From NCBI GenBank assembly GCA_964559915.1, contig CAZLJP010000002.1, forward strand, positions 2,423 through 66,422: 64,000 bases of DNA, written 5' to 3'. Below are positions 1 through 64,000 of this stretch, one piece after another (the stretch's first letter is position 1; the number at the start of each line of letters is the position of its first letter). Source of the stretch: an uncultured Candidatus Saccharibacteria bacterium. Its GTDB lineage: Bacteria; Patescibacteriota; Saccharimonadia; Saccharimonadales; JALRHH01. The translations under genes were made by a program, and so were the position numbers. The notes under the pieces were generated by a model. The model had not been told where the DNA came from. It worked only from the letters and a program-made list of their open reading frames with translations, and made no database searches.

Positions 1-67
1 GTTACTTCCTGGCAACACCAGAGAAAACCAAGAAGAAATAACAACAGACCTATCTATCACTAACGAG

Positions 68-73
68 TATAAT
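68..73 (+). promoter_or_regulatory. -10 hexamer TATAAT 8 nt upstream of the dnaX ATG (leaderless-type promoter)
   Basis: TATAAT at 68-73, ATG at 82, no Shine-Dalgarno in the gap; the same geometry recurs at many genes in this window. Confidence 0.4.
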
Positions 74-81
74 ACTTGTAA

Positions 82-1563
82 ATGGGACAGGCACTATATC
101 GGAAATACCGTTCAAAGTCGCTGGACGAAATTATCGGCCAGCCACATATTACTACTGTATTAGCTAATGCACTGAAATCGGGCGCCATTAGTCATGCATA
201 CCTATTTTCTGGCCCTAGAGGTACTGGTAAAACCAGTATTGCCCGCATCCTGGCACACGAGATTAATCAGTTACCGTACGAAAGTGACAGTACCCACCTA
301 GATATTATAGAGATAGATGCGGCCAGTAATCGTCGCATCGACGAGATACGTGAACTACGTGAGCGAGTACACACCGCACCCACTAGCTCTAAATACAAGG
401 TATATATCATTGATGAGGTCCACATGCTGACCCGTGAGGCCTTTAATGCGCTGCTCAAAACCCTGGAGGAGCCGCCAGCACATGCTGTGTTTATTCTTGC
501 CACTACAGAGGCACACAAGCTACCAGAAACGATTGTAAGCCGCACACAACGCTTTACTTTCAAGCCTGTTGAGCAGGACAAGGTCGTAGAGCATTTGCGG
601 CACATTGCAAAGCAAGAAGGCGTAACAATATCTGATGAAGCATTAGGCCTGATTGCCGCCCATGGTGGTGGTAGTTTCCGTGATAGCATCAGTCTGCTTG
701 ATCAAATACGCGGACATGGCGATAAAGTCACAGAAACAGATGTGCAGGGTATGCTTGGCATCGCGCCGGACGCAGCTATTAATCAACTTATTTCCATACT
801 TGCCGGAGGCACGCCTGCTGATTTAATTACAGTGCTGTCTGATATGAAGCAAAACGGCTATCAGGCAGGGCAGCTTGCCAAGCAATTAGCTGGCCTCATA
901 CGAACCGATTTACTAGCTGGTATTACCAAGCTACCGAGTGAAAACTTACCTATATTACTGCATAAGCTCTTAGATGTACCGGCCAGCGCTGATCCAGAGA
1001 CTCATTTGGAGTTAGTACTACTTGATACGCTGCTTCAACGAACACCCTTGCCACAGGCGTCTCCAGAAAAAGTTGAGCCAGTCGTCGCTACAAAGCCAGT
1101 CAAATCAGTGCCCCAGCAACCCGTTGCCGAGCCAATTAAAAAACAAGAAACCCCCGAAGCCCCAGTCGAACAACCAACCAAACCAGTTGAAAAGAAAGCT
1201 ACCAAACCAGCCGTGCCCTCCTCGGATATAAGCTTATGGAATGACGTACTTAATAGTCTCAAAAAGACGCATAATACACTGTACGGTGTAGCACGTATGG
1301 CAGATGCAAGTTTTCAAGGTGATGAACTGATACTTGGCATGCGTTTTGCATTTCATCAGCGCCGCTTGAACGAAAGCAAGAACAAGCAAGTTATTAGTGA
1401 AGTTGTTAATGCACTAGCTGGACGCGATATCACCGTTACTTGTGTGCTTGTATCAGCCGGGGCTACAGATGAAGCACCAGTTGCCGGGCCAGCTCCTGCA
1501 CAAAATGAAACAATTTCAACCATAAGCAATATCTTCGGTGGCGCCGAAGTGTTAGACTCTTAG
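82..1563 (+). CDS. dnaX: DNA polymerase III subunit gamma/tau
   Basis: 493 aa; clamp-loader AAA+ N-terminus with Walker A GPRGTGKTS, DEVHML box and SRTQ sensor; Pro/Gln/Lys-rich linker followed by a tau-like C-terminus. Confidence 0.95.
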   Translation: MGQALYRKYRSKSLDEIIGQPHITTVLANALKSGAISHAYLFSGPRGTGKTSIARILAHEINQLPYESDSTHLDIIEIDAASNRRIDEIRELRERVHTAPTSSKYKVYIIDEVHMLTREAFNALLKTLEEPPAHAVFILATTEAHKLPETIVSRTQRFTFKPVEQDKVVEHLRHIAKQEGVTISDEALGLIAAHGGGSFRDSISLLDQIRGHGDKVTETDVQGMLGIAPDAAINQLISILAGGTPADLITVLSDMKQNGYQAGQLAKQLAGLIRTDLLAGITKLPSENLPILLHKLLDVPASADPETHLELVLLDTLLQRTPLPQASPEKVEPVVATKPVKSVPQQPVAEPIKKQETPEAPVEQPTKPVEKKATKPAVPSSDISLWNDVLNSLKKTHNTLYGVARMADASFQGDELILGMRFAFHQRRLNESKNKQVISEVVNALAGRDITVTCVLVSAGATDEAPVAGPAPAQNETISTISNIFGGAEVLDS

Positions 1564-1568
1564 ATACT

Positions 1569-2945
1569 ATGGATGGACAGGATAGGGTACCAGCAGGGGC
1601 AAAAATCCCTCCTCAGAACACCGATGCAGAAGCCAGTTTGCTGGGGGCAATTCTCATTGACACTGACGCAATTGTTAAAATTGCTGATACTATCCGCGCC
1701 GACGACTTTTACGAAGAAAAACACCGTCGTATTTACGAGGCAGTTGTCAGTTTATACGAAAAGCACAGCCCGATTGATGTGCTGACATTATCTGACCAAC
1801 TGCGCGGTACTGGTTTTCTAGATATCGTGGGTGGCCCGGGCTATCTGACAGAGCTAACCAACTTTGTGCCAACGGCAACACACGTAGAACAATATGCTGA
1901 TATCGTGTCACAGAAGGCGCTGCGCAGGCGGCTTATTAAAGCATCGCAGGACATTGTTGGATTCGGTTACGACGAGGGACGTAGCTTACAGGATTTGATT
2001 GAAGAGGCTGAAAGCCGGTTGTTTGAGGTCAGTAATCGACATGTCAAACAAGATGTTACGAGTATTGAAACGATTCTAACGGAAAGCTTTGACCGACTAG
2101 ACGAACTCCACAAAGATAAGGGCAAGATTCGTGGCGTGCCAACTGGCTTCCGCGATCTGGATAATATCTTGGCTGGACTACAAAAATCTGATTTGTTTAT
2201 TCTGGCTGCACGTCCATCAATGGGTAAAACAGCCCTGGCACTTAACCTGGCACACAATATAGGCACCAAGTCTGATGCAGCCGTACTGATATTTAGTCTT
2301 GAAATGAGCAAGGAGCAGCTCGTTGACCGCATGCTATCTATGCAATCTGGTGTTGACGCCTGGGCACTTCGTACCGGTAATTTGAGCGACAGTGACTTCG
2401 AGAAAATTGGTCACGCCATGGGTGCACTCTCAGAGGCGCAGATATTTATTGATGATACACCTGGTATTACCGTGAGTGACCTTCGTACCAAAGCCCGCCG
2501 TGAAGCACATTTACACCCTGTTGGACTAGTTATTGTTGACTACTTGCAGTTGATGAGCGGCAGTAGCCGATTTGGTGGTGACGGCAACCGTGTGCAAGAA
2601 ATTTCTGAGATATCCCGTGGTCTCAAGGCCATTGCTAGGGAACTCAATGTGCCAGTAATTGCACTGAGCCAGTTGAGCCGCTCGGTAGAAAGCCGCCATC
2701 CACAAATTCCACAGCTAGCCGACCTTCGTGAGTCAGGTTCGATTGAGCAAGATGCCGATGTCGTAGCCTTTATTTACCGCGAAGATTACTACAATAATGA
2801 AACTGACCGTAAAAATATTACTGATATCTTTATCAAAAAACATCGTAATGGGCCCACCGGGGCAGTAGAACTATACTTTGACCGTGACAAACAACGTTTC
2901 CGCACACTAGACAGCAAACACAGTACTCCGTTCGACGCACAATAA
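1569..2945 (+). CDS. dnaB: replicative DNA helicase DnaB
   Basis: 458 aa; N-terminal PPQNxDAEASLLGAIL motif, Walker A ARPSMGKTA, Walker B LVIVDYLQL, LSQLSR motif. Confidence 0.95.
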   Translation: MDGQDRVPAGAKIPPQNTDAEASLLGAILIDTDAIVKIADTIRADDFYEEKHRRIYEAVVSLYEKHSPIDVLTLSDQLRGTGFLDIVGGPGYLTELTNFVPTATHVEQYADIVSQKALRRRLIKASQDIVGFGYDEGRSLQDLIEEAESRLFEVSNRHVKQDVTSIETILTESFDRLDELHKDKGKIRGVPTGFRDLDNILAGLQKSDLFILAARPSMGKTALALNLAHNIGTKSDAAVLIFSLEMSKEQLVDRMLSMQSGVDAWALRTGNLSDSDFEKIGHAMGALSEAQIFIDDTPGITVSDLRTKARREAHLHPVGLVIVDYLQLMSGSSRFGGDGNRVQEISEISRGLKAIARELNVPVIALSQLSRSVESRHPQIPQLADLRESGSIEQDADVVAFIYREDYYNNETDRKNITDIFIKKHRNGPTGAVELYFDRDKQRFRTLDSKHSTPFDAQ

Positions 2946-3037
2946 AACGTTATATCCTACGGATATTGCTGCAAGTACTCGTAAAATATAAGCAAGCTCC
3001 TACTTTCCTCCGTTCTTTTGCTATACTATCTATAATA

Positions 3038-4261
3038 ATGAAACTGACATTTAAGCGGGTGAGGGCGTTTTTCTTAGATAACTGGGCGCTGGGATTATTA
3101 ATCGCAGGTGGTGCGGCCATAGCCTCTTTTCTGCTGCTTTTCAGGCTCGGTAGCTTAGTCCAGGGCCTGTCAGTAGACGAGTTTGCCCTACAACAGCAGT
3201 TAGCGCACAACCAGTTTTCTCTTGGCACAATTATCCGTGACCCATTGTTCTTGCCATACTATGTGGGCTTGTATCTACTGCAGCTCACGCCATTTCATGG
3301 CCCTACGGCAGTACGTAGCATTGGGGCATTATTCGGTCTACTGGGTAGTCTTGGCTTCTTTTATGTTCTGCGGCACTGGTACACTACTAGAATTGCGTTC
3401 TTTGGTACCGCCCTGTTCGCTACGTCTGCGTGGTTTTTGCACAGTGCACGGTATGCCTCAGAAGATGCTACATATCTATTACTGCCGCTGCTGATTGCTG
3501 GTGTTATTGCACTACAAGCCCGAACACGCGCCAAACGGGCGGTGTTAGCAGTTGTGGTATTTGGTCTATTAGCGCTGTATATACCAGGTGTTATTTGGCT
3601 CATTGCCGCTGCCTTGTTCCTTAAGCGGCAAATCATTATCAGTGCTATCAAGCTGCAACCAGGCTGGTTTAATGCCATATTAGGAGTACTCACAGCTATA
3701 TTACTCAGCCCACTAGTTGTTATGCTAGCCAAGCCGTTACGAGGTAGCAGTTGGAGCCACAATATTCTTGATTTGTATGGACTACCTACGCGGCTGCCTA
3801 GTGTTGGTGACATTGCACATAACATCAAAGATACTTTCGCTGACATCTTTATATATAGCCATAACGGGCCAATTTACACAGCCGGGCACTTACCGTGGCT
3901 TGATATAGCCACCGTAGCCCTAGTCATTATTGGTGTGTATCAGTTCATCAAACACCGGGCATTAGATCGCAGCAAATTGATAGCCATTGTCGGCATTGCG
4001 AGCTTTATTTTAGTAGCCTTGGGCGGTGAAGTACCTTTGCTAGTTTTTCTGCCATTTGTATACTTAGTCGCCGTAGAAGGACTCAAGTGGCTGCTTGACA
4101 GCTGGCTCCGTGTCTTCCCACGTAACCCGTTTGCACGCAGCTTTGGCATCGTTATTATCGTACTCATTGTCGGTACAATATCTCTGTACCAGCTCAATCG
4201 ATACTTTCTAGCGTGGGGATTTAATCCTGAGACTCGCGCGGTATTCAACAAGCTGCCATAA
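3038..4261 (+). CDS. polytopic membrane glycosyltransferase, GT-C fold (GT39/GT83 ArnT/PMT-like), tentative
   Basis: About 12 predicted hydrophobic helices; DE motif (SVDEF) in the first extracytoplasmic loop. The track ORF starts at 2966, but the ATG at 3038 lies 10 nt after TATACT (3022-3027). Confidence 0.5.
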   Translation: MKLTFKRVRAFFLDNWALGLLIAGGAAIASFLLLFRLGSLVQGLSVDEFALQQQLAHNQFSLGTIIRDPLFLPYYVGLYLLQLTPFHGPTAVRSIGALFGLLGSLGFFYVLRHWYTTRIAFFGTALFATSAWFLHSARYASEDATYLLLPLLIAGVIALQARTRAKRAVLAVVVFGLLALYIPGVIWLIAAALFLKRQIIISAIKLQPGWFNAILGVLTAILLSPLVVMLAKPLRGSSWSHNILDLYGLPTRLPSVGDIAHNIKDTFADIFIYSHNGPIYTAGHLPWLDIATVALVIIGVYQFIKHRALDRSKLIAIVGIASFILVALGGEVPLLVFLPFVYLVAVEGLKWLLDSWLRVFPRNPFARSFGIVIIVLIVGTISLYQLNRYFLAWGFNPETRAVFNKLP

Positions 4262-4369
4262 ACTGCTACAATAGCTACGTTATCACAAGGGGTGAAGACA
4301 GAGGGTTGAGAAATAAAACTCTACCCTGAATCTTTTACCTCTCACCCTAATACGACTGCAAGGAGAACC

Positions 4370-4663
4370 ATGAGTAAATTTGACCAAGCAAAGATGCTAT
4401 TAAAACTGAAGAAAATGCAGAAAGAACTGCAGAAAATGACCATTGAAATAGAAAAAGGTGATGGCGCTGTAGTCGTAGAGATTACGGGTGAACAAAAGCT
4501 TAAGAAAGTACGTATTGACCCTGACTACGTAGACCTTGATGACATTGGCCAGCTGGAACGCTGGGTTGAAGATGCCGTCAAAGAAGCGATTGCTGAAAGT
4601 CAAAAGATTGCTGCAGAGAAAATGGGCCCCATGATGGGCGCACTGGGCGACCTGGGATTGTAA
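4370..4663 (+). CDS. ybaB: YbaB/EbfC family nucleoid-associated protein
   Basis: 97 aa; typical size and coiled N-terminus; conserved position between dnaX and recR; AAGGAG SD at 4360-4365. Confidence 0.85.
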   Translation: MSKFDQAKMLLKLKKMQKELQKMTIEIEKGDGAVVVEITGEQKLKKVRIDPDYVDLDDIGQLERWVEDAVKEAIAESQKIAAEKMGPMMGALGDLGL

Positions 4664-4666
4664 TTA

Positions 4667-5275
4667 ATGGCAGTACTGCCACCAGCATTAACTGAACTTA
4701 TTGAAGCACTTGGCGCTTTGCCTGGTGTTGGTCCGCGTACCGCGGAACGGTATGCCTACTATCTACTTAGGACTGATGCTGCTGTCGGCAAGCGCTTGGC
4801 ATTATCGGCCAGCACCATCCATGATAATATCGGCTACTGTAAAAAGACTTTTGCATTGGTAGAAAAGGGCAAAGAACTGTCTGACCTCTATACTAATCCA
4901 AACCGTGATAAGCAATTAATAGCGGTTGTGGCAGAGCCATTTGATATCGTGGCGATAGAGAAAACGGGCCAATTCAAAGGTACCTATCATGTGTTGGGTG
5001 GACTTGTATCGCCAATCGATGGCATTAACCCGGAGCAACTACGAATTAGTGAACTTATAGCACGTATTGATGAAGATAATGTAGAGGAAATTATATTAGC
5101 TACTAATGCCAGTGTAGAGGGTGAATCAACGGCGCTCTATATTCAACAGCAGCTTGGCGACCGCAAGGTTACTATTAGTCGTTTGGCTCGTGGCTTATCA
5201 GTGGGCGTAGACTTAGAGTACGCCGACCAAATTACCCTCGGCCGCGCCCTGTCAGAACGTACACAACTCCTATAA
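4667..5275 (+). CDS. recR: recombination protein RecR (Cys4 zinc-finger positions degenerate)
   Basis: 202 aa; HhH motif LPGVGPRTAERYAYYLL, Toprim region ILATNASVEGESTALYI; only one Cys where CxxC...CxxC is expected. Confidence 0.9.
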   Translation: MAVLPPALTELIEALGALPGVGPRTAERYAYYLLRTDAAVGKRLALSASTIHDNIGYCKKTFALVEKGKELSDLYTNPNRDKQLIAVVAEPFDIVAIEKTGQFKGTYHVLGGLVSPIDGINPEQLRISELIARIDEDNVEEIILATNASVEGESTALYIQQQLGDRKVTISRLARGLSVGVDLEYADQITLGRALSERTQLL

Positions 5276-5285
5276 ACCTGATACA

Positions 5286-6293
5286 ATGACCACAATGACT
5301 GAACAGATTAAGAATATTTTGGGCAATGTCCAGCGGATAGTTGTGCTTCAGGCCGATAACCCTGATGCGGACAGCCTTGGCAGCGCATTGGCACTTGAGG
5401 CTATTCTAAGCGAACAGGACAAGGATGTAGTCCTCTATTGTGCCGTAGACATCCCAGACTATCTTAAGTACCTGACAGGCTGGAGCCGAGTGGTGCGTGA
5501 TTTGCCCAAAGAATTCGATGCCAGCATTATCGTTGATGCATCAACTATGACCTTATTTGAAAAAGCTATAGAATCTGGCGAATTCAAGTGGCTGGCTGGC
5601 AAACCATGTATTGTATTTGATCACCATGCAGAAACAAATAATGACATAGATTTTGCTACCGTAGTACACAATCAGGACGGCGCATCATCAACTGCAGAAG
5701 TAATTTTTGATTTTGCCACGGCTGCCTACGACAACATTCCCAAAGATGCATTTGACCCCCTTATGGCTGCAATCTTAGGTGACACCCAAGGCCTAACAAA
5801 TCAGTTAGCCTCAGCCCATACCTATGAGGTTATGAGTAATCTGATAGGCGCTGGAGCTAATCGTCCTGCATTAGAAGACCAACGACGTGCTGCTAGTAAA
5901 ATGCATGAATCGATTTACCGCTATAAGGGACTTCTCATTGAGCGAACCCAGTTTGCCGCTGATAATCAAATTGCGTATGTGGCAATTCCTCACGAAGAAA
6001 TTAAAATATACAGCCCATTATATAATCCCGGGCCACTTATACAGCCCGATATGCTGCAGACCGAAGGTGTAAGAGTCGGCATCGTGTTCAAGGTATACGA
6101 TGATGGCAAAGTGACCGGCATGATACGTTGTAATGCAGATGCAGAAATAGCCAACAAGATTGCCGTACATTTTGGTGGTGGGGGTCACGGTTTTGCGGCT
6201 GGATTCAAGATTACCGATGGCCGACCATTTGATGAAATTAAATCTGAATGCATCGCCAAAACTATTGAATTACTACATACAGCCGGCAACTAG
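5286..6293 (+). CDS. DHH/DHHA1 family phosphoesterase (NrnA-like oligoribonuclease/pAp phosphatase)
   Basis: 335 aa; motifs DNPDADSLGS, VFDHHAE (DHH) and GGGHGFAAG (DHHA1). Confidence 0.8.
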   Translation: MTTMTEQIKNILGNVQRIVVLQADNPDADSLGSALALEAILSEQDKDVVLYCAVDIPDYLKYLTGWSRVVRDLPKEFDASIIVDASTMTLFEKAIESGEFKWLAGKPCIVFDHHAETNNDIDFATVVHNQDGASSTAEVIFDFATAAYDNIPKDAFDPLMAAILGDTQGLTNQLASAHTYEVMSNLIGAGANRPALEDQRRAASKMHESIYRYKGLLIERTQFAADNQIAYVAIPHEEIKIYSPLYNPGPLIQPDMLQTEGVRVGIVFKVYDDGKVTGMIRCNADAEIANKIAVHFGGGGHGFAAGFKITDGRPFDEIKSECIAKTIELLHTAGN

Positions 6294-6299
6294 ATTCGC

Positions 6300-6327
6300 T
6301 TGCAATTTGCCCATTCAATGCTATACT
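6300..6327 (+). promoter_or_regulatory. sigma-70-like promoter (TTGCAA-N16-TATACT)
   Basis: -35 at 6300-6305 and -10 at 6322-6327; an ATG follows 8 nt later at 6336. Confidence 0.45.
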
Positions 6328-6335
6328 AGCATCTT

Positions 6336-6395
6336 ATGCATACCGTAAAACACAGCCCAACAATGATGTGCTGCCGAGGGATTATCCTGCGGTAG
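6336..6395 (+). CDS. candidate leaderless 19-codon leader peptide MHTVKHSPTMMCCRGIILR with tandem Cys codons
   Basis: ATG 8 nt after the -10 box; TGC TGC at 6369-6374; stop at 6393; an intrinsic terminator follows 25 nt later; cysS is in the downstream operon. Confidence 0.3.
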   Translation: MHTVKHSPTMMCCRGIILR

Positions 6396-6419
6396 GTTTG
6401 CTGATTTATGTAATAAACA

Positions 6420-6449
6420 ACGGACCTCATCGGTCCGTTTTTGATTTTT
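6420..6449 (+). terminator. rho-independent terminator / possible attenuator
   Basis: 7-bp stem ACGGACC/GGTCCGT with a 5-nt loop, then TTTTTGATTTTT; sits 20 nt upstream of the ATG at 6469, whose SD is GAGAGGA. Confidence 0.6.
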
Positions 6450-6468
6450 AATAGAGAGGAAAATTAAA

Positions 6469-6957
6469 ATGAGTTATTCACCAGAAGCGTTTGGTACCGA
6501 AACATTACAAACCCCAGAAGAACGAGCAGAGCGTTTTGCGCGCGCTATTACAAGCCTTGTGGTTAACACTACTTTCTCTGAAGAAATGAGACTACCGGAC
6601 GACCCCAATTACACTGTTGTTCTGGATGACCCAAGGGGGCATTTCCCATTGCAACACATAAGCCCTTTAAATATTGGAGCAGAGCTTGGCTCACGCCAAA
6701 ATCGAATCTACGCGGTTAGTAGCGTTAACGATCCACGAATTGAAGAAGTTCGTAGCTTGCACAAGCTGCAAGTTGAGCTGAAACGTAGCCAGCTACCAGC
6801 TGACCAAGCACAGGCTCAGCAGTATCGTCATGTTGCACGTATTATCCAACGCAGCATTCCAAAGCCTCGCCAGTTTACGTTTAAAACAAGGACATTGGCT
6901 GACACTCTTGAAATTATTCGGCCTATAGACGACCCAAAATACTTCAATATAGGGTAA
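6469..6957 (+). CDS. hypothetical protein
   Basis: 162-aa ORF with a good SD; no family recognised. Confidence 0.55.
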   Translation: MSYSPEAFGTETLQTPEERAERFARAITSLVVNTTFSEEMRLPDDPNYTVVLDDPRGHFPLQHISPLNIGAELGSRQNRIYAVSSVNDPRIEEVRSLHKLQVELKRSQLPADQAQAQQYRHVARIIQRSIPKPRQFTFKTRTLADTLEIIRPIDDPKYFNIG

Positions 6958-6969
6958 TATATAGGGTAT

Positions 6970-8370
6970 ATGAGGCTTCATAATACCCTTACTCGCCAGC
7001 TTGATGAAGTACAGCCGCTAGAGGACAAGCATGTCCGTCTGTATACCTGTGGGTTAACGGTATATAGCCAGCCACATATCGGTAACTGGGTGGCATACAT
7101 TTACTGGGACATCCTGGTGCGCACACTTATCGATGCAGGCTACAAAGTAACTCGTGTACAGAATATAACTGATGTTGGCCATCTGACATCTGATGAAGAC
7201 GCCGGCGAGGACAAGATGCTCAAGGGCGCGCTTAAAGAAGGCATTACTGCCTGGCAAGTAGCAGAGAAGTACATCGCAATTGCTGATAATGAAGCATATA
7301 ACCAACTTGGCCTACTGCGACCGGACCATATACCTCGTGCAACCGAGTACATACCGCAACAGATTGCATTCGTAAAAGAACTCGATAAAAAAGGGTTCAC
7401 TTATGTTATTGATGACGGTGTCTATTTTGATACATCAAAGCTCAAAAATTACGGCGCATTAGCCAGGCTTGATATTGACGGTCTGCAATTTGGTGCCCGC
7501 GTAGCTGATACGGGCAAAAAGAACCCAACAGACTTTGCTGTCTGGAAGTTCAGCGACCCAGCCGAAAAGCGTGATATGGAATGGGAAAGCCCATGGGGCA
7601 CAGGTTTTCCGGGCTGGCATCTTGAGTGTTCTGTGATGGCACGTGAGCTATTAGGCGACCAAATCGACATACATACGGGCGGCATTGACCACATACCAGT
7701 GCACCATACCAATGAGATAGCACAGACAGAGGCTGTCACGGGTAAACAATTCAGCAAGTATTGGGTACATGCCAATCATATTAAGGTTAACGGAGAAAAG
7801 ATGTCCAAATCATTGGGCAATATTTATACTCTCAAAGATATCCAGGATAAGGGTTTTGATATTCAAGCCTTCAAGCTGCTGGTTCTCAGCAAGCATTACG
7901 GCACTGAAGGTAACTTTACGTGGGAGATTCTAGAAGCTGCCCAGAACCGCCTGAATAGCTACCACGCTATGGCCGACCAACAATGGCAAGTGACTGATTC
8001 CGGTACGGTAACCGATGCTCATATTAGCGAGGCCAAAGAGGCTATTCGTAACGCATTACGGGACAATCTGAACACTCCTGAAGCTCTTGCCACCCTGAGC
8101 AAGCTAGAAGGGGCTATTGACACCGGTGGTATTAGCACGCGTAGTCAAGGAGCGTACCTAGTGTTTTTAAAGTGGCTCGATGATGTACTGGGTCTGCAGT
8201 TAGCAACACGCCAAGACATAACCAAAGACCAACAAATTCTTCTGGCAGAGCGCCAAGAAGCCCGAGATGCCAAGAATTGGGAAATATCAGACCGTCTACG
8301 CGACCAACTCAAAGACCAGGGCATAGAGCTAAACGACACACCCCACGGCCAAATTTGGTCCCGCGCTTAA
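6970..8370 (+). CDS. cysS: cysteine--tRNA ligase
   Basis: 466 aa; class I signatures HIGN (PHIGNW) and KMSKS; WHLEC zinc/cysteine-binding motif. Confidence 0.95.
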   Translation: MRLHNTLTRQLDEVQPLEDKHVRLYTCGLTVYSQPHIGNWVAYIYWDILVRTLIDAGYKVTRVQNITDVGHLTSDEDAGEDKMLKGALKEGITAWQVAEKYIAIADNEAYNQLGLLRPDHIPRATEYIPQQIAFVKELDKKGFTYVIDDGVYFDTSKLKNYGALARLDIDGLQFGARVADTGKKNPTDFAVWKFSDPAEKRDMEWESPWGTGFPGWHLECSVMARELLGDQIDIHTGGIDHIPVHHTNEIAQTEAVTGKQFSKYWVHANHIKVNGEKMSKSLGNIYTLKDIQDKGFDIQAFKLLVLSKHYGTEGNFTWEILEAAQNRLNSYHAMADQQWQVTDSGTVTDAHISEAKEAIRNALRDNLNTPEALATLSKLEGAIDTGGISTRSQGAYLVFLKWLDDVLGLQLATRQDITKDQQILLAERQEARDAKNWEISDRLRDQLKDQGIELNDTPHGQIWSRA

Positions 8371-9440
8371 GACTTGGCGGGTAATAGATTCTTGTGGTGT
8401 AGGTAGTCAACTATCAGAATACGAATTGAGCCTGCTAATGGGATAGCTACCAAACCGCCAAGTAGGCCACCAAAGCTTACGCCAACAATAACCGAGGCAA
8501 AGACCAACAGTGGTGACATATTAGTAGAATTCGACTGAATACGCGGCTGAATAACATAGTTCTCTATCTGTTGGTACAGAATGTAATAGGCCAATACTAT
8601 AAGAGCCGCGACAGGTGAAGTAAACAGCGCTACCAAACTAACAATAACTGCACCGATGGTGTGTCCAACCATAGGAATAAGTCCACAGATAAACACAATA
8701 ACCATCAATGCCACAGGATAGCCTACACCAAGAATTAACAGAGGCACTAGAATCATAACCGCAGCAATGGCCGCCAACAGCACCTGGCCGTTTACAAAGC
8801 CCTTTACCACACGGTACATAGCTTCTGCCAGCTTTTCGGCATGGTCACGCTTGGCCTTGGGTAGCATGTTCTTACTAAGGCCGAGCCAATGCGGCCCTTC
8901 AATAAGCATCATAAAGGTCAGTACAAGAATAGTAAGCATTGAGAAAATACTGCCTGATACTTTACTAACACCGCTCACCGCGCTGCCGCTGACATTCTTA
9001 AGCCTATCAGATAGCTGTGAAGAGAATTTATCTACTTGGTCTTCGAGATTATACTTACGCACAAATTTACCAAGCCCAGTGTCTTCGCTTCTGACGTCTT
9101 GAACGATATCCGGTGCTGCTTTGATAAAGTTATTGGTCTGACGAACCAGCGGTGGTACTAAGCTAGCGATAAACCCAACTAAAAATACAATCACAATCAG
9201 GAACGAAATAGTGGTGCCGAGTTTACGGCTCCCGCGTCGTTTGCCAGGTAGATGCTCGGCAATCCAATGCACTGGCGCATTGAGTGCTAAAGCCAGGAAG
9301 AAAGCAGAAAATATCAATATAAGTGCATGAGTGGCTTTGCTAAGAGCAGTCAAGAAAAGGAGCCACACCAGAACAATAGCCAACACGCGAATAACAGTTT
9401 TAGATGAAACGGTGATTTCTTGAGGGGCTGTTTTGCTCAT
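8367..9440 (-). CDS. AI-2E family transporter (PerM/YhhT-like permease)
   Basis: 357 aa; about 8 TM segments with a large central loop; typical C-terminal GGLxGxxxxP pattern; 4-nt overlap with the upstream GT4 gene. Confidence 0.75.
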   Translation of the reverse strand: MSKTAPQEITVSSKTVIRVLAIVLVWLLFLTALSKATHALILIFSAFFLALALNAPVHWIAEHLPGKRRGSRKLGTTISFLIVIVFLVGFIASLVPPLVRQTNNFIKAAPDIVQDVRSEDTGLGKFVRKYNLEDQVDKFSSQLSDRLKNVSGSAVSGVSKVSGSIFSMLTILVLTFMMLIEGPHWLGLSKNMLPKAKRDHAEKLAEAMYRVVKGFVNGQVLLAAIAAVMILVPLLILGVGYPVALMVIVFICGLIPMVGHTIGAVIVSLVALFTSPVAALIVLAYYILYQQIENYVIQPRIQSNSTNMSPLLVFASVIVGVSFGGLLGGLVAIPLAGSIRILIVDYLHHKNLLPAKS

Positions 9441-10597
9441 TTGGCTATATTATCCTGCTTTGAGGGCCGTTTGGCAACGGCGTTTTGATAGATGTCCACT
9501 AGCTGTGGCCCAACGTATGCTACATCATATTGCTTCACGGCTTGTTGCTGTTCGTCATGAATGCGTGTTTTTATGGCATCATCACTAATAAACCTCTGTA
9601 AAGTACTACTAAAGGTTGCTGTATCTTGGGGGTCAAACAGGGTTTCTGGCCATGGAGCCAACACGCTGGCATAGCCCGGGTTACTACCACCCAGTACTAC
9701 CCCCGCATTTGCTGCCATACCCTCTAGCAAAACAATTCCAAAGCTTTCACCGCCCATAGCCGGAAATACTGCGATATCGGCTTGATGCAAGAAACTAGAC
9801 TTAGCCTCTTCCGTGATAAACCCATCAAACGACACTTGGCTTGCTAAATCATGTGCTTGTGCATAGTCCTGCAGAGTAGATAGTAGGGCGCCTTTGCCAC
9901 CGATATGAACCTCTACCATACTGCGTATATCTGCTGGGAGCCCGACAACTGCCTTGAGTAGCTGGAGGGCGCCTTTGCGTTCCACCAGACGACCCAAAAA
10001 CACAATGCGCGTTATTGGGCTGGTTTTGCGCTCAGGACCTTGTGTACTTTGCAGGGCAGATAGATTCACGACGTTTGGTAGTACAGTGGCCTCGACACCA
10101 AAGGCTTGCTTAGCAAATATGGCCGCTGGCTGAGAAACTGCTAATACCTTGTCGAAGCGACGCAGATTACGACGCAGAATGGCACCTAATAGACGTGTCG
10201 CCGTACGCTCGAGCGCTGCATAGGGCAAGATATGGAAGGTGCCGATAATAGCCGTGGTGGCGGGTGCAGCCGCAATAATACGTCCAGCCAAAAATGGACT
10301 GTATGGCATTTGGACATGCAAAACGTCGAACTGCTCGGTTTGTAATAACTGCTTGATGGCACGACGTTTGGCAGGCAAAGGAATAGTTAACTTATTTTTA
10401 TTAAATGTCACTGCAACATTGCGGCTGAGGCTATGAATATGAGCAATATCACTACGACTGGTTTGTCCGACCAGGTAATGGACCTCATGACCTTGCGCCG
10501 CTAACCATTCACCAAGTAATAAAACATATTGCTGCACACCATCAGGCTTGTCGAGTGTATCGTCTACGACCAAGCCTATCTTCATGGTTTGTGGCAT
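9437..10597 (-). CDS. glycosyltransferase family 4 (GT-B)
   Basis: 386 aa; N-terminal GGVQQYV-type motif; C-terminal E(x7)E region GESFGIVLLEGMAAN. Confidence 0.8.
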   Translation of the reverse strand: MPQTMKIGLVVDDTLDKPDGVQQYVLLLGEWLAAQGHEVHYLVGQTSRSDIAHIHSLSRNVAVTFNKNKLTIPLPAKRRAIKQLLQTEQFDVLHVQMPYSPFLAGRIIAAAPATTAIIGTFHILPYAALERTATRLLGAILRRNLRRFDKVLAVSQPAAIFAKQAFGVEATVLPNVVNLSALQSTQGPERKTSPITRIVFLGRLVERKGALQLLKAVVGLPADIRSMVEVHIGGKGALLSTLQDYAQAHDLASQVSFDGFITEEAKSSFLHQADIAVFPAMGGESFGIVLLEGMAANAGVVLGGSNPGYASVLAPWPETLFDPQDTATFSSTLQRFISDDAIKTRIHDEQQQAVKQYDVAYVGPQLVDIYQNAVAKRPSKQDNIAK

Positions 10598-11721
10598 TAT
10601 TTTTGGCCTTTGTAGAGTTCGGTATACAGTGCTTCGTATTGGTCGACTACTTTGGGATAATCGAACTGCTTAACATATTCCTGAGCCCATTCATTCCAGG
10701 ATGCCCTCATACCCTCATCGGTTAGAAGTAAATGTAATCTACGGGCAAAATCTTCAGAGTGACGAGGATTAATCAGCGATAGCTCGCCGCGGCCCTGCAA
10801 AACCGAACGATAGCCCGAGTTATCACCAGCTACGGCCGGTGTGCCACAGGCCATTGCTTCTAGCAGTACAATGCCAAAACTCTCGCCATACAAAGCTGGT
10901 GAACAGAGTATGGTAGAGGATTGAATAAGGCTGATTTTGTCTATATCACTAACATAGCCAAGAAATTGCAGATTCTTATCAGTTAGGCCAAGGTCAATTG
11001 CCAATTCTTCAAGCTTGAGGCGGTCGGGGCCATCTCCACCAATAATTAACTGCGCTTCGGGTAGGGTTTCCAGCAGCAATGCAAAAGCTTTAAGTAGATA
11101 TTTAACACCTTTTCGTTTCTCAAGGCGGCCAATGTAGAAAATAGTAGGAATCGTGGTTTTGGTGGCCGGTTTGGGCTGGTACCTGGCTAGGTCAATACCG
11201 TTGGGGATAATTGTAATAGGCGCATCCGTCAGTTGACTGACATATTCTGCGGCCGCATCTGATACGGCGGTTAGACTATGTAGTGATTTAAGGACAGAAC
11301 GTGTGTAAGGGGTGATGACCTTTTCAATAGTCCGACTCATGCGTGTCTCGGGCAATTTGGCATGGAACGTAGCTACGTTTATAGCATTACTTTGCGCTAA
11401 AATCTGGCGACTGATTATGGGTACCCACGGCTCATGGAAATGCAAGATATCGAATTGTTCCGCCTCTAATGCCTCAGTGATTCGGTCTTTCTTACGAGTG
11501 GCAGATACCTGGGCGGTTGTGTGCTGGGGGGTTTTCATATCGGCAGAAGCACCCAGAAAAATAACGTTTTTGGGCTGTTCACCAGTGTAACTACGGGGTT
11601 GTGGCGTGATAATTTTAACCTGATGACCGCGCGCCATAAGCTCTGCCTGGGTGGCGGCAATATGTTCCTGGACACCGCCTCCTTTGAATATATCGTAGGG
11701 GCATATGAGGCCTATTTTCAT
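10597..11721 (-). CDS. glycosyltransferase family 4 (GT-B)
   Basis: 374 aa; GGGVQEHI motif; GESFGIVLLEAMACGTPAV EX7E motif; translationally coupled to the next GT4 gene. Confidence 0.8.
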   Translation of the reverse strand: MKIGLICPYDIFKGGGVQEHIAATQAELMARGHQVKIITPQPRSYTGEQPKNVIFLGASADMKTPQHTTAQVSATRKKDRITEALEAEQFDILHFHEPWVPIISRQILAQSNAINVATFHAKLPETRMSRTIEKVITPYTRSVLKSLHSLTAVSDAAAEYVSQLTDAPITIIPNGIDLARYQPKPATKTTIPTIFYIGRLEKRKGVKYLLKAFALLLETLPEAQLIIGGDGPDRLKLEELAIDLGLTDKNLQFLGYVSDIDKISLIQSSTILCSPALYGESFGIVLLEAMACGTPAVAGDNSGYRSVLQGRGELSLINPRHSEDFARRLHLLLTDEGMRASWNEWAQEYVKQFDYPKVVDQYEALYTELYKGQK

Positions 11722-11751
11722 CTTGATATAAGTATACCAGACAGGGGCGTA

Positions 11752-12675
11752 TTAGCTGGCCAGGACAGTTCGAATCTCAGCCGGAATAAGAGGCGCAGCG
11801 TCCTTTTTGGTAGCAATCACACTGGGCGCATGATTATCCAAAATAGATACTGCCAGGTGAAAATCATTAAATATAACCCTGTAGTGCTGCTCAACTTTGT
11901 GGTTATCAAAATATTTTTCGCCGGCTACAGAGATGTGCCACACCGGCAAATCAACCTTTTTGCCACAATTATCAAGTGTTAGCATCTGTACCGTGGTTAG
12001 CCAGTGGGTCCGAACATCATTGGCGTGCCATAGGTGCACTTCGAAATCCATAAGCTGGTTAAATTCTTTAGGTGTGGTGTTCTGAAACTTGTGCTTGGCA
12101 TTGTGAGTACGGGCATATACGGACCGTAGTAGCACGGGATGGAGTAGTACATTTCTAAAGAAAATCGCTGGTAATCGGTGCGATAAGAAGCGCGAAGCTA
12201 CTACGTAGGCGCTGTGTCGGCGGCGACTAAACAAAAAATCAGTTTCGTGGGCGAATCCAACTACGCTAACGAGTAAATCGACTTTTTTAGCCATTTCTGG
12301 GTAACGCTGCAACATTCGGGTTGCTACTACGAAACCAAACGATAGGCCAGCAATGGTGAAGCGACGATTTTTATAGTGCATCTTAATAAACGTTGCAAGG
12401 TAGTCGGCGAGGGCGTCAAGTGTTGGTTTTTCTCCAATCTTGTAGAAGCTATCCATGCCACCAAAACCCGGTAAATCGATGGCCGTCACTGCACCGTAAT
12501 CATTCAAGCCCTGAATAAGGCCCCACCAGCGTTCAAGTGTAGAATGGTGCCCATATATAAAAAGAATCTCTCGTTTGTGCTCCTGGGGCGCTGGCATGCG
12601 CAACATACGGCCATTAAGACCGTTTACATACAGGGGCACAATATAGTCTATTGGACTATTTTTAGTATCTGACAT
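11752..12675 (-). CDS. alpha/beta-fold hydrolase
   Basis: 307 aa; HG oxyanion region (IYGHHS); nucleophile elbow GLSFG. Confidence 0.6.
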   Translation of the reverse strand: MSDTKNSPIDYIVPLYVNGLNGRMLRMPAPQEHKREILFIYGHHSTLERWWGLIQGLNDYGAVTAIDLPGFGGMDSFYKIGEKPTLDALADYLATFIKMHYKNRRFTIAGLSFGFVVATRMLQRYPEMAKKVDLLVSVVGFAHETDFLFSRRRHSAYVVASRFLSHRLPAIFFRNVLLHPVLLRSVYARTHNAKHKFQNTTPKEFNQLMDFEVHLWHANDVRTHWLTTVQMLTLDNCGKKVDLPVWHISVAGEKYFDNHKVEQHYRVIFNDFHLAVSILDNHAPSVIATKKDAAPLIPAEIRTVLAS

Positions 12676-12714
12676 TGTATTTATTGTAGTACATATAGCG
12701 GGGTAAAGACTAGC

Positions 12715-13953
12715 TTAGAGCTGTGGTATTAAGCGTGAAATAAGTGTTGGTTTACGCAGCGCCTGATGCGTTACAACCGGTACTTCGACCGAGTCCCTGC
12801 CAAAACGCATAGTCACTGCGCCCACACGACTCTCCGTAGGAGTAGGAAGCAGTAGGGTGTTGAGCTTAATTATTGGGGTCTGCGGTTTACTCCGCCACAC
12901 AACGCCAGCTACATCTGTATTAACGACCGCATCGACTGATTGGCCCGCCACAGAATAGCTGCCGACTGGCTGATTAGCTTTGATAACGGTTTGGTATTCA
13001 AACCCATCTAGTACCGAACGAATAAGTGGTACCGAGTCCCGGAGTGCTGCAGATAAGTTTGGAGCACCCATAATCACGCTTACCGCTATCACTTTGTGCC
13101 CATTAATCTCACGAACTGCCGCAGCCATAAAACAGCCTCCTGCTGCTTCTGTATTGCCAGTTTTCACGCCTACAATAGCGTCCTTGCCTAGCAGCATATT
13201 AACGTTAAATATTCTGCCAGCCACCGGTATGATAGCTTCTTTTTGTGCTGCTATTTCAGCAATAACCGGGTTATCCATGGCATTAACTGCTAGCTTTACC
13301 AGGTCTTCTGCCGTACTGACTGTTTGAGAGTCATAGCCACTGGCGTCTGCAAACTGAGTGTTAGTCATGCCAAGGGATTTAGCAAAGTTGTTTACAAAAG
13401 CCAGGTATTTATCGTCTGAGCCATATGCCCAGCGAACCAGTGTGTGTGCAATGTTATTAGCGGAGGGGAGTAGTAGTGCCTGGAGTGCCTCATACTCTGT
13501 AATTTCTTCACCGTATTGGACTGGTACATTAGACCCGTCCATTGCAATGGTGCGGTTGTACTCTTCTACGTCTGACTGATTAATTGTGATAATTGGGCCT
13601 TTTTCACCCACATTAAGCGGCTTTTGCTTGAGCACAGCCAAAGCAGTCATCACCTTAGCCACGCTGGCGGTTGGTAAGGCCTTTGGGGTACCGTGCGTAT
13701 CTAATATGCCATAGCCCACAGCGCCCACAGCTGCCTGTCCATAGTCAGGCCAGGCAATTGATACATCCTTTTTGGCCGGAATTGATACTGATACAACGTC
13801 AGCATGTAGGGCAGGAATGGGACGTAGTGCAGCAAAGCCTAGATACACAGTAATCACAACTAGTATAAAAAAGAGCTTCCCAGGGCGTTTTGTACGTTTT
13901 GCCTTAGGACGCTTAACAGCTTTAAAATCTTGCGGTTCTACCACTCTCATCAT
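12715..13953 (-). CDS. D-alanyl-D-alanine carboxypeptidase (S11, PBP5-like), membrane anchored
   Basis: 412 aa; N-terminal TM segment; SxxK (SVAK), SxN (SANN) and KTG motifs in the correct order. Confidence 0.85.
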   Translation of the reverse strand: MMRVVEPQDFKAVKRPKAKRTKRPGKLFFILVVITVYLGFAALRPIPALHADVVSVSIPAKKDVSIAWPDYGQAAVGAVGYGILDTHGTPKALPTASVAKVMTALAVLKQKPLNVGEKGPIITINQSDVEEYNRTIAMDGSNVPVQYGEEITEYEALQALLLPSANNIAHTLVRWAYGSDDKYLAFVNNFAKSLGMTNTQFADASGYDSQTVSTAEDLVKLAVNAMDNPVIAEIAAQKEAIIPVAGRIFNVNMLLGKDAIVGVKTGNTEAAGGCFMAAAVREINGHKVIAVSVIMGAPNLSAALRDSVPLIRSVLDGFEYQTVIKANQPVGSYSVAGQSVDAVVNTDVAGVVWRSKPQTPIIKLNTLLLPTPTESRVGAVTMRFGRDSVEVPVVTHQALRKPTLISRLIPQL

Positions 13954-14038
13954 TTACTAACAGTATACCGAACATAAGCGTCTTCAGTACAGCGCATTCC
14001 AAATAATATGCACTGACATTTTATTGGTGCGTTTTAGT

Positions 14039-14057
14039 TGGCTAGGGCGGAGGGATT
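14039..14057 (-). pseudogene. 3' fragment of a second tRNA-Gln (T-stem 3' strand, acceptor 3' strand CGCCCTA, then G-CCA)
   Basis: 19 nt, identical to the 3' end of the intact tRNA-Gln except for one base; that base complements the variant base 2 of the 5' fragment at 14280-14328. Confidence 0.7.
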
Positions 14058-14169
14058 AATCTATTGCTTCTGGCTGGGGCGGAGGGATTCGAACCCCCGA
14101 ATGCCAGTACCAAAAACTGGTGCCTTACCACTTGGCCACGCCCCAACGAAGCCAGAAGTAATAGATTAA
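14056..14169. repeat. 19-bp inverted repeat (14056-14074 / 14151-14169) bracketing the intact tRNA-Gln
   Basis: ttaatctattgcttctggc versus gccagaagtaatagattaa: 18 of 19 positions complementary (one A.C mismatch in the RNA). The arm at 14056-14074 includes the encoded GCCA end of the tRNA. Confidence 0.85.
14071..14145 (-). tRNA. tRNA-Gln (anticodon UUG), CCA encoded
   Basis: 75-nt cloverleaf read by hand: acceptor TGGGGCG/CGCCCCA, D arm GCCAAGTGGTAAGGC, anticodon stem CCAGT/ACTGG with loop TTTTGGT, T arm GGGGG-TTCGAAT-CCCTC; closely resembles E. coli tRNA-Gln. Confidence 0.9.
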
Positions 14170-14279
14170 TTGTCAATTATACGGGATTCGACTCACCTTC
14201 GGCGAGCCCTCGACTTCATGATTGAAAACAAGTTTTCATCAGAAGGTCGACTTGCAGCTTGCCGCAGGCAATCTTCACT

Positions 14280-14328
14280 CCGAATGCCAGTACCAAAAAC
14301 TGGTGCCTTACCACTTGGCCACGCCCTA
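14280..14328 (-). pseudogene. 5' two-thirds of a second tRNA-Gln (acceptor 5' strand TAGGGCG through the first two T-stem bases)
   Basis: 49 nt, identical to positions 1-49 of the intact tRNA-Gln except for base 2 (A instead of G); diverges abruptly inside the T stem. Confidence 0.75.
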
Positions 14329-14352
14329 ATATACTTGTAAATTAACAGATTG

Positions 14353-14381
14353 ATTCTACCCTATAATCAACTAGAAGACAA
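14353..14381 (-). promoter_or_regulatory. possible promoter for the tRNA-Gln locus (TTGTCT-N17-TAGAAT on the minus strand)
   Basis: Hexamers read on the minus strand, about 20 nt upstream of the 5' tRNA fragment. Confidence 0.3.
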
Positions 14382-14400
14382 ACTGGGGTGAGGCTTATGC

Positions 14401-14429
14401 TTGCGTAGCGATGTAAAAGGAGTACTATT
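14401..14429 (+). promoter_or_regulatory. promoter TTGCGT-N17-ACTATT preceded by GGCTTATGC (member of the TTATGCTTGC motif set)
   Basis: -35 at 14401-14406 and -10 at 14424-14429; ATG at 14435. Confidence 0.4.
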
Positions 14430-14434
14430 GCAGA

Positions 14435-15010
14435 ATGTCAGAAACAACTCCTATCAACTACGCCGTACGGATGGGCCTCGAACTACACGAAAATCCATTT
14501 GGGCCACTCGATATGTACGCCACCATCCCTTTGGATAAAGTGGGACGGCATCTTGCACAACAGCCAGATGATAATCTAGACTATGCAATTCTGTATTTTC
14601 CAGATAAGAATAAGTCATATTCGGGACACGACGAGCACATCTCCGTCATCAAATATACTGAAGAATATGCAGATGAGAGTAAGCACATGCTACAAAAGGC
14701 AAGCTCACTCAAGGTAGGGAATTGGGCGCTTAACAGTTACCAGGCCAAAAAAGATGCCCAGATGTACACAAAATCAGTCTACGATACGACACCTGGGTTA
14801 CGCAGACAGTGCGAACAGCTTGGGCTGCCATATATGGCAATTTTGTTCAAAAGCGCTGTAGACGCCCCAGAGATTACACACGCGACACTTCATATTGCGG
14901 CCTACGCACGGCTTAAAAGAGGTCTTAGGTTCTTTATGTCTGATATCGAACTAGGCAAAACACACTTCTATGACGGAAACGCTGCGAATGTAGCGCGAGC
15001 TATATCCTGA
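14435..15010 (+). CDS. hypothetical protein
   Basis: 191-aa ORF immediately after the promoter; no family recognised. Confidence 0.55.
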   Translation: MSETTPINYAVRMGLELHENPFGPLDMYATIPLDKVGRHLAQQPDDNLDYAILYFPDKNKSYSGHDEHISVIKYTEEYADESKHMLQKASSLKVGNWALNSYQAKKDAQMYTKSVYDTTPGLRRQCEQLGLPYMAILFKSAVDAPEITHATLHIAAYARLKRGLRFFMSDIELGKTHFYDGNAANVARAIS

Positions 15011-15936
15011 AATACACTTGTACCACTTGTCGTATCATACGACTTGGTATGTGACTTTGTGAAAATAACCAACACATAGGGCCGCGTGCCATTATCAATA
15101 ACTGTTGCGTCGTGCACGCGGTCTATGAGGTAGCCTGGCTTGTGATATATCTTGGTACCGCTTGGAACGATTGACGTGATGTAGTCTACCTCTTTGGCGC
15201 GCTGCATATACGATAGTAGTAGGTCTGTGTGCTCTTGGTTTAGAAGCCGCTGCTGATATAGGTTATTTAACAACCGCGCAAGACTGGCAGGAGTAACGGT
15301 ATTTTTGTCTGGGTCATAGCCCTCAAAGCCAATTTTATCTGCATAGGCCGCAAGCTCGACATGTGTCATGATGTGATTATTAAAGTCGTCCCATGCGTCG
15401 TTATCACTGTCCACGATAAGGGCTTCAAGAGCCGCCTTGGCTGTCCGATTACCGACCGGTTCGCTTAAATTATCCTTACCACCCTCGACATCACTCAAAA
15501 AGGCAATTGCAGTCAGTAACTTGGATGTACTAGCTGCCTCAAACGGGCTTTGTTCACCGTAGTTAAGGGCTTGCCCCGTCTTAATATCTATAACTGACAC
15601 ACCGATATCCATACTAGAAGTTGTCTGAACAGTCTGATTGATTGCTGCGCTCATGGCCGTAAAATCAAGCTGTTTTGGCTCCGGTTCGCGGGTTTGCACG
15701 CCAGCCACCTGGGAATCCGACTGACTTTTTGCATCATGCTTGTTCCACGAACCCACAAAAACCATAGCTAAAATGCCAACCAATACTAGAACGATGGTTG
15801 CTTGGGCGCCCCGGCGTTTCGGAGGGGCTACATTACGTCGCTGCAAAGCAGGACTGCTGCGGTGCCTGTTCTGAGGATAGCTCACTGAGCGTATAAGTTC
15901 GGGTGGACGTTTTTGGCGTGGCAAAAGTAATGACAT
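14968..15936 (-). CDS. class A beta-lactamase-like serine hydrolase, membrane anchored
   Basis: SxxK (STSK), SDN (DSDND) and a KTG-like KPG motif. The track ORF extends to 16131, but the Met at 15936 precedes the basic/TM N-terminus. Confidence 0.7.
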   Translation of the reverse strand: MSLLLPRQKRPPELIRSVSYPQNRHRSSPALQRRNVAPPKRRGAQATIVLVLVGILAMVFVGSWNKHDAKSQSDSQVAGVQTREPEPKQLDFTAMSAAINQTVQTTSSMDIGVSVIDIKTGQALNYGEQSPFEAASTSKLLTAIAFLSDVEGGKDNLSEPVGNRTAKAALEALIVDSDNDAWDDFNNHIMTHVELAAYADKIGFEGYDPDKNTVTPASLARLLNNLYQQRLLNQEHTDLLLSYMQRAKEVDYITSIVPSGTKIYHKPGYLIDRVHDATVIDNGTRPYVLVIFTKSHTKSYDTTSGTSVFQDIARATFAAFPS

Positions 15937-16241
15937 AGTTTTTAGCAAATAACCAATACATTGTATCGCAAGCCACATATGCTTACGAGCATAATAGTCA
16001 TAATTTTTACAGCACTTGTAGCTTAATGACCGTACGCTACTAGTACATACCCAAAAACTGAGAGGGGGCTGTATGGAAAAAAGAGTATTGAGCGGCGAGA
16101 TGCATAAGGAATACAAGCAAAACCACAGCATTGTGTGGGACGATTATCTTGTGTATTAAATGTAAATAATTTCACTGCTGTATCTTGTAATAGTCCGTAC
16201 CATAAGAGGGCAGTAATCATAAAGGGGAAAGGGCCTAGATA

Positions 16242-16391
16242 ATGAAAAAAACTACTGTAGCCAAAAATGTAAGCGTGCGGGACGCACTAAGTTTCACAGA
16301 ATTATACGACGAGATTTCCAGCGATTGGGAACTCAAAGCAGAGCGTTTACAGCATCGCCGCTGGCGTGAGCTAAAACGCAGACTATCCTAG
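16242..16391 (+). CDS. small hypothetical protein (49 aa, Arg-rich C-terminus)
   Basis: ATG preceded by a GGGGAAAGGG purine tract; ORF ends 14 nt before a strong terminator; below the length cutoff of the ORF track. Confidence 0.35.
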   Translation: MKKTTVAKNVSVRDALSFTELYDEISSDWELKAERLQHRRWRELKRRLS

Positions 16392-16404
16392 GGACTAGCC
16401 ATAG

Positions 16405-16440
16405 AAAAACGCCTTCTGATTATGCGCAGAAGGCGTTTTT
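16405..16440. terminator. bidirectional rho-independent terminator
   Basis: 9-bp GC-rich stem CGCCTTCTG/CAGAAGGCG flanked by AAAAA and TTTTT, between convergent genes. Confidence 0.85.
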
Positions 16441-16457
16441 GTTTGTGGAAGTTACAC

Positions 16458-16967
16458 TTATTTTTTAGCAGTGTATGAATCACGAATCTGGTACAAGAAG
16501 TACAGACCAATGGCTACACCAATGAGGTTACCAATAAATGAACCTGCGCCACGTCCATCAATAAAGATATTAAGTACTGCATACCCGGCGCTTAGTATGA
16601 CGCCAAGAAATAACAGGTCCCAACCACGCTTAGCATGTGCCTTGAGTGGCTTGTAAGCAGCAACCATCAAAGCGCCACTAACGGCCACGAAGGCAATACT
16701 GACAAAAATTACTACCTTGTCGAAGCTGCTGTAGCCAACATTAATACCGGTGTATGTTGCCAAAGTCTGTGCATAATCAGCCAACGGGCTAACAACGCCG
16801 TCGTATAGGCGCCATAGACCCCATGCAGACCACAGCTGTAGTACGCCCAATATGAGGGCTACAATTGGCCAATATTCTACGATTGTTTTCTTTGTGTCTT
16901 TTGGCAAGGCTGGCGCGTTTTTGTATAAATCGCCGAGCTTTGTTTCGAGTGTTGCTAATTGTCCCAT
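16458..16967 (-). CDS. hypothetical integral membrane protein (4 TM segments)
   Basis: 169 aa with four hydrophobic segments; no family recognised. Confidence 0.55.
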
Positions 16968-17099
16968 AGATACTCTCCAGTTATTATCATTCTTAGCTTA
17001 GTCCTGTTTTTATCAGTCTGCAATACTTATACACAGCAATCTCTCAGTTTGGCCATGCTATACTATGTAAAGCTTAAAATTATCTCAAGAGGAAATTAC

Positions 17100-18662
17100 A
17101 TGAGTAAAACAAAACCATTAGATGTGGCTGTTCAACACGGCCTAGACTTAAGTCACCGCGAGATTATGGTAATTATTGGCGCATTAATGTCCGCTATGCT
17201 ATTAGCTGCGCTTGACCAAACTATTGTCTCGACTGCGCTACCCAAGATTGCCAGTGATTTACACGGGCTTAGTAAATATTCATGGGTTGCGACGGCTTAT
17301 CTTCTGACTAGTGCTGTATCAACACCGCTGTACGGCAAAATTAGTGACATGTTTGGCCGCAAACGTATTTTCCAAAGCGCCATCTTGATATTTCTTATCG
17401 GTTCCGTGCTCTGTGGCCTTGCCCAGAATATGAATCAACTGATTGTCTTCCGTGGTATCCAAGGCATAGGTGCCGGTGGACTGATGACACTGGTGTTTAC
17501 CATCATAGGCGATATCGTGCCACCACGGCAACGTGGCAAGTATCAGGGATATTTTGGCGCAGTGTTTGCTGTTTCTAGTGTGATTGGGCCACTGTTAGGT
17601 GGACTATTTACTGATCATCTGAGCTGGCGCTGGATATTCTTCATAAATGTACCTATCGGCATCTTTGCGATGTCTGCGATTGCTGCTCGGCTGCATCTGC
17701 CGGTAAATAAGTCGCCACATAAAGTCGATTACGCCGGGGCCGGCTTGTTAGCTACAGCGGTCGTTTCGTTGCTGCTAGCTACGGTGTGGGGCGGTGTGGA
17801 CTATCCATGGCTGTCGGCACAAATACTAGGCCTCTTCAGTACCAGTGCTATCGCCACAGGCCTATTCATTCTGCGTGAGCGAGTTGCCAAGGAGCCTGTT
17901 ATTTCACTCGGCCTATTCAAGAACGATATCTTTCGCACTTCAACCATCCTAGCCTTGCTTATCGGTATGGTGATGTTTGGTGCACTGATATTCCTGCCCG
18001 AGTATCAGCAGCTGGTGCGCGGTGACACAGCGACTAAATCAGGCCTGATGCTGTTACCACTCGTAGCTGGCATGATGGCTGCGTCTATTACATCTGGGCG
18101 GCTTATATCTAAGACGGGCAAGTACCGTCCGTTCCCAATTATCGGTACTGCGCTCGTCACACTTAGTTTCTGGCTATTCAGCCACATTGCTATTGATACC
18201 AGTCGGGTGATGCTGGGCATTTGGATGGTTATCCTTGGAATGGGCGTGGGCCTGGTAATGCCGGTACTGACACTGGCTGTGCAAAATGCTGTCGATCGCA
18301 AAAATATGGGGACAGCAACTTCTACGGTTACGTTCTTTAGGAGCATCGGTAGCTCATTGGGTGCGGCAATCTTTGGCGCTATACTTGCCAGCCGCCTGAC
18401 ACATCATTTACTAGAAACGCTGCCGGCAGAGCAGGGTCAATCTGCCGCTTCCGCACTGAAGGGCAGTGTTGCCTCGCTGCAACACCTACCACCAGAGACG
18501 ATACACACCGTATTGGTAGCATTCTCGAGCTCATTCCACGATGTATTCTTGTTTGGTATCCCGTTTGCCATCCTGGCATTCATAACCACGCTGTTCCTAC
18601 GTGAATCGCCTCTCAGAGGCGCACCATCGGCTGAAGCCAAAGCCGAATCACTCAGCGTATAG
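17100..18662 (+). CDS. MFS transporter, DHA2 (EmrB/QacA, 14-TMS) family
   Basis: Motif A-like [11 protein letters not shown]; 14 hydrophobic segments; start moved to the ATG at 17100 (SD AAGAGGAAA) from the track start at 16959. Confidence 0.85.
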
Positions 18663-18696
18663 CCTAGCGACTCTTTTGTAGCTACAATATACAGCA

Positions 18697-21534
18697 ATGG
18701 AGTTTACGCCAAACCCGGGACAAGAAAAGGTTCTGAATCACAAACAGGGGCCACTATTAGTGGTTGCCGGCGCCGGTACAGGTAAAACCCGTACTATTAC
18801 CGAGAAAATAGGCAAGCTACTGGACCAAGGTGTGGCGCCAACTGCAATATTAGCCGTTACATTCACAGAAAAAGCCACCGGCGAGATGCAAGACCGTATT
18901 TTGCGCAGCCGTACCGGTTTGCTGCTTGATTTGCCCATCCTGACGTTCAATGGCTACGGCGATAGTATCTTGCATGAATTTGGCGTTCACATCGGGTTAT
19001 CGAGCAATTACCGACTGTTGAGTGAAGAGGCCCAGATTGTGTTTTTCCGTGAGCGACTTGTTCAATTTGAGCTCGATTATTTCTTACCATCAGTCGGCAT
19101 GCCGGACCAAGCTATCTCAGATATACTCAGATATCTAGGCAAGCTCAAACAACATCTCGTCACGCCAGATACCTATCAAACATTTGCAAACCAGCTAGCA
19201 TCTGGTGATGCCGCCGACAAAGAAAACAAGCGCATGCACCAAGAATTGGTGCGCATTTACACAAAATATACTGAGCTATGTAGGGCCGAGAACTTTATTG
19301 ATTATGACGACCAAATCTTTCTGGCAATTCAGCTACTCGAGCAGCGGCCAAATATCCGAAAAGTACTCCAGGAACGCTATCACACTATATTTATTGACGA
19401 GTTCCAGGATACCAACCCAATGCAGTCCCATTTAATAGACCTTGTTGTCAACAATCAACAAAACCTGATTGTGGTAGGTGATGATGACCAAGCAATCTAT
19501 GGCTGGCGAGGCGCCACGCTTAGCAACATCCTGAGCTTTAAGGAACGCTACCCAAAGGCAGACAGTGCAGCCTTGACTATCAATTACCGTAGCCATCAGA
19601 GTATTTTGGATGCTGCACACAATCTGATTCAGCACAATAATCCTTACCGATTGGAAGAATCACTGGCCATTGATAAGCGCCTGACCAGCACTCAGCCTGG
19701 CCATACACCAACACTGCATCATTTCGACACGGTACAATCCGAATTGGCATGGATAGCCAATGATGTAGCCGAACGGTTATCCAAGTTAAAAGAAGGAGAA
19801 GAGCCAAGTATCGCCATCCTGACACGCTCCAATACATCTAACCAACTAGTCCACCGTGCACTAGAGGCTATTGGCGTGCCACACCGCGTTGTTGGTGCCA
19901 GCCCCGATTTGTATGAGCAGCCTGTCGTTCGGACGCTTACTGAGCTCTTACGTACATTAGTTGAACCAGATAATAACAATAGTCTCCACCTAACGTTGAC
20001 TGGTGAGCTATTTGGCATCAGCAATCAACTTATCGCGCCCTTAGCTAGCAAGGCGGGCAAGACACACGATTTATTACAGGTAGCACTTAGTGACATATCA
20101 GAAACAAAAAATGCGCTAGAACTCATCACGAGTCTTCGGGAGGACGCCGCAACCGTACCTGTTGATAAGTTACTCTGGCGCGCCATTGTGGCAAGTGGAT
20201 ACAAAGACCGTTTGCTCAAGGCAGCCCTAACCAATGAGCAATCAGAAAGCTACGCCAGTAATCTCAGTCAATACTTTGAAACCCTCCGTGAGTTTACGCG
20301 TATTGCTATCCAACCTACTGCAACGCAGTACATGCTCTCGTTGCCGGCATTACGCGCTGGTGGCGAAAAGGTTGATGATACGCTTGGAATTACCGAAAGT
20401 GAGGTCGTAGTCAGCACTATTCACAAATCCAAAGGCTTGGAATGGGATACCGTGTACGTACCGCTGCTCATGACACAAACCTTCCCATATCTGGGCGGTA
20501 GTGGTGGCTTTGAAATTCCCGAGGAACTTCGGGCTAGCACCACCAGCCCCGCTGATGAACGATTAGCAGAAGAACGCCGTCTGATGTATGTTGCAGCTAC
20601 CCGTGCACGTAAGAATCTAATGCTCAGTTTTGCCGAATATACTCGCGCTGGTGCCACACGGGCACGTAAACCAAGTATTTTTATTGATGAACTACTGGGT
20701 GAGGGCGCAGCTGCGGCTATGCCGATACATCAGACGAGCGCTGCAGCAGTATCCCTAGTTGAACCATCTACCCAGGAGCACAAAGTAGCTATACCAACTA
20801 GCATACTAAACGGCCATACAGTACGGCTTAGCGCCAGCCAGGTTGATACACTGCTCGAGTGTCCGCTTGATTTCTGGTACCGCTACGTCATAGGACTACC
20901 GTCAGACAGCACAACTCGTACCAGCTACGGTAACCTCATGCATGATTTATTTAGAACTATCAACGAAGCTAAACTTAACGGTGCTGTGCCTAGCATTGAC
21001 AGCTTGCACCAGCAACTTGATGCTGACTGGAACCGTGAAGGCTATGCCACTATTGAGCAAGAAAAACGTAACCTAGCCCAAGCACATGCCACTCTAGCGC
21101 GCTTTTATGAGCAGGCTTTGGCCTCGCAACCACCATTACTGGTAGAAAAAGAATTCCAGGTTCGCCTAGCAGAGGAAGATATCGTACTACATGGCCGTAT
21201 GGATGTAGTACTTGATGAAGATGGCGTGGAGATACGCGATTACAAAACAGGGCGCAAGGATTACGACGAAAAGAAGCTCAAAGCTAAGGCCAGTGCTAGT
21301 ACACAGCTGGCAGTGTATGCTTTGGCATGGCAAATCAATCATGACGAACTTCCGGCGCGTGTTGCGCTGCATTATGTTGATGACGATATGGTTGGTGCCG
21401 TTACTAAGCAACCTAAATCTATAGAGACGCTCCGCATCAAGCTGGCTCAAGCAGCTGAAGAAGTACGTGCGGGTAAATTTGAGCCACGTGGTCAACACAA
21501 GTATTGCCAGCATCCACCTTTGGCTGAGCTCTAG
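18697..21534 (+). CDS. UvrD/PcrA-type SF1 helicase fused to a C-terminal PD-(D/E)XK (RecB-like) nuclease domain
   Basis: 945 aa; Walker A GAGTGKT, motif II DEFQDT, motifs V/VI (TIHKSKGLEWD, YVAATRAR); C-terminal GRMDVV...EIRDYKTG nuclease motif. Confidence 0.85.
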   Translation: MEFTPNPGQEKVLNHKQGPLLVVAGAGTGKTRTITEKIGKLLDQGVAPTAILAVTFTEKATGEMQDRILRSRTGLLLDLPILTFNGYGDSILHEFGVHIGLSSNYRLLSEEAQIVFFRERLVQFELDYFLPSVGMPDQAISDILRYLGKLKQHLVTPDTYQTFANQLASGDAADKENKRMHQELVRIYTKYTELCRAENFIDYDDQIFLAIQLLEQRPNIRKVLQERYHTIFIDEFQDTNPMQSHLIDLVVNNQQNLIVVGDDDQAIYGWRGATLSNILSFKERYPKADSAALTINYRSHQSILDAAHNLIQHNNPYRLEESLAIDKRLTSTQPGHTPTLHHFDTVQSELAWIANDVAERLSKLKEGEEPSIAILTRSNTSNQLVHRALEAIGVPHRVVGASPDLYEQPVVRTLTELLRTLVEPDNNNSLHLTLTGELFGISNQLIAPLASKAGKTHDLLQVALSDISETKNALELITSLREDAATVPVDKLLWRAIVASGYKDRLLKAALTNEQSESYASNLSQYFETLREFTRIAIQPTATQYMLSLPALRAGGEKVDDTLGITESEVVVSTIHKSKGLEWDTVYVPLLMTQTFPYLGGSGGFEIPEELRASTTSPADERLAEERRLMYVAATRARKNLMLSFAEYTRAGATRARKPSIFIDELLGEGAAAAMPIHQTSAAAVSLVEPSTQEHKVAIPTSILNGHTVRLSASQVDTLLECPLDFWYRYVIGLPSDSTTRTSYGNLMHDLFRTINEAKLNGAVPSIDSLHQQLDADWNREGYATIEQEKRNLAQAHATLARFYEQALASQPPLLVEKEFQVRLAEEDIVLHGRMDVVLDEDGVEIRDYKTGRKDYDEKKLKAKASASTQLAVYALAWQINHDELPARVALHYVDDDMVGAVTKQPKSIETLRIKLAQAAEEVRAGKFEPRGQHKYCQHPPLAEL

Positions 21535-21535
21535 A

Positions 21536-22441
21536 TTATCCGCCGATGATGACGTTGCGCTGATTACTAGTCAGCTTGTAGCGAGTAGCAAGCTGATAAC
21601 CAACCGCAGCATGCAACAAACGGCCGAACTCAGCTTCGTCCTTGGCCATCTTTTGGCACAGTTCAACAATCTTAGGCGCGTCGGCCTGGAAGAAGGGGAC
21701 CCCCCCCTGATCACGGTCATTGCTCTTGCCAGCCACGGTATTCAGCGCTACGCCCTCAGCCCAATGGTTGTGACGTGCGTTTTCTGGATCTTGTTCAGGT
21801 TTCTGGTGGTCTCCGTTTAGTACCTCGACAACACCATCATGCTCACGAATTGCGTTGATAATAGCGTAACCGCTCCAATCGTCAAGCTCTGAGTCAACGG
21901 CACGTTCCGCAGCACTATCAATTGTCTGTTGCCAGGTAGATTGATTAAAGTGCTCGCCCAATGCATCACGCATCTGACTAATAAATTCAATGTCATTACC
22001 ATGTTTTGCCAGTTCACTGATAATAGCTGGGTAGCCATCAGCTGCGCCGCAGTTGCTCTTTTCGTCTGTAGCATGGTTATCTATGTGACCGCCAAGCTTT
22101 TCGCCTGCCTGTACCAAGTAGTTTGCCACAGCATTTACACGAGCAGTAGGGCCTGCCTCGCGTTCGGTATCGGTGTATAGACTCCAATCAGCTAGTTCGG
22201 CAGCAGCAAAACCAGTCGTTACGTTGCCACCAGCCATTTTATTGCGAACAGGCTGTGCTTCTAGGGCCTCACGCTCGTCAATACATACCACATGCTCGTC
22301 CTGTATATCGGCCTGTTTGCCATATACGGCTTGAACGAGTACTTCGTCAGATATTTCACCTGTTGGAGCTACTGCGCCTGCGCCCTCGCCGTAGTGCATA
22401 ATGTGCTGTTCGGTAATCATAGTCTGCCTTTCGTTTTCCAT
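21536..22441 (-). CDS. hypothetical acidic protein
   Basis: 301-aa uninterrupted ORF convergent with the helicase gene (1-nt gap); no family recognised. Confidence 0.55.
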   Translation of the reverse strand: MENERQTMITEQHIMHYGEGAGAVAPTGEISDEVLVQAVYGKQADIQDEHVVCIDEREALEAQPVRNKMAGGNVTTGFAAAELADWSLYTDTEREAGPTARVNAVANYLVQAGEKLGGHIDNHATDEKSNCGAADGYPAIISELAKHGNDIEFISQMRDALGEHFNQSTWQQTIDSAAERAVDSELDDWSGYAIINAIREHDGVVEVLNGDHQKPEQDPENARHNHWAEGVALNTVAGKSNDRDQGGVPFFQADAPKIVELCQKMAKDEAEFGRLLHAAVGYQLATRYKLTSNQRNVIIGG

Positions 22442-22620
22442 AAGGATAAATGCTCACTTTCGAATATATTCATAGAGATTGTATTATTTTAATCAACAAG
22501 TATGTGATTATACGCTCCCTTGTCAATTTTGTTAATTGGCACTAGATGTGGGAGTATGGGGCAATATAGACCACTACAGGTAGCGTGCCATGCTATACTA
22601 TAGCTATAAGGAGCAGCACT

Positions 22621-22962
22621 ATGTCTGAACACTTGTCTGACCATCCCCACATACCTATAGTTTCAGACGGCGTTGCTCAGGCGGTAAGTAATGATCTGGA
22701 GCGTGACCCTGACTTCAAGGACCGTCTGTTCCACGATATGAATGAGGAGCAGCACGTACTGATTGCAGCCGTCATGACTGAGGCAAACCACCAAGCAGAA
22801 GGTGACATTGCAAAAAAAGAAGCCTTCATAAAAGGCGCCTTATACGTACTCGGTGCACTGCGTCGACAGGGAATGGCTGTTCAATTAGAACAATTACTTA
22901 AGGCAGAGCAGGCATCTGATATCGAAATTCTCGTTGTAGACCCAGACGATACCGCAGTTTAG
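22621..22962 (+). CDS. hypothetical protein
   Basis: ATG at 22621 preceded by TATACT and AAGGAG; the track ORF starts at 22585. Confidence 0.5.
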   Translation: MSEHLSDHPHIPIVSDGVAQAVSNDLERDPDFKDRLFHDMNEEQHVLIAAVMTEANHQAEGDIAKKEAFIKGALYVLGALRRQGMAVQLEQLLKAEQASDIEILVVDPDDTAV

Positions 22963-22965
22963 AGC

Positions 22966-23390
22966 TTAGCGACGAGGGCGTCTCTTCAAACCGGCTACCT
23001 GGAGGCGTACTGATTGTCTATCTACTATTTGCTGGGCGTGCTCGAGGCTGACTTGGTCTTTGGCTTCGCTGACCATCTTTTTGGCGCGCTCAATTGCCGC
23101 TTCGGCTTCAGCCTCGCTGATATCATCAGCAGCGTCTGCTTCATCCACCAGCATGCGCAGGGTATTACCACTGACCTCAATAACGCCACCGTTGGTGGCA
23201 AAGAATTCACGTTGTGTATCAGAATCTTTTGAGTCTTTACGTACGGCAATTACACCAGTCGTAGCCACACTAACCAGTGGCATATGATCTTTCAGTACAC
23301 CAATCTCGCCGTCGAGCGTAGGCAAGACAACTTCGTAAACTTCGTCATCAAACTTCGTCCCGCTCAAGGCGACTAATTGAAAGTGAATCA

Positions 23391-23391
<1 letters not shown>
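22966..23391 (-). CDS. atpC: F-type ATP synthase subunit epsilon
   Basis: 141 aa; beta-sandwich N-terminus followed by a helical Ala/Glu-rich C-terminus; 1-nt overlap with atpD. Confidence 0.9.
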
Positions 23392-25092
<1,701 letters not shown>

Positions 25093-25096
<4 letters not shown>

Positions 25097-25332
25097 TTCG
25101 TAGCATCCTCTGCGGCTATTTGTTGAGCTTCTGCGGCTCGGCGGGCGGCGCCCGTTGCTTCGTCTACCTGCGTTACTCTTGGCTTAGCTAATTCTGCTTG
25201 CTCGTTCTGTTTAGTAGCTTCAATTTGATTGAGAGCCTCTTGCTGGTCAGCTTCGGGAATAGTCTCGCCATCCTGCTGCCATCCGGCTATTAGTTCATAA
25301 TCATCAATAGGGTTCATTAGCTCATCACTCAT
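25093..25332 (-). CDS. small acidic hypothetical protein embedded between atpG and atpD
   Basis: 79 codons; ATGA overlap with the atpG stop and ATGA overlap with the next ORF. Confidence 0.55.
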
Positions 25333-26195
25333 TTCATTGCCTCCGCGCCACCGCTAATTTCTGCTAGCTCTTGGGTGATGGCCGCCTGACGAGCTGTGTT
25401 AAGTTCTAGAGTATAATCATCTATCAGATCTTTGGCATTGTCGGTGGCATTTTTCATGGCAACCATGCGCATAGCGTGCTCAGATGCCAAACTTTCTAAT
25501 ACACCTTGCCAAATCTGTGTCTCAATCAGTCGAGTAGTCACTTGGTCGATAACTGTCTCTACATCAGGCTCAAAGTTGCTAAAATTACTGATTTTTTCTG
25601 CATCAAACTCTGGTACCTCGGCTGGAAGCAGCTGTTGGTCACGAGTTTCTTGCGCAACAGTCGACTTAAACTTGGTGTAGATAAGATGCACTTGGTCAGT
25701 GGCACTGGTTTTGTAATGTTCGATAATACTATTAAGGATTGGACGGACGTCATTGGCGGTTGGATGGTCACCCAGGCCAGGGTAGACGGCGATTAGCTCA
25801 ACCTCGCCGAGCCGACGAACAAACTGCGCGCCTTTGTTGCCAATGGCAATAACTTGGCTTTTTACCTTGGCCTCTTTGTCAGCCCGCAGGCCCTTCGTCA
25901 ACTGCTTAAACACATTGGCGTTGTAGGCACCGGCCAAGCCGCTGTTGCTTGTCACGATAATGTACAGACGATTAGTGACAGTGCGCTTTTCAAACAACGG
26001 CTGGCGCTCAACCTCACTAATACCGCTCAAACGAACCAATAGCTCATCTGCGAGCTCTGCATAGGCACGTGACGCCAGGGCGTATTCTTGCGCACGACGT
26101 AGCTTGCTTGCGCTCACCAACTGCATAGCCTTGGTAATCTGGCGTGTGCCCTTAACGGATTTAATCCGTTGTTTGAGTGCAATCGTACTAGCCAT
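25329..26195 (-). CDS. atpG: F-type ATP synthase subunit gamma
   Basis: 288 aa; N-terminal IKSVKGTRQITKAMQLVSASKLRRAQ and C-terminal ARQAAITQELAEI helices. Confidence 0.93.
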   Translation of the reverse strand: MASTIALKQRIKSVKGTRQITKAMQLVSASKLRRAQEYALASRAYAELADELLVRLSGISEVERQPLFEKRTVTNRLYIIVTSNSGLAGAYNANVFKQLTKGLRADKEAKVKSQVIAIGNKGAQFVRRLGEVELIAVYPGLGDHPTANDVRPILNSIIEHYKTSATDQVHLIYTKFKSTVAQETRDQQLLPAEVPEFDAEKISNFSNFEPDVETVIDQVTTRLIETQIWQGVLESLASEHAMRMVAMKNATDNAKDLIDDYTLELNTARQAAITQELAEISGGAEAMK

Positions 26196-26418
26196 CTTTA
26201 TCCTCTGTAATTCCTAACATAACTTCTGTTTGTGCTAATCCAAGTTCACTAACACGACGCTGAATGCGCTCCTGGCGAAGATAATCTTTCCGAGGAGCCA
26301 GTCGTGAGTTTTCCATCGCAGCAATTTCACCCGAAAGTTGTTCATCAGTCAGCTCTTCAGCAGGAGCATATGGAATATGACTGTGCGAGTTTTCTTGATG
26401 CAACAAACGACCAAACAT
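26188..26418 (-). CDS. small hypothetical protein embedded between atpA and atpG
   Basis: 76 codons; ATG 2 nt after the atpA stop; 8-nt overlap with the atpG start; the atpG SD (GAGGA) lies inside its 3' end. Confidence 0.5.
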   Translation of the reverse strand: MFGRLLHQENSHSHIPYAPAEELTDEQLSGEIAAMENSRLAPRKDYLRQERIQRRVSELGLAQTEVMLGITEDKDG

Positions 26419-26420
26419 GA

Positions 26421-27965
26421 CTACTTCTTTGCTTCCTTGGTTTCGTATTGCTTAGCTATAGCGTTTGCTACCTTTAGGATGGCTTCGTTGTCCTTGTCGC
26501 TGACTTTGTCGCCAGTGTTTACAGTTTCTACCAGCTTGGCGTGCTTGCTCTTTAGCTCACGTAGCAAGGATTCACGGGCAGCTTCAATCTTTTCGACTGG
26601 CACAATATCAAATGCGCCTTCGTTAGCGGCATACAGCACGCTGTACATCTCCCAGATTGCGTACGGGGCAAACTGTAGTTGCTTGAGTAGCTCTGTCAGA
26701 CGCTGGCCACGCTCAATGGTGTGACGAGTTTCGGCATCAAGGTCGGTAGAGAACTGGCTAAAGGCAGCGAGTTCGCGGAACTGTGCCAGCGCTAGCTTCA
26801 GGCTACCGCCAGCAGCCTTAATAGCCTTGGTCTGGGCAGCACCACCAACACGAGAGACAGACAGACCCACAGAGATAGCCGGGCGGATACCCTGGTAGAA
26901 CAGGTTAGTTTCAAGGAAAATCTGGCCGTCGGTAATGGAAATAACGTTGGTTGGGATGTAGGCTGAAATGTCACCAGCCTGGGTTTCGATAATAGGCAAG
27001 GCAGTGAGTGAACCAGCACCCAATTCGTCGCTCAGCTTGGCAGCACGCTCCAGTAGGCGAGAGTGCAGATAGAACACATCACCAGGATAAGCTTCGCGGC
27101 CCGGTGGGCGGCGGAGCAGCAGTGACATCTGACGGTAGGCAGCGGCGTGCTTGGTTAAATCATCGTAGATAATCAGGGCATGACCCTTGTTATCACGGAA
27201 GTATTCACCAATAGAAGCACCGACATATGGAGCGAGGTACAACATAGCAGCCGGGTCAGATGGACCGGTCGCCACAATAATAGTCTGGTCCATGACGCCT
27301 TCACGCTTGAGGCGCTCTTGTAGGGCGGCTACCTTGGAAGCTTTTTGGCCAATGGCAACATACACGTTAATGACACCAGTCTTTTGCTTACTTTGGTTAA
27401 CCATAGTGTCGACGGCAATGGCAGTTTTACCAGTCTGACGGTCACCAATAATAAGCTCACGCTGGCCACGGCCAATTGGCACCATGGTATCAATCGCCAT
27501 CAGGCCAGTCATCAGTGGCTCATGCACACTTTTGCGGTCCATCACACCAGGCGCAGGGCGCTCCACACGGCTCATTTGCTTGGTCTTGATAGCAGGGCCA
27601 CCGTCCAATGCGTTTCCGAGCGGGTCAACCACACGGCCAATTAATTCTGGGCCAACTGGTACTTCTAGCACCTTGCCAGCCAAACGAGCGGTCGCACCGG
27701 CACGCACGTCTACGTCCCCACCGAGTAATACAGCACCGATTTCTTCCTGTGCAAGGTTAAAGGCAAAGGCCACGACTGGCGTGCCATCAATGCCTTCGAT
27801 TTCAATCATTTCGTTATAGCCACACTTGCTGAGACCATAAATCCAAGCGATACCGTCACCCACGCGGGTAACAACACCGACTTCTTCAATCTCAGGACGT
27901 GCCTTCAGCTCGGCAATTGCCGTGCGGATGTCCTGGGATAGTTCTTTAATAGAAAGTTCTGCCAT
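26421..27965 (-). CDS. atpA: F-type ATP synthase subunit alpha
   Basis: 514 aa; Walker A GDRQTGKT; ALIIYDDLTKHA; PGREAYPGDVFYLHSRLLERA. Confidence 0.97.
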   Translation of the reverse strand: MAELSIKELSQDIRTAIAELKARPEIEEVGVVTRVGDGIAWIYGLSKCGYNEMIEIEGIDGTPVVAFAFNLAQEEIGAVLLGGDVDVRAGATARLAGKVLEVPVGPELIGRVVDPLGNALDGGPAIKTKQMSRVERPAPGVMDRKSVHEPLMTGLMAIDTMVPIGRGQRELIIGDRQTGKTAIAVDTMVNQSKQKTGVINVYVAIGQKASKVAALQERLKREGVMDQTIIVATGPSDPAAMLYLAPYVGASIGEYFRDNKGHALIIYDDLTKHAAAYRQMSLLLRRPPGREAYPGDVFYLHSRLLERAAKLSDELGAGSLTALPIIETQAGDISAYIPTNVISITDGQIFLETNLFYQGIRPAISVGLSVSRVGGAAQTKAIKAAGGSLKLALAQFRELAAFSQFSTDLDAETRHTIERGQRLTELLKQLQFAPYAIWEMYSVLYAANEGAFDIVPVEKIEAARESLLRELKSKHAKLVETVNTGDKVSDKDNEAILKVANAIAKQYETKEAKK

Positions 27966-27975
27966 TATTTCTACA

Positions 27976-28380
27976 TTAATCCTTTCCTGTAGCTACGAGT
28001 GATTTAAACTTATTCAACTTTGCTTGTACCGACAAATCCAGCTGCTTATCAGCCAGTTCCACGCGGATGCTACCAATAACGCTGTTATCATGGTATTCAT
28101 TGAGTTCGATGCGCTTGGCATCAGGGTACAGCCCACGAACCTGGGCACGGACTTGGTCTCGCACCTGCTCGGTGAGGTCATATTTGCTCACGACGTTAAC
28201 GTCGATAACACCACGACTGGCGCGGGCAAGCATGACATCCCGAAGCAGTGAATCCAGCTCGGAGGTACGTCCCTCGGCCAACAAATAGGCAGCAACTTCG
28301 CGCGATAAGCCGGCAGTATTACTACTAAGTGACTTTTCAGCAATAAGAGCTGCAATGTCGTGACGAGGAACTTTACTCAT
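27976..28380 (-). CDS. atpH: F-type ATP synthase subunit delta (OSCP), unusually short
   Basis: 134 aa in the canonical position between atpF and atpA; C-terminal GSIRVELADKQLDLSV pattern resembles the delta C-terminal domain. Confidence 0.7.
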   Translation of the reverse strand: MSKVPRHDIAALIAEKSLSSNTAGLSREVAAYLLAEGRTSELDSLLRDVMLARASRGVIDVNVVSKYDLTEQVRDQVRAQVRGLYPDAKRIELNEYHDNSVIGSIRVELADKQLDLSVQAKLNKFKSLVATGKD

Positions 28381-28383
28381 GTT

Positions 28384-28920
28384 CTAAGCCTTCTGACCCT
28401 TCAGAGCACGCTCTACGAGGGCGACGTCTTTCTTAGCATCAACTTTTTCACCAATAATGGCTTCGGTAGCTTCTGACACCAGACCAACCATCTCTTTTTC
28501 AAGATTTTTACGGGCACGCGCGGTTTCTTGGTCAATCCGGCTCTTGGCATCTACTAAAATACTGTCAGCCTTAGTTTTGGCTTTATCTTCGGTCTCTCTT
28601 GCTGCCTCGCGAGCATTGTCACGAGCGGTCGCCAAAATACCATCAGCTTCTTTGCGGGCATCGGCCAGCTCTTCGGCGACTTTGGCTTCCAGTGTGGCTT
28701 GTTGGCGCTTCATGTCTTCGCCCAGTCGTACACCGTTTTCAATGTGCTCGCGGCGCTCGTCCAACATCTTGATAATTGGGCCAAAGGCGTACTTTTTGAG
28801 TACCCAAAAGGCCAACACAAAGGTAATAAGCTGGATGATAAAGGCCTTGCCATCAACACCCAAAGCTCCAATACCTGATGCCTCAGATTCAGCTGCGAAG
28901 TTAGTTAGTAAAATATGCAT
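28384..28920 (-). CDS. atpF: F-type ATP synthase subunit b
   Basis: 178 aa; single N-terminal TM segment then a long Ala/Glu/Lys/Arg-rich helix. Confidence 0.8.
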   Translation of the reverse strand: MHILLTNFAAESEASGIGALGVDGKAFIIQLITFVLAFWVLKKYAFGPIIKMLDERREHIENGVRLGEDMKRQQATLEAKVAEELADARKEADGILATARDNAREAARETEDKAKTKADSILVDAKSRIDQETARARKNLEKEMVGLVSEATEAIIGEKVDAKKDVALVERALKGQKA

Positions 28921-28937
28921 ATATCCTTAGATTTTCC

Positions 28938-29174
28938 TTATTTTACGAAGAATGTTGAAGCAAAGGCCAACAGTCCGTACACCTCAATCAGACCAACAAA
29001 TACCAAAGCCTGACCAAGAAACTTAGCAGCTTCTGGGTTACGGCCAACAGCACCAAGGTAGCTTGCGCCCACCAGGCCAATACCAATAGTTGGGCCAATA
29101 AAGCCTGCACCAATCATGATACCTTTGCCGATAATATCTGTGTTTGCCGCAGCAAACGTTACGAGTTCTGTCAT
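28938..29174 (-). CDS. atpE: F-type ATP synthase subunit c
   Basis: 78 aa; two-TM hairpin, GRNPE loop, ion-binding Glu in GLIEVYGLL. Confidence 0.9.
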   Translation of the reverse strand: MTELVTFAAANTDIIGKGIMIGAGFIGPTIGIGLVGASYLGAVGRNPEAAKFLGQALVFVGLIEVYGLLAFASTFFVK

Positions 29175-29225
29175 TATTATTTCTCCTTTGTAGTTATTAA
29201 CTTATGATATGACATTCGTGAGTCC

Positions 29226-30083
29226 TTACGCCACCGCTTTCTGCGCCGAAGCAGCTTCAAGCGGCTCATCCTCATGCTCGTCATGCGCATGCGCACTGTT
29301 AACAGCAATGGCGAGGTAATTAACCCCAAGGATAACAAAAATATAAGCTTGCAGGGCTCCGACGCCCAGTTCAAGCAGAGTAAATGGCAGAGCAGTAATA
29401 GGTGCCAGAATGTTGTTTGGCGCCAGCATACCGCCTAGGAATGCGAATACGGCAATCACAATCTCACCAATGGTGACGTTCAGGAACAATCGGAGTGCCA
29501 GGCTCAGTGAGCGAGTCAGGTCGGTAAGCATTTCAATCAGACCAATTACTAGATACAGTGGGTTCAGCGGACTACCAATAAAGAAGTGGCTGATGAACTT
29601 GCGAAAACCGCCGATTTCGCGGATTGAAGACACGTACACAAAGCCCATAGTCACTAAGCCAATCGCTAAGGTAGCGTTGAGGTCAGCAGTGAACGGGCGG
29701 AACACCGGATGGCCGTCGAGCTGTAGTGGCTCACCAACACCAAGCATCAATCCCGCCCAGTTATTAATCAGAACAAAGAAAAAGAGTGTTACAAAGAACG
29801 GCACGTATTTACGGCCGACTTTCTTGTCATTAAATGCGTTTTGCACTAAATCGCTGATGAACGACACACCAGCCTCAACTAGCTGCACAAAACCACCCTT
29901 AGGGCGAATCGCAACTTTGCGTGCTACCGCTACAAAAGCAAGAATCATCAGTGCCGCCACTACCCAACCCATAAGGATTGAGTTGGTGATATGAAATCCG
30001 CCTAAATCAAACAAACCGAGTGGTGATACATGTACTACTGGCGCGTCTTCGGCAAAGCGAGACAGAAGATTAATCATCGGCAT
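29226..30083 (-). CDS. atpB: F-type ATP synthase subunit a
   Basis: 285 aa polytopic protein; conserved Arg in SLALRLFLN. Confidence 0.9.
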   Translation of the reverse strand: MPMINLLSRFAEDAPVVHVSPLGLFDLGGFHITNSILMGWVVAALMILAFVAVARKVAIRPKGGFVQLVEAGVSFISDLVQNAFNDKKVGRKYVPFFVTLFFFVLINNWAGLMLGVGEPLQLDGHPVFRPFTADLNATLAIGLVTMGFVYVSSIREIGGFRKFISHFFIGSPLNPLYLVIGLIEMLTDLTRSLSLALRLFLNVTIGEIVIAVFAFLGGMLAPNNILAPITALPFTLLELGVGALQAYIFVILGVNYLAIAVNSAHAHDEHEDEPLEAASAQKAVA

Positions 30084-30411
30084 CCTCTGCTTCGTACTGT
30101 TGCTGAATCTTACGCTTCTGGGCAGCGGTTAGCTTGGGGTTGGGTAGGCTATTAGCAACTTGCATAGTGCGCCACATTACCAAACCCGCACCAACAAAGG
30201 CTACGGCCAAACCAACAAAAGTATAGATAGTTACGTCCATTTTTTTATCAAGCTGATAGCCGCCAATGACGGGTACCAAAATAACAATCGCCAGCTGCCA
30301 GCTCATATTCAAAGCCATCCCAAGAAAGGTAGAGACCGAATTTTTGGCAAAACCTGAATCACCCCTATTAGGAGTCGGCGTTGAAATAAGAGTAGCGTCG
30401 GCTCGTTTCAC
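30070..30411 (-). CDS. AtpZ/AtpI-like small membrane protein (atp operon first gene), GTG start
   Basis: 113 aa, two TM segments, position upstream of atpB; GTG lies 8 nt after a TATACT box. Confidence 0.5.
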   Translation of the reverse strand: MKRADATLISTPTPNRGDSGFAKNSVSTFLGMALNMSWQLAIVILVPVIGGYQLDKKMDVTIYTFVGLAVAFVGAGLVMWRTMQVANSLPNPKLTAAQKRKIQQQYEAEDADD

Positions 30412-30419
30412 TTCTGATT

Positions 30420-30449
30420 AGTATAGCAGTCCAACAGGGGCAAACGCAA
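30420..30449 (-). promoter_or_regulatory. atp operon promoter TTGCGT-N18-TATACT (minus strand)
   Basis: -10 is the reverse complement of 30420-30425 and -35 the reverse complement of 30444-30449; the start codon follows 8 nt after the -10. Confidence 0.5.
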
Positions 30450-30558
30450 GCGTGCTGGGCCACTCGCGCCTCCCGTTTCCTTCAGGGCGCTTATGGGGAA
30501 CCTTTAGTTCGCTCATGGCGCTTGCTTAACCCATCAGAATCCGAAAGACGCGATTGAC

Positions 30559-31179
30559 CTACAGCAGCGTGGACCAGTAGTACCAGAAATGATTGAGAAT
30601 AACTGACAGAATGATTAGGTACCAAACTACGACAATCTCGTGTGGATACTTTTGGATGAAAGCTGCTACAACCTTGAGCTGAGGTGGCAACACCAATGTA
30701 CCGCTACGAAGGTTATACAGCGTGGTGTATACAAATGTCGCAATAGTTACGACCCAGACAACCATACAATATGGACAGAGTGCACCGATACTAAAGATGC
30801 TCTGGAACTGTAGCCAGGTCACGAAACTTACGCCAAATATGGTGCCAGCCTGTAGCCCAAGCCAGAACCAGCGCTTAAACTGCGCACCGGCCAGCAGTGC
30901 TGCACCAATTGTTGCGACAATACCAAAGCCAACAAGCCCGATAATCGGGTTAGGGAAGCCAAAAGCCGAGGCTTGCGGCGTATTAATCACGGAGCCACAG
31001 GCAATAATAGGGTTTAGGTCACAGCTTAGTACTGCAGACGGATTTTTGAGCAATTCAATTTTCTCTACAGTAAGTATTCCAGCAGCAAGAACACCTATAA
31101 TGCCGCCAACCAGTAGCAGCCAGGGAAAGTATGTAATTAGTCTGGATTTGGAATTAGATTTGGATGTTTTTGTAGCCAT
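30559..31179 (-). CDS. vitamin K epoxide reductase (VKOR) family protein
   Basis: 206 aa; 4-5 TM segments, loop cysteine pair (SCDLNPIIACGS) and a membrane CxxC (CPYC). Confidence 0.75.
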   Translation of the reverse strand: MATKTSKSNSKSRLITYFPWLLLVGGIIGVLAAGILTVEKIELLKNPSAVLSCDLNPIIACGSVINTPQASAFGFPNPIIGLVGFGIVATIGAALLAGAQFKRWFWLGLQAGTIFGVSFVTWLQFQSIFSIGALCPYCMVVWVVTIATFVYTTLYNLRSGTLVLPPQLKVVAAFIQKYPHEIVVVWYLIILSVILNHFWYYWSTLL

Positions 31180-31214
31180 AAAACCAGTTTACCAAACTAA
31201 ATCATTACTATAAA

Positions 31215-31460
31215 ATGTATATTATGAGTATAACTGTTTATTCTGCTGATTGGTGTGCGTTCTGTCATGCAGCCAAGAACTACTTTGATAGTATTGGTGC
31301 CAAGTACGAAGACCGTAACGTAGAACACGACCCCAAGTTCATGCAAGAAGCCATCGAGAAGTCAGGCCAGATGGGCATCCCCGTTATTGACATCGACGGT
31401 CAGATTATCGTTGGTTTTGACAAACCAAAAATTGACGCAGCTCTCCTTAAGAGCAAATAG
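31215..31460 (+). CDS. glutaredoxin/NrdH-like small redoxin
   Basis: 81 aa (or 78 aa from the ATG at 31224); WCAFC active site; GIPVI and thioredoxin-fold pattern; divergent from the VKOR gene. Confidence 0.8.
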   Translation: MYIMSITVYSADWCAFCHAAKNYFDSIGAKYEDRNVEHDPKFMQEAIEKSGQMGIPVIDIDGQIIVGFDKPKIDAALLKSK

Positions 31461-31528
31461 TGAAATAACTTACAGTTCTCTCTGTTGCACATCTGTTAAA
31501 ATGCGCTTACGTAATCGGGAGAAGCGTA

Positions 31529-32023
31529 ATGCCAGAGCAACAAATAGTACCAAAACCCGAAATATTTGTATTTAGCCAAGAGGACACTGCTGTAGTGATG
31601 TCTGCCAAGCGTCTGCAAAACGCTATGTACCGTGATCCTGATAGCTTTGTTAATGCATTAACTACTGATAATGACAACGCCAAGGTTCGTCGTGCGGGCG
31701 AGATGATCGACTTATTAATCAGCCGCAAAGATTTGTTAGAAATGTATTTTGACGACCACACAGAGTCAGCTATCAACAAAGACGCGACCCACCAAAGCCT
31801 GTTAAATCAACGTCGACAGATGGCCCAAGCCAACACCAATGTCAGTCGAATGAGCGAGTCCGCACAAGAGCGGAGCGACAGAAAAGCCGAGGAGTTGCGC
31901 GAACGGACCGTTAAGAATCGCTGTGCCATTTTTGCTGGACGTGTTATTGCATGGCAAACCGTTTCGGGCAGTCGTCCAGGTGGCGACCCTGCAACCGCCA
32001 GAAAACTACGCCAAGCCGTGTAA
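31529..32023 (+). CDS. hypothetical protein
   Basis: 164-aa ORF; no family recognised. Confidence 0.5.
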   Translation: MPEQQIVPKPEIFVFSQEDTAVVMSAKRLQNAMYRDPDSFVNALTTDNDNAKVRRAGEMIDLLISRKDLLEMYFDDHTESAINKDATHQSLLNQRRQMAQANTNVSRMSESAQERSDRKAEELRERTVKNRCAIFAGRVIAWQTVSGSRPGGDPATARKLRQAV

Positions 32024-32046
32024 GTACACTGTAGTACTATTAGTGC

Positions 32047-32613
32047 ATGGCATTTGAGGATTACCAGACCAAAGATTCTGTTGTTGTTGTCTACACCGGC
32101 GACAGCAAGGGCAAAACCAGCGCCAGTGTAGGCCTGATGGCGCGAGCCCTCGGCAATGGCTGGCGTGTAGCCTATATCCAGTTCATCAAGTACTGGGGCG
32201 TTGGCGAGCACGTCTTTATCCGTGATATTGGCCCTGTATACGGTGATTCTTTATTCTTCTACAAGGGTGGCAAAGGGTTCTATAATGCTGGTGACCTGAG
32301 CGAGCAGCATGTTAGCGAGCAGCAGCACAAAGACGCCGCCAAAGAGACCTACAAAATAGCGCTCGATTGCGCTACTAGCGGCAAATACGACCTAGTTATC
32401 TGCGACGAAATTAACAACGCTGTCCATGACGGCCTATTAACCGAAAAACAGCTGCAGGCCCTCCTGGATCAGCGAGGTGATACGAGCCTCTGCCTGACTG
32501 GCCGCAACTTCCCAGACAAAATGCTGGATAAAGTAGATATCGCCACCAACATGACCAAAATTAAGCACCATTTTGATGAGAAGTTCCTTGCCAATAAGGG
32601 CATCGACTTCTAA
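32047..32613 (+). CDS. CobA/CobO/BtuR-family P-loop ATPase (ATP:corrinoid adenosyltransferase-like)
   Basis: 188 aa; VYTGDSKGKTSASVGLMARALGNGWRVAYIQFIK, DLVICDEI and TGRN motifs; TACTAT box 6 nt before the ATG. Confidence 0.7.
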   Translation: MAFEDYQTKDSVVVVYTGDSKGKTSASVGLMARALGNGWRVAYIQFIKYWGVGEHVFIRDIGPVYGDSLFFYKGGKGFYNAGDLSEQHVSEQQHKDAAKETYKIALDCATSGKYDLVICDEINNAVHDGLLTEKQLQALLDQRGDTSLCLTGRNFPDKMLDKVDIATNMTKIKHHFDEKFLANKGIDF

Positions 32614-32654
32614 TCATCACGCTTATACTATAATTTGTTTTATTGTAAATAATA

Positions 32655-32684
32655 TTGTATTCCTGCGTGTTGCTGTTCTATACT
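32655..32684 (+). promoter_or_regulatory. promoter TTGTAT-N18-TATACT, 8 nt before the ATG at 32693
   Basis: Hexamers read directly; no SD in the gap. Confidence 0.4.
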
Positions 32685-32692
32685 GAGCAATT

Positions 32693-34108
32693 ATGTTCGA
32701 GAGTAATTTGCCGCTACCCTTGGCGCAACCACGCATCATGGGTCTAGAAACAGAGTATATGTTTATACCCCAGGTTAATGGGGCGGCAAATTTGGATAAC
32801 AGCTTACTTGGAAAAGCACTGCCAAGCGATATTCACATAAATAGTTCGTTTTTATCCAACGGTGCTCGGTTCTATATGGATACGGGTAGTCACCCCGAGT
32901 ATGCAACTCCGGAATGTTTGACTGGTCGCGGTGTGGCCATCGCCGCCGCTGCGGGTGAAATAATCACAGGAGCTACTGTAGGCACAGCACTCAGCCATGT
33001 ACCGAAAATTGCCCAGAACTTTGGTCTATTCAAGAGGACCGTCGACAGTAAGGGCGTCGTAGCGGGGGACCACGAGAACTACTATGTAACCAGAAATACA
33101 TTACCAAGTAGCGTTGCTCCACGCCTTGTACCACATCTAGTCAGCCGCATACTTTTTACAGGTCCAGGCATGGTAGATCGGGACGGACTCTTCTCCATCG
33201 ACCAACGTGCTTGGAGCATGAGCAACGAAGATATTGGCAGCACTAGCACCAAGGAACACAAACCATTTTTGTTATCACGTGAAGAAGATCACAGCAAGAA
33301 TGGTCGTCGCGTACAAGTTATGTCTGGGAGCGCCAATATGATGGGCCAGGCGATACAATTTAGATTCGACAGCACCTCACTAGCGCTACGACTGGTTGAG
33401 CACGGCAAGATTCCAAAATGGCTGCGCGTAGAAAACCCTGGCTACGCAATACAAAATATTGCCAGCGAACATCTGAATGACAGCCTCAAATTCAAAGAGA
33501 GAGTCAGGCTGGGTAATGGTTCCTATAGAACTGCAGCTGAGCTTCAGTATGAATACGCATCTCGAGCGTATTTACTTGGTGAGGCAGGCGATTTGAATGA
33601 ATACGATGCACAGTTTGCGCGACGCTGGGTAGAGATGAGCCAGGATGCTATGGATGGCAAGATTGATAAATGGAAAAATGAGATTGAATGGCTCACTAAA
33701 CTAGAGTTATTGCTTACATACAAGAGTGGTCGCGAGTCAGTATCAATCGAAAGAATGAAGCAGCTTGATATGAAATTTCACGAAGTCGTGTGCCTCCGTG
33801 CACAAACAATTCAAACAAAGCTCAAAAAGGCTGGGCGCATTGCATTAATCGCAAATGGCGGGGCTATAAAACAAGCTTGCTACGAAGCTCCCGACGATAC
33901 ACGAGCCAGAGTTCGCGGCAACGCAATTACAGCACTGGCCCGTGGCGCATTACCAGTCACCGCATACGGCAACTCACCACTTGTCCCCGAGTGGCTCCAA
34001 TGGCCAATTACGGATCGTCGCATGTTGGTGCACGCGGAAGGGCTACGCCTCCTGCAGGCCGATCCGTATTCTACCGAAGACGACTTCGCCAAAGTTACCG
34101 GCGCTTAG
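32693..34108 (+). CDS. Pup-ligase/deamidase family protein (PafA/Dop homolog)
   Basis: 471 aa; signatures RIMGLETEY, NGARFYMDTGSHPEYATPEC, GDHENYY and FTGPG typical of the PafA/Dop carboxylate-amine ligase family. Confidence 0.8.
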   Translation: MFESNLPLPLAQPRIMGLETEYMFIPQVNGAANLDNSLLGKALPSDIHINSSFLSNGARFYMDTGSHPEYATPECLTGRGVAIAAAAGEIITGATVGTALSHVPKIAQNFGLFKRTVDSKGVVAGDHENYYVTRNTLPSSVAPRLVPHLVSRILFTGPGMVDRDGLFSIDQRAWSMSNEDIGSTSTKEHKPFLLSREEDHSKNGRRVQVMSGSANMMGQAIQFRFDSTSLALRLVEHGKIPKWLRVENPGYAIQNIASEHLNDSLKFKERVRLGNGSYRTAAELQYEYASRAYLLGEAGDLNEYDAQFARRWVEMSQDAMDGKIDKWKNEIEWLTKLELLLTYKSGRESVSIERMKQLDMKFHEVVCLRAQTIQTKLKKAGRIALIANGGAIKQACYEAPDDTRARVRGNAITALARGALPVTAYGNSPLVPEWLQWPITDRRMLVHAEGLRLLQADPYSTEDDFAKVTGA

Positions 34109-34901
34109 ATAATTTTATTCGCAGTTCATGGAGCAGCTTCATAGGATAGAGGAGTGGTGCAAGCACGTACAGTACGACAGCTCCGACAAAACCCGTTGGC
34201 CATAGCTTCTTGTGATGCACCCTCAATGATTGCGGCCAGAGCATCAGTACTCCCCATAATTTATCGTGGTCCTGGAATACACGGCGCAGCTTAACACCCA
34301 CCACAAACCGCGGATGATATACAATAGGCACTCCTGTGTCGTGTATATGTACTGCTATGTCTATGTCTTCGTGGATGTCGTCCCTCAGACAGATACTGGA
34401 TTGTACCTTTTGCCATGTTTTCTTTTGGATTGCCATATTAGAGCCGAATAAGAAATGATGCCCCAGAGCAATACGATTCACTCGGAATGCAAGGATATCC
34501 AACATGTAGCGCGAAAAGCGAGGGAATGGCGTATTGTAGTACGCGCCCGCACCGGTAAATGCAACTTCAGGGTACGTAGTTTGCTGATAAAAATCAGTGA
34601 TGTACTCGACCCAGTTTGTAGGCAAAATACTATCACTATCGATTCTGCCAATTATATCGCCGCGCGCGGCGTTGAAGCCAGCATCACGAGCATAGACTAT
34701 GCCTTGTTTTTTGGCACGAACAATACGCACAAACTGGTACGAACGGGCAATTTCTGCGGTCTTGTCTGTCGAGTTATTGTCTACCACGATGACTTCGAAT
34801 GGCCGCACTGTCTGGGCGGCTACCGAGTCCAAACACGCTTTCAGATGTCGTTCTTCGTTATAAGCTGGTATAATCAGCGATAAAGCTAATGGTTTTTTCA
34901 T
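34095..34901 (-). CDS. glycosyltransferase family 2
   Basis: LSLIIPAYNEERHL, VVDNNSTD and DSD motifs; start placed at the Met at 34901 (MKKPLA) rather than the track start at 35090. Confidence 0.8.
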   Translation of the reverse strand: MKKPLALSLIIPAYNEERHLKACLDSVAAQTVRPFEVIVVDNNSTDKTAEIARSYQFVRIVRAKKQGIVYARDAGFNAARGDIIGRIDSDSILPTNWVEYITDFYQQTTYPEVAFTGAGAYYNTPFPRFSRYMLDILAFRVNRIALGHHFLFGSNMAIQKKTWQKVQSSICLRDDIHEDIDIAVHIHDTGVPIVYHPRFVVGVKLRRVFQDHDKLWGVLMLWPQSLRVHHKKLWPTGFVGAVVLYVLAPLLYPMKLLHELRIKLSKRR

Positions 34902-34929
34902 ATAAGTAACTGTTCTCATCATAGCAAAC

Positions 34930-36054
34930 ATGCCTAAAACAACTCGCAAGAAACCAACTCGTAAACAAACCGTCAAGCAGCTTTGGTTTGGTGTAGTTAC
35001 TAACTTTGCCAAAACTCTGTGGCAACGCAATTTATGGAATAAATTCCTTATCAGCGTCAGTATAATCCTGCTGATACTTGTTGGTGGCATGTACGGTATC
35101 GCTCAGTGGTATATTTTTAGCCACCGTAATCAGCCCCTGCAGCTTGGCGTGACATTCATTCCCAGCTACGCGCGCTATTTGGGCGTAGACCCAGAAGAAA
35201 CATTCCAAGCCATTCTGACAGATTTAAAGCCAAGCAATGTGCGGCTTGTCAGTTATTGGGATGATATTGAAAAAACACCCGGTAATTATGACTTTACTGA
35301 GCTGGATTGGCAGTTTGGTATGGCCGAAGCAGCCGGTGCCAAGGTAAGCTTGGCCGTTGGCCTACGCCAGCCACGCTGGCCGGAGTGCCACATGCCTACC
35401 TGGCAGCTCAATCAACCCAAAGATGTGTGGTACCCACAGCTCAAGACATTCATGACAGCCACGATTAACCATTACAAAGACAATCCTGCACTTGAAAGCT
35501 ATCAGCTAGAGAATGAGTTCTTCCTGAGCGTCTTTGGTGAATGTCCTGACTTTAGCCGTGACCGCTTGGTTGAGGAATATAATCTGGTAACCAGCCTAGA
35601 CACAAACACTCCTGTCATTGTGAGTCGTAGCAACAATGCTATCGGATTCCCGATTAACGACCCCAAACCATCAGCCTACGGCGTATCAGTCTATAAGCGA
35701 GTCTGGGACAAGACAGTCACCAAACGCTACGTTGAATATCCGTTCCCGGCTTGGTTCTACGGCTTCTTAGCAGGTGGTAGCAAAATCATAGATGGCCGCG
35801 AACTGATGATTCACGAACTCCAGGCCGAAGCCTGGGCACCAGATGGTTACCAGATAGCCACAGCGCCTGTTGACGAACTCTACAAATCCATGAATCCACA
35901 ACGCCTACATGATAGATTTGAATATGCCGAGGCAAGTGGCATCAAACGCATTGACTTATGGGGAGCCGAGTGGTGGTACGCTATGAAGGTCAATCGTAAC
36001 GCACCGGAGCTGTGGAATGTCGCTATCCAGGAATTCAAAGAAGGCCAGCAATAA
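34930..36054 (+). CDS. membrane-anchored glycoside hydrolase, clan GH-A TIM barrel (family unassigned)
   Basis: N-terminal basic/TM anchor; acid/base motif YQLENEF and nucleophile motif IHELQAEAW. Confidence 0.6.
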   Translation: MPKTTRKKPTRKQTVKQLWFGVVTNFAKTLWQRNLWNKFLISVSIILLILVGGMYGIAQWYIFSHRNQPLQLGVTFIPSYARYLGVDPEETFQAILTDLKPSNVRLVSYWDDIEKTPGNYDFTELDWQFGMAEAAGAKVSLAVGLRQPRWPECHMPTWQLNQPKDVWYPQLKTFMTATINHYKDNPALESYQLENEFFLSVFGECPDFSRDRLVEEYNLVTSLDTNTPVIVSRSNNAIGFPINDPKPSAYGVSVYKRVWDKTVTKRYVEYPFPAWFYGFLAGGSKIIDGRELMIHELQAEAWAPDGYQIATAPVDELYKSMNPQRLHDRFEYAEASGIKRIDLWGAEWWYAMKVNRNAPELWNVAIQEFKEGQQ

Positions 36055-36943
36055 TACCTCGTTTGGGGTAAGCTTTTCAGTCAAACAGTGTCGTAACTTT
36101 GGGTTGGATTGGCAGCCAGTTCTACAAAGCCTAATTGCAGACATGGGGTTCCGCCGGTTTCGTTTGATGAGTTATTGGAACGAGCACGAAACAACGCCCG
36201 GCCAATATGATTTTGCTGCCCTAGATGCGCAAATAGAGCTAATTAAACAAAGCGGTGGTGTGATTAGCCTGTGCCTAGGCGTTCGTCAGCCGCGTTGGCC
36301 AGAGAATCACTGGCCGGACTGGGCCTGGGCACTCAACGATGACCAACGCGACCAAAAGCTCCTAGAATACATCGAAACAGTTGTTACGCGCTATAAAAAT
36401 GAGCCAGCAATCATTGATTACCAGCTCGAAAACGAGGCACTGCTCAAAAGTTTTGGTGAGCGAGCTAATGTGGACAGAGTATTACTGCAGCTTGAGTACA
36501 GCCTCGTACGGCATTTGGATCCGCAGCGACGCATCATTATGAGCACCAGCACATCATGGGGTATTCCTATGCGCCAGCCCATCCCAGATATCATCGGCTT
36601 TTCATATTATCAGGTACTATTTCATGCAGGCAGATATCGTCGTTCGTTCCATCGGCCATGGCTTGACCGCTGGCGCGCCTATGCTATCAGAATACTGTTG
36701 AGAAGGCCCAGCTTTATCCATGAGCTCCAGGCAGAGCCATGGGGCCCCAGTAATATATGGGAAATGTCGTTGGACGAGCAATATCAGTCCATGAGCCCCG
36801 CACAGCTTCGTACAAATCTGCAGCAGGCACGCGCTACGCACCTAAAACCCATTGATTTATGGGGTGGGGAGTGGTGGTATTGGCTCAAAACGCATGGTCA
36901 GCCAGAAATCTGGGATACTGTTCAAAAAGAAACAAGTCTATAA
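36017..36943 (+). CDS. glycoside hydrolase, clan GH-A, paralog of the preceding gene without a TM anchor
   Basis: Collinear similarity to 34930-36054 (RLxSYW, GxYDF, RQPRWPE, YQLENEA, HELQAEPW, DLWGxEWWY); start overlaps the upstream gene by 38 nt. Confidence 0.6.
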   Translation: MSLSRNSKKASNNTSFGVSFSVKQCRNFGLDWQPVLQSLIADMGFRRFRLMSYWNEHETTPGQYDFAALDAQIELIKQSGGVISLCLGVRQPRWPENHWPDWAWALNDDQRDQKLLEYIETVVTRYKNEPAIIDYQLENEALLKSFGERANVDRVLLQLEYSLVRHLDPQRRIIMSTSTSWGIPMRQPIPDIIGFSYYQVLFHAGRYRRSFHRPWLDRWRAYAIRILLRRPSFIHELQAEPWGPSNIWEMSLDEQYQSMSPAQLRTNLQQARATHLKPIDLWGGEWWYWLKTHGQPEIWDTVQKETSL

Positions 36944-37044
36944 TTATAGTATCCCTGCGGCATAATTAAACTCGTTCGGCATAAGATGAGTCAACTCCTC
37001 TTATGCACTTACTATCCTTTAATTATAACATACTTTGTAAAGTT

Positions 37045-37073
37045 TTGCAATATTTACCTCTGTTGTGTAAAAT
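37045..37073 (+). promoter_or_regulatory. smpB promoter TTGCAA-N17-TAAAAT, 6 nt before the ATG
   Basis: Hexamers read directly; leaderless geometry. Confidence 0.45.
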
Positions 37074-37079
37074 AGGGTA

Positions 37080-37535
37080 ATGGTTAAGAAAAAGCCCACT
37101 CAGACCAAGATTATCAGTAACCGCCGCGCCCGCCATGACTATGAGCTGGGTGATAGTTTAATTGTGGGCCTAGAACTAAATGGCCGCGAGACCAAAGCAC
37201 TTCGTATGGGTCATGGCCAGCTGCAGGGCGCCTACGTGACAGTCAAGGATAATGAGCTGTGGCTGCTAAACTGCACAATTCACGGCACCAATGGCATACC
37301 TATAGATGAGTCAGAACAAGCTCGTACCCGCAAACTACTGGCTAAACGCAAACAAATAGATGAGTTTATTGCAGCCAAACACCAGGGCAAGAGCATCATT
37401 CCACTTGAGATTCTGACTCGCGGCCGTTATATCAAAGTTCGCATATCTCTGGGTAGGGGCAAGAAGCACTATGACAAGCGCCAGACGCTCAAAAAGCGCG
37501 ACGAAGAGCGTGATGCTCGACGCCTAGCTGTCTAG
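37080..37535 (+). CDS. smpB: SsrA-binding protein SmpB
   Basis: 151 aa; ISNRRARHDYEL, GxETKALR-like motif and a basic C-terminal tail. Confidence 0.92.
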   Translation: MVKKKPTQTKIISNRRARHDYELGDSLIVGLELNGRETKALRMGHGQLQGAYVTVKDNELWLLNCTIHGTNGIPIDESEQARTRKLLAKRKQIDEFIAAKHQGKSIIPLEILTRGRYIKVRISLGRGKKHYDKRQTLKKRDEERDARRLAV

Positions 37536-37671
37536 GGCTTTACAGATACACATCAAACCTATAAAATAACCCCCGTTAGCTTGATTCTGAAGGGAAAAGA
37601 GCAGCCAGACAAAAAGTCACGCCTTTTTGCCTGCGCGATGAGAAAAACCGTAGGTTTGTCTCCATTGTTAT

Positions 37672-37746
37672 TCCCGGGTGGCGCAGCGGTAGCGCAGTTG
37701 ACTGTTAATCAATTGGTCGCCGGTTCGAATCCGGCCCCGGGAGCCA
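37672..37746 (+). tRNA. tRNA-Asn (anticodon GUU), CCA encoded
   Basis: 75-nt cloverleaf read by hand: acceptor TCCCGGG/CCCGGGA, anticodon stem GTTGA/TCAAT with loop CTGTTAA, T arm GCCGG-TTCGAAT-CCGGC. Confidence 0.92.
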
Positions 37747-37752
37747 TGAAAG

Positions 37753-37778
37753 AAGACTCACATCTGTGGGTCTTTTTT
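37753..37778 (+). terminator. rho-independent terminator after tRNA-Asn
   Basis: 9-bp stem AAGACTCAC/GTGGGTCTT, 4-nt loop, T6 run. Confidence 0.8.
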
Positions 37779-37836
37779 CATGCTTCTGAGTCGGATTTGA
37801 ACCGGATCTTTTGTGAAACAAAAGCGGTTCGATAAG

Positions 37837-37876
37837 CAAGGCCACGCGCAGGAGCTAGCTCCGAGCATGGCTGCTG
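37837..37876. repeat. copy A of a 40-nt conserved core (GGAGCTAGCTCC hairpin inside a longer helix)
   Basis: 31/40 identical to 40348-40387; two base-pair positions covary between the copies. Confidence 0.6.
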
Positions 37877-37888
37877 GTTATATGTAAT

Positions 37889-37908
37889 AATCCGGCCCCG
37901 GGAGCCAT
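37889..37908 (+). repeat. exact 20-nt direct repeat of the tRNA-Asn 3' end (aatccggccccgggagccat)
   Basis: Identical to 37728-37747; att-like duplication 142 nt downstream of the tRNA. Confidence 0.9.
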
Positions 37909-37916
37909 ACAAAGAG

Positions 37917-37940
37917 CCCACCATTTTAGGTGGGTTTTTT
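37917..37940 (+). terminator. rho-independent terminator nested inside a 25-bp inverted repeat
   Basis: Stem CCCACC/GGTGGG, loop ATTTTA, T6 run. Confidence 0.7.
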
Positions 37941-37962
37941 GTATGGCTCCCGGGGTCGGATT
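37938..37962 (-). repeat. inverted copy of the tRNA-Asn 3' end motif (one mismatch)
   Basis: tttgtatggctcccggggtcggatt is the reverse complement of 37889-37913 with one substitution. Confidence 0.85.
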
Positions 37963-38291
37963 AACAGAACGTTCGATAATTTGACCGATCAGGGAAAATT
38001 ATATGCCGAAGCTAAGAATGACAAGTCCTATAAGAAATAAAGTCATTCCTGGCCTGAAGCTATAATCCGGCCAAAATCACAGGTCGCCCGGTTAGGTCTT
38101 CAAGGGCTATCGCAGGAATTCATTCTGAGAAAGCCTGTAGAAGTGCATCAGTCGGCCGATAGAGCCAATATCATAGTTAGAAATCCTAAATCGCCGAAAA
38201 TAACAGAAAAACAGACAAGACGAACGAACTTATTGCCGGCATTCTACCGATAATCAACCATAACAAATAGAAAATCCGTGTAAAATATCTT

Positions 38292-38777
38292 CTATTTACC
38301 GAATAACTGCGTTGAAAGCTCTGGTTCATCGGTTTCGGTCAGCAGATAAATACTGGCATTATCAAGTTCTTGTCTTGTACTACTATTCAAACCAAATGAC
38401 TGGCTAAAGATTTCTAGTATTTTGTGCTCTGAATCATCTCGTGCAACTCGGTTAATCGAAATCTTCTGGCATGCCAAACAGAGATGGATTAACATAATCT
38501 CACCTAGTCGATAATAGCCTTCGTGCTTAAATGTTAAGCCGATTGGCTCCATGCCGCCACAACAGGTTGCACGGCGGTCACCCTTAGTCTCGTCAACATG
38601 TTTTGACCAAAGGCACCAGTTGCAGTGGTTACGGTTGACCGTACCCATAATGTCGTTGATAACGACAAACTGTTTACAGTGCGAACAACGGAAGCCACCA
38701 GCTTTATGTTCTCGATTCCATTCCTGTTTTCTACGTTTTTTGTAATCTAATTCATCACTATACTCATAGCGTTTCAT
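38292..38777 (-). CDS. RNHCP domain-containing Cys-rich protein
   Basis: 161 aa; CSHC, NRNHCNWC, CCGG and CLAC cysteine clusters matching the RNHCP-domain pattern. Confidence 0.7.
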   Translation of the reverse strand: MKRYEYSDELDYKKRRKQEWNREHKAGGFRCSHCKQFVVINDIMGTVNRNHCNWCLWSKHVDETKGDRRATCCGGMEPIGLTFKHEGYYRLGEIMLIHLCLACQKISINRVARDDSEHKILEIFSQSFGLNSSTRQELDNASIYLLTETDEPELSTQLFGK

Positions 38778-38792
38778 CTATATCCCTACATG

Positions 38793-38817
38793 AAAAAACC
38801 AGCCAATACTGGCTGGT
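38793..38817 (-). terminator. rho-independent terminator inside the 5' leader of the RNHCP gene (attenuator segments 3:4)
   Basis: Minus-strand RNA ACCAGCCA-GTAT-TGGCTGGT followed by TTTTTT, 16 nt upstream of the SD (AGGGA) and ATG at 38777. Confidence 0.7.
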
Positions 38818-38880
38818 CATGCTGGATAGGTAGATGTACTAACTATTTTCTAAATTGATGTTCGAGTTAAGCTGTTTTTT

Positions 38881-38929
38881 GACCAGCCAGAAACTACCGC
38901 CTCGATAGCGGTGACGACTTCTGCACTGG
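38881..38929 (-). promoter_or_regulatory. candidate antiterminator (segment 2) and anti-antiterminator (segment 1) of the RNHCP leader
   Basis: RNA CTGGCTGGTC (reverse complement of 38881-38890) is a perfect 10-nt complement of terminator 5' arm GACCAGCCAG (reverse complement of 38809-38818). It can alternatively pair with CCAGTGCAGAA (reverse complement of 38919-38929). Confidence 0.45.
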
Positions 38930-39185
38930 TTGTGGTTTTATATCTGTAACTTAACATACATAGAAATTTTGGCACATAGATATATGTGCGTCAAATAATT
39001 GTTAGGTGTGAGGCTTCTATTTACAGGTATTGCAAGGTTAATATTCAATAACCCCAACAAGGTCGGTGTCAACTGTTTCTTCTATCGTGTTGGCTAGCTC
39101 GCAGTACCGGTACGCACATACGGCAACTTCATGCCAAAACTTCCTTTATCAGTCGTAACTTACACTCATCAAAATCCACACTTGC

Positions 39186-39215
39186 GGTTCGAAACTCGTC
39201 TGCTACCGGGAGCCA
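39186..39215 (+). repeat. tRNA-3'-end-like motif copy (ggttcgaaactcgtctgctaccgggagcca)
   Basis: Shares GGTTCGAA and CGGGAGCCA with the tRNA-Asn 3' end; internal 4-bp stem CTCG/CGGG with an 8-nt loop; followed by the terminator CACTTTG/CAAGGTG and TTTTTGTTT. Confidence 0.6.
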
Positions 39216-39273
39216 AGCATAAGCACTTTGTTGAAAGGCAAGGTGTTTTTGTTTAATTTGCTAAAATAATCAA

Positions 39274-39642
39274 ATGATAGAAATTGGCATTGAAACATCA
39301 ATTCTAGAAGACATCCTCTCTGGCAAAAAAACTATTGAATGCAGGCTAGGCAAGCAAAAGTTTCTGAAGATTAGGCCTGGAGACGTATTAAGCATTCGAG
39401 AAGATACATGGAAAGGTGACAAGATACTTCGCAGTATTCCAAATAGGGCAGAGATAAAGGTCACTCAAATTTTATATTTTGAAACTTTTACTGAGGCGTT
39501 CGCATCAATAGACTTTAAGGAAGCCATCCCAAGTGCAGCCTCGCCCAGTGAGGCAGTGGAAGCATATCGTAAATTTTATACTTCGGAAGACGAAAAAAAG
39601 TACGGGGTGGTAGCTATATATTTTGAACTCTTGCAGTTCTAA
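39274..39642 (+). CDS. ASCH (PUA-like) domain protein
   Basis: 122 aa; LSGKKTIECRLGK...IRPGD pattern typical of ASCH domains. Confidence 0.55.
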   Translation: MIEIGIETSILEDILSGKKTIECRLGKQKFLKIRPGDVLSIREDTWKGDKILRSIPNRAEIKVTQILYFETFTEAFASIDFKEAIPSAASPSEAVEAYRKFYTSEDEKKYGVVAIYFELLQF

Positions 39643-39664
39643 CCTCATCGACTAGAGGGAGTTA
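39636..39664 (+). repeat. tRNA-3'-end-like motif copy (gttctaacctcatcgactagagggagtta)
   Basis: 25/29 identical to 40208-40236; stem CCTC/GAGG with an 8-nt loop; overlaps the stop codon of the ASCH gene. Confidence 0.6.
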
Positions 39665-39703
39665 TAACGCTTAAGCTTTACAAACTATCATTTTTGTGGT
39701 ATT

Positions 39704-40198
39704 TTGTTTTTTATGTCAGAGGCATTCTCACCGCCAACCCAGCAAAAGCACGATGAACCGCATCTTGCACAAGATGTATTACTTTGGATAGTAAATGATT
39801 ACTTCCCGACAGAAGAAGATAGAGAGTTAGCCGAGTCTAGAAAAGCCGAAATCTTGGACGACATCCCATTTGATGTTTTGTATGCTCATTTAAATGATGA
39901 AGGTGAAGTGGGTATGGATGCCGATTATATTGGTGGTCTCCTATTACTAGCAAAAGAACGTATAGATGCAACTCCTGATGCAACCTCACAACTCACCAAT
40001 CTCAACATTATTCGCAACATGTCTGGTCACAATTTGAGTAAACCTACACCAACAGGTTTTCAATCACTCGCGCCCTCAAAGATACTGCGTGGCGAACTTG
40101 GACAAGAAACACAACTCGATTTCTTGCGAGGAATATTCTACGGAGTGCAGCTTGCAATTGAAGCCACTCAAATGGAAGATAAAGTTACTGAGGCATAA
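39704..40198 (+). CDS. hypothetical acidic protein
   Basis: 164-aa ORF (alternative ATG at 39713); no family recognised. Confidence 0.5.
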   Translation: MFFMSEAFSPPTQQKHDEPHLAQDVLLWIVNDYFPTEEDRELAESRKAEILDDIPFDVLYAHLNDEGEVGMDADYIGGLLLLAKERIDATPDATSQLTNLNIIRNMSGHNLSKPTPTGFQSLAPSKILRGELGQETQLDFLRGIFYGVQLAIEATQMEDKVTEA

Positions 40199-40206
40199 TT
40201 AGAATT

Positions 40207-40236
40207 AGTTCCAACCTCGTCGACTAGAGGGAGCCA
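40207..40236 (+). repeat. tRNA-3'-end-like motif copy (agttccaacctcgtcgactagagggagcca)
   Basis: Ends in GGGAGCCAT like the tRNA-Asn; stem CCTC/GAGG with an 8-nt loop; followed by a terminator ending GGGTCTTTTTT, as after the genuine tRNA. Confidence 0.65.
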
Positions 40237-40347
40237 TACAGAAAAGATCCTTATTCGAGGGTCTTTTTTGTATCTCCCCGTGTCGCATCCGAATTGGTGA
40301 CCGCAGATTTTCTTTAGAAAATATACAAGGTTGCCGAGTTTGGTCAT

Positions 40348-40387
40348 CAAGACCGCGCACAGGAGCTTGCTCCAAACACGGTTGCAG
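40348..40387. repeat. copy B of the 40-nt conserved core (GGAGCTTGCTCC hairpin)
   Basis: 31/40 identical to 37837-37876; same position relative to a preceding GGGAGCCAT motif and GGGTCTTTTTT terminator. Confidence 0.6.
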
Positions 40388-40592
40388 ATGTGCAACTATC
40401 CGAGCCCAAATTTGTTATTATAAGCGCAGGAATAGTAAACAGAAATCTTACGTAAACCAATTGTTTATTTTTTATGTTCAAAGTGCTACATTTACGAGAG
40501 ATGTGGCCAGGAGTCTTTGCATAAAAGCTGAGGGGGAAGACAACCTGTGACGTTATTATTTAATAAAGCTGAGATTCTAAGAAGGATGCGAG

Positions 40593-41978
40593 ATGGTAAA
40601 AGTTACAAAAATTGACACACCAGAACCAAGCAAGCATACGAAAAAGTCGTTGACCTCACTAGGTGTATTTAAGCGATGGTACACGAGGAAACCAGTAATT
40701 ATCACACTTTTGATATTTTTATTCCCTGTAGGCCTGGCACTAATGTGGAAGTTTGCTGTATGGACTAAAAAGACCAGGTGGGTTGTCACGGGGGTGACGG
40801 CGTTGTTAGTAATATTGGGTGCAATCGGTATCTACAACTCCACCCCTTCTATCGTCGTCAACAACACAAAAGGCAACAAGATAAACACTGATGATAGAGA
40901 ATATACACTTATGGGCAGAGTGTCTACGGCTAAGGGCGTAGCTAACCTGACTATTGATGGGCGATTCGTGTCCCTTACTGAAGACTCGGAATTCTCATAT
41001 AAAGTATCACTAGAAGAGGGTGATAATACTTTTAATCTAGCCTCCACAAATGAAAATGGTACATACGAAAAGTCAATACAGATACACCGTACAACCCAAG
41101 CTGAATTTGCAGCCAGAGCAGAATCAGAGAAGCTCAAAGCCGATAAAAATACCAACAAAGAGAGAAAAACTGAAGCACCAGCCCAGAAAAGCACAAATAG
41201 CGATGCATTCTACATCAACAATGCGTATTACAAAGGTGACAGTAAATACGACGTTGTCGTATACAGTTCCAGCAAGGATACTTTACAAATCTATATCAAT
41301 GACAAAAATCCAGTAAAAACCAAAGTAAACGATGAGGGTTGGGCTACGTTTAAGAATATCAAACTTAGCGGACGGTCAAAGCTGAGCTTTGCAAAAAAAG
41401 TTGGATGGATTAAGTATTCTCCTGTAAATTACGTTAAGTATATAAGCGTAGGCGGTAAGCAAGTAAAGTTAATGGATGCTGCCGAAGCGGTAGCGCTTGA
41501 TAAAGCTGATGCCGAAGCCAAAGCGGCAGCTGAAGCCAAGGCTCAAGCTGAAGCACAAGCCCAACACAACGCATATATAGGCGGCCTAGCAAAAACGTAC
41601 TGTTCAAATCATGCTGCGTGGAGAAAAATATATGTACCGCAAAGCACTTCAAAAGATGCGTGGGATAACCCGAACAAAGACTTAGTAACTACAAACCCTA
41701 AACAATCAGATTGCGTAACGATAATGACATTTTTTGTCGATGTTATGCTTTCAGAACACGTGGATAACATTGTCAATAAGAAAGTGGCAGTCGACATGAA
41801 TAGGGCTGAGGTGCTTGCATCTTGGGGTTGGCCCAATAACAACAGTAACTACTCATCGAGCTTAGGATCGTCTGATACTTGGAACTACAACACCGGAACT
41901 TGCTACTACGGTATATGTCCCAACCAGCAGTATGTTAATTTCTATAATGGCAAGGTGACAAGCACCGGAAATTACTAA
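40593..41978 (+). CDS. membrane-anchored extracytoplasmic hypothetical protein with an Ala/Glu/Lys/Gln-rich linker
   Basis: 461 aa; two N-terminal TM segments, AEAKAAAEAKAQAEAQAQ low-complexity linker, Cys-containing C-terminal domain; SD AAGGA. Confidence 0.6.
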   Translation: MVKVTKIDTPEPSKHTKKSLTSLGVFKRWYTRKPVIITLLIFLFPVGLALMWKFAVWTKKTRWVVTGVTALLVILGAIGIYNSTPSIVVNNTKGNKINTDDREYTLMGRVSTAKGVANLTIDGRFVSLTEDSEFSYKVSLEEGDNTFNLASTNENGTYEKSIQIHRTTQAEFAARAESEKLKADKNTNKERKTEAPAQKSTNSDAFYINNAYYKGDSKYDVVVYSSSKDTLQIYINDKNPVKTKVNDEGWATFKNIKLSGRSKLSFAKKVGWIKYSPVNYVKYISVGGKQVKLMDAAEAVALDKADAEAKAAAEAKAQAEAQAQHNAYIGGLAKTYCSNHAAWRKIYVPQSTSKDAWDNPNKDLVTTNPKQSDCVTIMTFFVDVMLSEHVDNIVNKKVAVDMNRAEVLASWGWPNNNSNYSSSLGSSDTWNYNTGTCYYGICPNQQYVNFYNGKVTSTGNY

Positions 41979-42065
41979 GAAACATCACGAGCAAATCTTG
42001 AGAATATACTGCATGAATTTGGCGGCTCATACTCAATATATACCTTCAGGAAGTCATCACACTTC

Positions 42066-42095
42066 AGTTCGAAACTCGTTCACTAGCGGGAGCCA
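42066..42095 (+). repeat. tRNA-3'-end-like motif copy (agttcgaaactcgttcactagcgggagcca)
   Basis: Close relative of 39186-39215, including the upstream cacactt; stem CTCG/CGGG with an 8-nt loop; a terminator follows (CTTCTG/CAGAGG then TTTTGTTTT). Confidence 0.6.
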
Positions 42096-42151
42096 TGAGC
42101 ATTGTGACTTCTGTTTCAACAGAGGTTTTGTTTTATGCTATACTCAAAATT

Positions 42152-42334
42152 ATGAGTGAAACCATTAGCAATCCAGATGGTTTAGATGAGAACTTCTGGG
42201 GACCTGCACCTACCGAAGAAGACATTGCAACTGCTGAATTAGAAATGGCAGAACGTGCTAAAAAATGGGAAACTAATCCTCCTAAAAGACCAGCGTACTA
42301 TCAACGACACCCAGACGCCTCAGAGCCTATCTAG
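42152..42334 (+). CDS. small hypothetical protein (60 aa)
   Basis: ATG 8 nt after TATACT (42138-42143); the track ORF start at 42095 lies inside the repeat/terminator and is unlikely. Confidence 0.45.
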   Translation: MSETISNPDGLDENFWGPAPTEEDIATAELEMAERAKKWETNPPKRPAYYQRHPDASEPI

Positions 42335-42340
42335 AGAAGC

Positions 42341-42370
42341 AGTCCTAACCTAGTAAGTTAGAGGGAATTA
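42341..42370 (+). repeat. diverged tRNA-3'-end-like motif copy (agtcctaacctagtaagttagagggaatta)
   Basis: Aligns with the 39636 and 40207 copies; a weaker hairpin; followed by the terminator ACCTCTG/CAGAGGT and TTTTTGTTTT. Confidence 0.45.
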
Positions 42371-42425
42371 AAAGTATTTGACCTCTGTTAACGCAGAGGT
42401 TTTTGTTTTCTGTTAGTATAAAGAT

Positions 42426-43112
42426 ATGCACAAAGAGCTATCTATTACTCTTATTGGCTCATTCAAGAAAGATCCTGAAGCGTTAAAGATTCTCTTTAAA
42501 CAACTTTCTGAGCAGTACACCATTCTCTCTCCAAAAACTATTGATTGGGTTGACCCCAATGATGAGTTCTTACGTGCTAAGCATGAAGGTGATAAGACTG
42601 TTCAAGAAATTGAAGAAGCTCACTTACATGCAATCCGCAACTCCGACTTCACGGTACTAGTTACACCCGATGGTTACGTGGGTCTTAGTGGTTCTCTAGA
42701 AGTAGGGTTTGCTCATGCGTTGGGAATACCAGTCATCGCAACAGAGACAGTCAATGATCAGACTATTGCAGCCATGGTTGACGGTATCCTTGGTGAAACA
42801 ATTGGCACTCATGATTACGGACGTGGTCTCAAAGCCTTACAGAAACAGTACGCCACTATTGCTAAGCGCAATAAATGGGACAAAGAATCTGCTCGCGACA
42901 CGATGTTGCTTTTAACCGAAGAAGTCGGTGAGTTGGCTCGAGCAATTCGCAAACACGAGGGCCTGGACAGAGATGGTGGATTTGACGTTCAGCTGAGCGA
43001 AGAACTGGCGGATGTACAGATATACTTGGCGCACTTAGCAAACACTGTTTCTATTGATCTTGGCGATGCGGTCACTAATAAGATAATAAAGAACCAGAGT
43101 AAAAAGACATGA
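42426..43112 (+). CDS. fusion protein: nucleoside 2-deoxyribosyltransferase-like N-terminal domain plus MazG-type nucleotide pyrophosphohydrolase C-terminal domain
   Basis: 228 aa; C-terminal EEVGELARAIRK...EELADVQIYLAHLAN is a MazG signature; N-terminal IGSF...AIRNSDFTVLV...GYVGLSGSLEVGFAHALGIPV resembles the NDT/Rcl-like Rossmann fold. Confidence 0.55.
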   Translation: MHKELSITLIGSFKKDPEALKILFKQLSEQYTILSPKTIDWVDPNDEFLRAKHEGDKTVQEIEEAHLHAIRNSDFTVLVTPDGYVGLSGSLEVGFAHALGIPVIATETVNDQTIAAMVDGILGETIGTHDYGRGLKALQKQYATIAKRNKWDKESARDTMLLLTEEVGELARAIRKHEGLDRDGGFDVQLSEELADVQIYLAHLANTVSIDLGDAVTNKIIKNQSKKT

Positions 43113-43136
43113 ATTCATAACCCGTTCTGGTTATGC

Positions 43137-43164
43137 TTGCAGTTATTTCTTATAGGCATACAAT
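43137..43164 (+). promoter_or_regulatory. promoter TTGCAG-N16-TACAAT with upstream GGTTATGC
   Basis: Member of the TTATGCTTGC motif set; the downstream gene has a strong AGGAGGAGG SD. Confidence 0.4.
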
Positions 43165-43213
43165 ATTTAAAATTCTGACGAATGTTTTTAGATAAACCAT
43201 AGGAGGAGGCAAT

Positions 43214-43588
43214 ATGTTTGGTCACAAGAACGAAGAATGGAAAACTCCAGTTGGTGAACTCTTTGTACATAGTCATGTCTATGAATCACAAGATGGAGCC
43301 GAACATGAAGGACTTGAAGAAGTCACCACAAGAAGTGCTTTCAATTTCTCCAAGAAACTCGGCCGCTTAAGACAAAAGCACGCCCCAGAATCACAGGCCA
43401 TTATCCCAACTGGTGTCGATGAGATAGGGGAGTTTATTGCTGACTCATTCGGCAAACTGCGTGAAGCCTCAATGCAGCAATCTGATTTTATGTCAGGTGA
43501 TGTCTTTGTTGTTGGCAAGAACGGTAGTTTGCGGCGTATTAATGAAGATGGCTCACAACAACAAATCATTGAACCTAGCCGCGTATAG
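43214..43588 (+). CDS. hypothetical protein
   Basis: 124-aa ORF with a strong SD; no family recognised. Confidence 0.55.
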   Translation: MFGHKNEEWKTPVGELFVHSHVYESQDGAEHEGLEEVTTRSAFNFSKKLGRLRQKHAPESQAIIPTGVDEIGEFIADSFGKLREASMQQSDFMSGDVFVVGKNGSLRRINEDGSQQQIIEPSRV

Positions 43589-43621
43589 CAATAGTCGGAG
43601 AGGTTTTTGTTTTGGTTATGC

Positions 43622-43650
43622 TTGCAACTGGGCACGAGATTTGAAATATT
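43622..43650 (+). promoter_or_regulatory. promoter TTGCAA-N17-AATATT with upstream GGTTATGC, 6 nt before the ATG
   Basis: Read directly; leaderless geometry. Confidence 0.4.
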
Positions 43651-43656
43651 AAAGTC

Positions 43657-43941
43657 ATGTGTGAATTCAACAGCCCTTACTCTCTATCAAGTGGCCATTG
43701 CTTAGACAACCCAGCAGCGCCCAGCTACACCAGAACCGAGCCTATCGTACAGTCACCCCAGGCTTGGGAAACACGAGCGGCCGAGCTAGATGAAAGTCAT
43801 GCTGCAGTTATTGCCCAGGCAGAGAACGATGCAGCTGCACTGCAAGCTGATGTGCACTTTTATAAGTCACTTGGTTCAAAATTCATCGGGATTGCACTGA
43901 GGCCTGGCACTGGCCCAACAGTAAAAATCTGGGAACATTAG
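43657..43941 (+). CDS. hypothetical protein
   Basis: 94-aa ORF; no family recognised. Confidence 0.45.
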   Translation: MCEFNSPYSLSSGHCLDNPAAPSYTRTEPIVQSPQAWETRAAELDESHAAVIAQAENDAAALQADVHFYKSLGSKFIGIALRPGTGPTVKIWEH

Positions 43942-43942
43942 G

Positions 43943-43974
43943 ATTAGCCCCGCCCTCGTCCACCAGGGAACCCA
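43943..43974 (+). repeat. most diverged tRNA-3'-end-like motif copy (attagccccgccctcgtccaccagggaaccca)
   Basis: Stem CCCT/AGGG with an 8-nt loop; followed by agcataagcact, the same 12-mer that follows the 39186 copy. Confidence 0.45.
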
Positions 43975-44139
43975 GCATAAGCACTGTACGATTTTTGTAA
44001 TCTATGGTATAATTTACCCAAGCAAGTGGTTATTATAGCCTCTCCGTCTCTATAACTAGTCCTTCAAAAGACTTACTATCATTTTCGGGCAGACATACTA
44101 AGTATGAGTGATATTAAGTAAAAGCAAGGATACACAATT

Positions 44140-44400
44140 ATGGCAACTAAATTATACGTAGGTGGACTCTCATACAGCGTCAAAGATACTGATCTTGAGG
44201 CAATGTTTACAGAATTTGGCACCGTAGCCAGCGCAAAAGTAATCACTGACCGTGACAGCGGCCAATCAAAAGGTTTTGGATTTGTTGAGTTGAACGACGA
44301 TGCAGAAGCAAAAGCCGCAATTGCAGCCCTAAACGGCAAAGACGTTGAAGGCCGCAGCCTGACCGTCAACGAAGCACGTCCCCAAACTGACCGTCGCTAG
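44140..44400 (+). CDS. RRM-type RNA-binding protein
   Basis: 86 aa; RNP2 KLYVGGL and RNP1 KGFGFVEL; about 125-nt 5' UTR after an extended -10 (TGGTATAAT near 44005). Confidence 0.9.
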   Translation: MATKLYVGGLSYSVKDTDLEAMFTEFGTVASAKVITDRDSGQSKGFGFVELNDDAEAKAAIAALNGKDVEGRSLTVNEARPQTDRR

Positions 44401-44442
44401 TTAGTTTTAGCTCCAGCAACCTAAACAGTTAGTCTATTCGTC

Positions 44443-45492
44443 ATGTCCAAAATTAGTAAGTCTATTGAAATTGCCATCTCCACCAACAAGCGACTAAGCT
44501 CGATGAGCCTTGCGTCCCGTTTGGAAATTAAGGGTGTCCTGGAAAAGCAGTACAGCGATGTACGTATCACTGACATATGTGACAGTGAAGCACTTGATGA
44601 GCTGATTGCTCGCCAACCGGATTTGGTGTTTTTGGGCATGAAGTTTCTGAAGGGTGAATCGGGTACTAACACCGGTCCTATCTGGCTGAGCCAGCGTTTA
44701 TCTGAAGCGGGTATTGCATACACTGGTTCGGGCCGGGCTGCTTCGGCGCTTGAGCACAACAAACACTTGGCCAAACAGCAGGTCTCTAAGCATGGGCTGG
44801 CGACTGCTGCATCACTGCTTATCAAGCAGGGGATGCGCTATGGGGCACAAGACATCACCATTGGTTATCCGGTCTTTATTAAACCAGTGGATGGCGGCGG
44901 CGGGTCTGGTATTAATGAGCGTTCTCTTGTACATAACTTTGCTGCACTAAAGCTACAGATTGCATGGCTGATGGAGAACTACCAGGCTGACGTACTACTA
45001 GAAAGCTACCTGCCGGGCCGGGAGTTTAGCGTTGGCATACTACAAAAACCTTATTCAGCCCAGCCACACGCATTACCACTTGAAATAGTTGCGCCACTCA
45101 ATGGCACCGGCTCGCGGTTTCTGAGTAGCCGCATCAAGCAGGCAGATACAGAGCAAACCCTAAGAATCATGGACGAAGGCCTAAAAAGTAGCCTCAGCGG
45201 CTTTGCCATACGCGTATTTGAGGCACTCGGCGGCCGAGGCTACGGTCGAATTGATATCCGCATGGACTCTGATGGCACGCCGCACTTTCTTGAGGCAAAT
45301 TTACTGCCAAGTCTTCTGAATAACTACGGAAATTTGCCAAAAGCATCACTAATGAATATTGGCCTAACACACAGCCAGTTAATCCTGCAGATTGCGGCTC
45401 TGGGCATGAAAAGCAGCAGCAAACAACTACCCATTGCAGACAATCCATTGAGCTACATAGTGAGTACTACCCCTAAGCAGCTGCTCATATAA
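44443..45492 (+). CDS. ATP-grasp enzyme of the D-alanine--D-alanine ligase family
   Basis: 349 aa; YPVFIKPVDGGGGSGI, LLESYLPGREFSVGIL and GRIDIRMDSDGTPHFLEANLLPSL motifs. Confidence 0.7.
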   Translation: MSKISKSIEIAISTNKRLSSMSLASRLEIKGVLEKQYSDVRITDICDSEALDELIARQPDLVFLGMKFLKGESGTNTGPIWLSQRLSEAGIAYTGSGRAASALEHNKHLAKQQVSKHGLATAASLLIKQGMRYGAQDITIGYPVFIKPVDGGGGSGINERSLVHNFAALKLQIAWLMENYQADVLLESYLPGREFSVGILQKPYSAQPHALPLEIVAPLNGTGSRFLSSRIKQADTEQTLRIMDEGLKSSLSGFAIRVFEALGGRGYGRIDIRMDSDGTPHFLEANLLPSLLNNYGNLPKASLMNIGLTHSQLILQIAALGMKSSSKQLPIADNPLSYIVSTTPKQLLI

Positions 45493-45531
45493 ACATCTGG
45501 TCCTGGGTAATTATTTGTGTTTTGGTTATGC

Positions 45532-45560
45532 TTGCATTACCGGTAATTTAGCGCATAATG
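45532..45560 (+). promoter_or_regulatory. promoter TTGCAT-N16/17-CATAAT with upstream GGTTATGC, 8 nt before the ATG
   Basis: Read directly; leaderless geometry. Confidence 0.45.
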
Positions 45561-45567
45561 CACGATT

Positions 45568-46164
45568 ATGGAATTTGAATTCACAACCACTGATAGGCTC
45601 ATGACCGACAAACAGCTCGCCAACCATAGGCGCCTGTCCAGGGAGCGAATAGAAGCCTTGACCGACCAAAAGCAGCATATGGATGCCAGAAAAGCAGAGC
45701 TAGCACCACTGGTTGGAGCACTCATGTTTGATGCTTCGATTGTATACGATACCCTGCGACCGAATGCGCAGCACATTTCTGAGGCTACGATGGATTTCCC
45801 GCTAAAACATCAACAAATTAGCTTACATAAAGACTCTGTTTCTACGAGCGACCAGCTAATGATTCAACTACCCAACACTAACAGTCTGACTATTACACAA
45901 CTATCCCCTGAAGACGATTGGCATTTAAATATGATTCACAGTAGGCATATGGGCCCATTGACCACCGACCAGACCATACTAGAGGAGCTGGGCGGTCGGG
46001 ATATAAGTTTTAACACAGGCGTATTCCAATACTCAAAATTATGGAGCCGCAAGACATATTTTGTGGATGAGCCCTGCAGCTACTTCAATAACTACGCCGG
46101 GGCCGAGGAGCGTATTGAAATAATCAGCACAGATTTACAATCTGCCGTCAATCTTTATTCCTAG
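45568..46164 (+). CDS. hypothetical protein
   Basis: 198-aa ORF; no family recognised. Confidence 0.5.
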   Translation: MEFEFTTTDRLMTDKQLANHRRLSRERIEALTDQKQHMDARKAELAPLVGALMFDASIVYDTLRPNAQHISEATMDFPLKHQQISLHKDSVSTSDQLMIQLPNTNSLTITQLSPEDDWHLNMIHSRHMGPLTTDQTILEELGGRDISFNTGVFQYSKLWSRKTYFVDEPCSYFNNYAGAEERIEIISTDLQSAVNLYS

Positions 46165-46231
46165 AGTTATAGATTGAGTTTTACTAAGCGAGTCTGGAGC
46201 ACATAATAAGAAAACTTTGGGATGCTTATGC

Positions 46232-46260
46232 TTGCAAAAATCGAGTTGGTGGCATGAAAT
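46232..46260 (+). promoter_or_regulatory. promoter TTGCAA-N17-TGAAAT with upstream GCTTATGC, 6 nt before the ATG
   Basis: Read directly; leaderless geometry. Confidence 0.4.
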
Positions 46261-46266
46261 AGTTGC

Positions 46267-46665
46267 ATGCAATCTTTTGAGACAACATTTGTACTAAGAG
46301 TTTCCCAATTAGACACCACTGGCGTGGGCTGTTTCGCTTTAGACCCCCTACAAGAAGGGATGCGCCTGCACCTTCCTCATGACACGAGCACAAATCGGAT
46401 ACTCGCCATTGATGAGATACCTGACACGCATTTGAAGTACTGCCCGCGGCTTGAATCAGGCTATTTCCTGGCGCCTGCTAATTTTGCAATGATGTCTATC
46501 TTTTGGTATATCAACCACGATAAAAATCCCAATATTGTTACTGAGAAATGGCGCCTGTTTACCGCACGCGACATTGAACCAGGAGAGGAGTTGACTATGT
46601 ATTACCCAGACTTATTAACACACCCCAAGAACAAAGCATGGGTGATTCCAGAGCTACATATTTAA
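46267..46665 (+). CDS. SET domain protein (putative lysine methyltransferase)
   Basis: 132 aa; YINHDKNPN (NHSxxPN-like) and GEELTMYY (ELxxDY-like) motifs. Confidence 0.6.
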   Translation: MQSFETTFVLRVSQLDTTGVGCFALDPLQEGMRLHLPHDTSTNRILAIDEIPDTHLKYCPRLESGYFLAPANFAMMSIFWYINHDKNPNIVTEKWRLFTARDIEPGEELTMYYPDLLTHPKNKAWVIPELHI

Positions 46666-46688
46666 ATTTGCATATGTTATTCGAATTA

Positions 46689-46717
46689 TGGCCTCTGTTA
46701 TGGGGGTCTTTTTGTTT
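46689..46717 (+). terminator. rho-independent terminator
   Basis: Stem GGCCTC/GGGGTC (with G.U pairs), loop TGTTAT, then TTTTTGTTTG. Confidence 0.55.
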
Positions 46718-46738
46718 GTCCTGGTATGATTAGTAGTA

Positions 46739-47521
46739 ATGGTTACGCAAAAACAGGGTTTACTCAGTAATTCTCGGTTCTATATCTTGGTGTTTTCGGC
46801 ACTGCTGAGTATAAGCGCCTTTGCATACCTACGGCTGCATATATCCAGTGACCAACTTTTCTACATACGCAGTCAGCAAGTCTTTGGATTGCTGTGTATT
46901 ATCTATTGGTATCTGGCCCTGATCATCTCACCAATTGGCTATATAGTCGGCAAGCAACGCACCAAACATCTTGAGTTTTCACGACGGGCAATTGGTGTTT
47001 CGGCTTTTTATTTTGCGTTTTTGCATGGAGTAGTTGCCCTGTGGGGGCAACTTGGCGGTATTGGTCAGCTGCAATATCTGCCATCATTGTTCAGGTGGTC
47101 ATTACTCGGAGGCCTGATAGCCTTCTTGGTGCTATCAATTATGGCTGCAACCTCTTTTGACAAAGTGGTCAGCTATATGACCTTCAAACGCTGGAAATTA
47201 CTGCATCGTCTGGTGTATATCGGTGGGGTGCTGGTTATTCTGCATATCTGGACGATTGGGACGCATCTGGCATATTGGGGCGTACAACTGGCGGCGTTTA
47301 TTGCACTGGCCATCCTAGCCGGGCTGGAGCTGTTTCGGATAAGCAAGGTATCAAAGCGGCTACTACAGCTAGACAAGGCACAAATGTTTATCTTGTTCAT
47401 TTCATTGTGGCTTGCAGTCGTATTTTTGATTTTCTCTATTCCGACTTTTGTGCAGAATTATCACAGCAAACACACTAGTCACAATGGCTCCCACAGTGGT
47501 AGCGGGGGGCACCACCAATGA
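46739..47521 (+). CDS. ferric-reductase-like transmembrane (heme-b, MsrQ/YedZ-type) protein with a His-rich tail
   Basis: 260 aa; 6 TM segments with conserved His pairs (FLHGVVAL; LHRLVYIGGVLVILH); C-terminal HSKHTSHNGSHSGSGGHHQ; TATGAT box 8 nt before the ATG. Confidence 0.6.
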   Translation: MVTQKQGLLSNSRFYILVFSALLSISAFAYLRLHISSDQLFYIRSQQVFGLLCIIYWYLALIISPIGYIVGKQRTKHLEFSRRAIGVSAFYFAFLHGVVALWGQLGGIGQLQYLPSLFRWSLLGGLIAFLVLSIMAATSFDKVVSYMTFKRWKLLHRLVYIGGVLVILHIWTIGTHLAYWGVQLAAFIALAILAGLELFRISKVSKRLLQLDKAQMFILFISLWLAVVFLIFSIPTFVQNYHSKHTSHNGSHSGSGGHHQ

Positions 47522-48039
47522 AAAAACTCCTGATGGGCCTGGTGATGAGTCTTTTTATTTTGCTTCCAGCTACCCCAGCAGCTGCACATGTACTGGTAAC
47601 GGATGAGTCGCATACCAAGGGTGCGATTATTCATATTATGCCCGATGACGACCCAATTGCAGGCCAGCAAAGCACACTCTACTTTGATACGCAGTCAAAC
47701 TTCACCAGCAATGACAGCGTGTCACTCACGATTACCGATGCTGCTGGTAACAAACGAGCAGTTACTGCAAGCACCGAGGGCTCGCTGGCAACAGCCAGCT
47801 ATACCTTCCCCGTACAGGGTGTATACGACCTGCAGTTCGTGGTGAAGCTTGGCGATAAGTCATATGTCTATAATCAATCACAGCGCGTATCACGGGGCAC
47901 AAGTACCAGCGCACTAGATGCACCCAACTATGACTGGGCTGAGATGCTACTCATTGCAAGCATGTTAGGTTTTGCGGTGCTGAGTATCCTGGTGTTTAAT
48001 AACCATAGAGACATCGTCAAGCACAGCAAGTTCAAGTGA
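47518..48039 (+). CDS. secreted, C-terminally anchored CopC-like copper-binding protein (tentative)
   Basis: 173 aa; signal peptide ending AAA|H gives an N-terminal His; beta-rich domain; C-terminal TM segment; ATGA overlap with the upstream gene. Confidence 0.4.
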   Translation: MKKLLMGLVMSLFILLPATPAAAHVLVTDESHTKGAIIHIMPDDDPIAGQQSTLYFDTQSNFTSNDSVSLTITDAAGNKRAVTASTEGSLATASYTFPVQGVYDLQFVVKLGDKSYVYNQSQRVSRGTSTSALDAPNYDWAEMLLIASMLGFAVLSILVFNNHRDIVKHSKFK

Positions 48040-48074
48040 TATACTAAGCAGCGATAAGCATGAACGGAGCGTGT

Positions 48075-48719
48075 ATGAACCTAGTATCTAGGGCGAACAA
48101 ACTATCACTAATCGGATTACTTGCGAGTGTCCTTGCATTAATTTTTAGCGCTACCGCATCTGCTCATGTAACCGTTAAGCCTGCTGAGGTTGTAACTGCA
48201 GGATTCCAAACATTCACTATTGGTGTACCAAACGAGAAAAATATCCCCACAACCGGTATTAAGCTAACTATTCCTGATGGCCTGAAGCACGTATCACCAA
48301 CTCAGAAGGCTGGCTGGGAGATACAGATCGAGAAGCAGGGTGAAGGCGAATCAGCCGTTGTAAAATCAATCACTTGGACGGGCGCTGTTAATGCTGGCTT
48401 TAGAGATGAGTTTACCTTTAGTGCACAGGTACCCGAAAAACCTACTGACCTGCAATGGAAGGCTTACCAAACGTATGCTGACGGTACGGTTGTTTCATGG
48501 GATAAGTCAGGTGACAGTGGCCACGATGACGAAGACAGTAACTCTGGCCCATTCTCCGTCACCAAGGTTGTACCCGTAGCTAGTCAAGAGAATGCTCAGC
48601 AAAGAGTTGAGTCTGTTGCAGCTGATGCAAAGAAAACCGCTGACCGCTCGCTATATATGGGAGTTGCCGGTATCTTAGTAGGCCTCGTTGCTCTGGCGGC
48701 CGCTACTCGCAAAAAATAG
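48075..48719 (+). CDS. YcnI (DUF1775) family copper-binding protein, C-terminally anchored
   Basis: Signal peptide ending ASA|HVTVKP, FTIGVPNE and ITWTG motifs, C-terminal TM segment plus RKK; the track start at 48060 is also possible. Confidence 0.7.
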   Translation: MNLVSRANKLSLIGLLASVLALIFSATASAHVTVKPAEVVTAGFQTFTIGVPNEKNIPTTGIKLTIPDGLKHVSPTQKAGWEIQIEKQGEGESAVVKSITWTGAVNAGFRDEFTFSAQVPEKPTDLQWKAYQTYADGTVVSWDKSGDSGHDDEDSNSGPFSVTKVVPVASQENAQQRVESVAADAKKTADRSLYMGVAGILVGLVALAAATRKK

Positions 48720-48814
48720 TAACCATAAATATACACAGAGTATAGAGTAGTGGCCTACCTAGTAGCCAAGAAAACAGCGGCAAATAGCACCACACCTGTG
48801 GTACCATAAGAGAT

Positions 48815-49180
48815 ATGGAACAAGAGAGAGCAACAGCACTTGAGGCTACTTTTGAAAGCTTGAGTGATACCGAGCTAATTGATCAATTTTATGTAAGTGA
48901 AGGCAATCCTGTGATTGGCAAAGAATTAGCTGTAAGGATTTTTGCTCATGCAAACTTCACAGATGACCCAAACACGACGCCACTCATCGGACGGGATGGC
49001 AAGCAAGTTGTCCAGGCAGGTCAACCGCTTGTCTTAAGTGACTATGTTAATTTTGCTGTCACGCATCATTTTGACGCAGTTGAAGGTATTCTAGACTTTC
49101 TAAGGATGAAGTCTGGCACGCAAGACTATGAAACAGTACGTCAGAGTGTCGTAGGGCGGTTACGGGCCGACGGGGCTTAG
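48815..49180 (+). CDS. hypothetical protein
   Basis: 121-aa ORF; no family recognised. Confidence 0.5.
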   Translation: MEQERATALEATFESLSDTELIDQFYVSEGNPVIGKELAVRIFAHANFTDDPNTTPLIGRDGKQVVQAGQPLVLSDYVNFAVTHHFDAVEGILDFLRMKSGTQDYETVRQSVVGRLRADGA

Positions 49181-49207
49181 TAACGTTAAGTAGGGTGGAC
49201 AATGTAA

Positions 49208-50527
49208 ATGCCTGAACAGACTCAAGCCCTGGTGGAACATGATCAGTTAGACGGCATACAAATCTCGTCCGAGATTCCACCTTCGCATGATGGCTTTGAT
49301 ATTAATCCAGAGGCTATAACCAAAGAAGGCTTGGTTAAAGCGTGTGCTAAGTTTCGTGAAATTGCCGAAAGTAACCCTAAACTAGCAGAAAAGATGGCAG
49401 AGCAAGCGATTGAATCGGTAAAAGAACGAGCTGCGATGCGGGAAGAGAATATAGACGAAGGTGCGATAAAAAAGCGCCAGTGGTCATCAATGAGCGAGCG
49501 CGGCAAGCAAAAGGCTCAGCCCGAGGCGAAACAAGAGCCTGAAAAAATTCAGCCGGCAGAGAAACGAGTGTCCGAAAATACGGTGAAGCCAGAACCAATT
49601 AAAAAGACTACCGCTGAAGAATATCCCATAGAACCAGTCATAAGTGCTACTGAAATAACCATACCTATACAGCAAGATGTAGTTATGCTGACGCACCAAG
49701 CCGAGGCCACACGGCAACGTATCGAGATACTTAAAAACAGCAAAACTATGGAACGAGTGAAATCTGTATTAAAAGAAGATGTAGTATATGACAAGACCAA
49801 GGCACGGATAATTACCGACAGTAAGCCTGTCATAGAAACAACCGAAAGTTCCGCCCCAGCCACGACGCCCGAACAGGACATAGCAGCATCAGTAGAGACA
49901 GAGCAGATGGTGGTAAATGTTGCTGAAGAAAATGCTGAACAAATTTCTGACCAAAACGTGCAGGATACAGAGCATGCCATAGATGTAGGGGAGCCAGAAT
50001 TTGGGATACTAGAAATTCATCAATCAGAAACACTATTAGGCATCCCAGAGCTAATCGATAGCGAGGAAATTGTAGATGATGAGTCTGTGCCCATAATAAC
50101 AAGGACCGTAACCGAGCGACTCAGTGAGCTTCCGCTAGCGGAAAAAGAATCCACCGGAATACTTATCGCAGACATGGTGGAAGCAGTACAGACCATACAG
50201 AAGCTACAGTTACAGGAAGCCACACAAGTACTGGCTGAGGCTCAGCAAGTCGAGTTAGAAGAAATGATTGTGAGCCTGTTTGGGCAACTAAGCATAAAAT
50301 ACAAGCCAGAGGATATCAAACAGTTTATGGCCGCTCTGGGGCAGCCAGATGTGCAACGGGCAATTATTGAGGGCACACCTATAGACAAGCTTGGCTTAGA
50401 ACATCTAGGAACACATGAAGCCAAGCACAGGTTTGGCAAAATGATGCGAACAATGACCGAAGACGTGGAGCGCGACATCAAACAGCTCCTGGGCGTTTTG
50501 GCACTCCTGCAAACAGCCAACGGATAA
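49208..50527 (+). CDS. hypothetical highly acidic (Glu-rich) protein
   Basis: 439-aa uninterrupted ORF; all overlapping antisense track ORFs are shorter; no family recognised. Confidence 0.55.
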   Translation: MPEQTQALVEHDQLDGIQISSEIPPSHDGFDINPEAITKEGLVKACAKFREIAESNPKLAEKMAEQAIESVKERAAMREENIDEGAIKKRQWSSMSERGKQKAQPEAKQEPEKIQPAEKRVSENTVKPEPIKKTTAEEYPIEPVISATEITIPIQQDVVMLTHQAEATRQRIEILKNSKTMERVKSVLKEDVVYDKTKARIITDSKPVIETTESSAPATTPEQDIAASVETEQMVVNVAEENAEQISDQNVQDTEHAIDVGEPEFGILEIHQSETLLGIPELIDSEEIVDDESVPIITRTVTERLSELPLAEKESTGILIADMVEAVQTIQKLQLQEATQVLAEAQQVELEEMIVSLFGQLSIKYKPEDIKQFMAALGQPDVQRAIIEGTPIDKLGLEHLGTHEAKHRFGKMMRTMTEDVERDIKQLLGVLALLQTANG

Positions 50528-50780
50528 CCTACTCGACGACTGGCAATGCCTCGACAGGCAGTTCAAGTATATTTACAGGTCGTTTAATCTGTTGAAATTT
50601 ATAGTATTTGATTGGCATGCCGTGGTATCAAACACCCGATAATAATGAGGGGAATCAATGGTTTCGCCCCTAAAATTCTTGGCTGAGGTAGGCTGATTGA
50701 TTCGCCTGATAATCCAACCATCCGGTTGTTGTTCTAGAATTCATTTAATCTTGGGATAGTGGTTAAAAACCATGTTCGTA

Positions 50781-51398
50781 TTATGACCGAGCATCAGAAT
50801 GCAGACAATACGCACCCACGACTATCATCCAAATGGTTTGCGGATAAGCAACGAATCGTTCCATTCCACCCAGACCAACCCCAAGATATGTTTGTGACAT
50901 AAATAGTACTAGAGCCGCAAGTCCTACGAAACCACTTAGATAGCTATAGTATCTGAGCCACCGAGGCAGTCGCAGCTGAGTGGCCAGCAATAGTATTGCA
51001 ATATTGCCCAATGTGAATGGTAGTACAGCTCCAGCACCATGTATAAAGCCGATAGTGTTTTCTGGGTATAGGCCTACTATCATTGTCCCAAAGCCGGCAG
51101 CTATCATAGCGGCAAATCCTGCTTGGCTCTTACGACTCTTATGTATGGCTTTGTATAAAAATACGGCTCCCAGTAATTGCGTCGTTCCTAGAGTAAAAAA
51201 TGAAACGTTCATCCATGTGTGCATTGGCGAACAAACATATCTATCACCAAAAACCGCACACGCAGTATTGCCCAAATCACTAATAGTATTGTGCGCCAGA
51301 CTAAATTGCCCAACATATGCTTTGGCAACGAGTATCTGAACCACAAAATACTGAGTACACAGTATCCAGAGTAGTGAGCCAGTAAACTTAGCTTTCAT
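50781..51398 (-). CDS. DUF998 family integral membrane protein
   Basis: 205 aa; 6 TM segments; NTISDLG motif typical of DUF998. Confidence 0.6.
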   Translation of the reverse strand: MKAKFTGSLLWILCTQYFVVQILVAKAYVGQFSLAHNTISDLGNTACAVFGDRYVCSPMHTWMNVSFFTLGTTQLLGAVFLYKAIHKSRKSQAGFAAMIAAGFGTMIVGLYPENTIGFIHGAGAVLPFTLGNIAILLLATQLRLPRWLRYYSYLSGFVGLAALVLFMSQTYLGVGLGGMERFVAYPQTIWMIVVGAYCLHSDARS

Positions 51399-51478
51399 AG
51401 ATGTCCATTACTAACTTGGTATGGCCAGACAGAGTAGAATAATGGCCAAACTAATGTGTGCAATTGGATGTATCTCGC

Positions 51479-52468
51479 TCATGCATTCAGCTTTTGTTTG
51501 TGCCAGTCAGGGTACGCCTCATCAACATAATTTCGCATAGCTAGCGCAGCAGTAACACCCTCACCTACAGAACAGGCAATTTGCCAGGTTGAGCCACTGC
51601 GTACATCGCCCGCCACAAACACACCGGGCAGATGCGTCTGCAGGTCTACATCCGACAGTACAAAGCCTCGTTCGTCCAGCCCTAAATCTTTCATGCCATG
51701 GCTATTAGGCAAGAGTCCTATAAACACAAAAATGCCATCAGCCTCGTAGTTGTGTGCTTCATTGTCATGTTGTGCGGCGATAGTAATGGGCCCGTGCGGC
51801 TCAGACTTGGCTATACTTTGAACCGCTACATTGTATATAACCTTGATATGCGGTTCTTTGGCGATAGCTTCTTGCAACACTTCGCTGCCAGTCAGCTCAT
51901 CACCACGCACCAAGATGGTAACCGAGTCTGCGAAACGAGCTATAAATAGACTCTCTTGCAGAGCAGAGTTACCGCTACCGATGACTACAACATTCTTAGC
52001 CTTGTATAACGGTGCATCGCAGGTTGCACAAAAGTGTATACCACGGCCAATCAGTTCTTGCTCACCAGGAACGTTTAATTGACGATAAGTCGAGCCAGTT
52101 GTTACCACCACGCTCTTAGCGCTAAATAGTGCATCAGGTGTCTGGACCAAAGACAGACCATCGTCTGTTTTAGTAATGCCAGTTACTTCATAAAAATTTA
52201 CGCACTCTGCTCCAAAGCGTTCTGCCTGGGCAACCATCTCGTCTATAAGCTCGCGCCCACTAACGCCCTTGCTAAAACCGGGGTAGTTGTCTATGGTTTC
52301 AGTGATGGCGGCCATGCCACCAAATGCTCCTTTTTCCAGCAGTAATGTCTTCATACCTTCGCGGGCAGTGTAGACGGCCGCCGACAATCCAGCCGGGCCA
52401 CCCCCAACAATTATTGCATCATACACAATCTCGGTGCTTGGCTCTGGTGTTGCCATACTAGATTCCAA
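51479..52468 (-). CDS. trxB: thioredoxin-disulfide reductase
   Basis: 329 aa; FAD GGGPAG, redox CATC, NADPH GSGNSA, C-terminal GDV motif. Confidence 0.93.
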   Translation of the reverse strand: MESSMATPEPSTEIVYDAIIVGGGPAGLSAAVYTAREGMKTLLLEKGAFGGMAAITETIDNYPGFSKGVSGRELIDEMVAQAERFGAECVNFYEVTGITKTDDGLSLVQTPDALFSAKSVVVTTGSTYRQLNVPGEQELIGRGIHFCATCDAPLYKAKNVVVIGSGNSALQESLFIARFADSVTILVRGDELTGSEVLQEAIAKEPHIKVIYNVAVQSIAKSEPHGPITIAAQHDNEAHNYEADGIFVFIGLLPNSHGMKDLGLDERGFVLSDVDLQTHLPGVFVAGDVRSGSTWQIACSVGEGVTAALAMRNYVDEAYPDWHKQKLNA

Positions 52469-52706
52469 GTGCTAGCTTGAACTTGCCTTGGTCAAAGCCT
52501 AAGATTTTAGTCATAGACTTATCATCTGCCGTAATGACCGTAAACGGCACGCCGATGCTGCCATCGTTGACCGACATGAATTCCATCATGGCAGCAGCGT
52601 CTTCGTCGGTATTTTTTTTGGTATACGGTACTTGCTGTTTGTCGAGCCATGAGGTCACAAGGTGACAGGTGGCACAGGTAGTAGTTGAGTAAATAGTTAC
52701 GTTCAT
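52458..52706 (-). CDS. NrdH/glutaredoxin-like redoxin
   Basis: 82 aa; CATC active site and a thioredoxin-fold pattern; overlaps the trxB start. Confidence 0.75.
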   Translation of the reverse strand: MNVTIYSTTTCATCHLVTSWLDKQQVPYTKKNTDEDAAAMMEFMSVNDGSIGVPFTVITADDKSMTKILGFDQGKFKLALGI

Positions 52707-52723
52707 TGGGGTTCTCCTTTTAT

Positions 52724-54424
52724 TTATGATCCAAATGTAAATGCATTGAGTTCTACGCCGTCAGGCACAGTCAGTTCAATGGTGCCGTCGCTACGGAATT
52801 TGCCATAGTCAACCAGGCGATACAACTTAAACTCGCTGACCGTCACCGCGCTTTGTTTGACGTCAGACCCGGCTGCGCCCTCGGTGCTGATTGGCTGGCC
52901 GTTGAGCTGCACCATTACCTGGGCCGGAGTAGAGGAGCCCATCACCAGATAGACATCCTTGGCTGAAACATGGAACCGCAGCGTACTATTGCCACGAGCA
53001 ATAATATTCTTGTCACGAACCTCCCACGTACCGCCTAATGTCCAGAAATTCTTAGGTAAGTCTGCTGCAGGGGTAAAGGTCTGAGTAGGCGCCGCTGCTA
53101 GGGCTTTATCGTTCTGGAAGTTACTTGCCCGGACTTTGCCCAGATATGTTTCTGGTGTCTGGCCACTGGTTATCGGCACTGCATCTTTACTGACTGTCAT
53201 ATCGTTGCCAAGGCTGGCACCGTTTTCACGCAGCAGTGCTCGGATAGCCTGCTCAGTCTCTTTGTACTCGCCCTCGCCCTCATGAATACGCCGGACCTTG
53301 CCTTCGGCATCAATCAGATAACCCGCAGGCCACGAACGGTTTTGGAACGCATTCCAGGTAGCAAAATCATTATCAAGTGCTATCGGGTAGGGCAGCCCTT
53401 GGTCCTTGGCAGCTTTGCGAACATTGTCTACGTTTTTCTCGAAGGCAAACTCTGGAGCGTGCACGCCTACTATGACAAAACCTTTGTCTTTATACGTGTT
53501 ATACCAGTCTACGAGGTATGGATTATTCCGGATACAGTTGATACAGCTATACGTCCAAAAGTCTACAAGCACCACTTTGCCTTTAAGGTCGGCCTTGGTA
53601 AGCGGCTTACTATTTATCCAGTCGTTTAGTCCCACAAACTCGGGGGCATCATATGGTTCTGCCACGTTAAGCGTTTCTTCGTTTGTCTTACGACCATCTG
53701 GCAGTAGCTTAGTACTGAGGCTATCAAAATTAAATGGGGTATGTGTCGACACATATGTCTGGAATTTTTTATCATAGCCGGTAAAGATAAGAATACCGAT
53801 GATGATGAACAGTATAGCTATTGTGCGCTGGAACCAACCCTTGGGATTGCTCGCAAATTTAATCTTGGAGACAAAACGCTGTCCATAGTAGCCGATGGGC
53901 AGTAGCACAGCACCAAGCCCAATGATGTAGGCAATGATGTAAGCCATAGCCTCAAAAAAGTTAACAGGCAGTACGGTTGCCAAAATGTAGGCGTACACCG
54001 GGCTACAACTACTAAAGACGGGCCCTAAGGCCGCGCCAATAATAATTGGGCCGGTGTACTTATTCTTATTCTGGTAGCCTTTGCTCAATGAGCCAATCGC
54101 GCGCTGTTCTATACCAAGCCTCGCAATAACCCTGGCATATATAGTGGGGAACAGCGTCAACGTACCGAGCGCAATAATGATAGCACCAGAAACATAGGTG
54201 AATGTTTGTGGTGGGATATCAATCAGCAGGGTAGTGGCCTTGAGAAGTAATGTGAAGGTTAGTAGTGATACGGCCAACGACGCCACAATTATGAGTGGTC
54301 GTTTGCGGTCCTTAGTATCGCCACTCACCGAACCACCAATAATAATCGGAAGCAGGGCAAGCACACATGGTGCGAGCACGGTCAGTGCTCCTGCGATTAA
54401 TGATCCAATGAGTAGTAGCAACAT
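52724..54424 (-). CDS. DipZ-like fusion: CcdA/DsbD-type thiol-disulfide transporter, thioredoxin-like domain and C-terminal beta domain
   Basis: 566 aa; N-terminal TM domain with Cys in TM1 (APCVLALLP) and SSCSPVY; periplasmic WTYSCINC redoxin motif. Confidence 0.8.
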   Translation of the reverse strand: MLLLLIGSLIAGALTVLAPCVLALLPIIIGGSVSGDTKDRKRPLIIVASLAVSLLTFTLLLKATTLLIDIPPQTFTYVSGAIIIALGTLTLFPTIYARVIARLGIEQRAIGSLSKGYQNKNKYTGPIIIGAALGPVFSSCSPVYAYILATVLPVNFFEAMAYIIAYIIGLGAVLLPIGYYGQRFVSKIKFASNPKGWFQRTIAILFIIIGILIFTGYDKKFQTYVSTHTPFNFDSLSTKLLPDGRKTNEETLNVAEPYDAPEFVGLNDWINSKPLTKADLKGKVVLVDFWTYSCINCIRNNPYLVDWYNTYKDKGFVIVGVHAPEFAFEKNVDNVRKAAKDQGLPYPIALDNDFATWNAFQNRSWPAGYLIDAEGKVRRIHEGEGEYKETEQAIRALLRENGASLGNDMTVSKDAVPITSGQTPETYLGKVRASNFQNDKALAAAPTQTFTPAADLPKNFWTLGGTWEVRDKNIIARGNSTLRFHVSAKDVYLVMGSSTPAQVMVQLNGQPISTEGAAGSDVKQSAVTVSEFKLYRLVDYGKFRSDGTIELTVPDGVELNAFTFGS

Positions 54425-54499
54425 TTGTTAGGCCCTCCAGGGAATTTTATGGTGCTGGCTGCACTAAATTGTGCAGCCAGCTAATTGGTCTCTCTAGAA

Positions 54500-55132
54500 T
54501 TAGATAGTAGAAGGATCTACAGGGAGTAGAACATTCTTGATAACGTGAGTTACACCGTTGCTTGAGATAACGTCAGCTGTCTCAATTTCGACCTGCTGGC
54601 CAGTAGCATCTACAACATATACTTTGTTGTCTATAACTTTAAAGCCTAGCTCGCCGCCCTGAACAGTCTTAACCTTGGCGCCAGAAGCAGCCATTGCACG
54701 CAAATCGGCAGTGGTGTAAGTACCAGGAACAACGTGGTAAGTAAGAACAGTTGTCAGCAAGTCATTACTTCCAGCTACCTTATCTAAGATGTTCTTAGGT
54801 ACAGCTTCGAAAGCAGAGTTGCTTGGGCCAAATACGGTAAATGGGCCAACACCCTTAAGCGTATCAACCAAGCCAGCCTTTTGAACGAGGCTTACTACAG
54901 TTGTAACATTCTTGGCGTTAACTGCATTGTCGACGATGTCGAGGTTTGCAACCATTTTGGCACCACCAACAGTAACACCATCAGTGTTATTTGATGCTTC
55001 CATCTTTGATGTATCTTCTTTGTTATTGTTGTCTTGCTTGTTATTACCAGCTGCGTAGCCGATACCACCACCTATAAGGGCAGCGACAACTAAGGTAATA
55101 ATCATACCTGCAGCACCGTGATTACTTGACAT
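54500..55132 (-). CDS. fasciclin (FAS1) domain protein, membrane anchored
   Basis: 210 aa; GPFTVFGPSNSAFEA and LTYHVVPG motifs; N-terminal TM segment. Confidence 0.85.
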   Translation of the reverse strand: MSSNHGAAGMIITLVVAALIGGGIGYAAGNNKQDNNNKEDTSKMEASNNTDGVTVGGAKMVANLDIVDNAVNAKNVTTVVSLVQKAGLVDTLKGVGPFTVFGPSNSAFEAVPKNILDKVAGSNDLLTTVLTYHVVPGTYTTADLRAMAASGAKVKTVQGGELGFKVIDNKVYVVDATGQQVEIETADVISSNGVTHVIKNVLLPVDPSTI

Positions 55133-55183
55133 TTATTCCTCCTCGGAGCTCCTTCATGGATACTCTCTTATATAGTTTAGTCA

Positions 55184-55218
55184 GTTTACTTGACTTAGTA
55201 AACATACATTGATAGTAT
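55184..55218 (+). promoter_or_regulatory. marR promoter (TTGACT-N17-TAGTAT) overlapped by the palindrome GTTTACT-N6-AGTAAAC (candidate MarR operator)
   Basis: Inverted repeat at 55184-55203 spans the -35 hexamer at 55190-55195, in the divergent intergenic region. Confidence 0.45.
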
Positions 55219-55228
55219 AGTAAGTACT

Positions 55229-55696
55229 ATGATTGTGTCAAATAGATTTTTAGAACAAGTACACTCAGCCAGCGATTTAAAGACTTACCAGGTAGGTGTC
55301 CTCGAAGCGGCCGCACACAGGGCGCTACGACAACACAAGGATGAGCTCTTAAAAGGCTACGGGCTAACTGGCAGCGACTGGTATCTTATTGGTACCGTAG
55401 CTGATACTGGCAAGCAGGGCATCCGTTCTACTGACCTCGCCCAGTTACTTGGTGTTACTATGGGATTCCTTACTAAGACAATCGCCTTATTAGAAGCAAA
55501 GGGCATACTCATAAAAAAGGCCAACGCTAAAGACGCACGTTCTAATCACATTGCTCTTAATAGTAAGTACCGCCGGACATTAGACGAAATTGAACAGGCG
55601 CTGCGACACAAGCTCAAGCAATCAATCTATAGCCTTGTAACACCAGAAGAACTGACGACGTACATTCAAGTACTTGAGAAGTTCGGACGACTATAG
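55229..55696 (+). CDS. MarR family transcriptional regulator
   Basis: 155 aa; winged-helix region STDLAQLLGVTMGFLTKTIALLEAKGILIKK...D.R. Confidence 0.85.
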   Translation: MIVSNRFLEQVHSASDLKTYQVGVLEAAAHRALRQHKDELLKGYGLTGSDWYLIGTVADTGKQGIRSTDLAQLLGVTMGFLTKTIALLEAKGILIKKANAKDARSNHIALNSKYRRTLDEIEQALRHKLKQSIYSLVTPEELTTYIQVLEKFGRL

Positions 55697-55708
55697 GAAA
55701 TTCTGAAC

Positions 55709-56479
55709 ATGCTCGCCACACTCGCTTGGCTGCTGGCGTTATCACTTGTTATCAATGGAGTACTATTCCTTATAGCTTACCACTTGCAATCAGATAAACT
55801 GACCGATGCCTCATACGCAATCAGTTTTATCTCGTTGGCCGTTGCCAGCTACGTTGCATCAGATAAAAACACTTATAAACTACTTGCACTAGCATTGGTG
55901 TGCATTTGGGCGCTTCGTATTGGTGGATTCTTACTCTATAGAGTTATTCGTAGCGGTAAAGACCGCAGGTTTGATGACATCCGCAATAAATTCTTTAAAT
56001 TCGGTAGCTTCTGGCTAGGACAGGCCATTACTATATGGGTTCTGCTGATTCCACTGACGCTGGCCTTTGATGCCGATATGCAGTGGCAAAATATTGCCCT
56101 ACTTGGTACGGCTATATGGCTGGCTGGATTCTTGATAGAAACCGTGGCCGACGCTCAAAAATATCGTTTTACAAACAACTCTGCAAATAAGGACAAATGG
56201 ATAGACAGCGGCCTGTGGCGCTATTCACGCCACCCAAATTACTTCGGTGAAATATTGGTGTGGATTGGGCTCTATCTCTATGCGTTGCCAGCTCTGTCTA
56301 CGGTGGGCACACTCGTCGGCATCAGCAGCCCAGTATTAATTGCTGTGTTATTACTATTCATCAGCGGCATTCCTATTCTAGAAAAAGAGGCCGACAAACG
56401 CTGGGGTAAGCAATCGGCGTATCAAGCATACAAGAAACGTACAAGCATATTGATACCACTCCGGTCTTGCAATTATTAG
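55709..56479 (+). CDS. DUF1295 / steroid-5-alpha-reductase-like membrane protein
   Basis: 256 aa polytopic protein; GLWRYSRHPNYFGE motif. Confidence 0.8.
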   Translation: MLATLAWLLALSLVINGVLFLIAYHLQSDKLTDASYAISFISLAVASYVASDKNTYKLLALALVCIWALRIGGFLLYRVIRSGKDRRFDDIRNKFFKFGSFWLGQAITIWVLLIPLTLAFDADMQWQNIALLGTAIWLAGFLIETVADAQKYRFTNNSANKDKWIDSGLWRYSRHPNYFGEILVWIGLYLYALPALSTVGTLVGISSPVLIAVLLLFISGIPILEKEADKRWGKQSAYQAYKKRTSILIPLRSCNY

Positions 56480-56525
56480 ATTTTCTGGCACAATATATCT
56501 GAATTGAAAAAACCTATGTATACTC

Positions 56526-57014
56526 ATGTTTAAAAAATCTGCCGATAGAATCACGTACCCAGAAATTGAAAGTCATTTTACACAACTTGATGACCCATCT
56601 GATGGCAAACACCTCGACTGGCCGTACAAGGGCTATTATTTTTTTGAGATAACTGGCAAGCTCGTGGGCAAGCAACATAGCTTGCGGAAGGGAACCGAGG
56701 GCAGATGGCACTCGTTCATCCCAAGCGCAGCTGCTTTTCTTGATGAGCAAGCTCAGACGGGACGCGCAACACATTTTGTTACTCTTGGGACGGGTGGTTA
56801 CATTGGGGAGCTAGCTTTTGAAGCAAACTCAGCACCAGATACGAAGGTCGCAATCGGTGGACTACTGAAATATCTGAATGGGGACTATAGTCCAGCCGAA
56901 ACTGAAAAACTACAGGCTCGAACTCAACAACTCTATATTGCCAATCAAAAGGGGCTTGAGCACAGCCTAAATCATGCGCTAGATACCATTCTCCACGACG
57001 GCCATTTTCAGTAA
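56526..57014 (+). CDS. hypothetical protein
   Basis: 162-aa ORF; no family recognised. Confidence 0.5.
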   Translation: MFKKSADRITYPEIESHFTQLDDPSDGKHLDWPYKGYYFFEITGKLVGKQHSLRKGTEGRWHSFIPSAAAFLDEQAQTGRATHFVTLGTGGYIGELAFEANSAPDTKVAIGGLLKYLNGDYSPAETEKLQARTQQLYIANQKGLEHSLNHALDTILHDGHFQ

Positions 57015-57017
57015 TAG

Positions 57018-58271
57018 CTAGCGCTTTTTAGAGAGTGAATGGCCAACTTTTTCGATGGCACCAACCACCAACGCATTGCCCATAAAGAATGCGCGCTTAC
57101 CATCTGATACACCGGCTAGTTGTGTGTGATTATCGGGGAACATATCGAGCCTTTCGAGCTCCAAGGGAACAAGTCGACGTAGGCGGCCAGAGGGTGTCCT
57201 GACCACGTGTTTGAACCGGGAAGCGCCAGAGCCGCCCTCGCCGGTTATAATCGTTCGAGAGGGCTTGTCGAGCGCGTCAGGGAATACCATAGCACCTTCT
57301 GCATAGTGGTAGACATGCCCGCTGGTGCTTTTGCGCTCTTCTTTCTTAGCGCCTTTAAGATATGTCCAAGCGGGTAGTGTGGCTTCGGATATAAAGAACT
57401 CTTCGGGCACATCTTTTTCGTCAATTAATATATCTCCTAGCGTACTACTGTTGCCGGTATAGACTGGCACGGCTTTGCCGGTGTAAACCTTTCGGTCAAT
57501 TATCATGCCAGCAGTATCAAATGGGCTTAGCTTGGGTTTATTAGCAGAGAAATTATCCGTAAGTTCTGCATAGGTGCCCTCGAGGGCAACCTCGTGTGTT
57601 GTCAGAGTCTGTTCAATAGGGAAGGCATCAGCGAGCACACCGTCCCGGATCAGCCAGTCACTTGCGGTAGCTTTTTTAGCTTTTTCGTAGAGTTTTGTGC
57701 CTTTTTTGTAGCCAACAATAAACACACGGCGGCGGCGTTGCGGAAAACCGTAATCGGCCGCATTTATAACACGCCACTCTACGGCATACCCCAAGTCAGA
57801 GAGTGATGCCAGCATAACGGCAAAGTCTTTACCACGCTGATTGACGGGGGATTTGAGCAAACGGTCGACGTTTTCTAGGAACAAATAGTCTGGAGCTTTA
57901 TCAGCCTTGCGCTTCAGAATAGAGTAAATTGACCAAAACAGGACGCCCTTTTTCCCAATCAAACCATGAGAGTTCTTGAGGGTACTGGCAACAGAGTAAT
58001 CCTGGCACGGGAATCCGCCCACCAGCAAGTCGTGGTCAGGGATGGTTTCAAAATCAGTTTCAATGACTTTTTCAATATTGCGGCCATCGAAGCCCTTGTC
58101 GCCAAATCGCGCCATGTAGACTTCTGAGGCATGTTGTCGTGTTGTTGCGGGCTCGAATTGATTTGCCCATACAGTTTCAAAGCGCGTCTTTGTATTGCTA
58201 GCTCTATCAAGCCCAATACGGAAGCCTCCGACACCAGCGAAGAGCTCGACGATTTTAATTTTGTCTGCCAT
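57018..58271 (-). CDS. DNA (cytosine-5)-methyltransferase
   Basis: 417 aa; motif I ELFAGVGG, motif IV GGFPCQDYS, motif VI ENV, motif VIII QRRRRVF, motif X GNALVV. Confidence 0.93.
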   Translation of the reverse strand: MADKIKIVELFAGVGGFRIGLDRASNTKTRFETVWANQFEPATTRQHASEVYMARFGDKGFDGRNIEKVIETDFETIPDHDLLVGGFPCQDYSVASTLKNSHGLIGKKGVLFWSIYSILKRKADKAPDYLFLENVDRLLKSPVNQRGKDFAVMLASLSDLGYAVEWRVINAADYGFPQRRRRVFIVGYKKGTKLYEKAKKATASDWLIRDGVLADAFPIEQTLTTHEVALEGTYAELTDNFSANKPKLSPFDTAGMIIDRKVYTGKAVPVYTGNSSTLGDILIDEKDVPEEFFISEATLPAWTYLKGAKKEERKSTSGHVYHYAEGAMVFPDALDKPSRTIITGEGGSGASRFKHVVRTPSGRLRRLVPLELERLDMFPDNHTQLAGVSDGKRAFFMGNALVVGAIEKVGHSLSKKR

Positions 58272-58344
58272 GCTTAGCCATATTTTAGCAATTTAAACTG
58301 TTTCGATCAAGCCCATTTGGGGCAGCTTTGCTACAATTGTGTAT

Positions 58345-59676
58345 ATGGCTCAAGGCACCTACGACAAAACATCACCCCAATCGCTCCTGGAGTTTGCCCG
58401 TGGGCTGTCTGGCAAGACACTGGCTGAGGCCGTAGATATGTCTCAAGTTATAGAAAACACCCGCAATAAAGGCGACCTCGGTAAGATGGTCGAAAAATAC
58501 TATTATGGCGTTATAACTGACGACACGTCCCATGAGCCGGATTTTCCCGAGGCTGGCGTAGAGCTCAAAACCACAGGAGTGCTTAAGCGCTCAGCCGGTG
58601 GCTATCGAGCAAAAGAACGTCTTGTACTGACAATGATTAATTACATGAAATTGGTTAACGAAGAGTGGGGAAGTTCATCGCTGATGGAAAAATGTAGCAT
58701 GATGCTACTACTGTTTTATCTGTATGAAAAAGATTTGTCTATTTTTGACAGGCGCTTCGTGCTACATCCAGTTTTATTTGAGTTCCCTGAAGCAGACCTG
58801 CAGATTATTAAACGCGACTGGGAAACCATTCAACAAAAAATCAAAGACGGTAAGGCCCATGAACTATCAGAAGGTGACACGTACTACCTGAGTGCCTGTC
58901 GAAAGGGTTCGGGCGGCGAAAACGAAAAGCCCCGGCAGCAACCACGCTCAAGCATTCCAGCTAAATCTCGAGCGTTTTCACTCAAATCTAGTTATATGAA
59001 CCAGGTTATTTCCGGACACACCTCTGAAGTCGGTACGCTAAATATCACACCAAAAGTTACTATCGAACAAGCCACTCAGCGTAAATTTGAGCCCTATCTT
59101 GGTAAAACAATTGAAGAAATCTCGACAATGCTGGATTTTCACAAACAAGGCAAAAACAATAAAGGTTTTTATCGTAGCCTGACAATGCGGGTTCTTGGGG
59201 GCACTACACAAACCGTGCCCGAGCTGGAGAAAGCAGGAGTTGAGCTCAAGACCATCCGTGTGAATAAAGACTGGATGCCAGCCGAAGCAATGTCGTTTCC
59301 AACCTTCAAATATATGGATATCATCGATGAAACTTGGGAACAAAGCAGCTTCTTTGCCAAAATTGAGCAGAAGTTCTTGTTTGTGATTTTTAGAGAAGAT
59401 GAAAATGGTGATTTAAGGCTTGAGAAAGTTAACTACTGGAACATGCCGTATAGCGACCGCGAAGAGGCACGCCGCGTATGGGAAGAAACGAAACGGCGGG
59501 TGGTGAGTGATGCAAGTAGTCTACCCAAGTCATCCGAAAGCCGGGTTGCGCATGTTCGTCCTAAGGCCAGAGACGCCCAGGACACACTGCCTACGCCGCA
59601 GGGCACTATGCTTGTGAAGAAATGTTTTTGGCTGAACCGCAGCTATATAGCAGAGGTAATCAAGACAGCTCTTTAA
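58345..59676 (+). CDS. type II restriction endonuclease, Sau3AI/MutH-like
   Basis: N-terminal MutH-like catalytic pattern (GDLGKMVEKYY...EPDFPEAGVELKT) and a duplicated C-terminal pseudo-nuclease (VELKTIRV); divergent from the m5C methyltransferase; ATG 7 nt after TACAAT. Confidence 0.7.
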   Translation: MAQGTYDKTSPQSLLEFARGLSGKTLAEAVDMSQVIENTRNKGDLGKMVEKYYYGVITDDTSHEPDFPEAGVELKTTGVLKRSAGGYRAKERLVLTMINYMKLVNEEWGSSSLMEKCSMMLLLFYLYEKDLSIFDRRFVLHPVLFEFPEADLQIIKRDWETIQQKIKDGKAHELSEGDTYYLSACRKGSGGENEKPRQQPRSSIPAKSRAFSLKSSYMNQVISGHTSEVGTLNITPKVTIEQATQRKFEPYLGKTIEEISTMLDFHKQGKNNKGFYRSLTMRVLGGTTQTVPELEKAGVELKTIRVNKDWMPAEAMSFPTFKYMDIIDETWEQSSFFAKIEQKFLFVIFREDENGDLRLEKVNYWNMPYSDREEARRVWEETKRRVVSDASSLPKSSESRVAHVRPKARDAQDTLPTPQGTMLVKKCFWLNRSYIAEVIKTAL

Positions 59677-59702
59677 CAAGATTTTTGAGGTACTATATAG
59701 GT

Positions 59703-60227
59703 ATGAAATTCGAAAGCAAACTAATAACTATTAATGGTTGGCTCATCGCACGGCTACCTGATGAAGTAAGCAAGCAATTGCCGTCACGTGGGCAGGTGGC
59801 AGTGCTGGGGGCTATTAACGACCACCAGTTTAAAACTGTCTTAGAACCGGACGGTAACTGGGGGCACTGGATACACATAGACCAGCAGCTAGGGCATACG
59901 ACACGGGTGAAAGCAGGTGATACGGTGAAATTCCAGCTAGAAGTTACCAAAGATTGGCCAGAACCCACCATTCCCAATGATTTTGCGGCTGCGCTTGGCA
60001 ATGCACCAGACAAGGTCAAGGAAAAGTGGCAAGACATTACACCCATGGCTCGCTGGGAGTGGATTCGCTGGGTTAATTCTACTGGCAGAGAAGAAACCCG
60101 CACTATTCGCATAGAGAAATCTATATCCAAACTGAACGGCAAACACCGCAGACCGTGCTGTTTTAATTTAGCAGCCTGCACCGAACCAGCCGTCTCTAAA
60201 AGTGGCATCTTACTAGGAGTTGTGTAG
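59703..60227 (+). CDS. DUF1905 plus YdeI/OmpD-associated domain protein
   Basis: N-terminal LPDEVSKQLPSRGQVAVLGAINDHQFKTVLEPDGNWGHWIHI (DUF1905-like) and C-terminal WEWIRWVNSTGREETRTIRIEKSISKL (YdeI-like); the track start at 59622 overlaps the endonuclease gene. Confidence 0.65.
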   Translation: MKFESKLITINGWLIARLPDEVSKQLPSRGQVAVLGAINDHQFKTVLEPDGNWGHWIHIDQQLGHTTRVKAGDTVKFQLEVTKDWPEPTIPNDFAAALGNAPDKVKEKWQDITPMARWEWIRWVNSTGREETRTIRIEKSISKLNGKHRRPCCFNLAACTEPAVSKSGILLGVV

Positions 60228-60617
60228 ATGACTGGGGCGGATATCAAAGCCCACGTCATGGAATTGGGGTTGCCAGAGGGGAGCTATATCATTATAGGTA
60301 GCGCCTTGTTGGCTGCCCTAAATATCCGAACGTCAGATGACATAGATATGGTGGTGTCAGAAGCGGTGTATGACAGATTTCATGCGGCAGGCTGGGAAGC
60401 GTACGCAGTAGGCCAGAAAACCATGTTAAGAAACGGCGTTTTTGATATTGGCACCACCTGGGAGAACAAGAGGCTTGCAGAGTTGGCCGACAGTACAACA
60501 ATGATTGATGGCATCCGATATATGAACCTAGCCGAGCTACGCGCATGGAAACAGAACTGGGGACGCCCCAAAGACCTAATTGATATTCAGCTCATAGACG
60601 CATACCTGCACGAATAA
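60228..60617 (+). CDS. minimal nucleotidyltransferase-fold protein (tentative)
   Basis: 129 aa; IIGSALL...SDDIDMVV matches the GS...DxD NTase pattern; ATG abuts the upstream stop. Confidence 0.4.
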   Translation: MTGADIKAHVMELGLPEGSYIIIGSALLAALNIRTSDDIDMVVSEAVYDRFHAAGWEAYAVGQKTMLRNGVFDIGTTWENKRLAELADSTTMIDGIRYMNLAELRAWKQNWGRPKDLIDIQLIDAYLHE

Positions 60618-60651
60618 AATCAGTAAAACTGTTTCTCTGAATAACGCGGCG

Positions 60652-60879
60652 TTGTTTTGTTATAATGAAGCCATGCAAAAAATCGCTACACGAGTATTTA
60701 TCTACGCATCATTAAGCTTCGGCGTCCTGGGCATTATTATGGTCCTGGGTGGCTTTGACCCAGACGAGCACAACACAGGTATAGAAATGGTAGTAACCAA
60801 GCTATTTCAGGCCTGTGTATTCATCATACTGAGCTCATTTGCGCTCAGCGTGGCAGGAAAATACCTAAAAACTAAATAA
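60652..60879 (+). CDS. small two-TM membrane protein
   Basis: 75 aa (or 68 aa from the ATG at 60673); two hydrophobic helices. Confidence 0.4.
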   Translation: MFCYNEAMQKIATRVFIYASLSFGVLGIIMVLGGFDPDEHNTGIEMVVTKLFQACVFIILSSFALSVAGKYLKTK

Positions 60880-60897
60880 TATTTTTTAGATAAAACG

Positions 60898-60925
60898 AAG
60901 GCTCCCCGAAAAGGGAGCCTTTTAT
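60898..60925 (+). terminator. rho-independent terminator
   Basis: 9-bp stem AAGGCTCCC/GGGAGCCTT, loop CGAAAA, T-rich tail. Confidence 0.8.
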
Positions 60926-61199
60926 ATCCTAAGCGCTTTAGCGACTATATAGCGAATTGGTTGGGATTTAAAATCAAGTTATCTTGATGCTTGGTCGTAT
61001 AGACCCCTTGGCCCACTATCCGCTGCGCTTCATCCGACTGGTGCATAAATGAGACTGCAAACATTAATACCCTCCCGGTTATGTTTGTACTCAACAGTAT
61101 GCTCGTACACTCCATTTGATGCTGTAAACTGTAATACGCTTAATCGGTTAGATTTTTTACACTGTTTTTGTTTGACACTGTTTAATCTACACTAGGTAT

Positions 61200-61865
61200 A
61201 TGAGTATCAAGGAAATAGCCAAGACACTCCCTGGAACCGTGCGTCATTTCAAAGAAAAGACGCCGATTATTTACCAAGGCGAGATTCCACGTTGTGGCTT
61301 TTTCCTGAAGAAGGGCATCGTAAAGGTATACAACCTGCATGCCAACGGTAACGAGCAAATTGTACGATTCTATGGGCCTGGCGATTTTTTCCCGCTACCA
61401 TGGCTGTATAGCAAAGTAACGACCGAGTTCTACTACTACGAGGCAGTCGAAGACTGCGAAGTTATTAGTGTCACCAAACACGATATCGAAACTATAGTCA
61501 TACCTAATGCAGAACTGAGCCGCTATATCCTAGACTGTGTTTTGCGGGATCAGACCGCTCTGAAGCTGCGTATCGTGTCCCTAGAGCAGCCGCGCGCCAA
61601 CGAAAAACTCCAATACACGCTGTATTACTTGCTATACCGCTACGGCAAGCACGTCGGTAAAGATATGTATGTTATCAATATGACGCTGACGCACATCACC
61701 TTAGCTAATCTTGTGGGTTTAACCCGTGAAACAATCACCACCGAGATTAACAAGCTCAAGCGAAAGGGTGTTATTAGCTACACCAAAAAGATTTATAAGA
61801 TTGATCGCCGCAAACTAGAAGCGGTTATTGGTGAAGAAAATTTTAGCAGTCTGCTAGGAGAGTAA
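61200..61865 (+). CDS. Crp/Fnr family transcriptional regulator
   Basis: 221 aa; cNMP-binding beta-roll (GDFFP) and C-terminal HTH (TLANLVGLTRETITTEINKLKRKGVI). Confidence 0.85.
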   Translation: MSIKEIAKTLPGTVRHFKEKTPIIYQGEIPRCGFFLKKGIVKVYNLHANGNEQIVRFYGPGDFFPLPWLYSKVTTEFYYYEAVEDCEVISVTKHDIETIVIPNAELSRYILDCVLRDQTALKLRIVSLEQPRANEKLQYTLYYLLYRYGKHVGKDMYVINMTLTHITLANLVGLTRETITTEINKLKRKGVISYTKKIYKIDRRKLEAVIGEENFSSLLGE

Positions 61866-61866
61866 C

Positions 61867-62262
61867 TTAGCTGTCTAGTAGATTGCCAACGAGCTGTAAC
61901 AACTCCTTAGGCGAGGCCCAGGCTTTGAGCATATACTTGTCAGCGCCAAGTTCATAAGCCTGATCAATTTCTTTCTGCATATCAAAATTACTGAATACAA
62001 CGATTTTTGGTGGATGCTCACGAGTACGTGGCTGATAGGCCTCCAAAAAGCCCACCCCGTCTAATACTGGCATACGAAGATCGAGCAAAATAAGATCAGG
62101 GTCTTGTTTTTCGGCAATTTCAAGTGCTTGGCGCCCATCGTAGGCGCTTAACACTTTGTAGCCTGCACCTGCGAGGATGACCTGGTATGCTTCATTCAGC
62201 ATATTTTCGTCTTCGACTATTAATACAGTAGATTTCCCGTGACTTTTTCTCTCTGACATCAT
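61867..62262 (-). CDS. single-domain response regulator (CheY-like receiver)
   Basis: 131 aa; VEDE acidic pair, phospho-acceptor DLILLDLRMP, conserved K in KYMLKAW. Confidence 0.9.
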   Translation of the reverse strand: MMSERKSHGKSTVLIVEDENMLNEAYQVILAGAGYKVLSAYDGRQALEIAEKQDPDLILLDLRMPVLDGVGFLEAYQPRTREHPPKIVVFSNFDMQKEIDQAYELGADKYMLKAWASPKELLQLVGNLLDS

Positions 62263-62304
62263 GTGTAATATCCCTGGTATTGGTTTGGAATTCTGTAAGC
62301 TATC

Positions 62305-63999
62305 TTACACTTCATCTGCATCCGGCGCCACCTCAAATGGCAATACTAGCGTAAACACCGAACCCTTACCGTGTTCTGACACCACTTCAATATGCCCGTC
62401 ATGCATATCTGCTATGTTCTGCACAACGTACAGACCAATGCCTGTCCCACCTACGCCAATGCTCAAGTCATTTTCAATACGCTCGAATTGTTTGAACATT
62501 CGACTCTGTTGATCAGCGGGGATGCCTACGCCGTTATCCTTCACGACAATACGCAGGTTCTTGCCAAATGATAGGCGAATAGTAATCATACCTTTCTCGT
62601 GCGTGTACTTGATTGCGTTGGTGAGCAAATTCTCAATGGCCATGCGGATAGTATGTTCGTCACCGTAGAATAATCGGTCTCGTTTGGGTAGAGTCGCCTT
62701 AACGCGGTGATGTCGAGCGTTTATCTCATCATTGAGTTCATTGACGATATCACTGACGAGCTGGCTCGGAGAAAACTGCGATTTTGATAGCATAACACGA
62801 CCAGAACCAAGACGGGCAAGATACAACACATCATTAATGGTCTTTAGCTGCCGCTCATTCCCATCGTATGCCTTTGATAGAAAATCACGCTGCTGCTCAG
62901 TAATCTCACCAGAAAAACCCTGTAGTACCAGGCCAAGATACTGTTTTACGCCCGTGGCTGGTGTACGCAACTGATGCGATGCGAGTGATAGCAAGTTATC
63001 TTTGGCTTCGTTTAGGCTGCGTTCCTTTTCCAGCAATAATTCGTGTGACTTACCGCGCAGCACTAACCAGACCGCGCCAGCCAACAACATTGCTGTAATG
63101 GTGCCGAACAACAGTACGGCGAGTGGTCTTGACGATACGGAAGAGACGATTTCATTAAGATTGTAGACAAAACTAAAGTGAATGGCAGCATTATCAACCG
63201 TTAAGGACCGCGACTCCTCTTGATAGCGATGCTGCTTCAGCGCATCGTAGCGAGGGCTTTTATAGAGTATCTCCGTGTCATCTCCTATCCGCATAGAAAA
63301 CCCGATGTCTGACCGCGGTTGTTGCTGTACTACAGTTTCCATAAATTTATTTGCCAAAAAACCTACCAATAAATAACCCTCAATCGCAGCTCGGCGCTGT
63401 TCTACGGTATCAAGTGGCATACCAAATTTGTACTGCGGCGCATACATGATAAATGCCCTGCCGTTTGATGAAGAATCACTATTAGACTGGACCTTGTCGG
63501 TAATAGTAACCTTGCCACTATCCCGTGCCGCCGCCATAGCTTTTGCACGGTTTGGCTCAGTATAGCCGTCAAAACCAAGCGCTTTGGAAGTTGTTTCGGT
63601 GCTTGGTTCAATATAAATAATTGGGACAAATGTGTCTTTGGTGCTTGCCGGTGAGATAGTAAAATCTGGTGAAATTGTACTGCGTGCATCGGCGAGAAAT
63701 TGGTCACGTTGGCTCGCAGGTACGACTTTGGCATAACCTACATTCTGTGCACCCGGATAGCGTTCCAAGACCGCGGAGGTTGTAATAAATTGATGCCATT
63801 GCTGGTTGGTGACTATACCGTTGCCAGCAAATAGCCCCAGTCCGGCACGCAGTGTCTCCTCAAAAATATTCAGCCGGTCTTCTACGGCGCTTTCAGTAGC
63901 CTCGGTATAAGTGCGTACACTGGCACGTAATTCTTGGTTGGCATTGTTACGCGACATCAAAAACGAAATGAACACAACCGTCATAACCGCCACAAACAC
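62305..63999 (-). CDS. sensor histidine kinase with an extracytoplasmic CHASE-like domain; N-terminus may run off the window
   Basis: H box SHQLRTPAT, N box LLTNAIKYT, G boxes DNGVGI / GTGIGL; periplasmic region between two TM segments resembles CHASE; the ORF reaches the window edge with a GTG. Confidence 0.85.
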   Translation of the reverse strand: MFVAVMTVVFISFLMSRNNANQELRASVRTYTEATESAVEDRLNIFEETLRAGLGLFAGNGIVTNQQWHQFITTSAVLERYPGAQNVGYAKVVPASQRDQFLADARSTISPDFTISPASTKDTFVPIIYIEPSTETTSKALGFDGYTEPNRAKAMAAARDSGKVTITDKVQSNSDSSSNGRAFIMYAPQYKFGMPLDTVEQRRAAIEGYLLVGFLANKFMETVVQQQPRSDIGFSMRIGDDTEILYKSPRYDALKQHRYQEESRSLTVDNAAIHFSFVYNLNEIVSSVSSRPLAVLLFGTITAMLLAGAVWLVLRGKSHELLLEKERSLNEAKDNLLSLASHQLRTPATGVKQYLGLVLQGFSGEITEQQRDFLSKAYDGNERQLKTINDVLYLARLGSGRVMLSKSQFSPSQLVSDIVNELNDEINARHHRVKATLPKRDRLFYGDEHTIRMAIENLLTNAIKYTHEKGMITIRLSFGKNLRIVVKDNGVGIPADQQSRMFKQFERIENDLSIGVGGTGIGLYVVQNIADMHDGHIEVVSEHGKGSVFTLVLPFEVAPDADEV

Positions 64000-64000
64000 C

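Follow-up and report, generated by a model that had tools for sequence, protein, structure and literature searches.

What is the short motif that recurs behind the tRNA-Asn gene in this 64-kb stretch of Saccharibacteria DNA (hereafter the window), and how did the small genes between its copies come to lie there? A first-pass annotation of the letters had described the motif as a covarying stem-loop with the look of a tRNA-Asn 3' end, and had named a recombination site and a tRNA-mimic 3' processing element among its possible functions. The analysis presented here indicates that the motif is probably the left, element-side half (P arm) of the site through which a large serine recombinase (LSR) integrates a family of elements, and that the copies in the window are junctions between this P half and a right-hand flank (B').

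Results

Motif copies, island and tRNA-Asn anchor in the window

Six copies of the motif are found in the window, four of them significant and two decayed (Table 1). The strict 29-nt core, GTTCSAAMCTCGTNNNCTASNGGGAGCCA, is present in copies 1, 3 and 4, while none is expected from shuffled sequences; the repeat as such is real. The sequence GGGAGCCA was observed 8 times against an expectation of 1.66, with six of the eight occurrences within 37739-42095. A model of sequence alone, trained on 78 distinct copies, recovered copies 1 to 4 in the 64 kb with E values from 2e-8 to 6e-6, and beyond them nothing at E < 1. The core family was gathered with a fixed pattern, so that its apparent invariance at 19 positions is partly imposed. 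Four of the six copies originally listed are thus significant, whereas the sequence scores of the two at 42341 and 43943 are not, these being recognisable only from the homologous flank 3' of each. The placement right after stop codons applies to four of the six copies (a stop codon at 39640-42 lies inside the motif, and the other gaps are 9, 7 and 2 nt), but not to those at 39187 and 42067 (88 nt). The likeness to tRNA-Asn was borne out, as the tRNA 3' end aligns to the motif (MAFFT) with one 5-nt gap; GGTTCGAA and CCGGGAGCCA are the sequences that the two have in common.

The copies sit in a low-GC island (GC 0.40-0.44 compared to 0.47-0.49) that starts at the tRNA-Asn gene, and past 44 kb the GC content is back at 0.47. 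Downstream of the tRNA gene they bound cargo blocks of one to three genes. A tblastn search of the 64 kb for an LSR gene or fragment gave a best E value of 0.013, which is noise. Because it is without a recombinase, the window contains an orphan cassette array, and for the same reason nothing shows its copies to be active now.

The attachment site has its chromosomal left half (B) in the last bases of tRNA-Asn (...CCGGGAGCCA), which is also where the array begins. In the window the 140 nt 3' of the tRNA gene are homologous to those 3' of copy 3. Elsewhere, in one family, the sequence just downstream of the tRNA (GCAAACCAAGCG and a hairpin) is equal to the flank behind each of the motif copies. 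Seven compensatory pairs were counted among three copies of the non-coding module that follows the hairpin of the tRNA and of copy 3. The flank type of copy 1 is also found 3' of copy 6 and of copies in three other loci (L123, L102, L034), and the flank of copy 2 resembles the tRNA-Asn flank in L003, where 387-447 matches 39658-39718 of the window.

Table 1. Features of the tRNA-Asn island, with positions in the window
Feature	Position	Strand	Basis or remark
tRNA-Asn(GTT) gene	37672..37746	+	ARAGORN; Rfam 70.9 bits
Hairpin and T run just past the tRNA, putative right half-site (B')	37747..37780	+	homologous to the flank 3' of motif copy 3 (40208)
Conserved non-coding module: minus-strand T-arm-like piece and long hairpin	37781..37888	.	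recurs after motif copy 3 (40208)
Perfect 19-nt repeat of the tRNA-Asn 3' end	37889..37907	+	own hairpin next to it, 37908-37940
Inverted copy of the tRNA-Asn 3' end	37944..37962	-	inverted-repeat match
Cargo gene, RNHCP domain	38292..38777	-	Pfam PF12647, E 1.2e-24
Motif copy 1, probable element-side half site (P)	39187..39215	+	26.1 bits; minus strand reads WLPVADEFRTASVDFDECKLRLIKEVLA and stop
Flank after copy 1, B' type: AGCATAAGCACT, hairpin and T run	39216..39256	+	terminator-like at 39221-39248
Cargo gene, ASCH domain	39274..39642	+	Pfam PF04266, E 2e-13
Motif copy 2, terminal GCCA decayed to GTTA	39636..39664	+	22.9 bits; ASCH gene stop codon inside it
Cargo gene without family match	39704..40198	+	ORF
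Motif copy 3	40208..40236	+	29.7 bits
Hairpin and conserved module as at 37747-37888	40237..40400	.	homology and alignment
Cargo gene, 461 aa, N-terminal membrane segment	40593..41978	+	ORF
Motif copy 4	42067..42095	+	30.7 bits
Cargo ORF, 79 aa	42095..42334	+	ORF
Motif copy 5, decayed	42342..42370	+	known by the flank hairpin common to copy 4, L003 and L076; model non-significant
Cargo gene, fusion of nucleoside 2-deoxyribosyltransferase-like and MazG-like domains	42426..43112	+	domain matches
Two cargo ORFs without family match	43214..43941 (43214-43588, 43657-43941)	+	ORFs
Motif copy 6, decayed, right end of the island	43946..43974	+	flank GCATAAGCACT common to copy 1 (90% over 20 nt)

The motif and the recombinase gene

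In related loci the motif is tied to a recombinase. Of 126 loci (654 kb), 7 contain LSR genes with Resolvase, Recombinase and Zn-ribbon domains, to be compared with about one per Mb as a general expectation rather than a measured control. These genes lie 3.5-8 kb upstream of the motif, from which they are separated by replication-protein-like and SpoVG-like genes, and are encoded on the other strand; in five related loci (L028, L091, L094, L111 and L119) the LSR gene is part of the same element as the motif. Antisense tRNA-Asn sequence forms the end of all three complete LSR genes (...PIWLPGLDSNQ, ...KWLLGLDSNQ and ...EFWLRGQDSNLRPTR, each followed by a stop codon), and on its reverse strand the motif encodes a displaced alternative end of the LSR, WLPxxDExRT and a tail. 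Fusion of the LSR gene, at its WL codons, with the motif from the opposite end of the same element yielded a longer in-frame ORF in both L119 and L028. The tRNA-side and the motif-side junctions share 10 nt in L119 and 7-8 nt in L028 (...GGAGCCA), and in the latter GGAGCCA(T) is the sole sequence common to both. In L094 a 71-codon piece of the LSR C-terminus runs directly into the motif (...NFGKTEF, then WLPIWDEVRTYFERGLDMEN and a stop codon). Also in L076, a syntenic Saccharibacteria locus, a C-terminal LSR fragment enters a motif-like site, 600 nt from tRNA-Asn.

Full-length LSR homologues end in x-x-x-x-x-D-x-V-R-T and a tail, the DNA there being GGTTCGAACTTCGTCCA... (L130, L131), and in a profile-profile comparison the motif-encoded peptides matched the C-termini of the homologues in register (probability 88%, E 3e-6). 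Variation at the free core positions follows that of first or third codon positions: CGA or AGA for Arg, CCN for Pro, NTA for Leu, Val or Ile and GAN for Glu or Asp. Among 71 degenerate copies, changes that are synonymous in the recombinase frame were mildly enriched (23% compared to the 16% expected). Inspection by eye gave no clear dyad symmetry between the 29-nt core and its flanks.

Distribution, and exchange of partners at the core

More than 120 metagenome stretches, with a GC content of 0.30-0.64 and from many phyla, contain the core. In 13 other loci the motif has a tRNA-Asn gene upstream of it in the same orientation, and in two of these the gene is split by a group I intron; wherever the tRNA is in view the core is always downstream of it on the same strand. 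Other Saccharibacteria loci (L003, L076, L123, L102) share the layout of the window, with smpB, tRNA-Asn and then single-gene blocks that each end in the motif, and between these loci and the window there is not one cargo gene in common. None of the motif-bearing loci derive from the viral collection, and a free circular element was not seen. Unrelated small genes make up the cargo of the arrays, including toxin-antitoxin-type genes (Fic, HEPN/nucleotidyltransferase), and one unit is adjoined by a class C-like group II intron.

Thirteen pairs of loci share one distal flank but not the other, with the switch in most of them at -7..+30 around the core. Adjoining gene blocks in metagenomic arrays exchange partners within ~40 bases around the core, and a 6.3-kb cassette block between two copies is either present or absent. 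The identity of the motif, its links to the LSR gene and to tRNA-Asn, and the switching of partners at the core in related arrays are what these data show.

It is possible, but in our judgement rather unlikely, that the copies are inert scars, i.e. junk from independent integrations of whole elements at tRNA-Asn that were mostly deleted afterwards, with homologous recombination instead of site-specific cassette exchange behind the switching. The absence of a recombinase from the window would agree with this, as would the decay of two of the six copies, the loss of the GCCA end as the most frequent mismatch among the copies, and the scrap that adjoins the tRNA (the 19-nt duplicate and the inverted copy). 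Repeat units of ~40-90 nt could furthermore allow RecA-dependent exchange, so that homologous recombination across them could be the source of partner switching, as a counterpoint to shuffling by the LSR. However, in the canonical LSR cycle the first integration destroys the tRNA-side site, and serial integration is therefore not expected. The cargo blocks are tiny (0.3-1.9 kb, often a single gene) and in several genomes end 0-10 nt from the core, every unit retains a family-specific right flank with different, compensated hairpins, and the switch points concentrate at the core, all of which argue against scars.

RNA structure

The covarying 4-bp stem described earlier did not hold, as its two versions occupy different alignment columns and registers among the copies. 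No compensatory pair was found in either register among the 78 distinct copies, a count to which double changes are invisible because the search pattern fixed one side of every pair. Pairing amounted to 64% and 70% in the two registers, equal to shuffled and not above slid controls, and the free side of the stem had no preference for the complement (e.g. G opposite C11 in 40 of 78 copies). The folding z-scores of the six copies ranged from -1.2 to +0.44, and their minimum-energy structures differ. The motif was consequently rejected as a structured RNA hairpin. The premise that structure had been kept despite sequence drift likewise finds no support, the folding energies being ordinary and the variation fitting codons of the opposite strand.

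A role of the motif as a tRNA-like 3' tag of cassette mRNAs, kept for a small stem-loop and serving as a target of RNase P, RNase Z or a CCA-adding enzyme or as a stability element, is in consequence very improbable. In the window and in its Saccharibacteria relatives the motif does lie on the sense strand, just past stop codons and ahead of a terminator hairpin, and it has the two sequences mentioned above in common with tRNA-Asn. However, a 5' acceptor strand and a T stem are absent, the sequence upstream of the copies is not conserved, and ARAGORN and Rfam (up to E 5) detected the true tRNA only and none of the motif copies. Most genes in the large metagenomic arrays, and most cassette genes in other phyla, are oriented opposite to the motif, and the strand whose codons fit the variation is a recombinase ORF in related loci.

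Hardly any likelihood is left for attC-like units served by an IntI-like enzyme, or by another tyrosine recombinase that happens to target tRNA-Asn: the arrayed small cargo genes, the group II intron (like such introns at attC sites) and the use of tRNA 3' ends, which are classical targets of tyrosine integrases, are in line with it, but GTTCTAAC has no complementary box within the unit and thus no attC-like bottom-strand hairpin, a crude regex scan, applied in all loci to ORFs of 180 aa or longer, gave no tyrosine recombinase signature, and the site lies physically within an ORF for a serine recombinase. At the array heads neither attI nor IntI was found; the arrays begin at tRNA-Asn (with smpB before it in Saccharibacteria), and there was no integrase among the ORFs scanned. 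The earlier suggestion of a recombination site is retained, since the junction swaps map to the core and the core is part of the recombinase gene and of the element/tRNA junctions in related loci, whereas its attC-like form is abandoned: paired inverse-core (RYYYAAC) and core (GTTRRRY) boxes and an integron integrase are absent, and the enzyme implicated is an LSR.

Discussion

We propose that the LSR inserts elements at the last ~7 bases of tRNA-Asn (GGAGCCA). In the free element the site would be contained in the 3'-terminal part of the recombinase gene, antisense to the tRNA, and the reverse-read motif would encode ...W-L-P-x-x-D-E-x-R-T and a tail of 10-35 aa. The motif would in effect be the tRNA-Asn 3' end with 5 extra bases that hold the reading frame open. 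Upon integration the tRNA would stay intact and the recombinase gene would come to end in antisense tRNA (...WLPGLDSNQ and stop), the displaced motif and tail being left at the far junction with the old downstream hairpin of the tRNA directly next to them. It is possible that the tail-less integrated recombinase behaves differently.

Canonical LSRs are known to join attP only to attB, and attL only to attR. Tandem P/B' junctions are outside this textbook cycle, and array growth therefore needs a non-standard or multi-step route. The arrays may grow and be shuffled by LSR reactions between these site types, for instance through excision that uses a more distant or nearer P/B' junction, or through recombination of a circular block carrying a P/B' site with the junction adjacent to the tRNA. 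A more far-reaching proposal, which we put forward tentatively and regard as doubtful, is an integron-like capture of genes across phyla by an LSR that carries its own attachment site and docks at tRNA-Asn, with four site types moving one-gene cassettes bounded by recombinase tail and tRNA flank. Alternative pairings among the four would pick up, deposit and shuffle the cassettes, and each cassette coming next to the recombinase gene would offer the enzyme a different C-terminal tail.

Features of the proposed system are known separately from other elements. In SSV1-type archaeal integrases (Fuselloviridae, pTN3-like) attP lies inside the integrase gene and matches the end of a tRNA gene, so that the integrase gene is cut in two by integration and part of it is left behind at the far junction. 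The LSR site likewise matches a tRNA end and sits within the recombinase ORF, which integration splits, a likeness of mechanism only: SSV1-type enzymes belong to the tyrosine recombinases, come from archaeal viruses and plasmids and have the site near the 5' part of the gene, whereas here a bacterial LSR is concerned and integration displaces only its last 10-45 codons. With phiC31, Bxb1, A118, TP901-1 and CcrAB the LSR has in common the Resolvase, Recombinase and Zn-ribbon domains and a short junction identity (7-10 nt). The known large serine integrases of phages and ICEs mostly target protein-coding genes, with an attP that for the most part lies outside the integrase ORF. In contrast, the target here is the 3' end of tRNA-Asn, attP lies in the gene and resembles attB over ~24 nt, and one junction type forms tandem arrays.

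Integron arrays, including CALINs, are similar in their rows of small unrelated blocks, often promoter-containing or single-gene, with a repeated site between them, in having content that differs wholly between related genomes, and in the existence of recombinase-less orphan arrays. They differ in that the present arrays have no folded attC-type site, IntI or attI, are anchored at a tRNA gene, and have a repeated site that is half recombinase-gene end and half tRNA flank. In tandem accretion at tRNA genes (ICESt-type cis-mobilisable elements, Prochlorococcus tycheposons), integrase-less cargo is bounded by partial tRNA repeats. The arrangement downstream of tRNA-Asn is alike, but those systems use tyrosine recombinases and repeats identical to the tRNA, while here much smaller blocks are bounded by a repeat that has a 5-nt insertion and a coding history. 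TnpX and TndX are transposon-type serine recombinases for which ends, joint and target resemble one another, and by analogy they might illustrate how a permissive serine recombinase could join several related sites; unlike the LSR, their elements do not target tRNA genes.

The LSR family has more than 3,500 members in databases and seems to unite three traits that are unusual: as a serine integrase it targets a tRNA, its attachment site is within its own gene, and it is associated with cassette-like arrays. The 29-nt core provides a cheap annotation marker for the boundaries of such islands and for recombinase genes with mis-called ends. Saccharibacteria and many other uncultured lineages have tiny genomes, and their routes of gene gain are poorly understood; the hypervariable locus beside tRNA-Asn in these bacteria now gains a concrete molecular identity. 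If the enzyme builds the arrays, they would represent a second, independent cassette platform besides integrons, and GGAGCCA, the universal terminus of bacterial tRNA-Asn, would offer a dock with a broad host range and of possible use in genome engineering.

Motif copies in the window

The strict form of the 29-nt core, GTTCSAAMCTCGTNNNCTASNGGGAGCCA, occurs three times in the window and was absent from shuffled sequences. With a sequence model trained on 78 distinct copies, four sites were significant and nothing else in the 64 kb was. Two further copies reported in the first-pass annotation have decayed below scoring, but the flank behind each of them is one that also follows a good copy. An exact duplicate and an inverted copy of the tRNA 3' end also belong to the set. 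The order 3' of every window copy is a hairpin and T run, a promoter-like stretch and then the next gene. From about 38 kb to 44 kb the GC content is 0.40-0.44, compared to 0.47-0.49 on both sides, and the genes of this island are small and in nearly all cases on the plus strand.

Features of the window and of related motif-bearing loci
Locus	Feature	Position	Strand	Remark
Window	smpB	37080-37535		read from sequence
Window	tRNA-Asn(GTT) gene	37672-37746	+	directly 3' of smpB
Window	module of about 110 nt	37781-37888; 40270-40400
Window	tRNA 3' end, exact duplicate	37889-37907		19 nt
Window	tRNA 3' end, inverted copy	37944-37962
Window	motif copies, significant	39187; 39636; 40208; 42067
Window	motif copies, decayed	42341; 43943
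Window	RNHCP-domain gene	island	-
Window	ASCH-domain gene	island
Window	461-aa membrane protein gene	island
Window	deoxyribosyltransferase-MazG fusion gene	island
Window	five ORFs without any family match	island
Window	promoter-like stretch GGTTATGCTTGCA	43115-43180; 43600-43655		shared, 5' of two cargo ORFs that lie within one block
Window	RRM protein gene	44140		core genome picks up again here
Window	ORFs resembling C5 DNA methyltransferase (FAGVGG... motif) and restriction enzyme	about 58.3-61.9 kb		from translations only
L018	group II intron with reverse transcriptase ORF	2601-4396
L028	tRNA-Asn split by group I intron	about 9600-10160	-
L028	HNH-endonuclease-like ORF in the intron	9755-10099
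L033	motif doublet	about 2470-2560	-
L094	recombinase gene between inverted copies	4884-6792
L102	GGTTATGCTTGCA stretch	5199-5226		100 % over 28 nt
L119	tRNA-Asn split by group I intron	5043-5330		intron Rfam RF00028, 92.7 bits
L123	module of about 110 nt	3874-3996

The conserved module of about 110 nt, found immediately 3' of the terminator of the tRNA or motif, carries on the minus strand a T-arm-like piece, GGTTCAAATCCGAC, together with a long hairpin in which the three copies show seven compensatory pairs. Possible identities are a small RNA, an accessory site for recombination, or the remnant of a different tRNA-targeting element.

Conservation of sequence and coding signature

The first-pass annotation had read the repeat as a covarying 4-bp stem closing an 8-nt loop. 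The copies are real, but the covariation argument does not hold. The stem versions CTCG/CGGG and CCTC/GAGG sit in different alignment columns, and among the 78 distinct cores no compensatory pairs were found in either register, the percentage paired being equal to that of shuffled controls and no better than that of slid controls. Folding energies were ordinary (z -1.2 to +0.44), and the predicted structures vary between the window copies. No Rfam family was found for the motif in the window region, either at the gathering threshold or with E up to 5, nor in seven array loci. For tRNAs, ARAGORN run with introns allowed and at lowered thresholds returned noise only. Without compensation, with pairing at control level, ordinary folding and no Rfam match, the repeat is therefore not explained by conservation of structure.

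On the reverse strand the ten free positions of the core behave as first or third codon positions, with the codon classes CGA or AGA (Arg), CCN (Pro), NTA (Leu, Val, Ile), NTG (Val, Leu, Met) and GAN (Glu, Asp). Every copy then reads W-L-P-x-x-(D/N)-(E/D)-x-R-T followed by 0-35 residues and a stop, and the encoded tails group into families with conservative substitutions. In the tails codon periodicity is only moderate (synonymous fractions of 0.18-0.29 in the recombinase frame compared to 0.02-0.25 in other frames), and in the decayed copies the codon signal is weak. Upstream, the median extension of the reverse-frame ORF is 16 codons; neither a start codon nor a longer ORF is found before the W codon, and the motif-encoded peptides, searched singly and as a profile, retrieved only ORFs of 30-69 aa from the protein database; the motif is thus a gene end without a gene. 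The failure of the peptide search was first counted against coding. It is accounted for by two things: only the unintegrated element would carry the gene in its long form, and the full-length homologues listed have other residues, e.g. LLR or LRR, where the motif peptide has W-L-P. In a plasmid BLAST of one array unit three matches were obtained at E = 9, one of them in a 'TcmP' gene. The corresponding forward-frame peptide, NFVHYGEP, was rejected because 45 of 77 distinct cores have TAG or TAA in that frame.

Recombinase gene in related loci

A large serine recombinase (LSR) with Resolvase, Recombinase and zinc-ribbon domains is present in seven motif loci. In six of these the LSR gene is on the strand opposite to the motif and 3.5-8 kb upstream of it, and in L094 it is directly downstream on the same strand. 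Genes of element type, encoding a replication-initiator-like protein, a SpoVG-like protein and a methyltransferase, lie between the LSR gene and the motif. Beyond the recombinase gene of L119 and of L028 lies a tRNA-Asn gene, and in both of these loci and in L094 the final codons of the recombinase consist of the 3' end of the tRNA in reverse complement (C-terminal ends ...PIWLPGLDSNQ*, ...KWLLGLDSNQ* and ...EFWLRGQDSNLRPTR*). When the gene was joined at its W-L codons to the far-end motif of the same element, a longer in-frame ORF was obtained, 550 and 525 aa in L119 and L028, respectively, which ends in the motif-encoded peptide and tail. Fragments give the same picture: in L094, 71 codons of a recombinase C-terminus run directly into a motif, and in L076, which is syntenic with the window, a recombinase fragment of 172 aa continues into a motif-like site that is 600 nt away from the tRNA.

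More than 3,500 homologues of the LSR are present in the database. Among the best 120 of these, many have antisense-tRNA peptide ends (...DSNQ, ...DSNLxP) and others end in ...L-R-R-x-L-D-E-V-R-T-W-I-... with tails, the DNA of such ends being GGTTCGAACTTCGTCCA... (L130, L131). The motif-peptide profile matched a profile of the ...L-D-E-V-R-T-W-I-... C-termini in register (probability 88 %, E 3e-6).

In L094 a recombinase gene is found between inverted copies of GGAGCCA with at least 42 nt of identical flank, one copy being joined to a motif and the other to tRNA-Asn with a 53-nt partial duplicate after it. This arrangement looks like the product of an inversion or a nested rearrangement.

Link to tRNA-Asn and partner switching

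Where a tRNA is in view beside the motif, it is tRNA-Asn in nearly all cases; 13 loci other than the window have it upstream of the motif and on the strand of the motif. Exceptions are tRNA-Met in L008, tRNA-Ser and tRNA-Arg in L070, an additional tRNA-Ser in L119 and a tRNA-Asn inverted relative to the motif in L094. The tRNA-Asn genes of L119 and L028 were missed by ARAGORN because a group I intron splits the anticodon loop. In the large-array family the downstream flank of the tRNA (GCAAACCAAGCG and a hairpin) is also the flank after every motif copy. The 140-nt stretch 3' of the window tRNA has a homologous counterpart behind the motif at 40208 and another behind a motif in L123, and the alignment needs a single 5-nt gap to set the motif against the 3' end of the tRNA. 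Motif and tRNA end can thus replace one another as left-hand partners of a common set of right-hand sequences.

Among all loci compared, 13 locus pairs have a distal flank in common on one side of a copy and differ on the other. The switch point lies at -7 to +30 relative to the 29-nt core in most of these pairs, and at +59/+64 or -56 in four. A 6.3-kb cassette block, situated between two copies, distinguishes two related arrays, and conserved cassettes keep a constant order as others are gained or lost. A recombination site had been among the functions first proposed for the repeat, and this was right in kind, since the switches map near the core and the core forms part of a recombinase gene in related loci.

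Distribution and arrays

When one genome for each species was scanned with an exact pattern, the core turned up in three Saccharibacteria and also in contigs binned as Myxococcota and Thermotogae (GC 0.56-0.64), and a looser pattern found it in at least 120 metagenome stretches (GC 0.30-0.64). Viral contigs scanned with two patterns gave no matches. Four Saccharibacteria loci (L003, L076, L123 and L102) have the layout of the window, i.e. smpB, tRNA-Asn and then blocks of one or two genes, each ended by the motif, which the stop codon in many cases touches. They share with the window smpB, the tRNA and the repeat units only, and the tRNA-Asn locus of Saccharibacteria is hypervariable. Long arrays are found in other lineages, for instance at least 10 copies spaced by about 1.1 kb on a 27-kb contig, and the cargo is unrelated (Fic, hydrolases, a TetR regulator, SnoaL, acyl-CoA dehydrogenase, a HEPN/nucleotidyltransferase pair). 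The majority of genes in the long arrays are oriented opposite to the motif, which counts against any sense-transcript role.

The group II intron of L018 sits precisely between motif and flank hairpin; class C introns occupy positions of this kind, after terminators or attC sites. Doublets with a truncated copy 30-55 nt upstream of a complete one occur in L033, L105, L114, L122 and L126, and one motif copy in L033 has a 33-nt hairpin insertion inside the core.

Proposed mechanism

We propose that an attachment site lies inside the 3' end of the recombinase gene and that the motif is its element-side half. The motif is essentially the 3' end of tRNA-Asn, from the T loop to CCA, with five additional bases, which in the antisense reading avoid an early stop and extend the protein. 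The L028 junctions have only GGAGCCA(T) in common, so crossover would take place in the last bases of the tRNA gene, and the tRNA would therefore never be damaged. Integration would leave the motif and its tail at the far junction, beside the sequence formerly downstream of the tRNA. This would explain the terminator hairpin after the copies, the likeness to the tRNA end and the conservation across phyla of sequence and not of structure. What is conserved would be a putative recombinase-binding half site together with a peptide, anchored on the universal tRNA-Asn end.

Tandem junctions of the same type are not the outcome of one textbook serine-integrase cycle. Two routes of array growth are plausible. 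The element may excise via the nearer or the farther motif junction, cargo being left behind or taken, or a circular cargo block with a motif/hairpin joint may exchange with the tRNA-side junction. The order in L076 (tRNA, hairpin, one gene, motif, recombinase gene end) is exactly the product expected from the latter route. The window holds an orphan, partly decayed array, and for it homologous recombination and decay are a serious alternative: two of its copies are eroded, and no recombinase was found in the window by tblastn with 14 LSR queries or with a motif regular expression.

Comparison with known systems

For the proposed site within a recombinase gene, the closest mechanistic parallel is the SSV1-type archaeal integrase, which likewise has its site within its gene and a match to a tRNA. 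That enzyme is a tyrosine recombinase, whereas a serine recombinase is found here, so it is an analogue and the present system not a member of the type. Large serine integrases of phages and ICEs are of the same enzyme family, but here the target is a tRNA end, the site is placed differently and arrays occur, which sets the system apart from those described. Genome organisation is similar in tRNA-anchored accretion islands and in integron cassette arrays, but the tests that define attC and IntI were negative here and the attC model was rejected. By eye no clear dyad was seen between the core and its flanks, and a dyad-symmetric Xer/dif-like site was judged improbable. No description of a tRNA-Asn/LSR motif system was found in a literature search, although one may still be published. 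The system is notable for its unusual recombinase biology and as a possible cassette platform.
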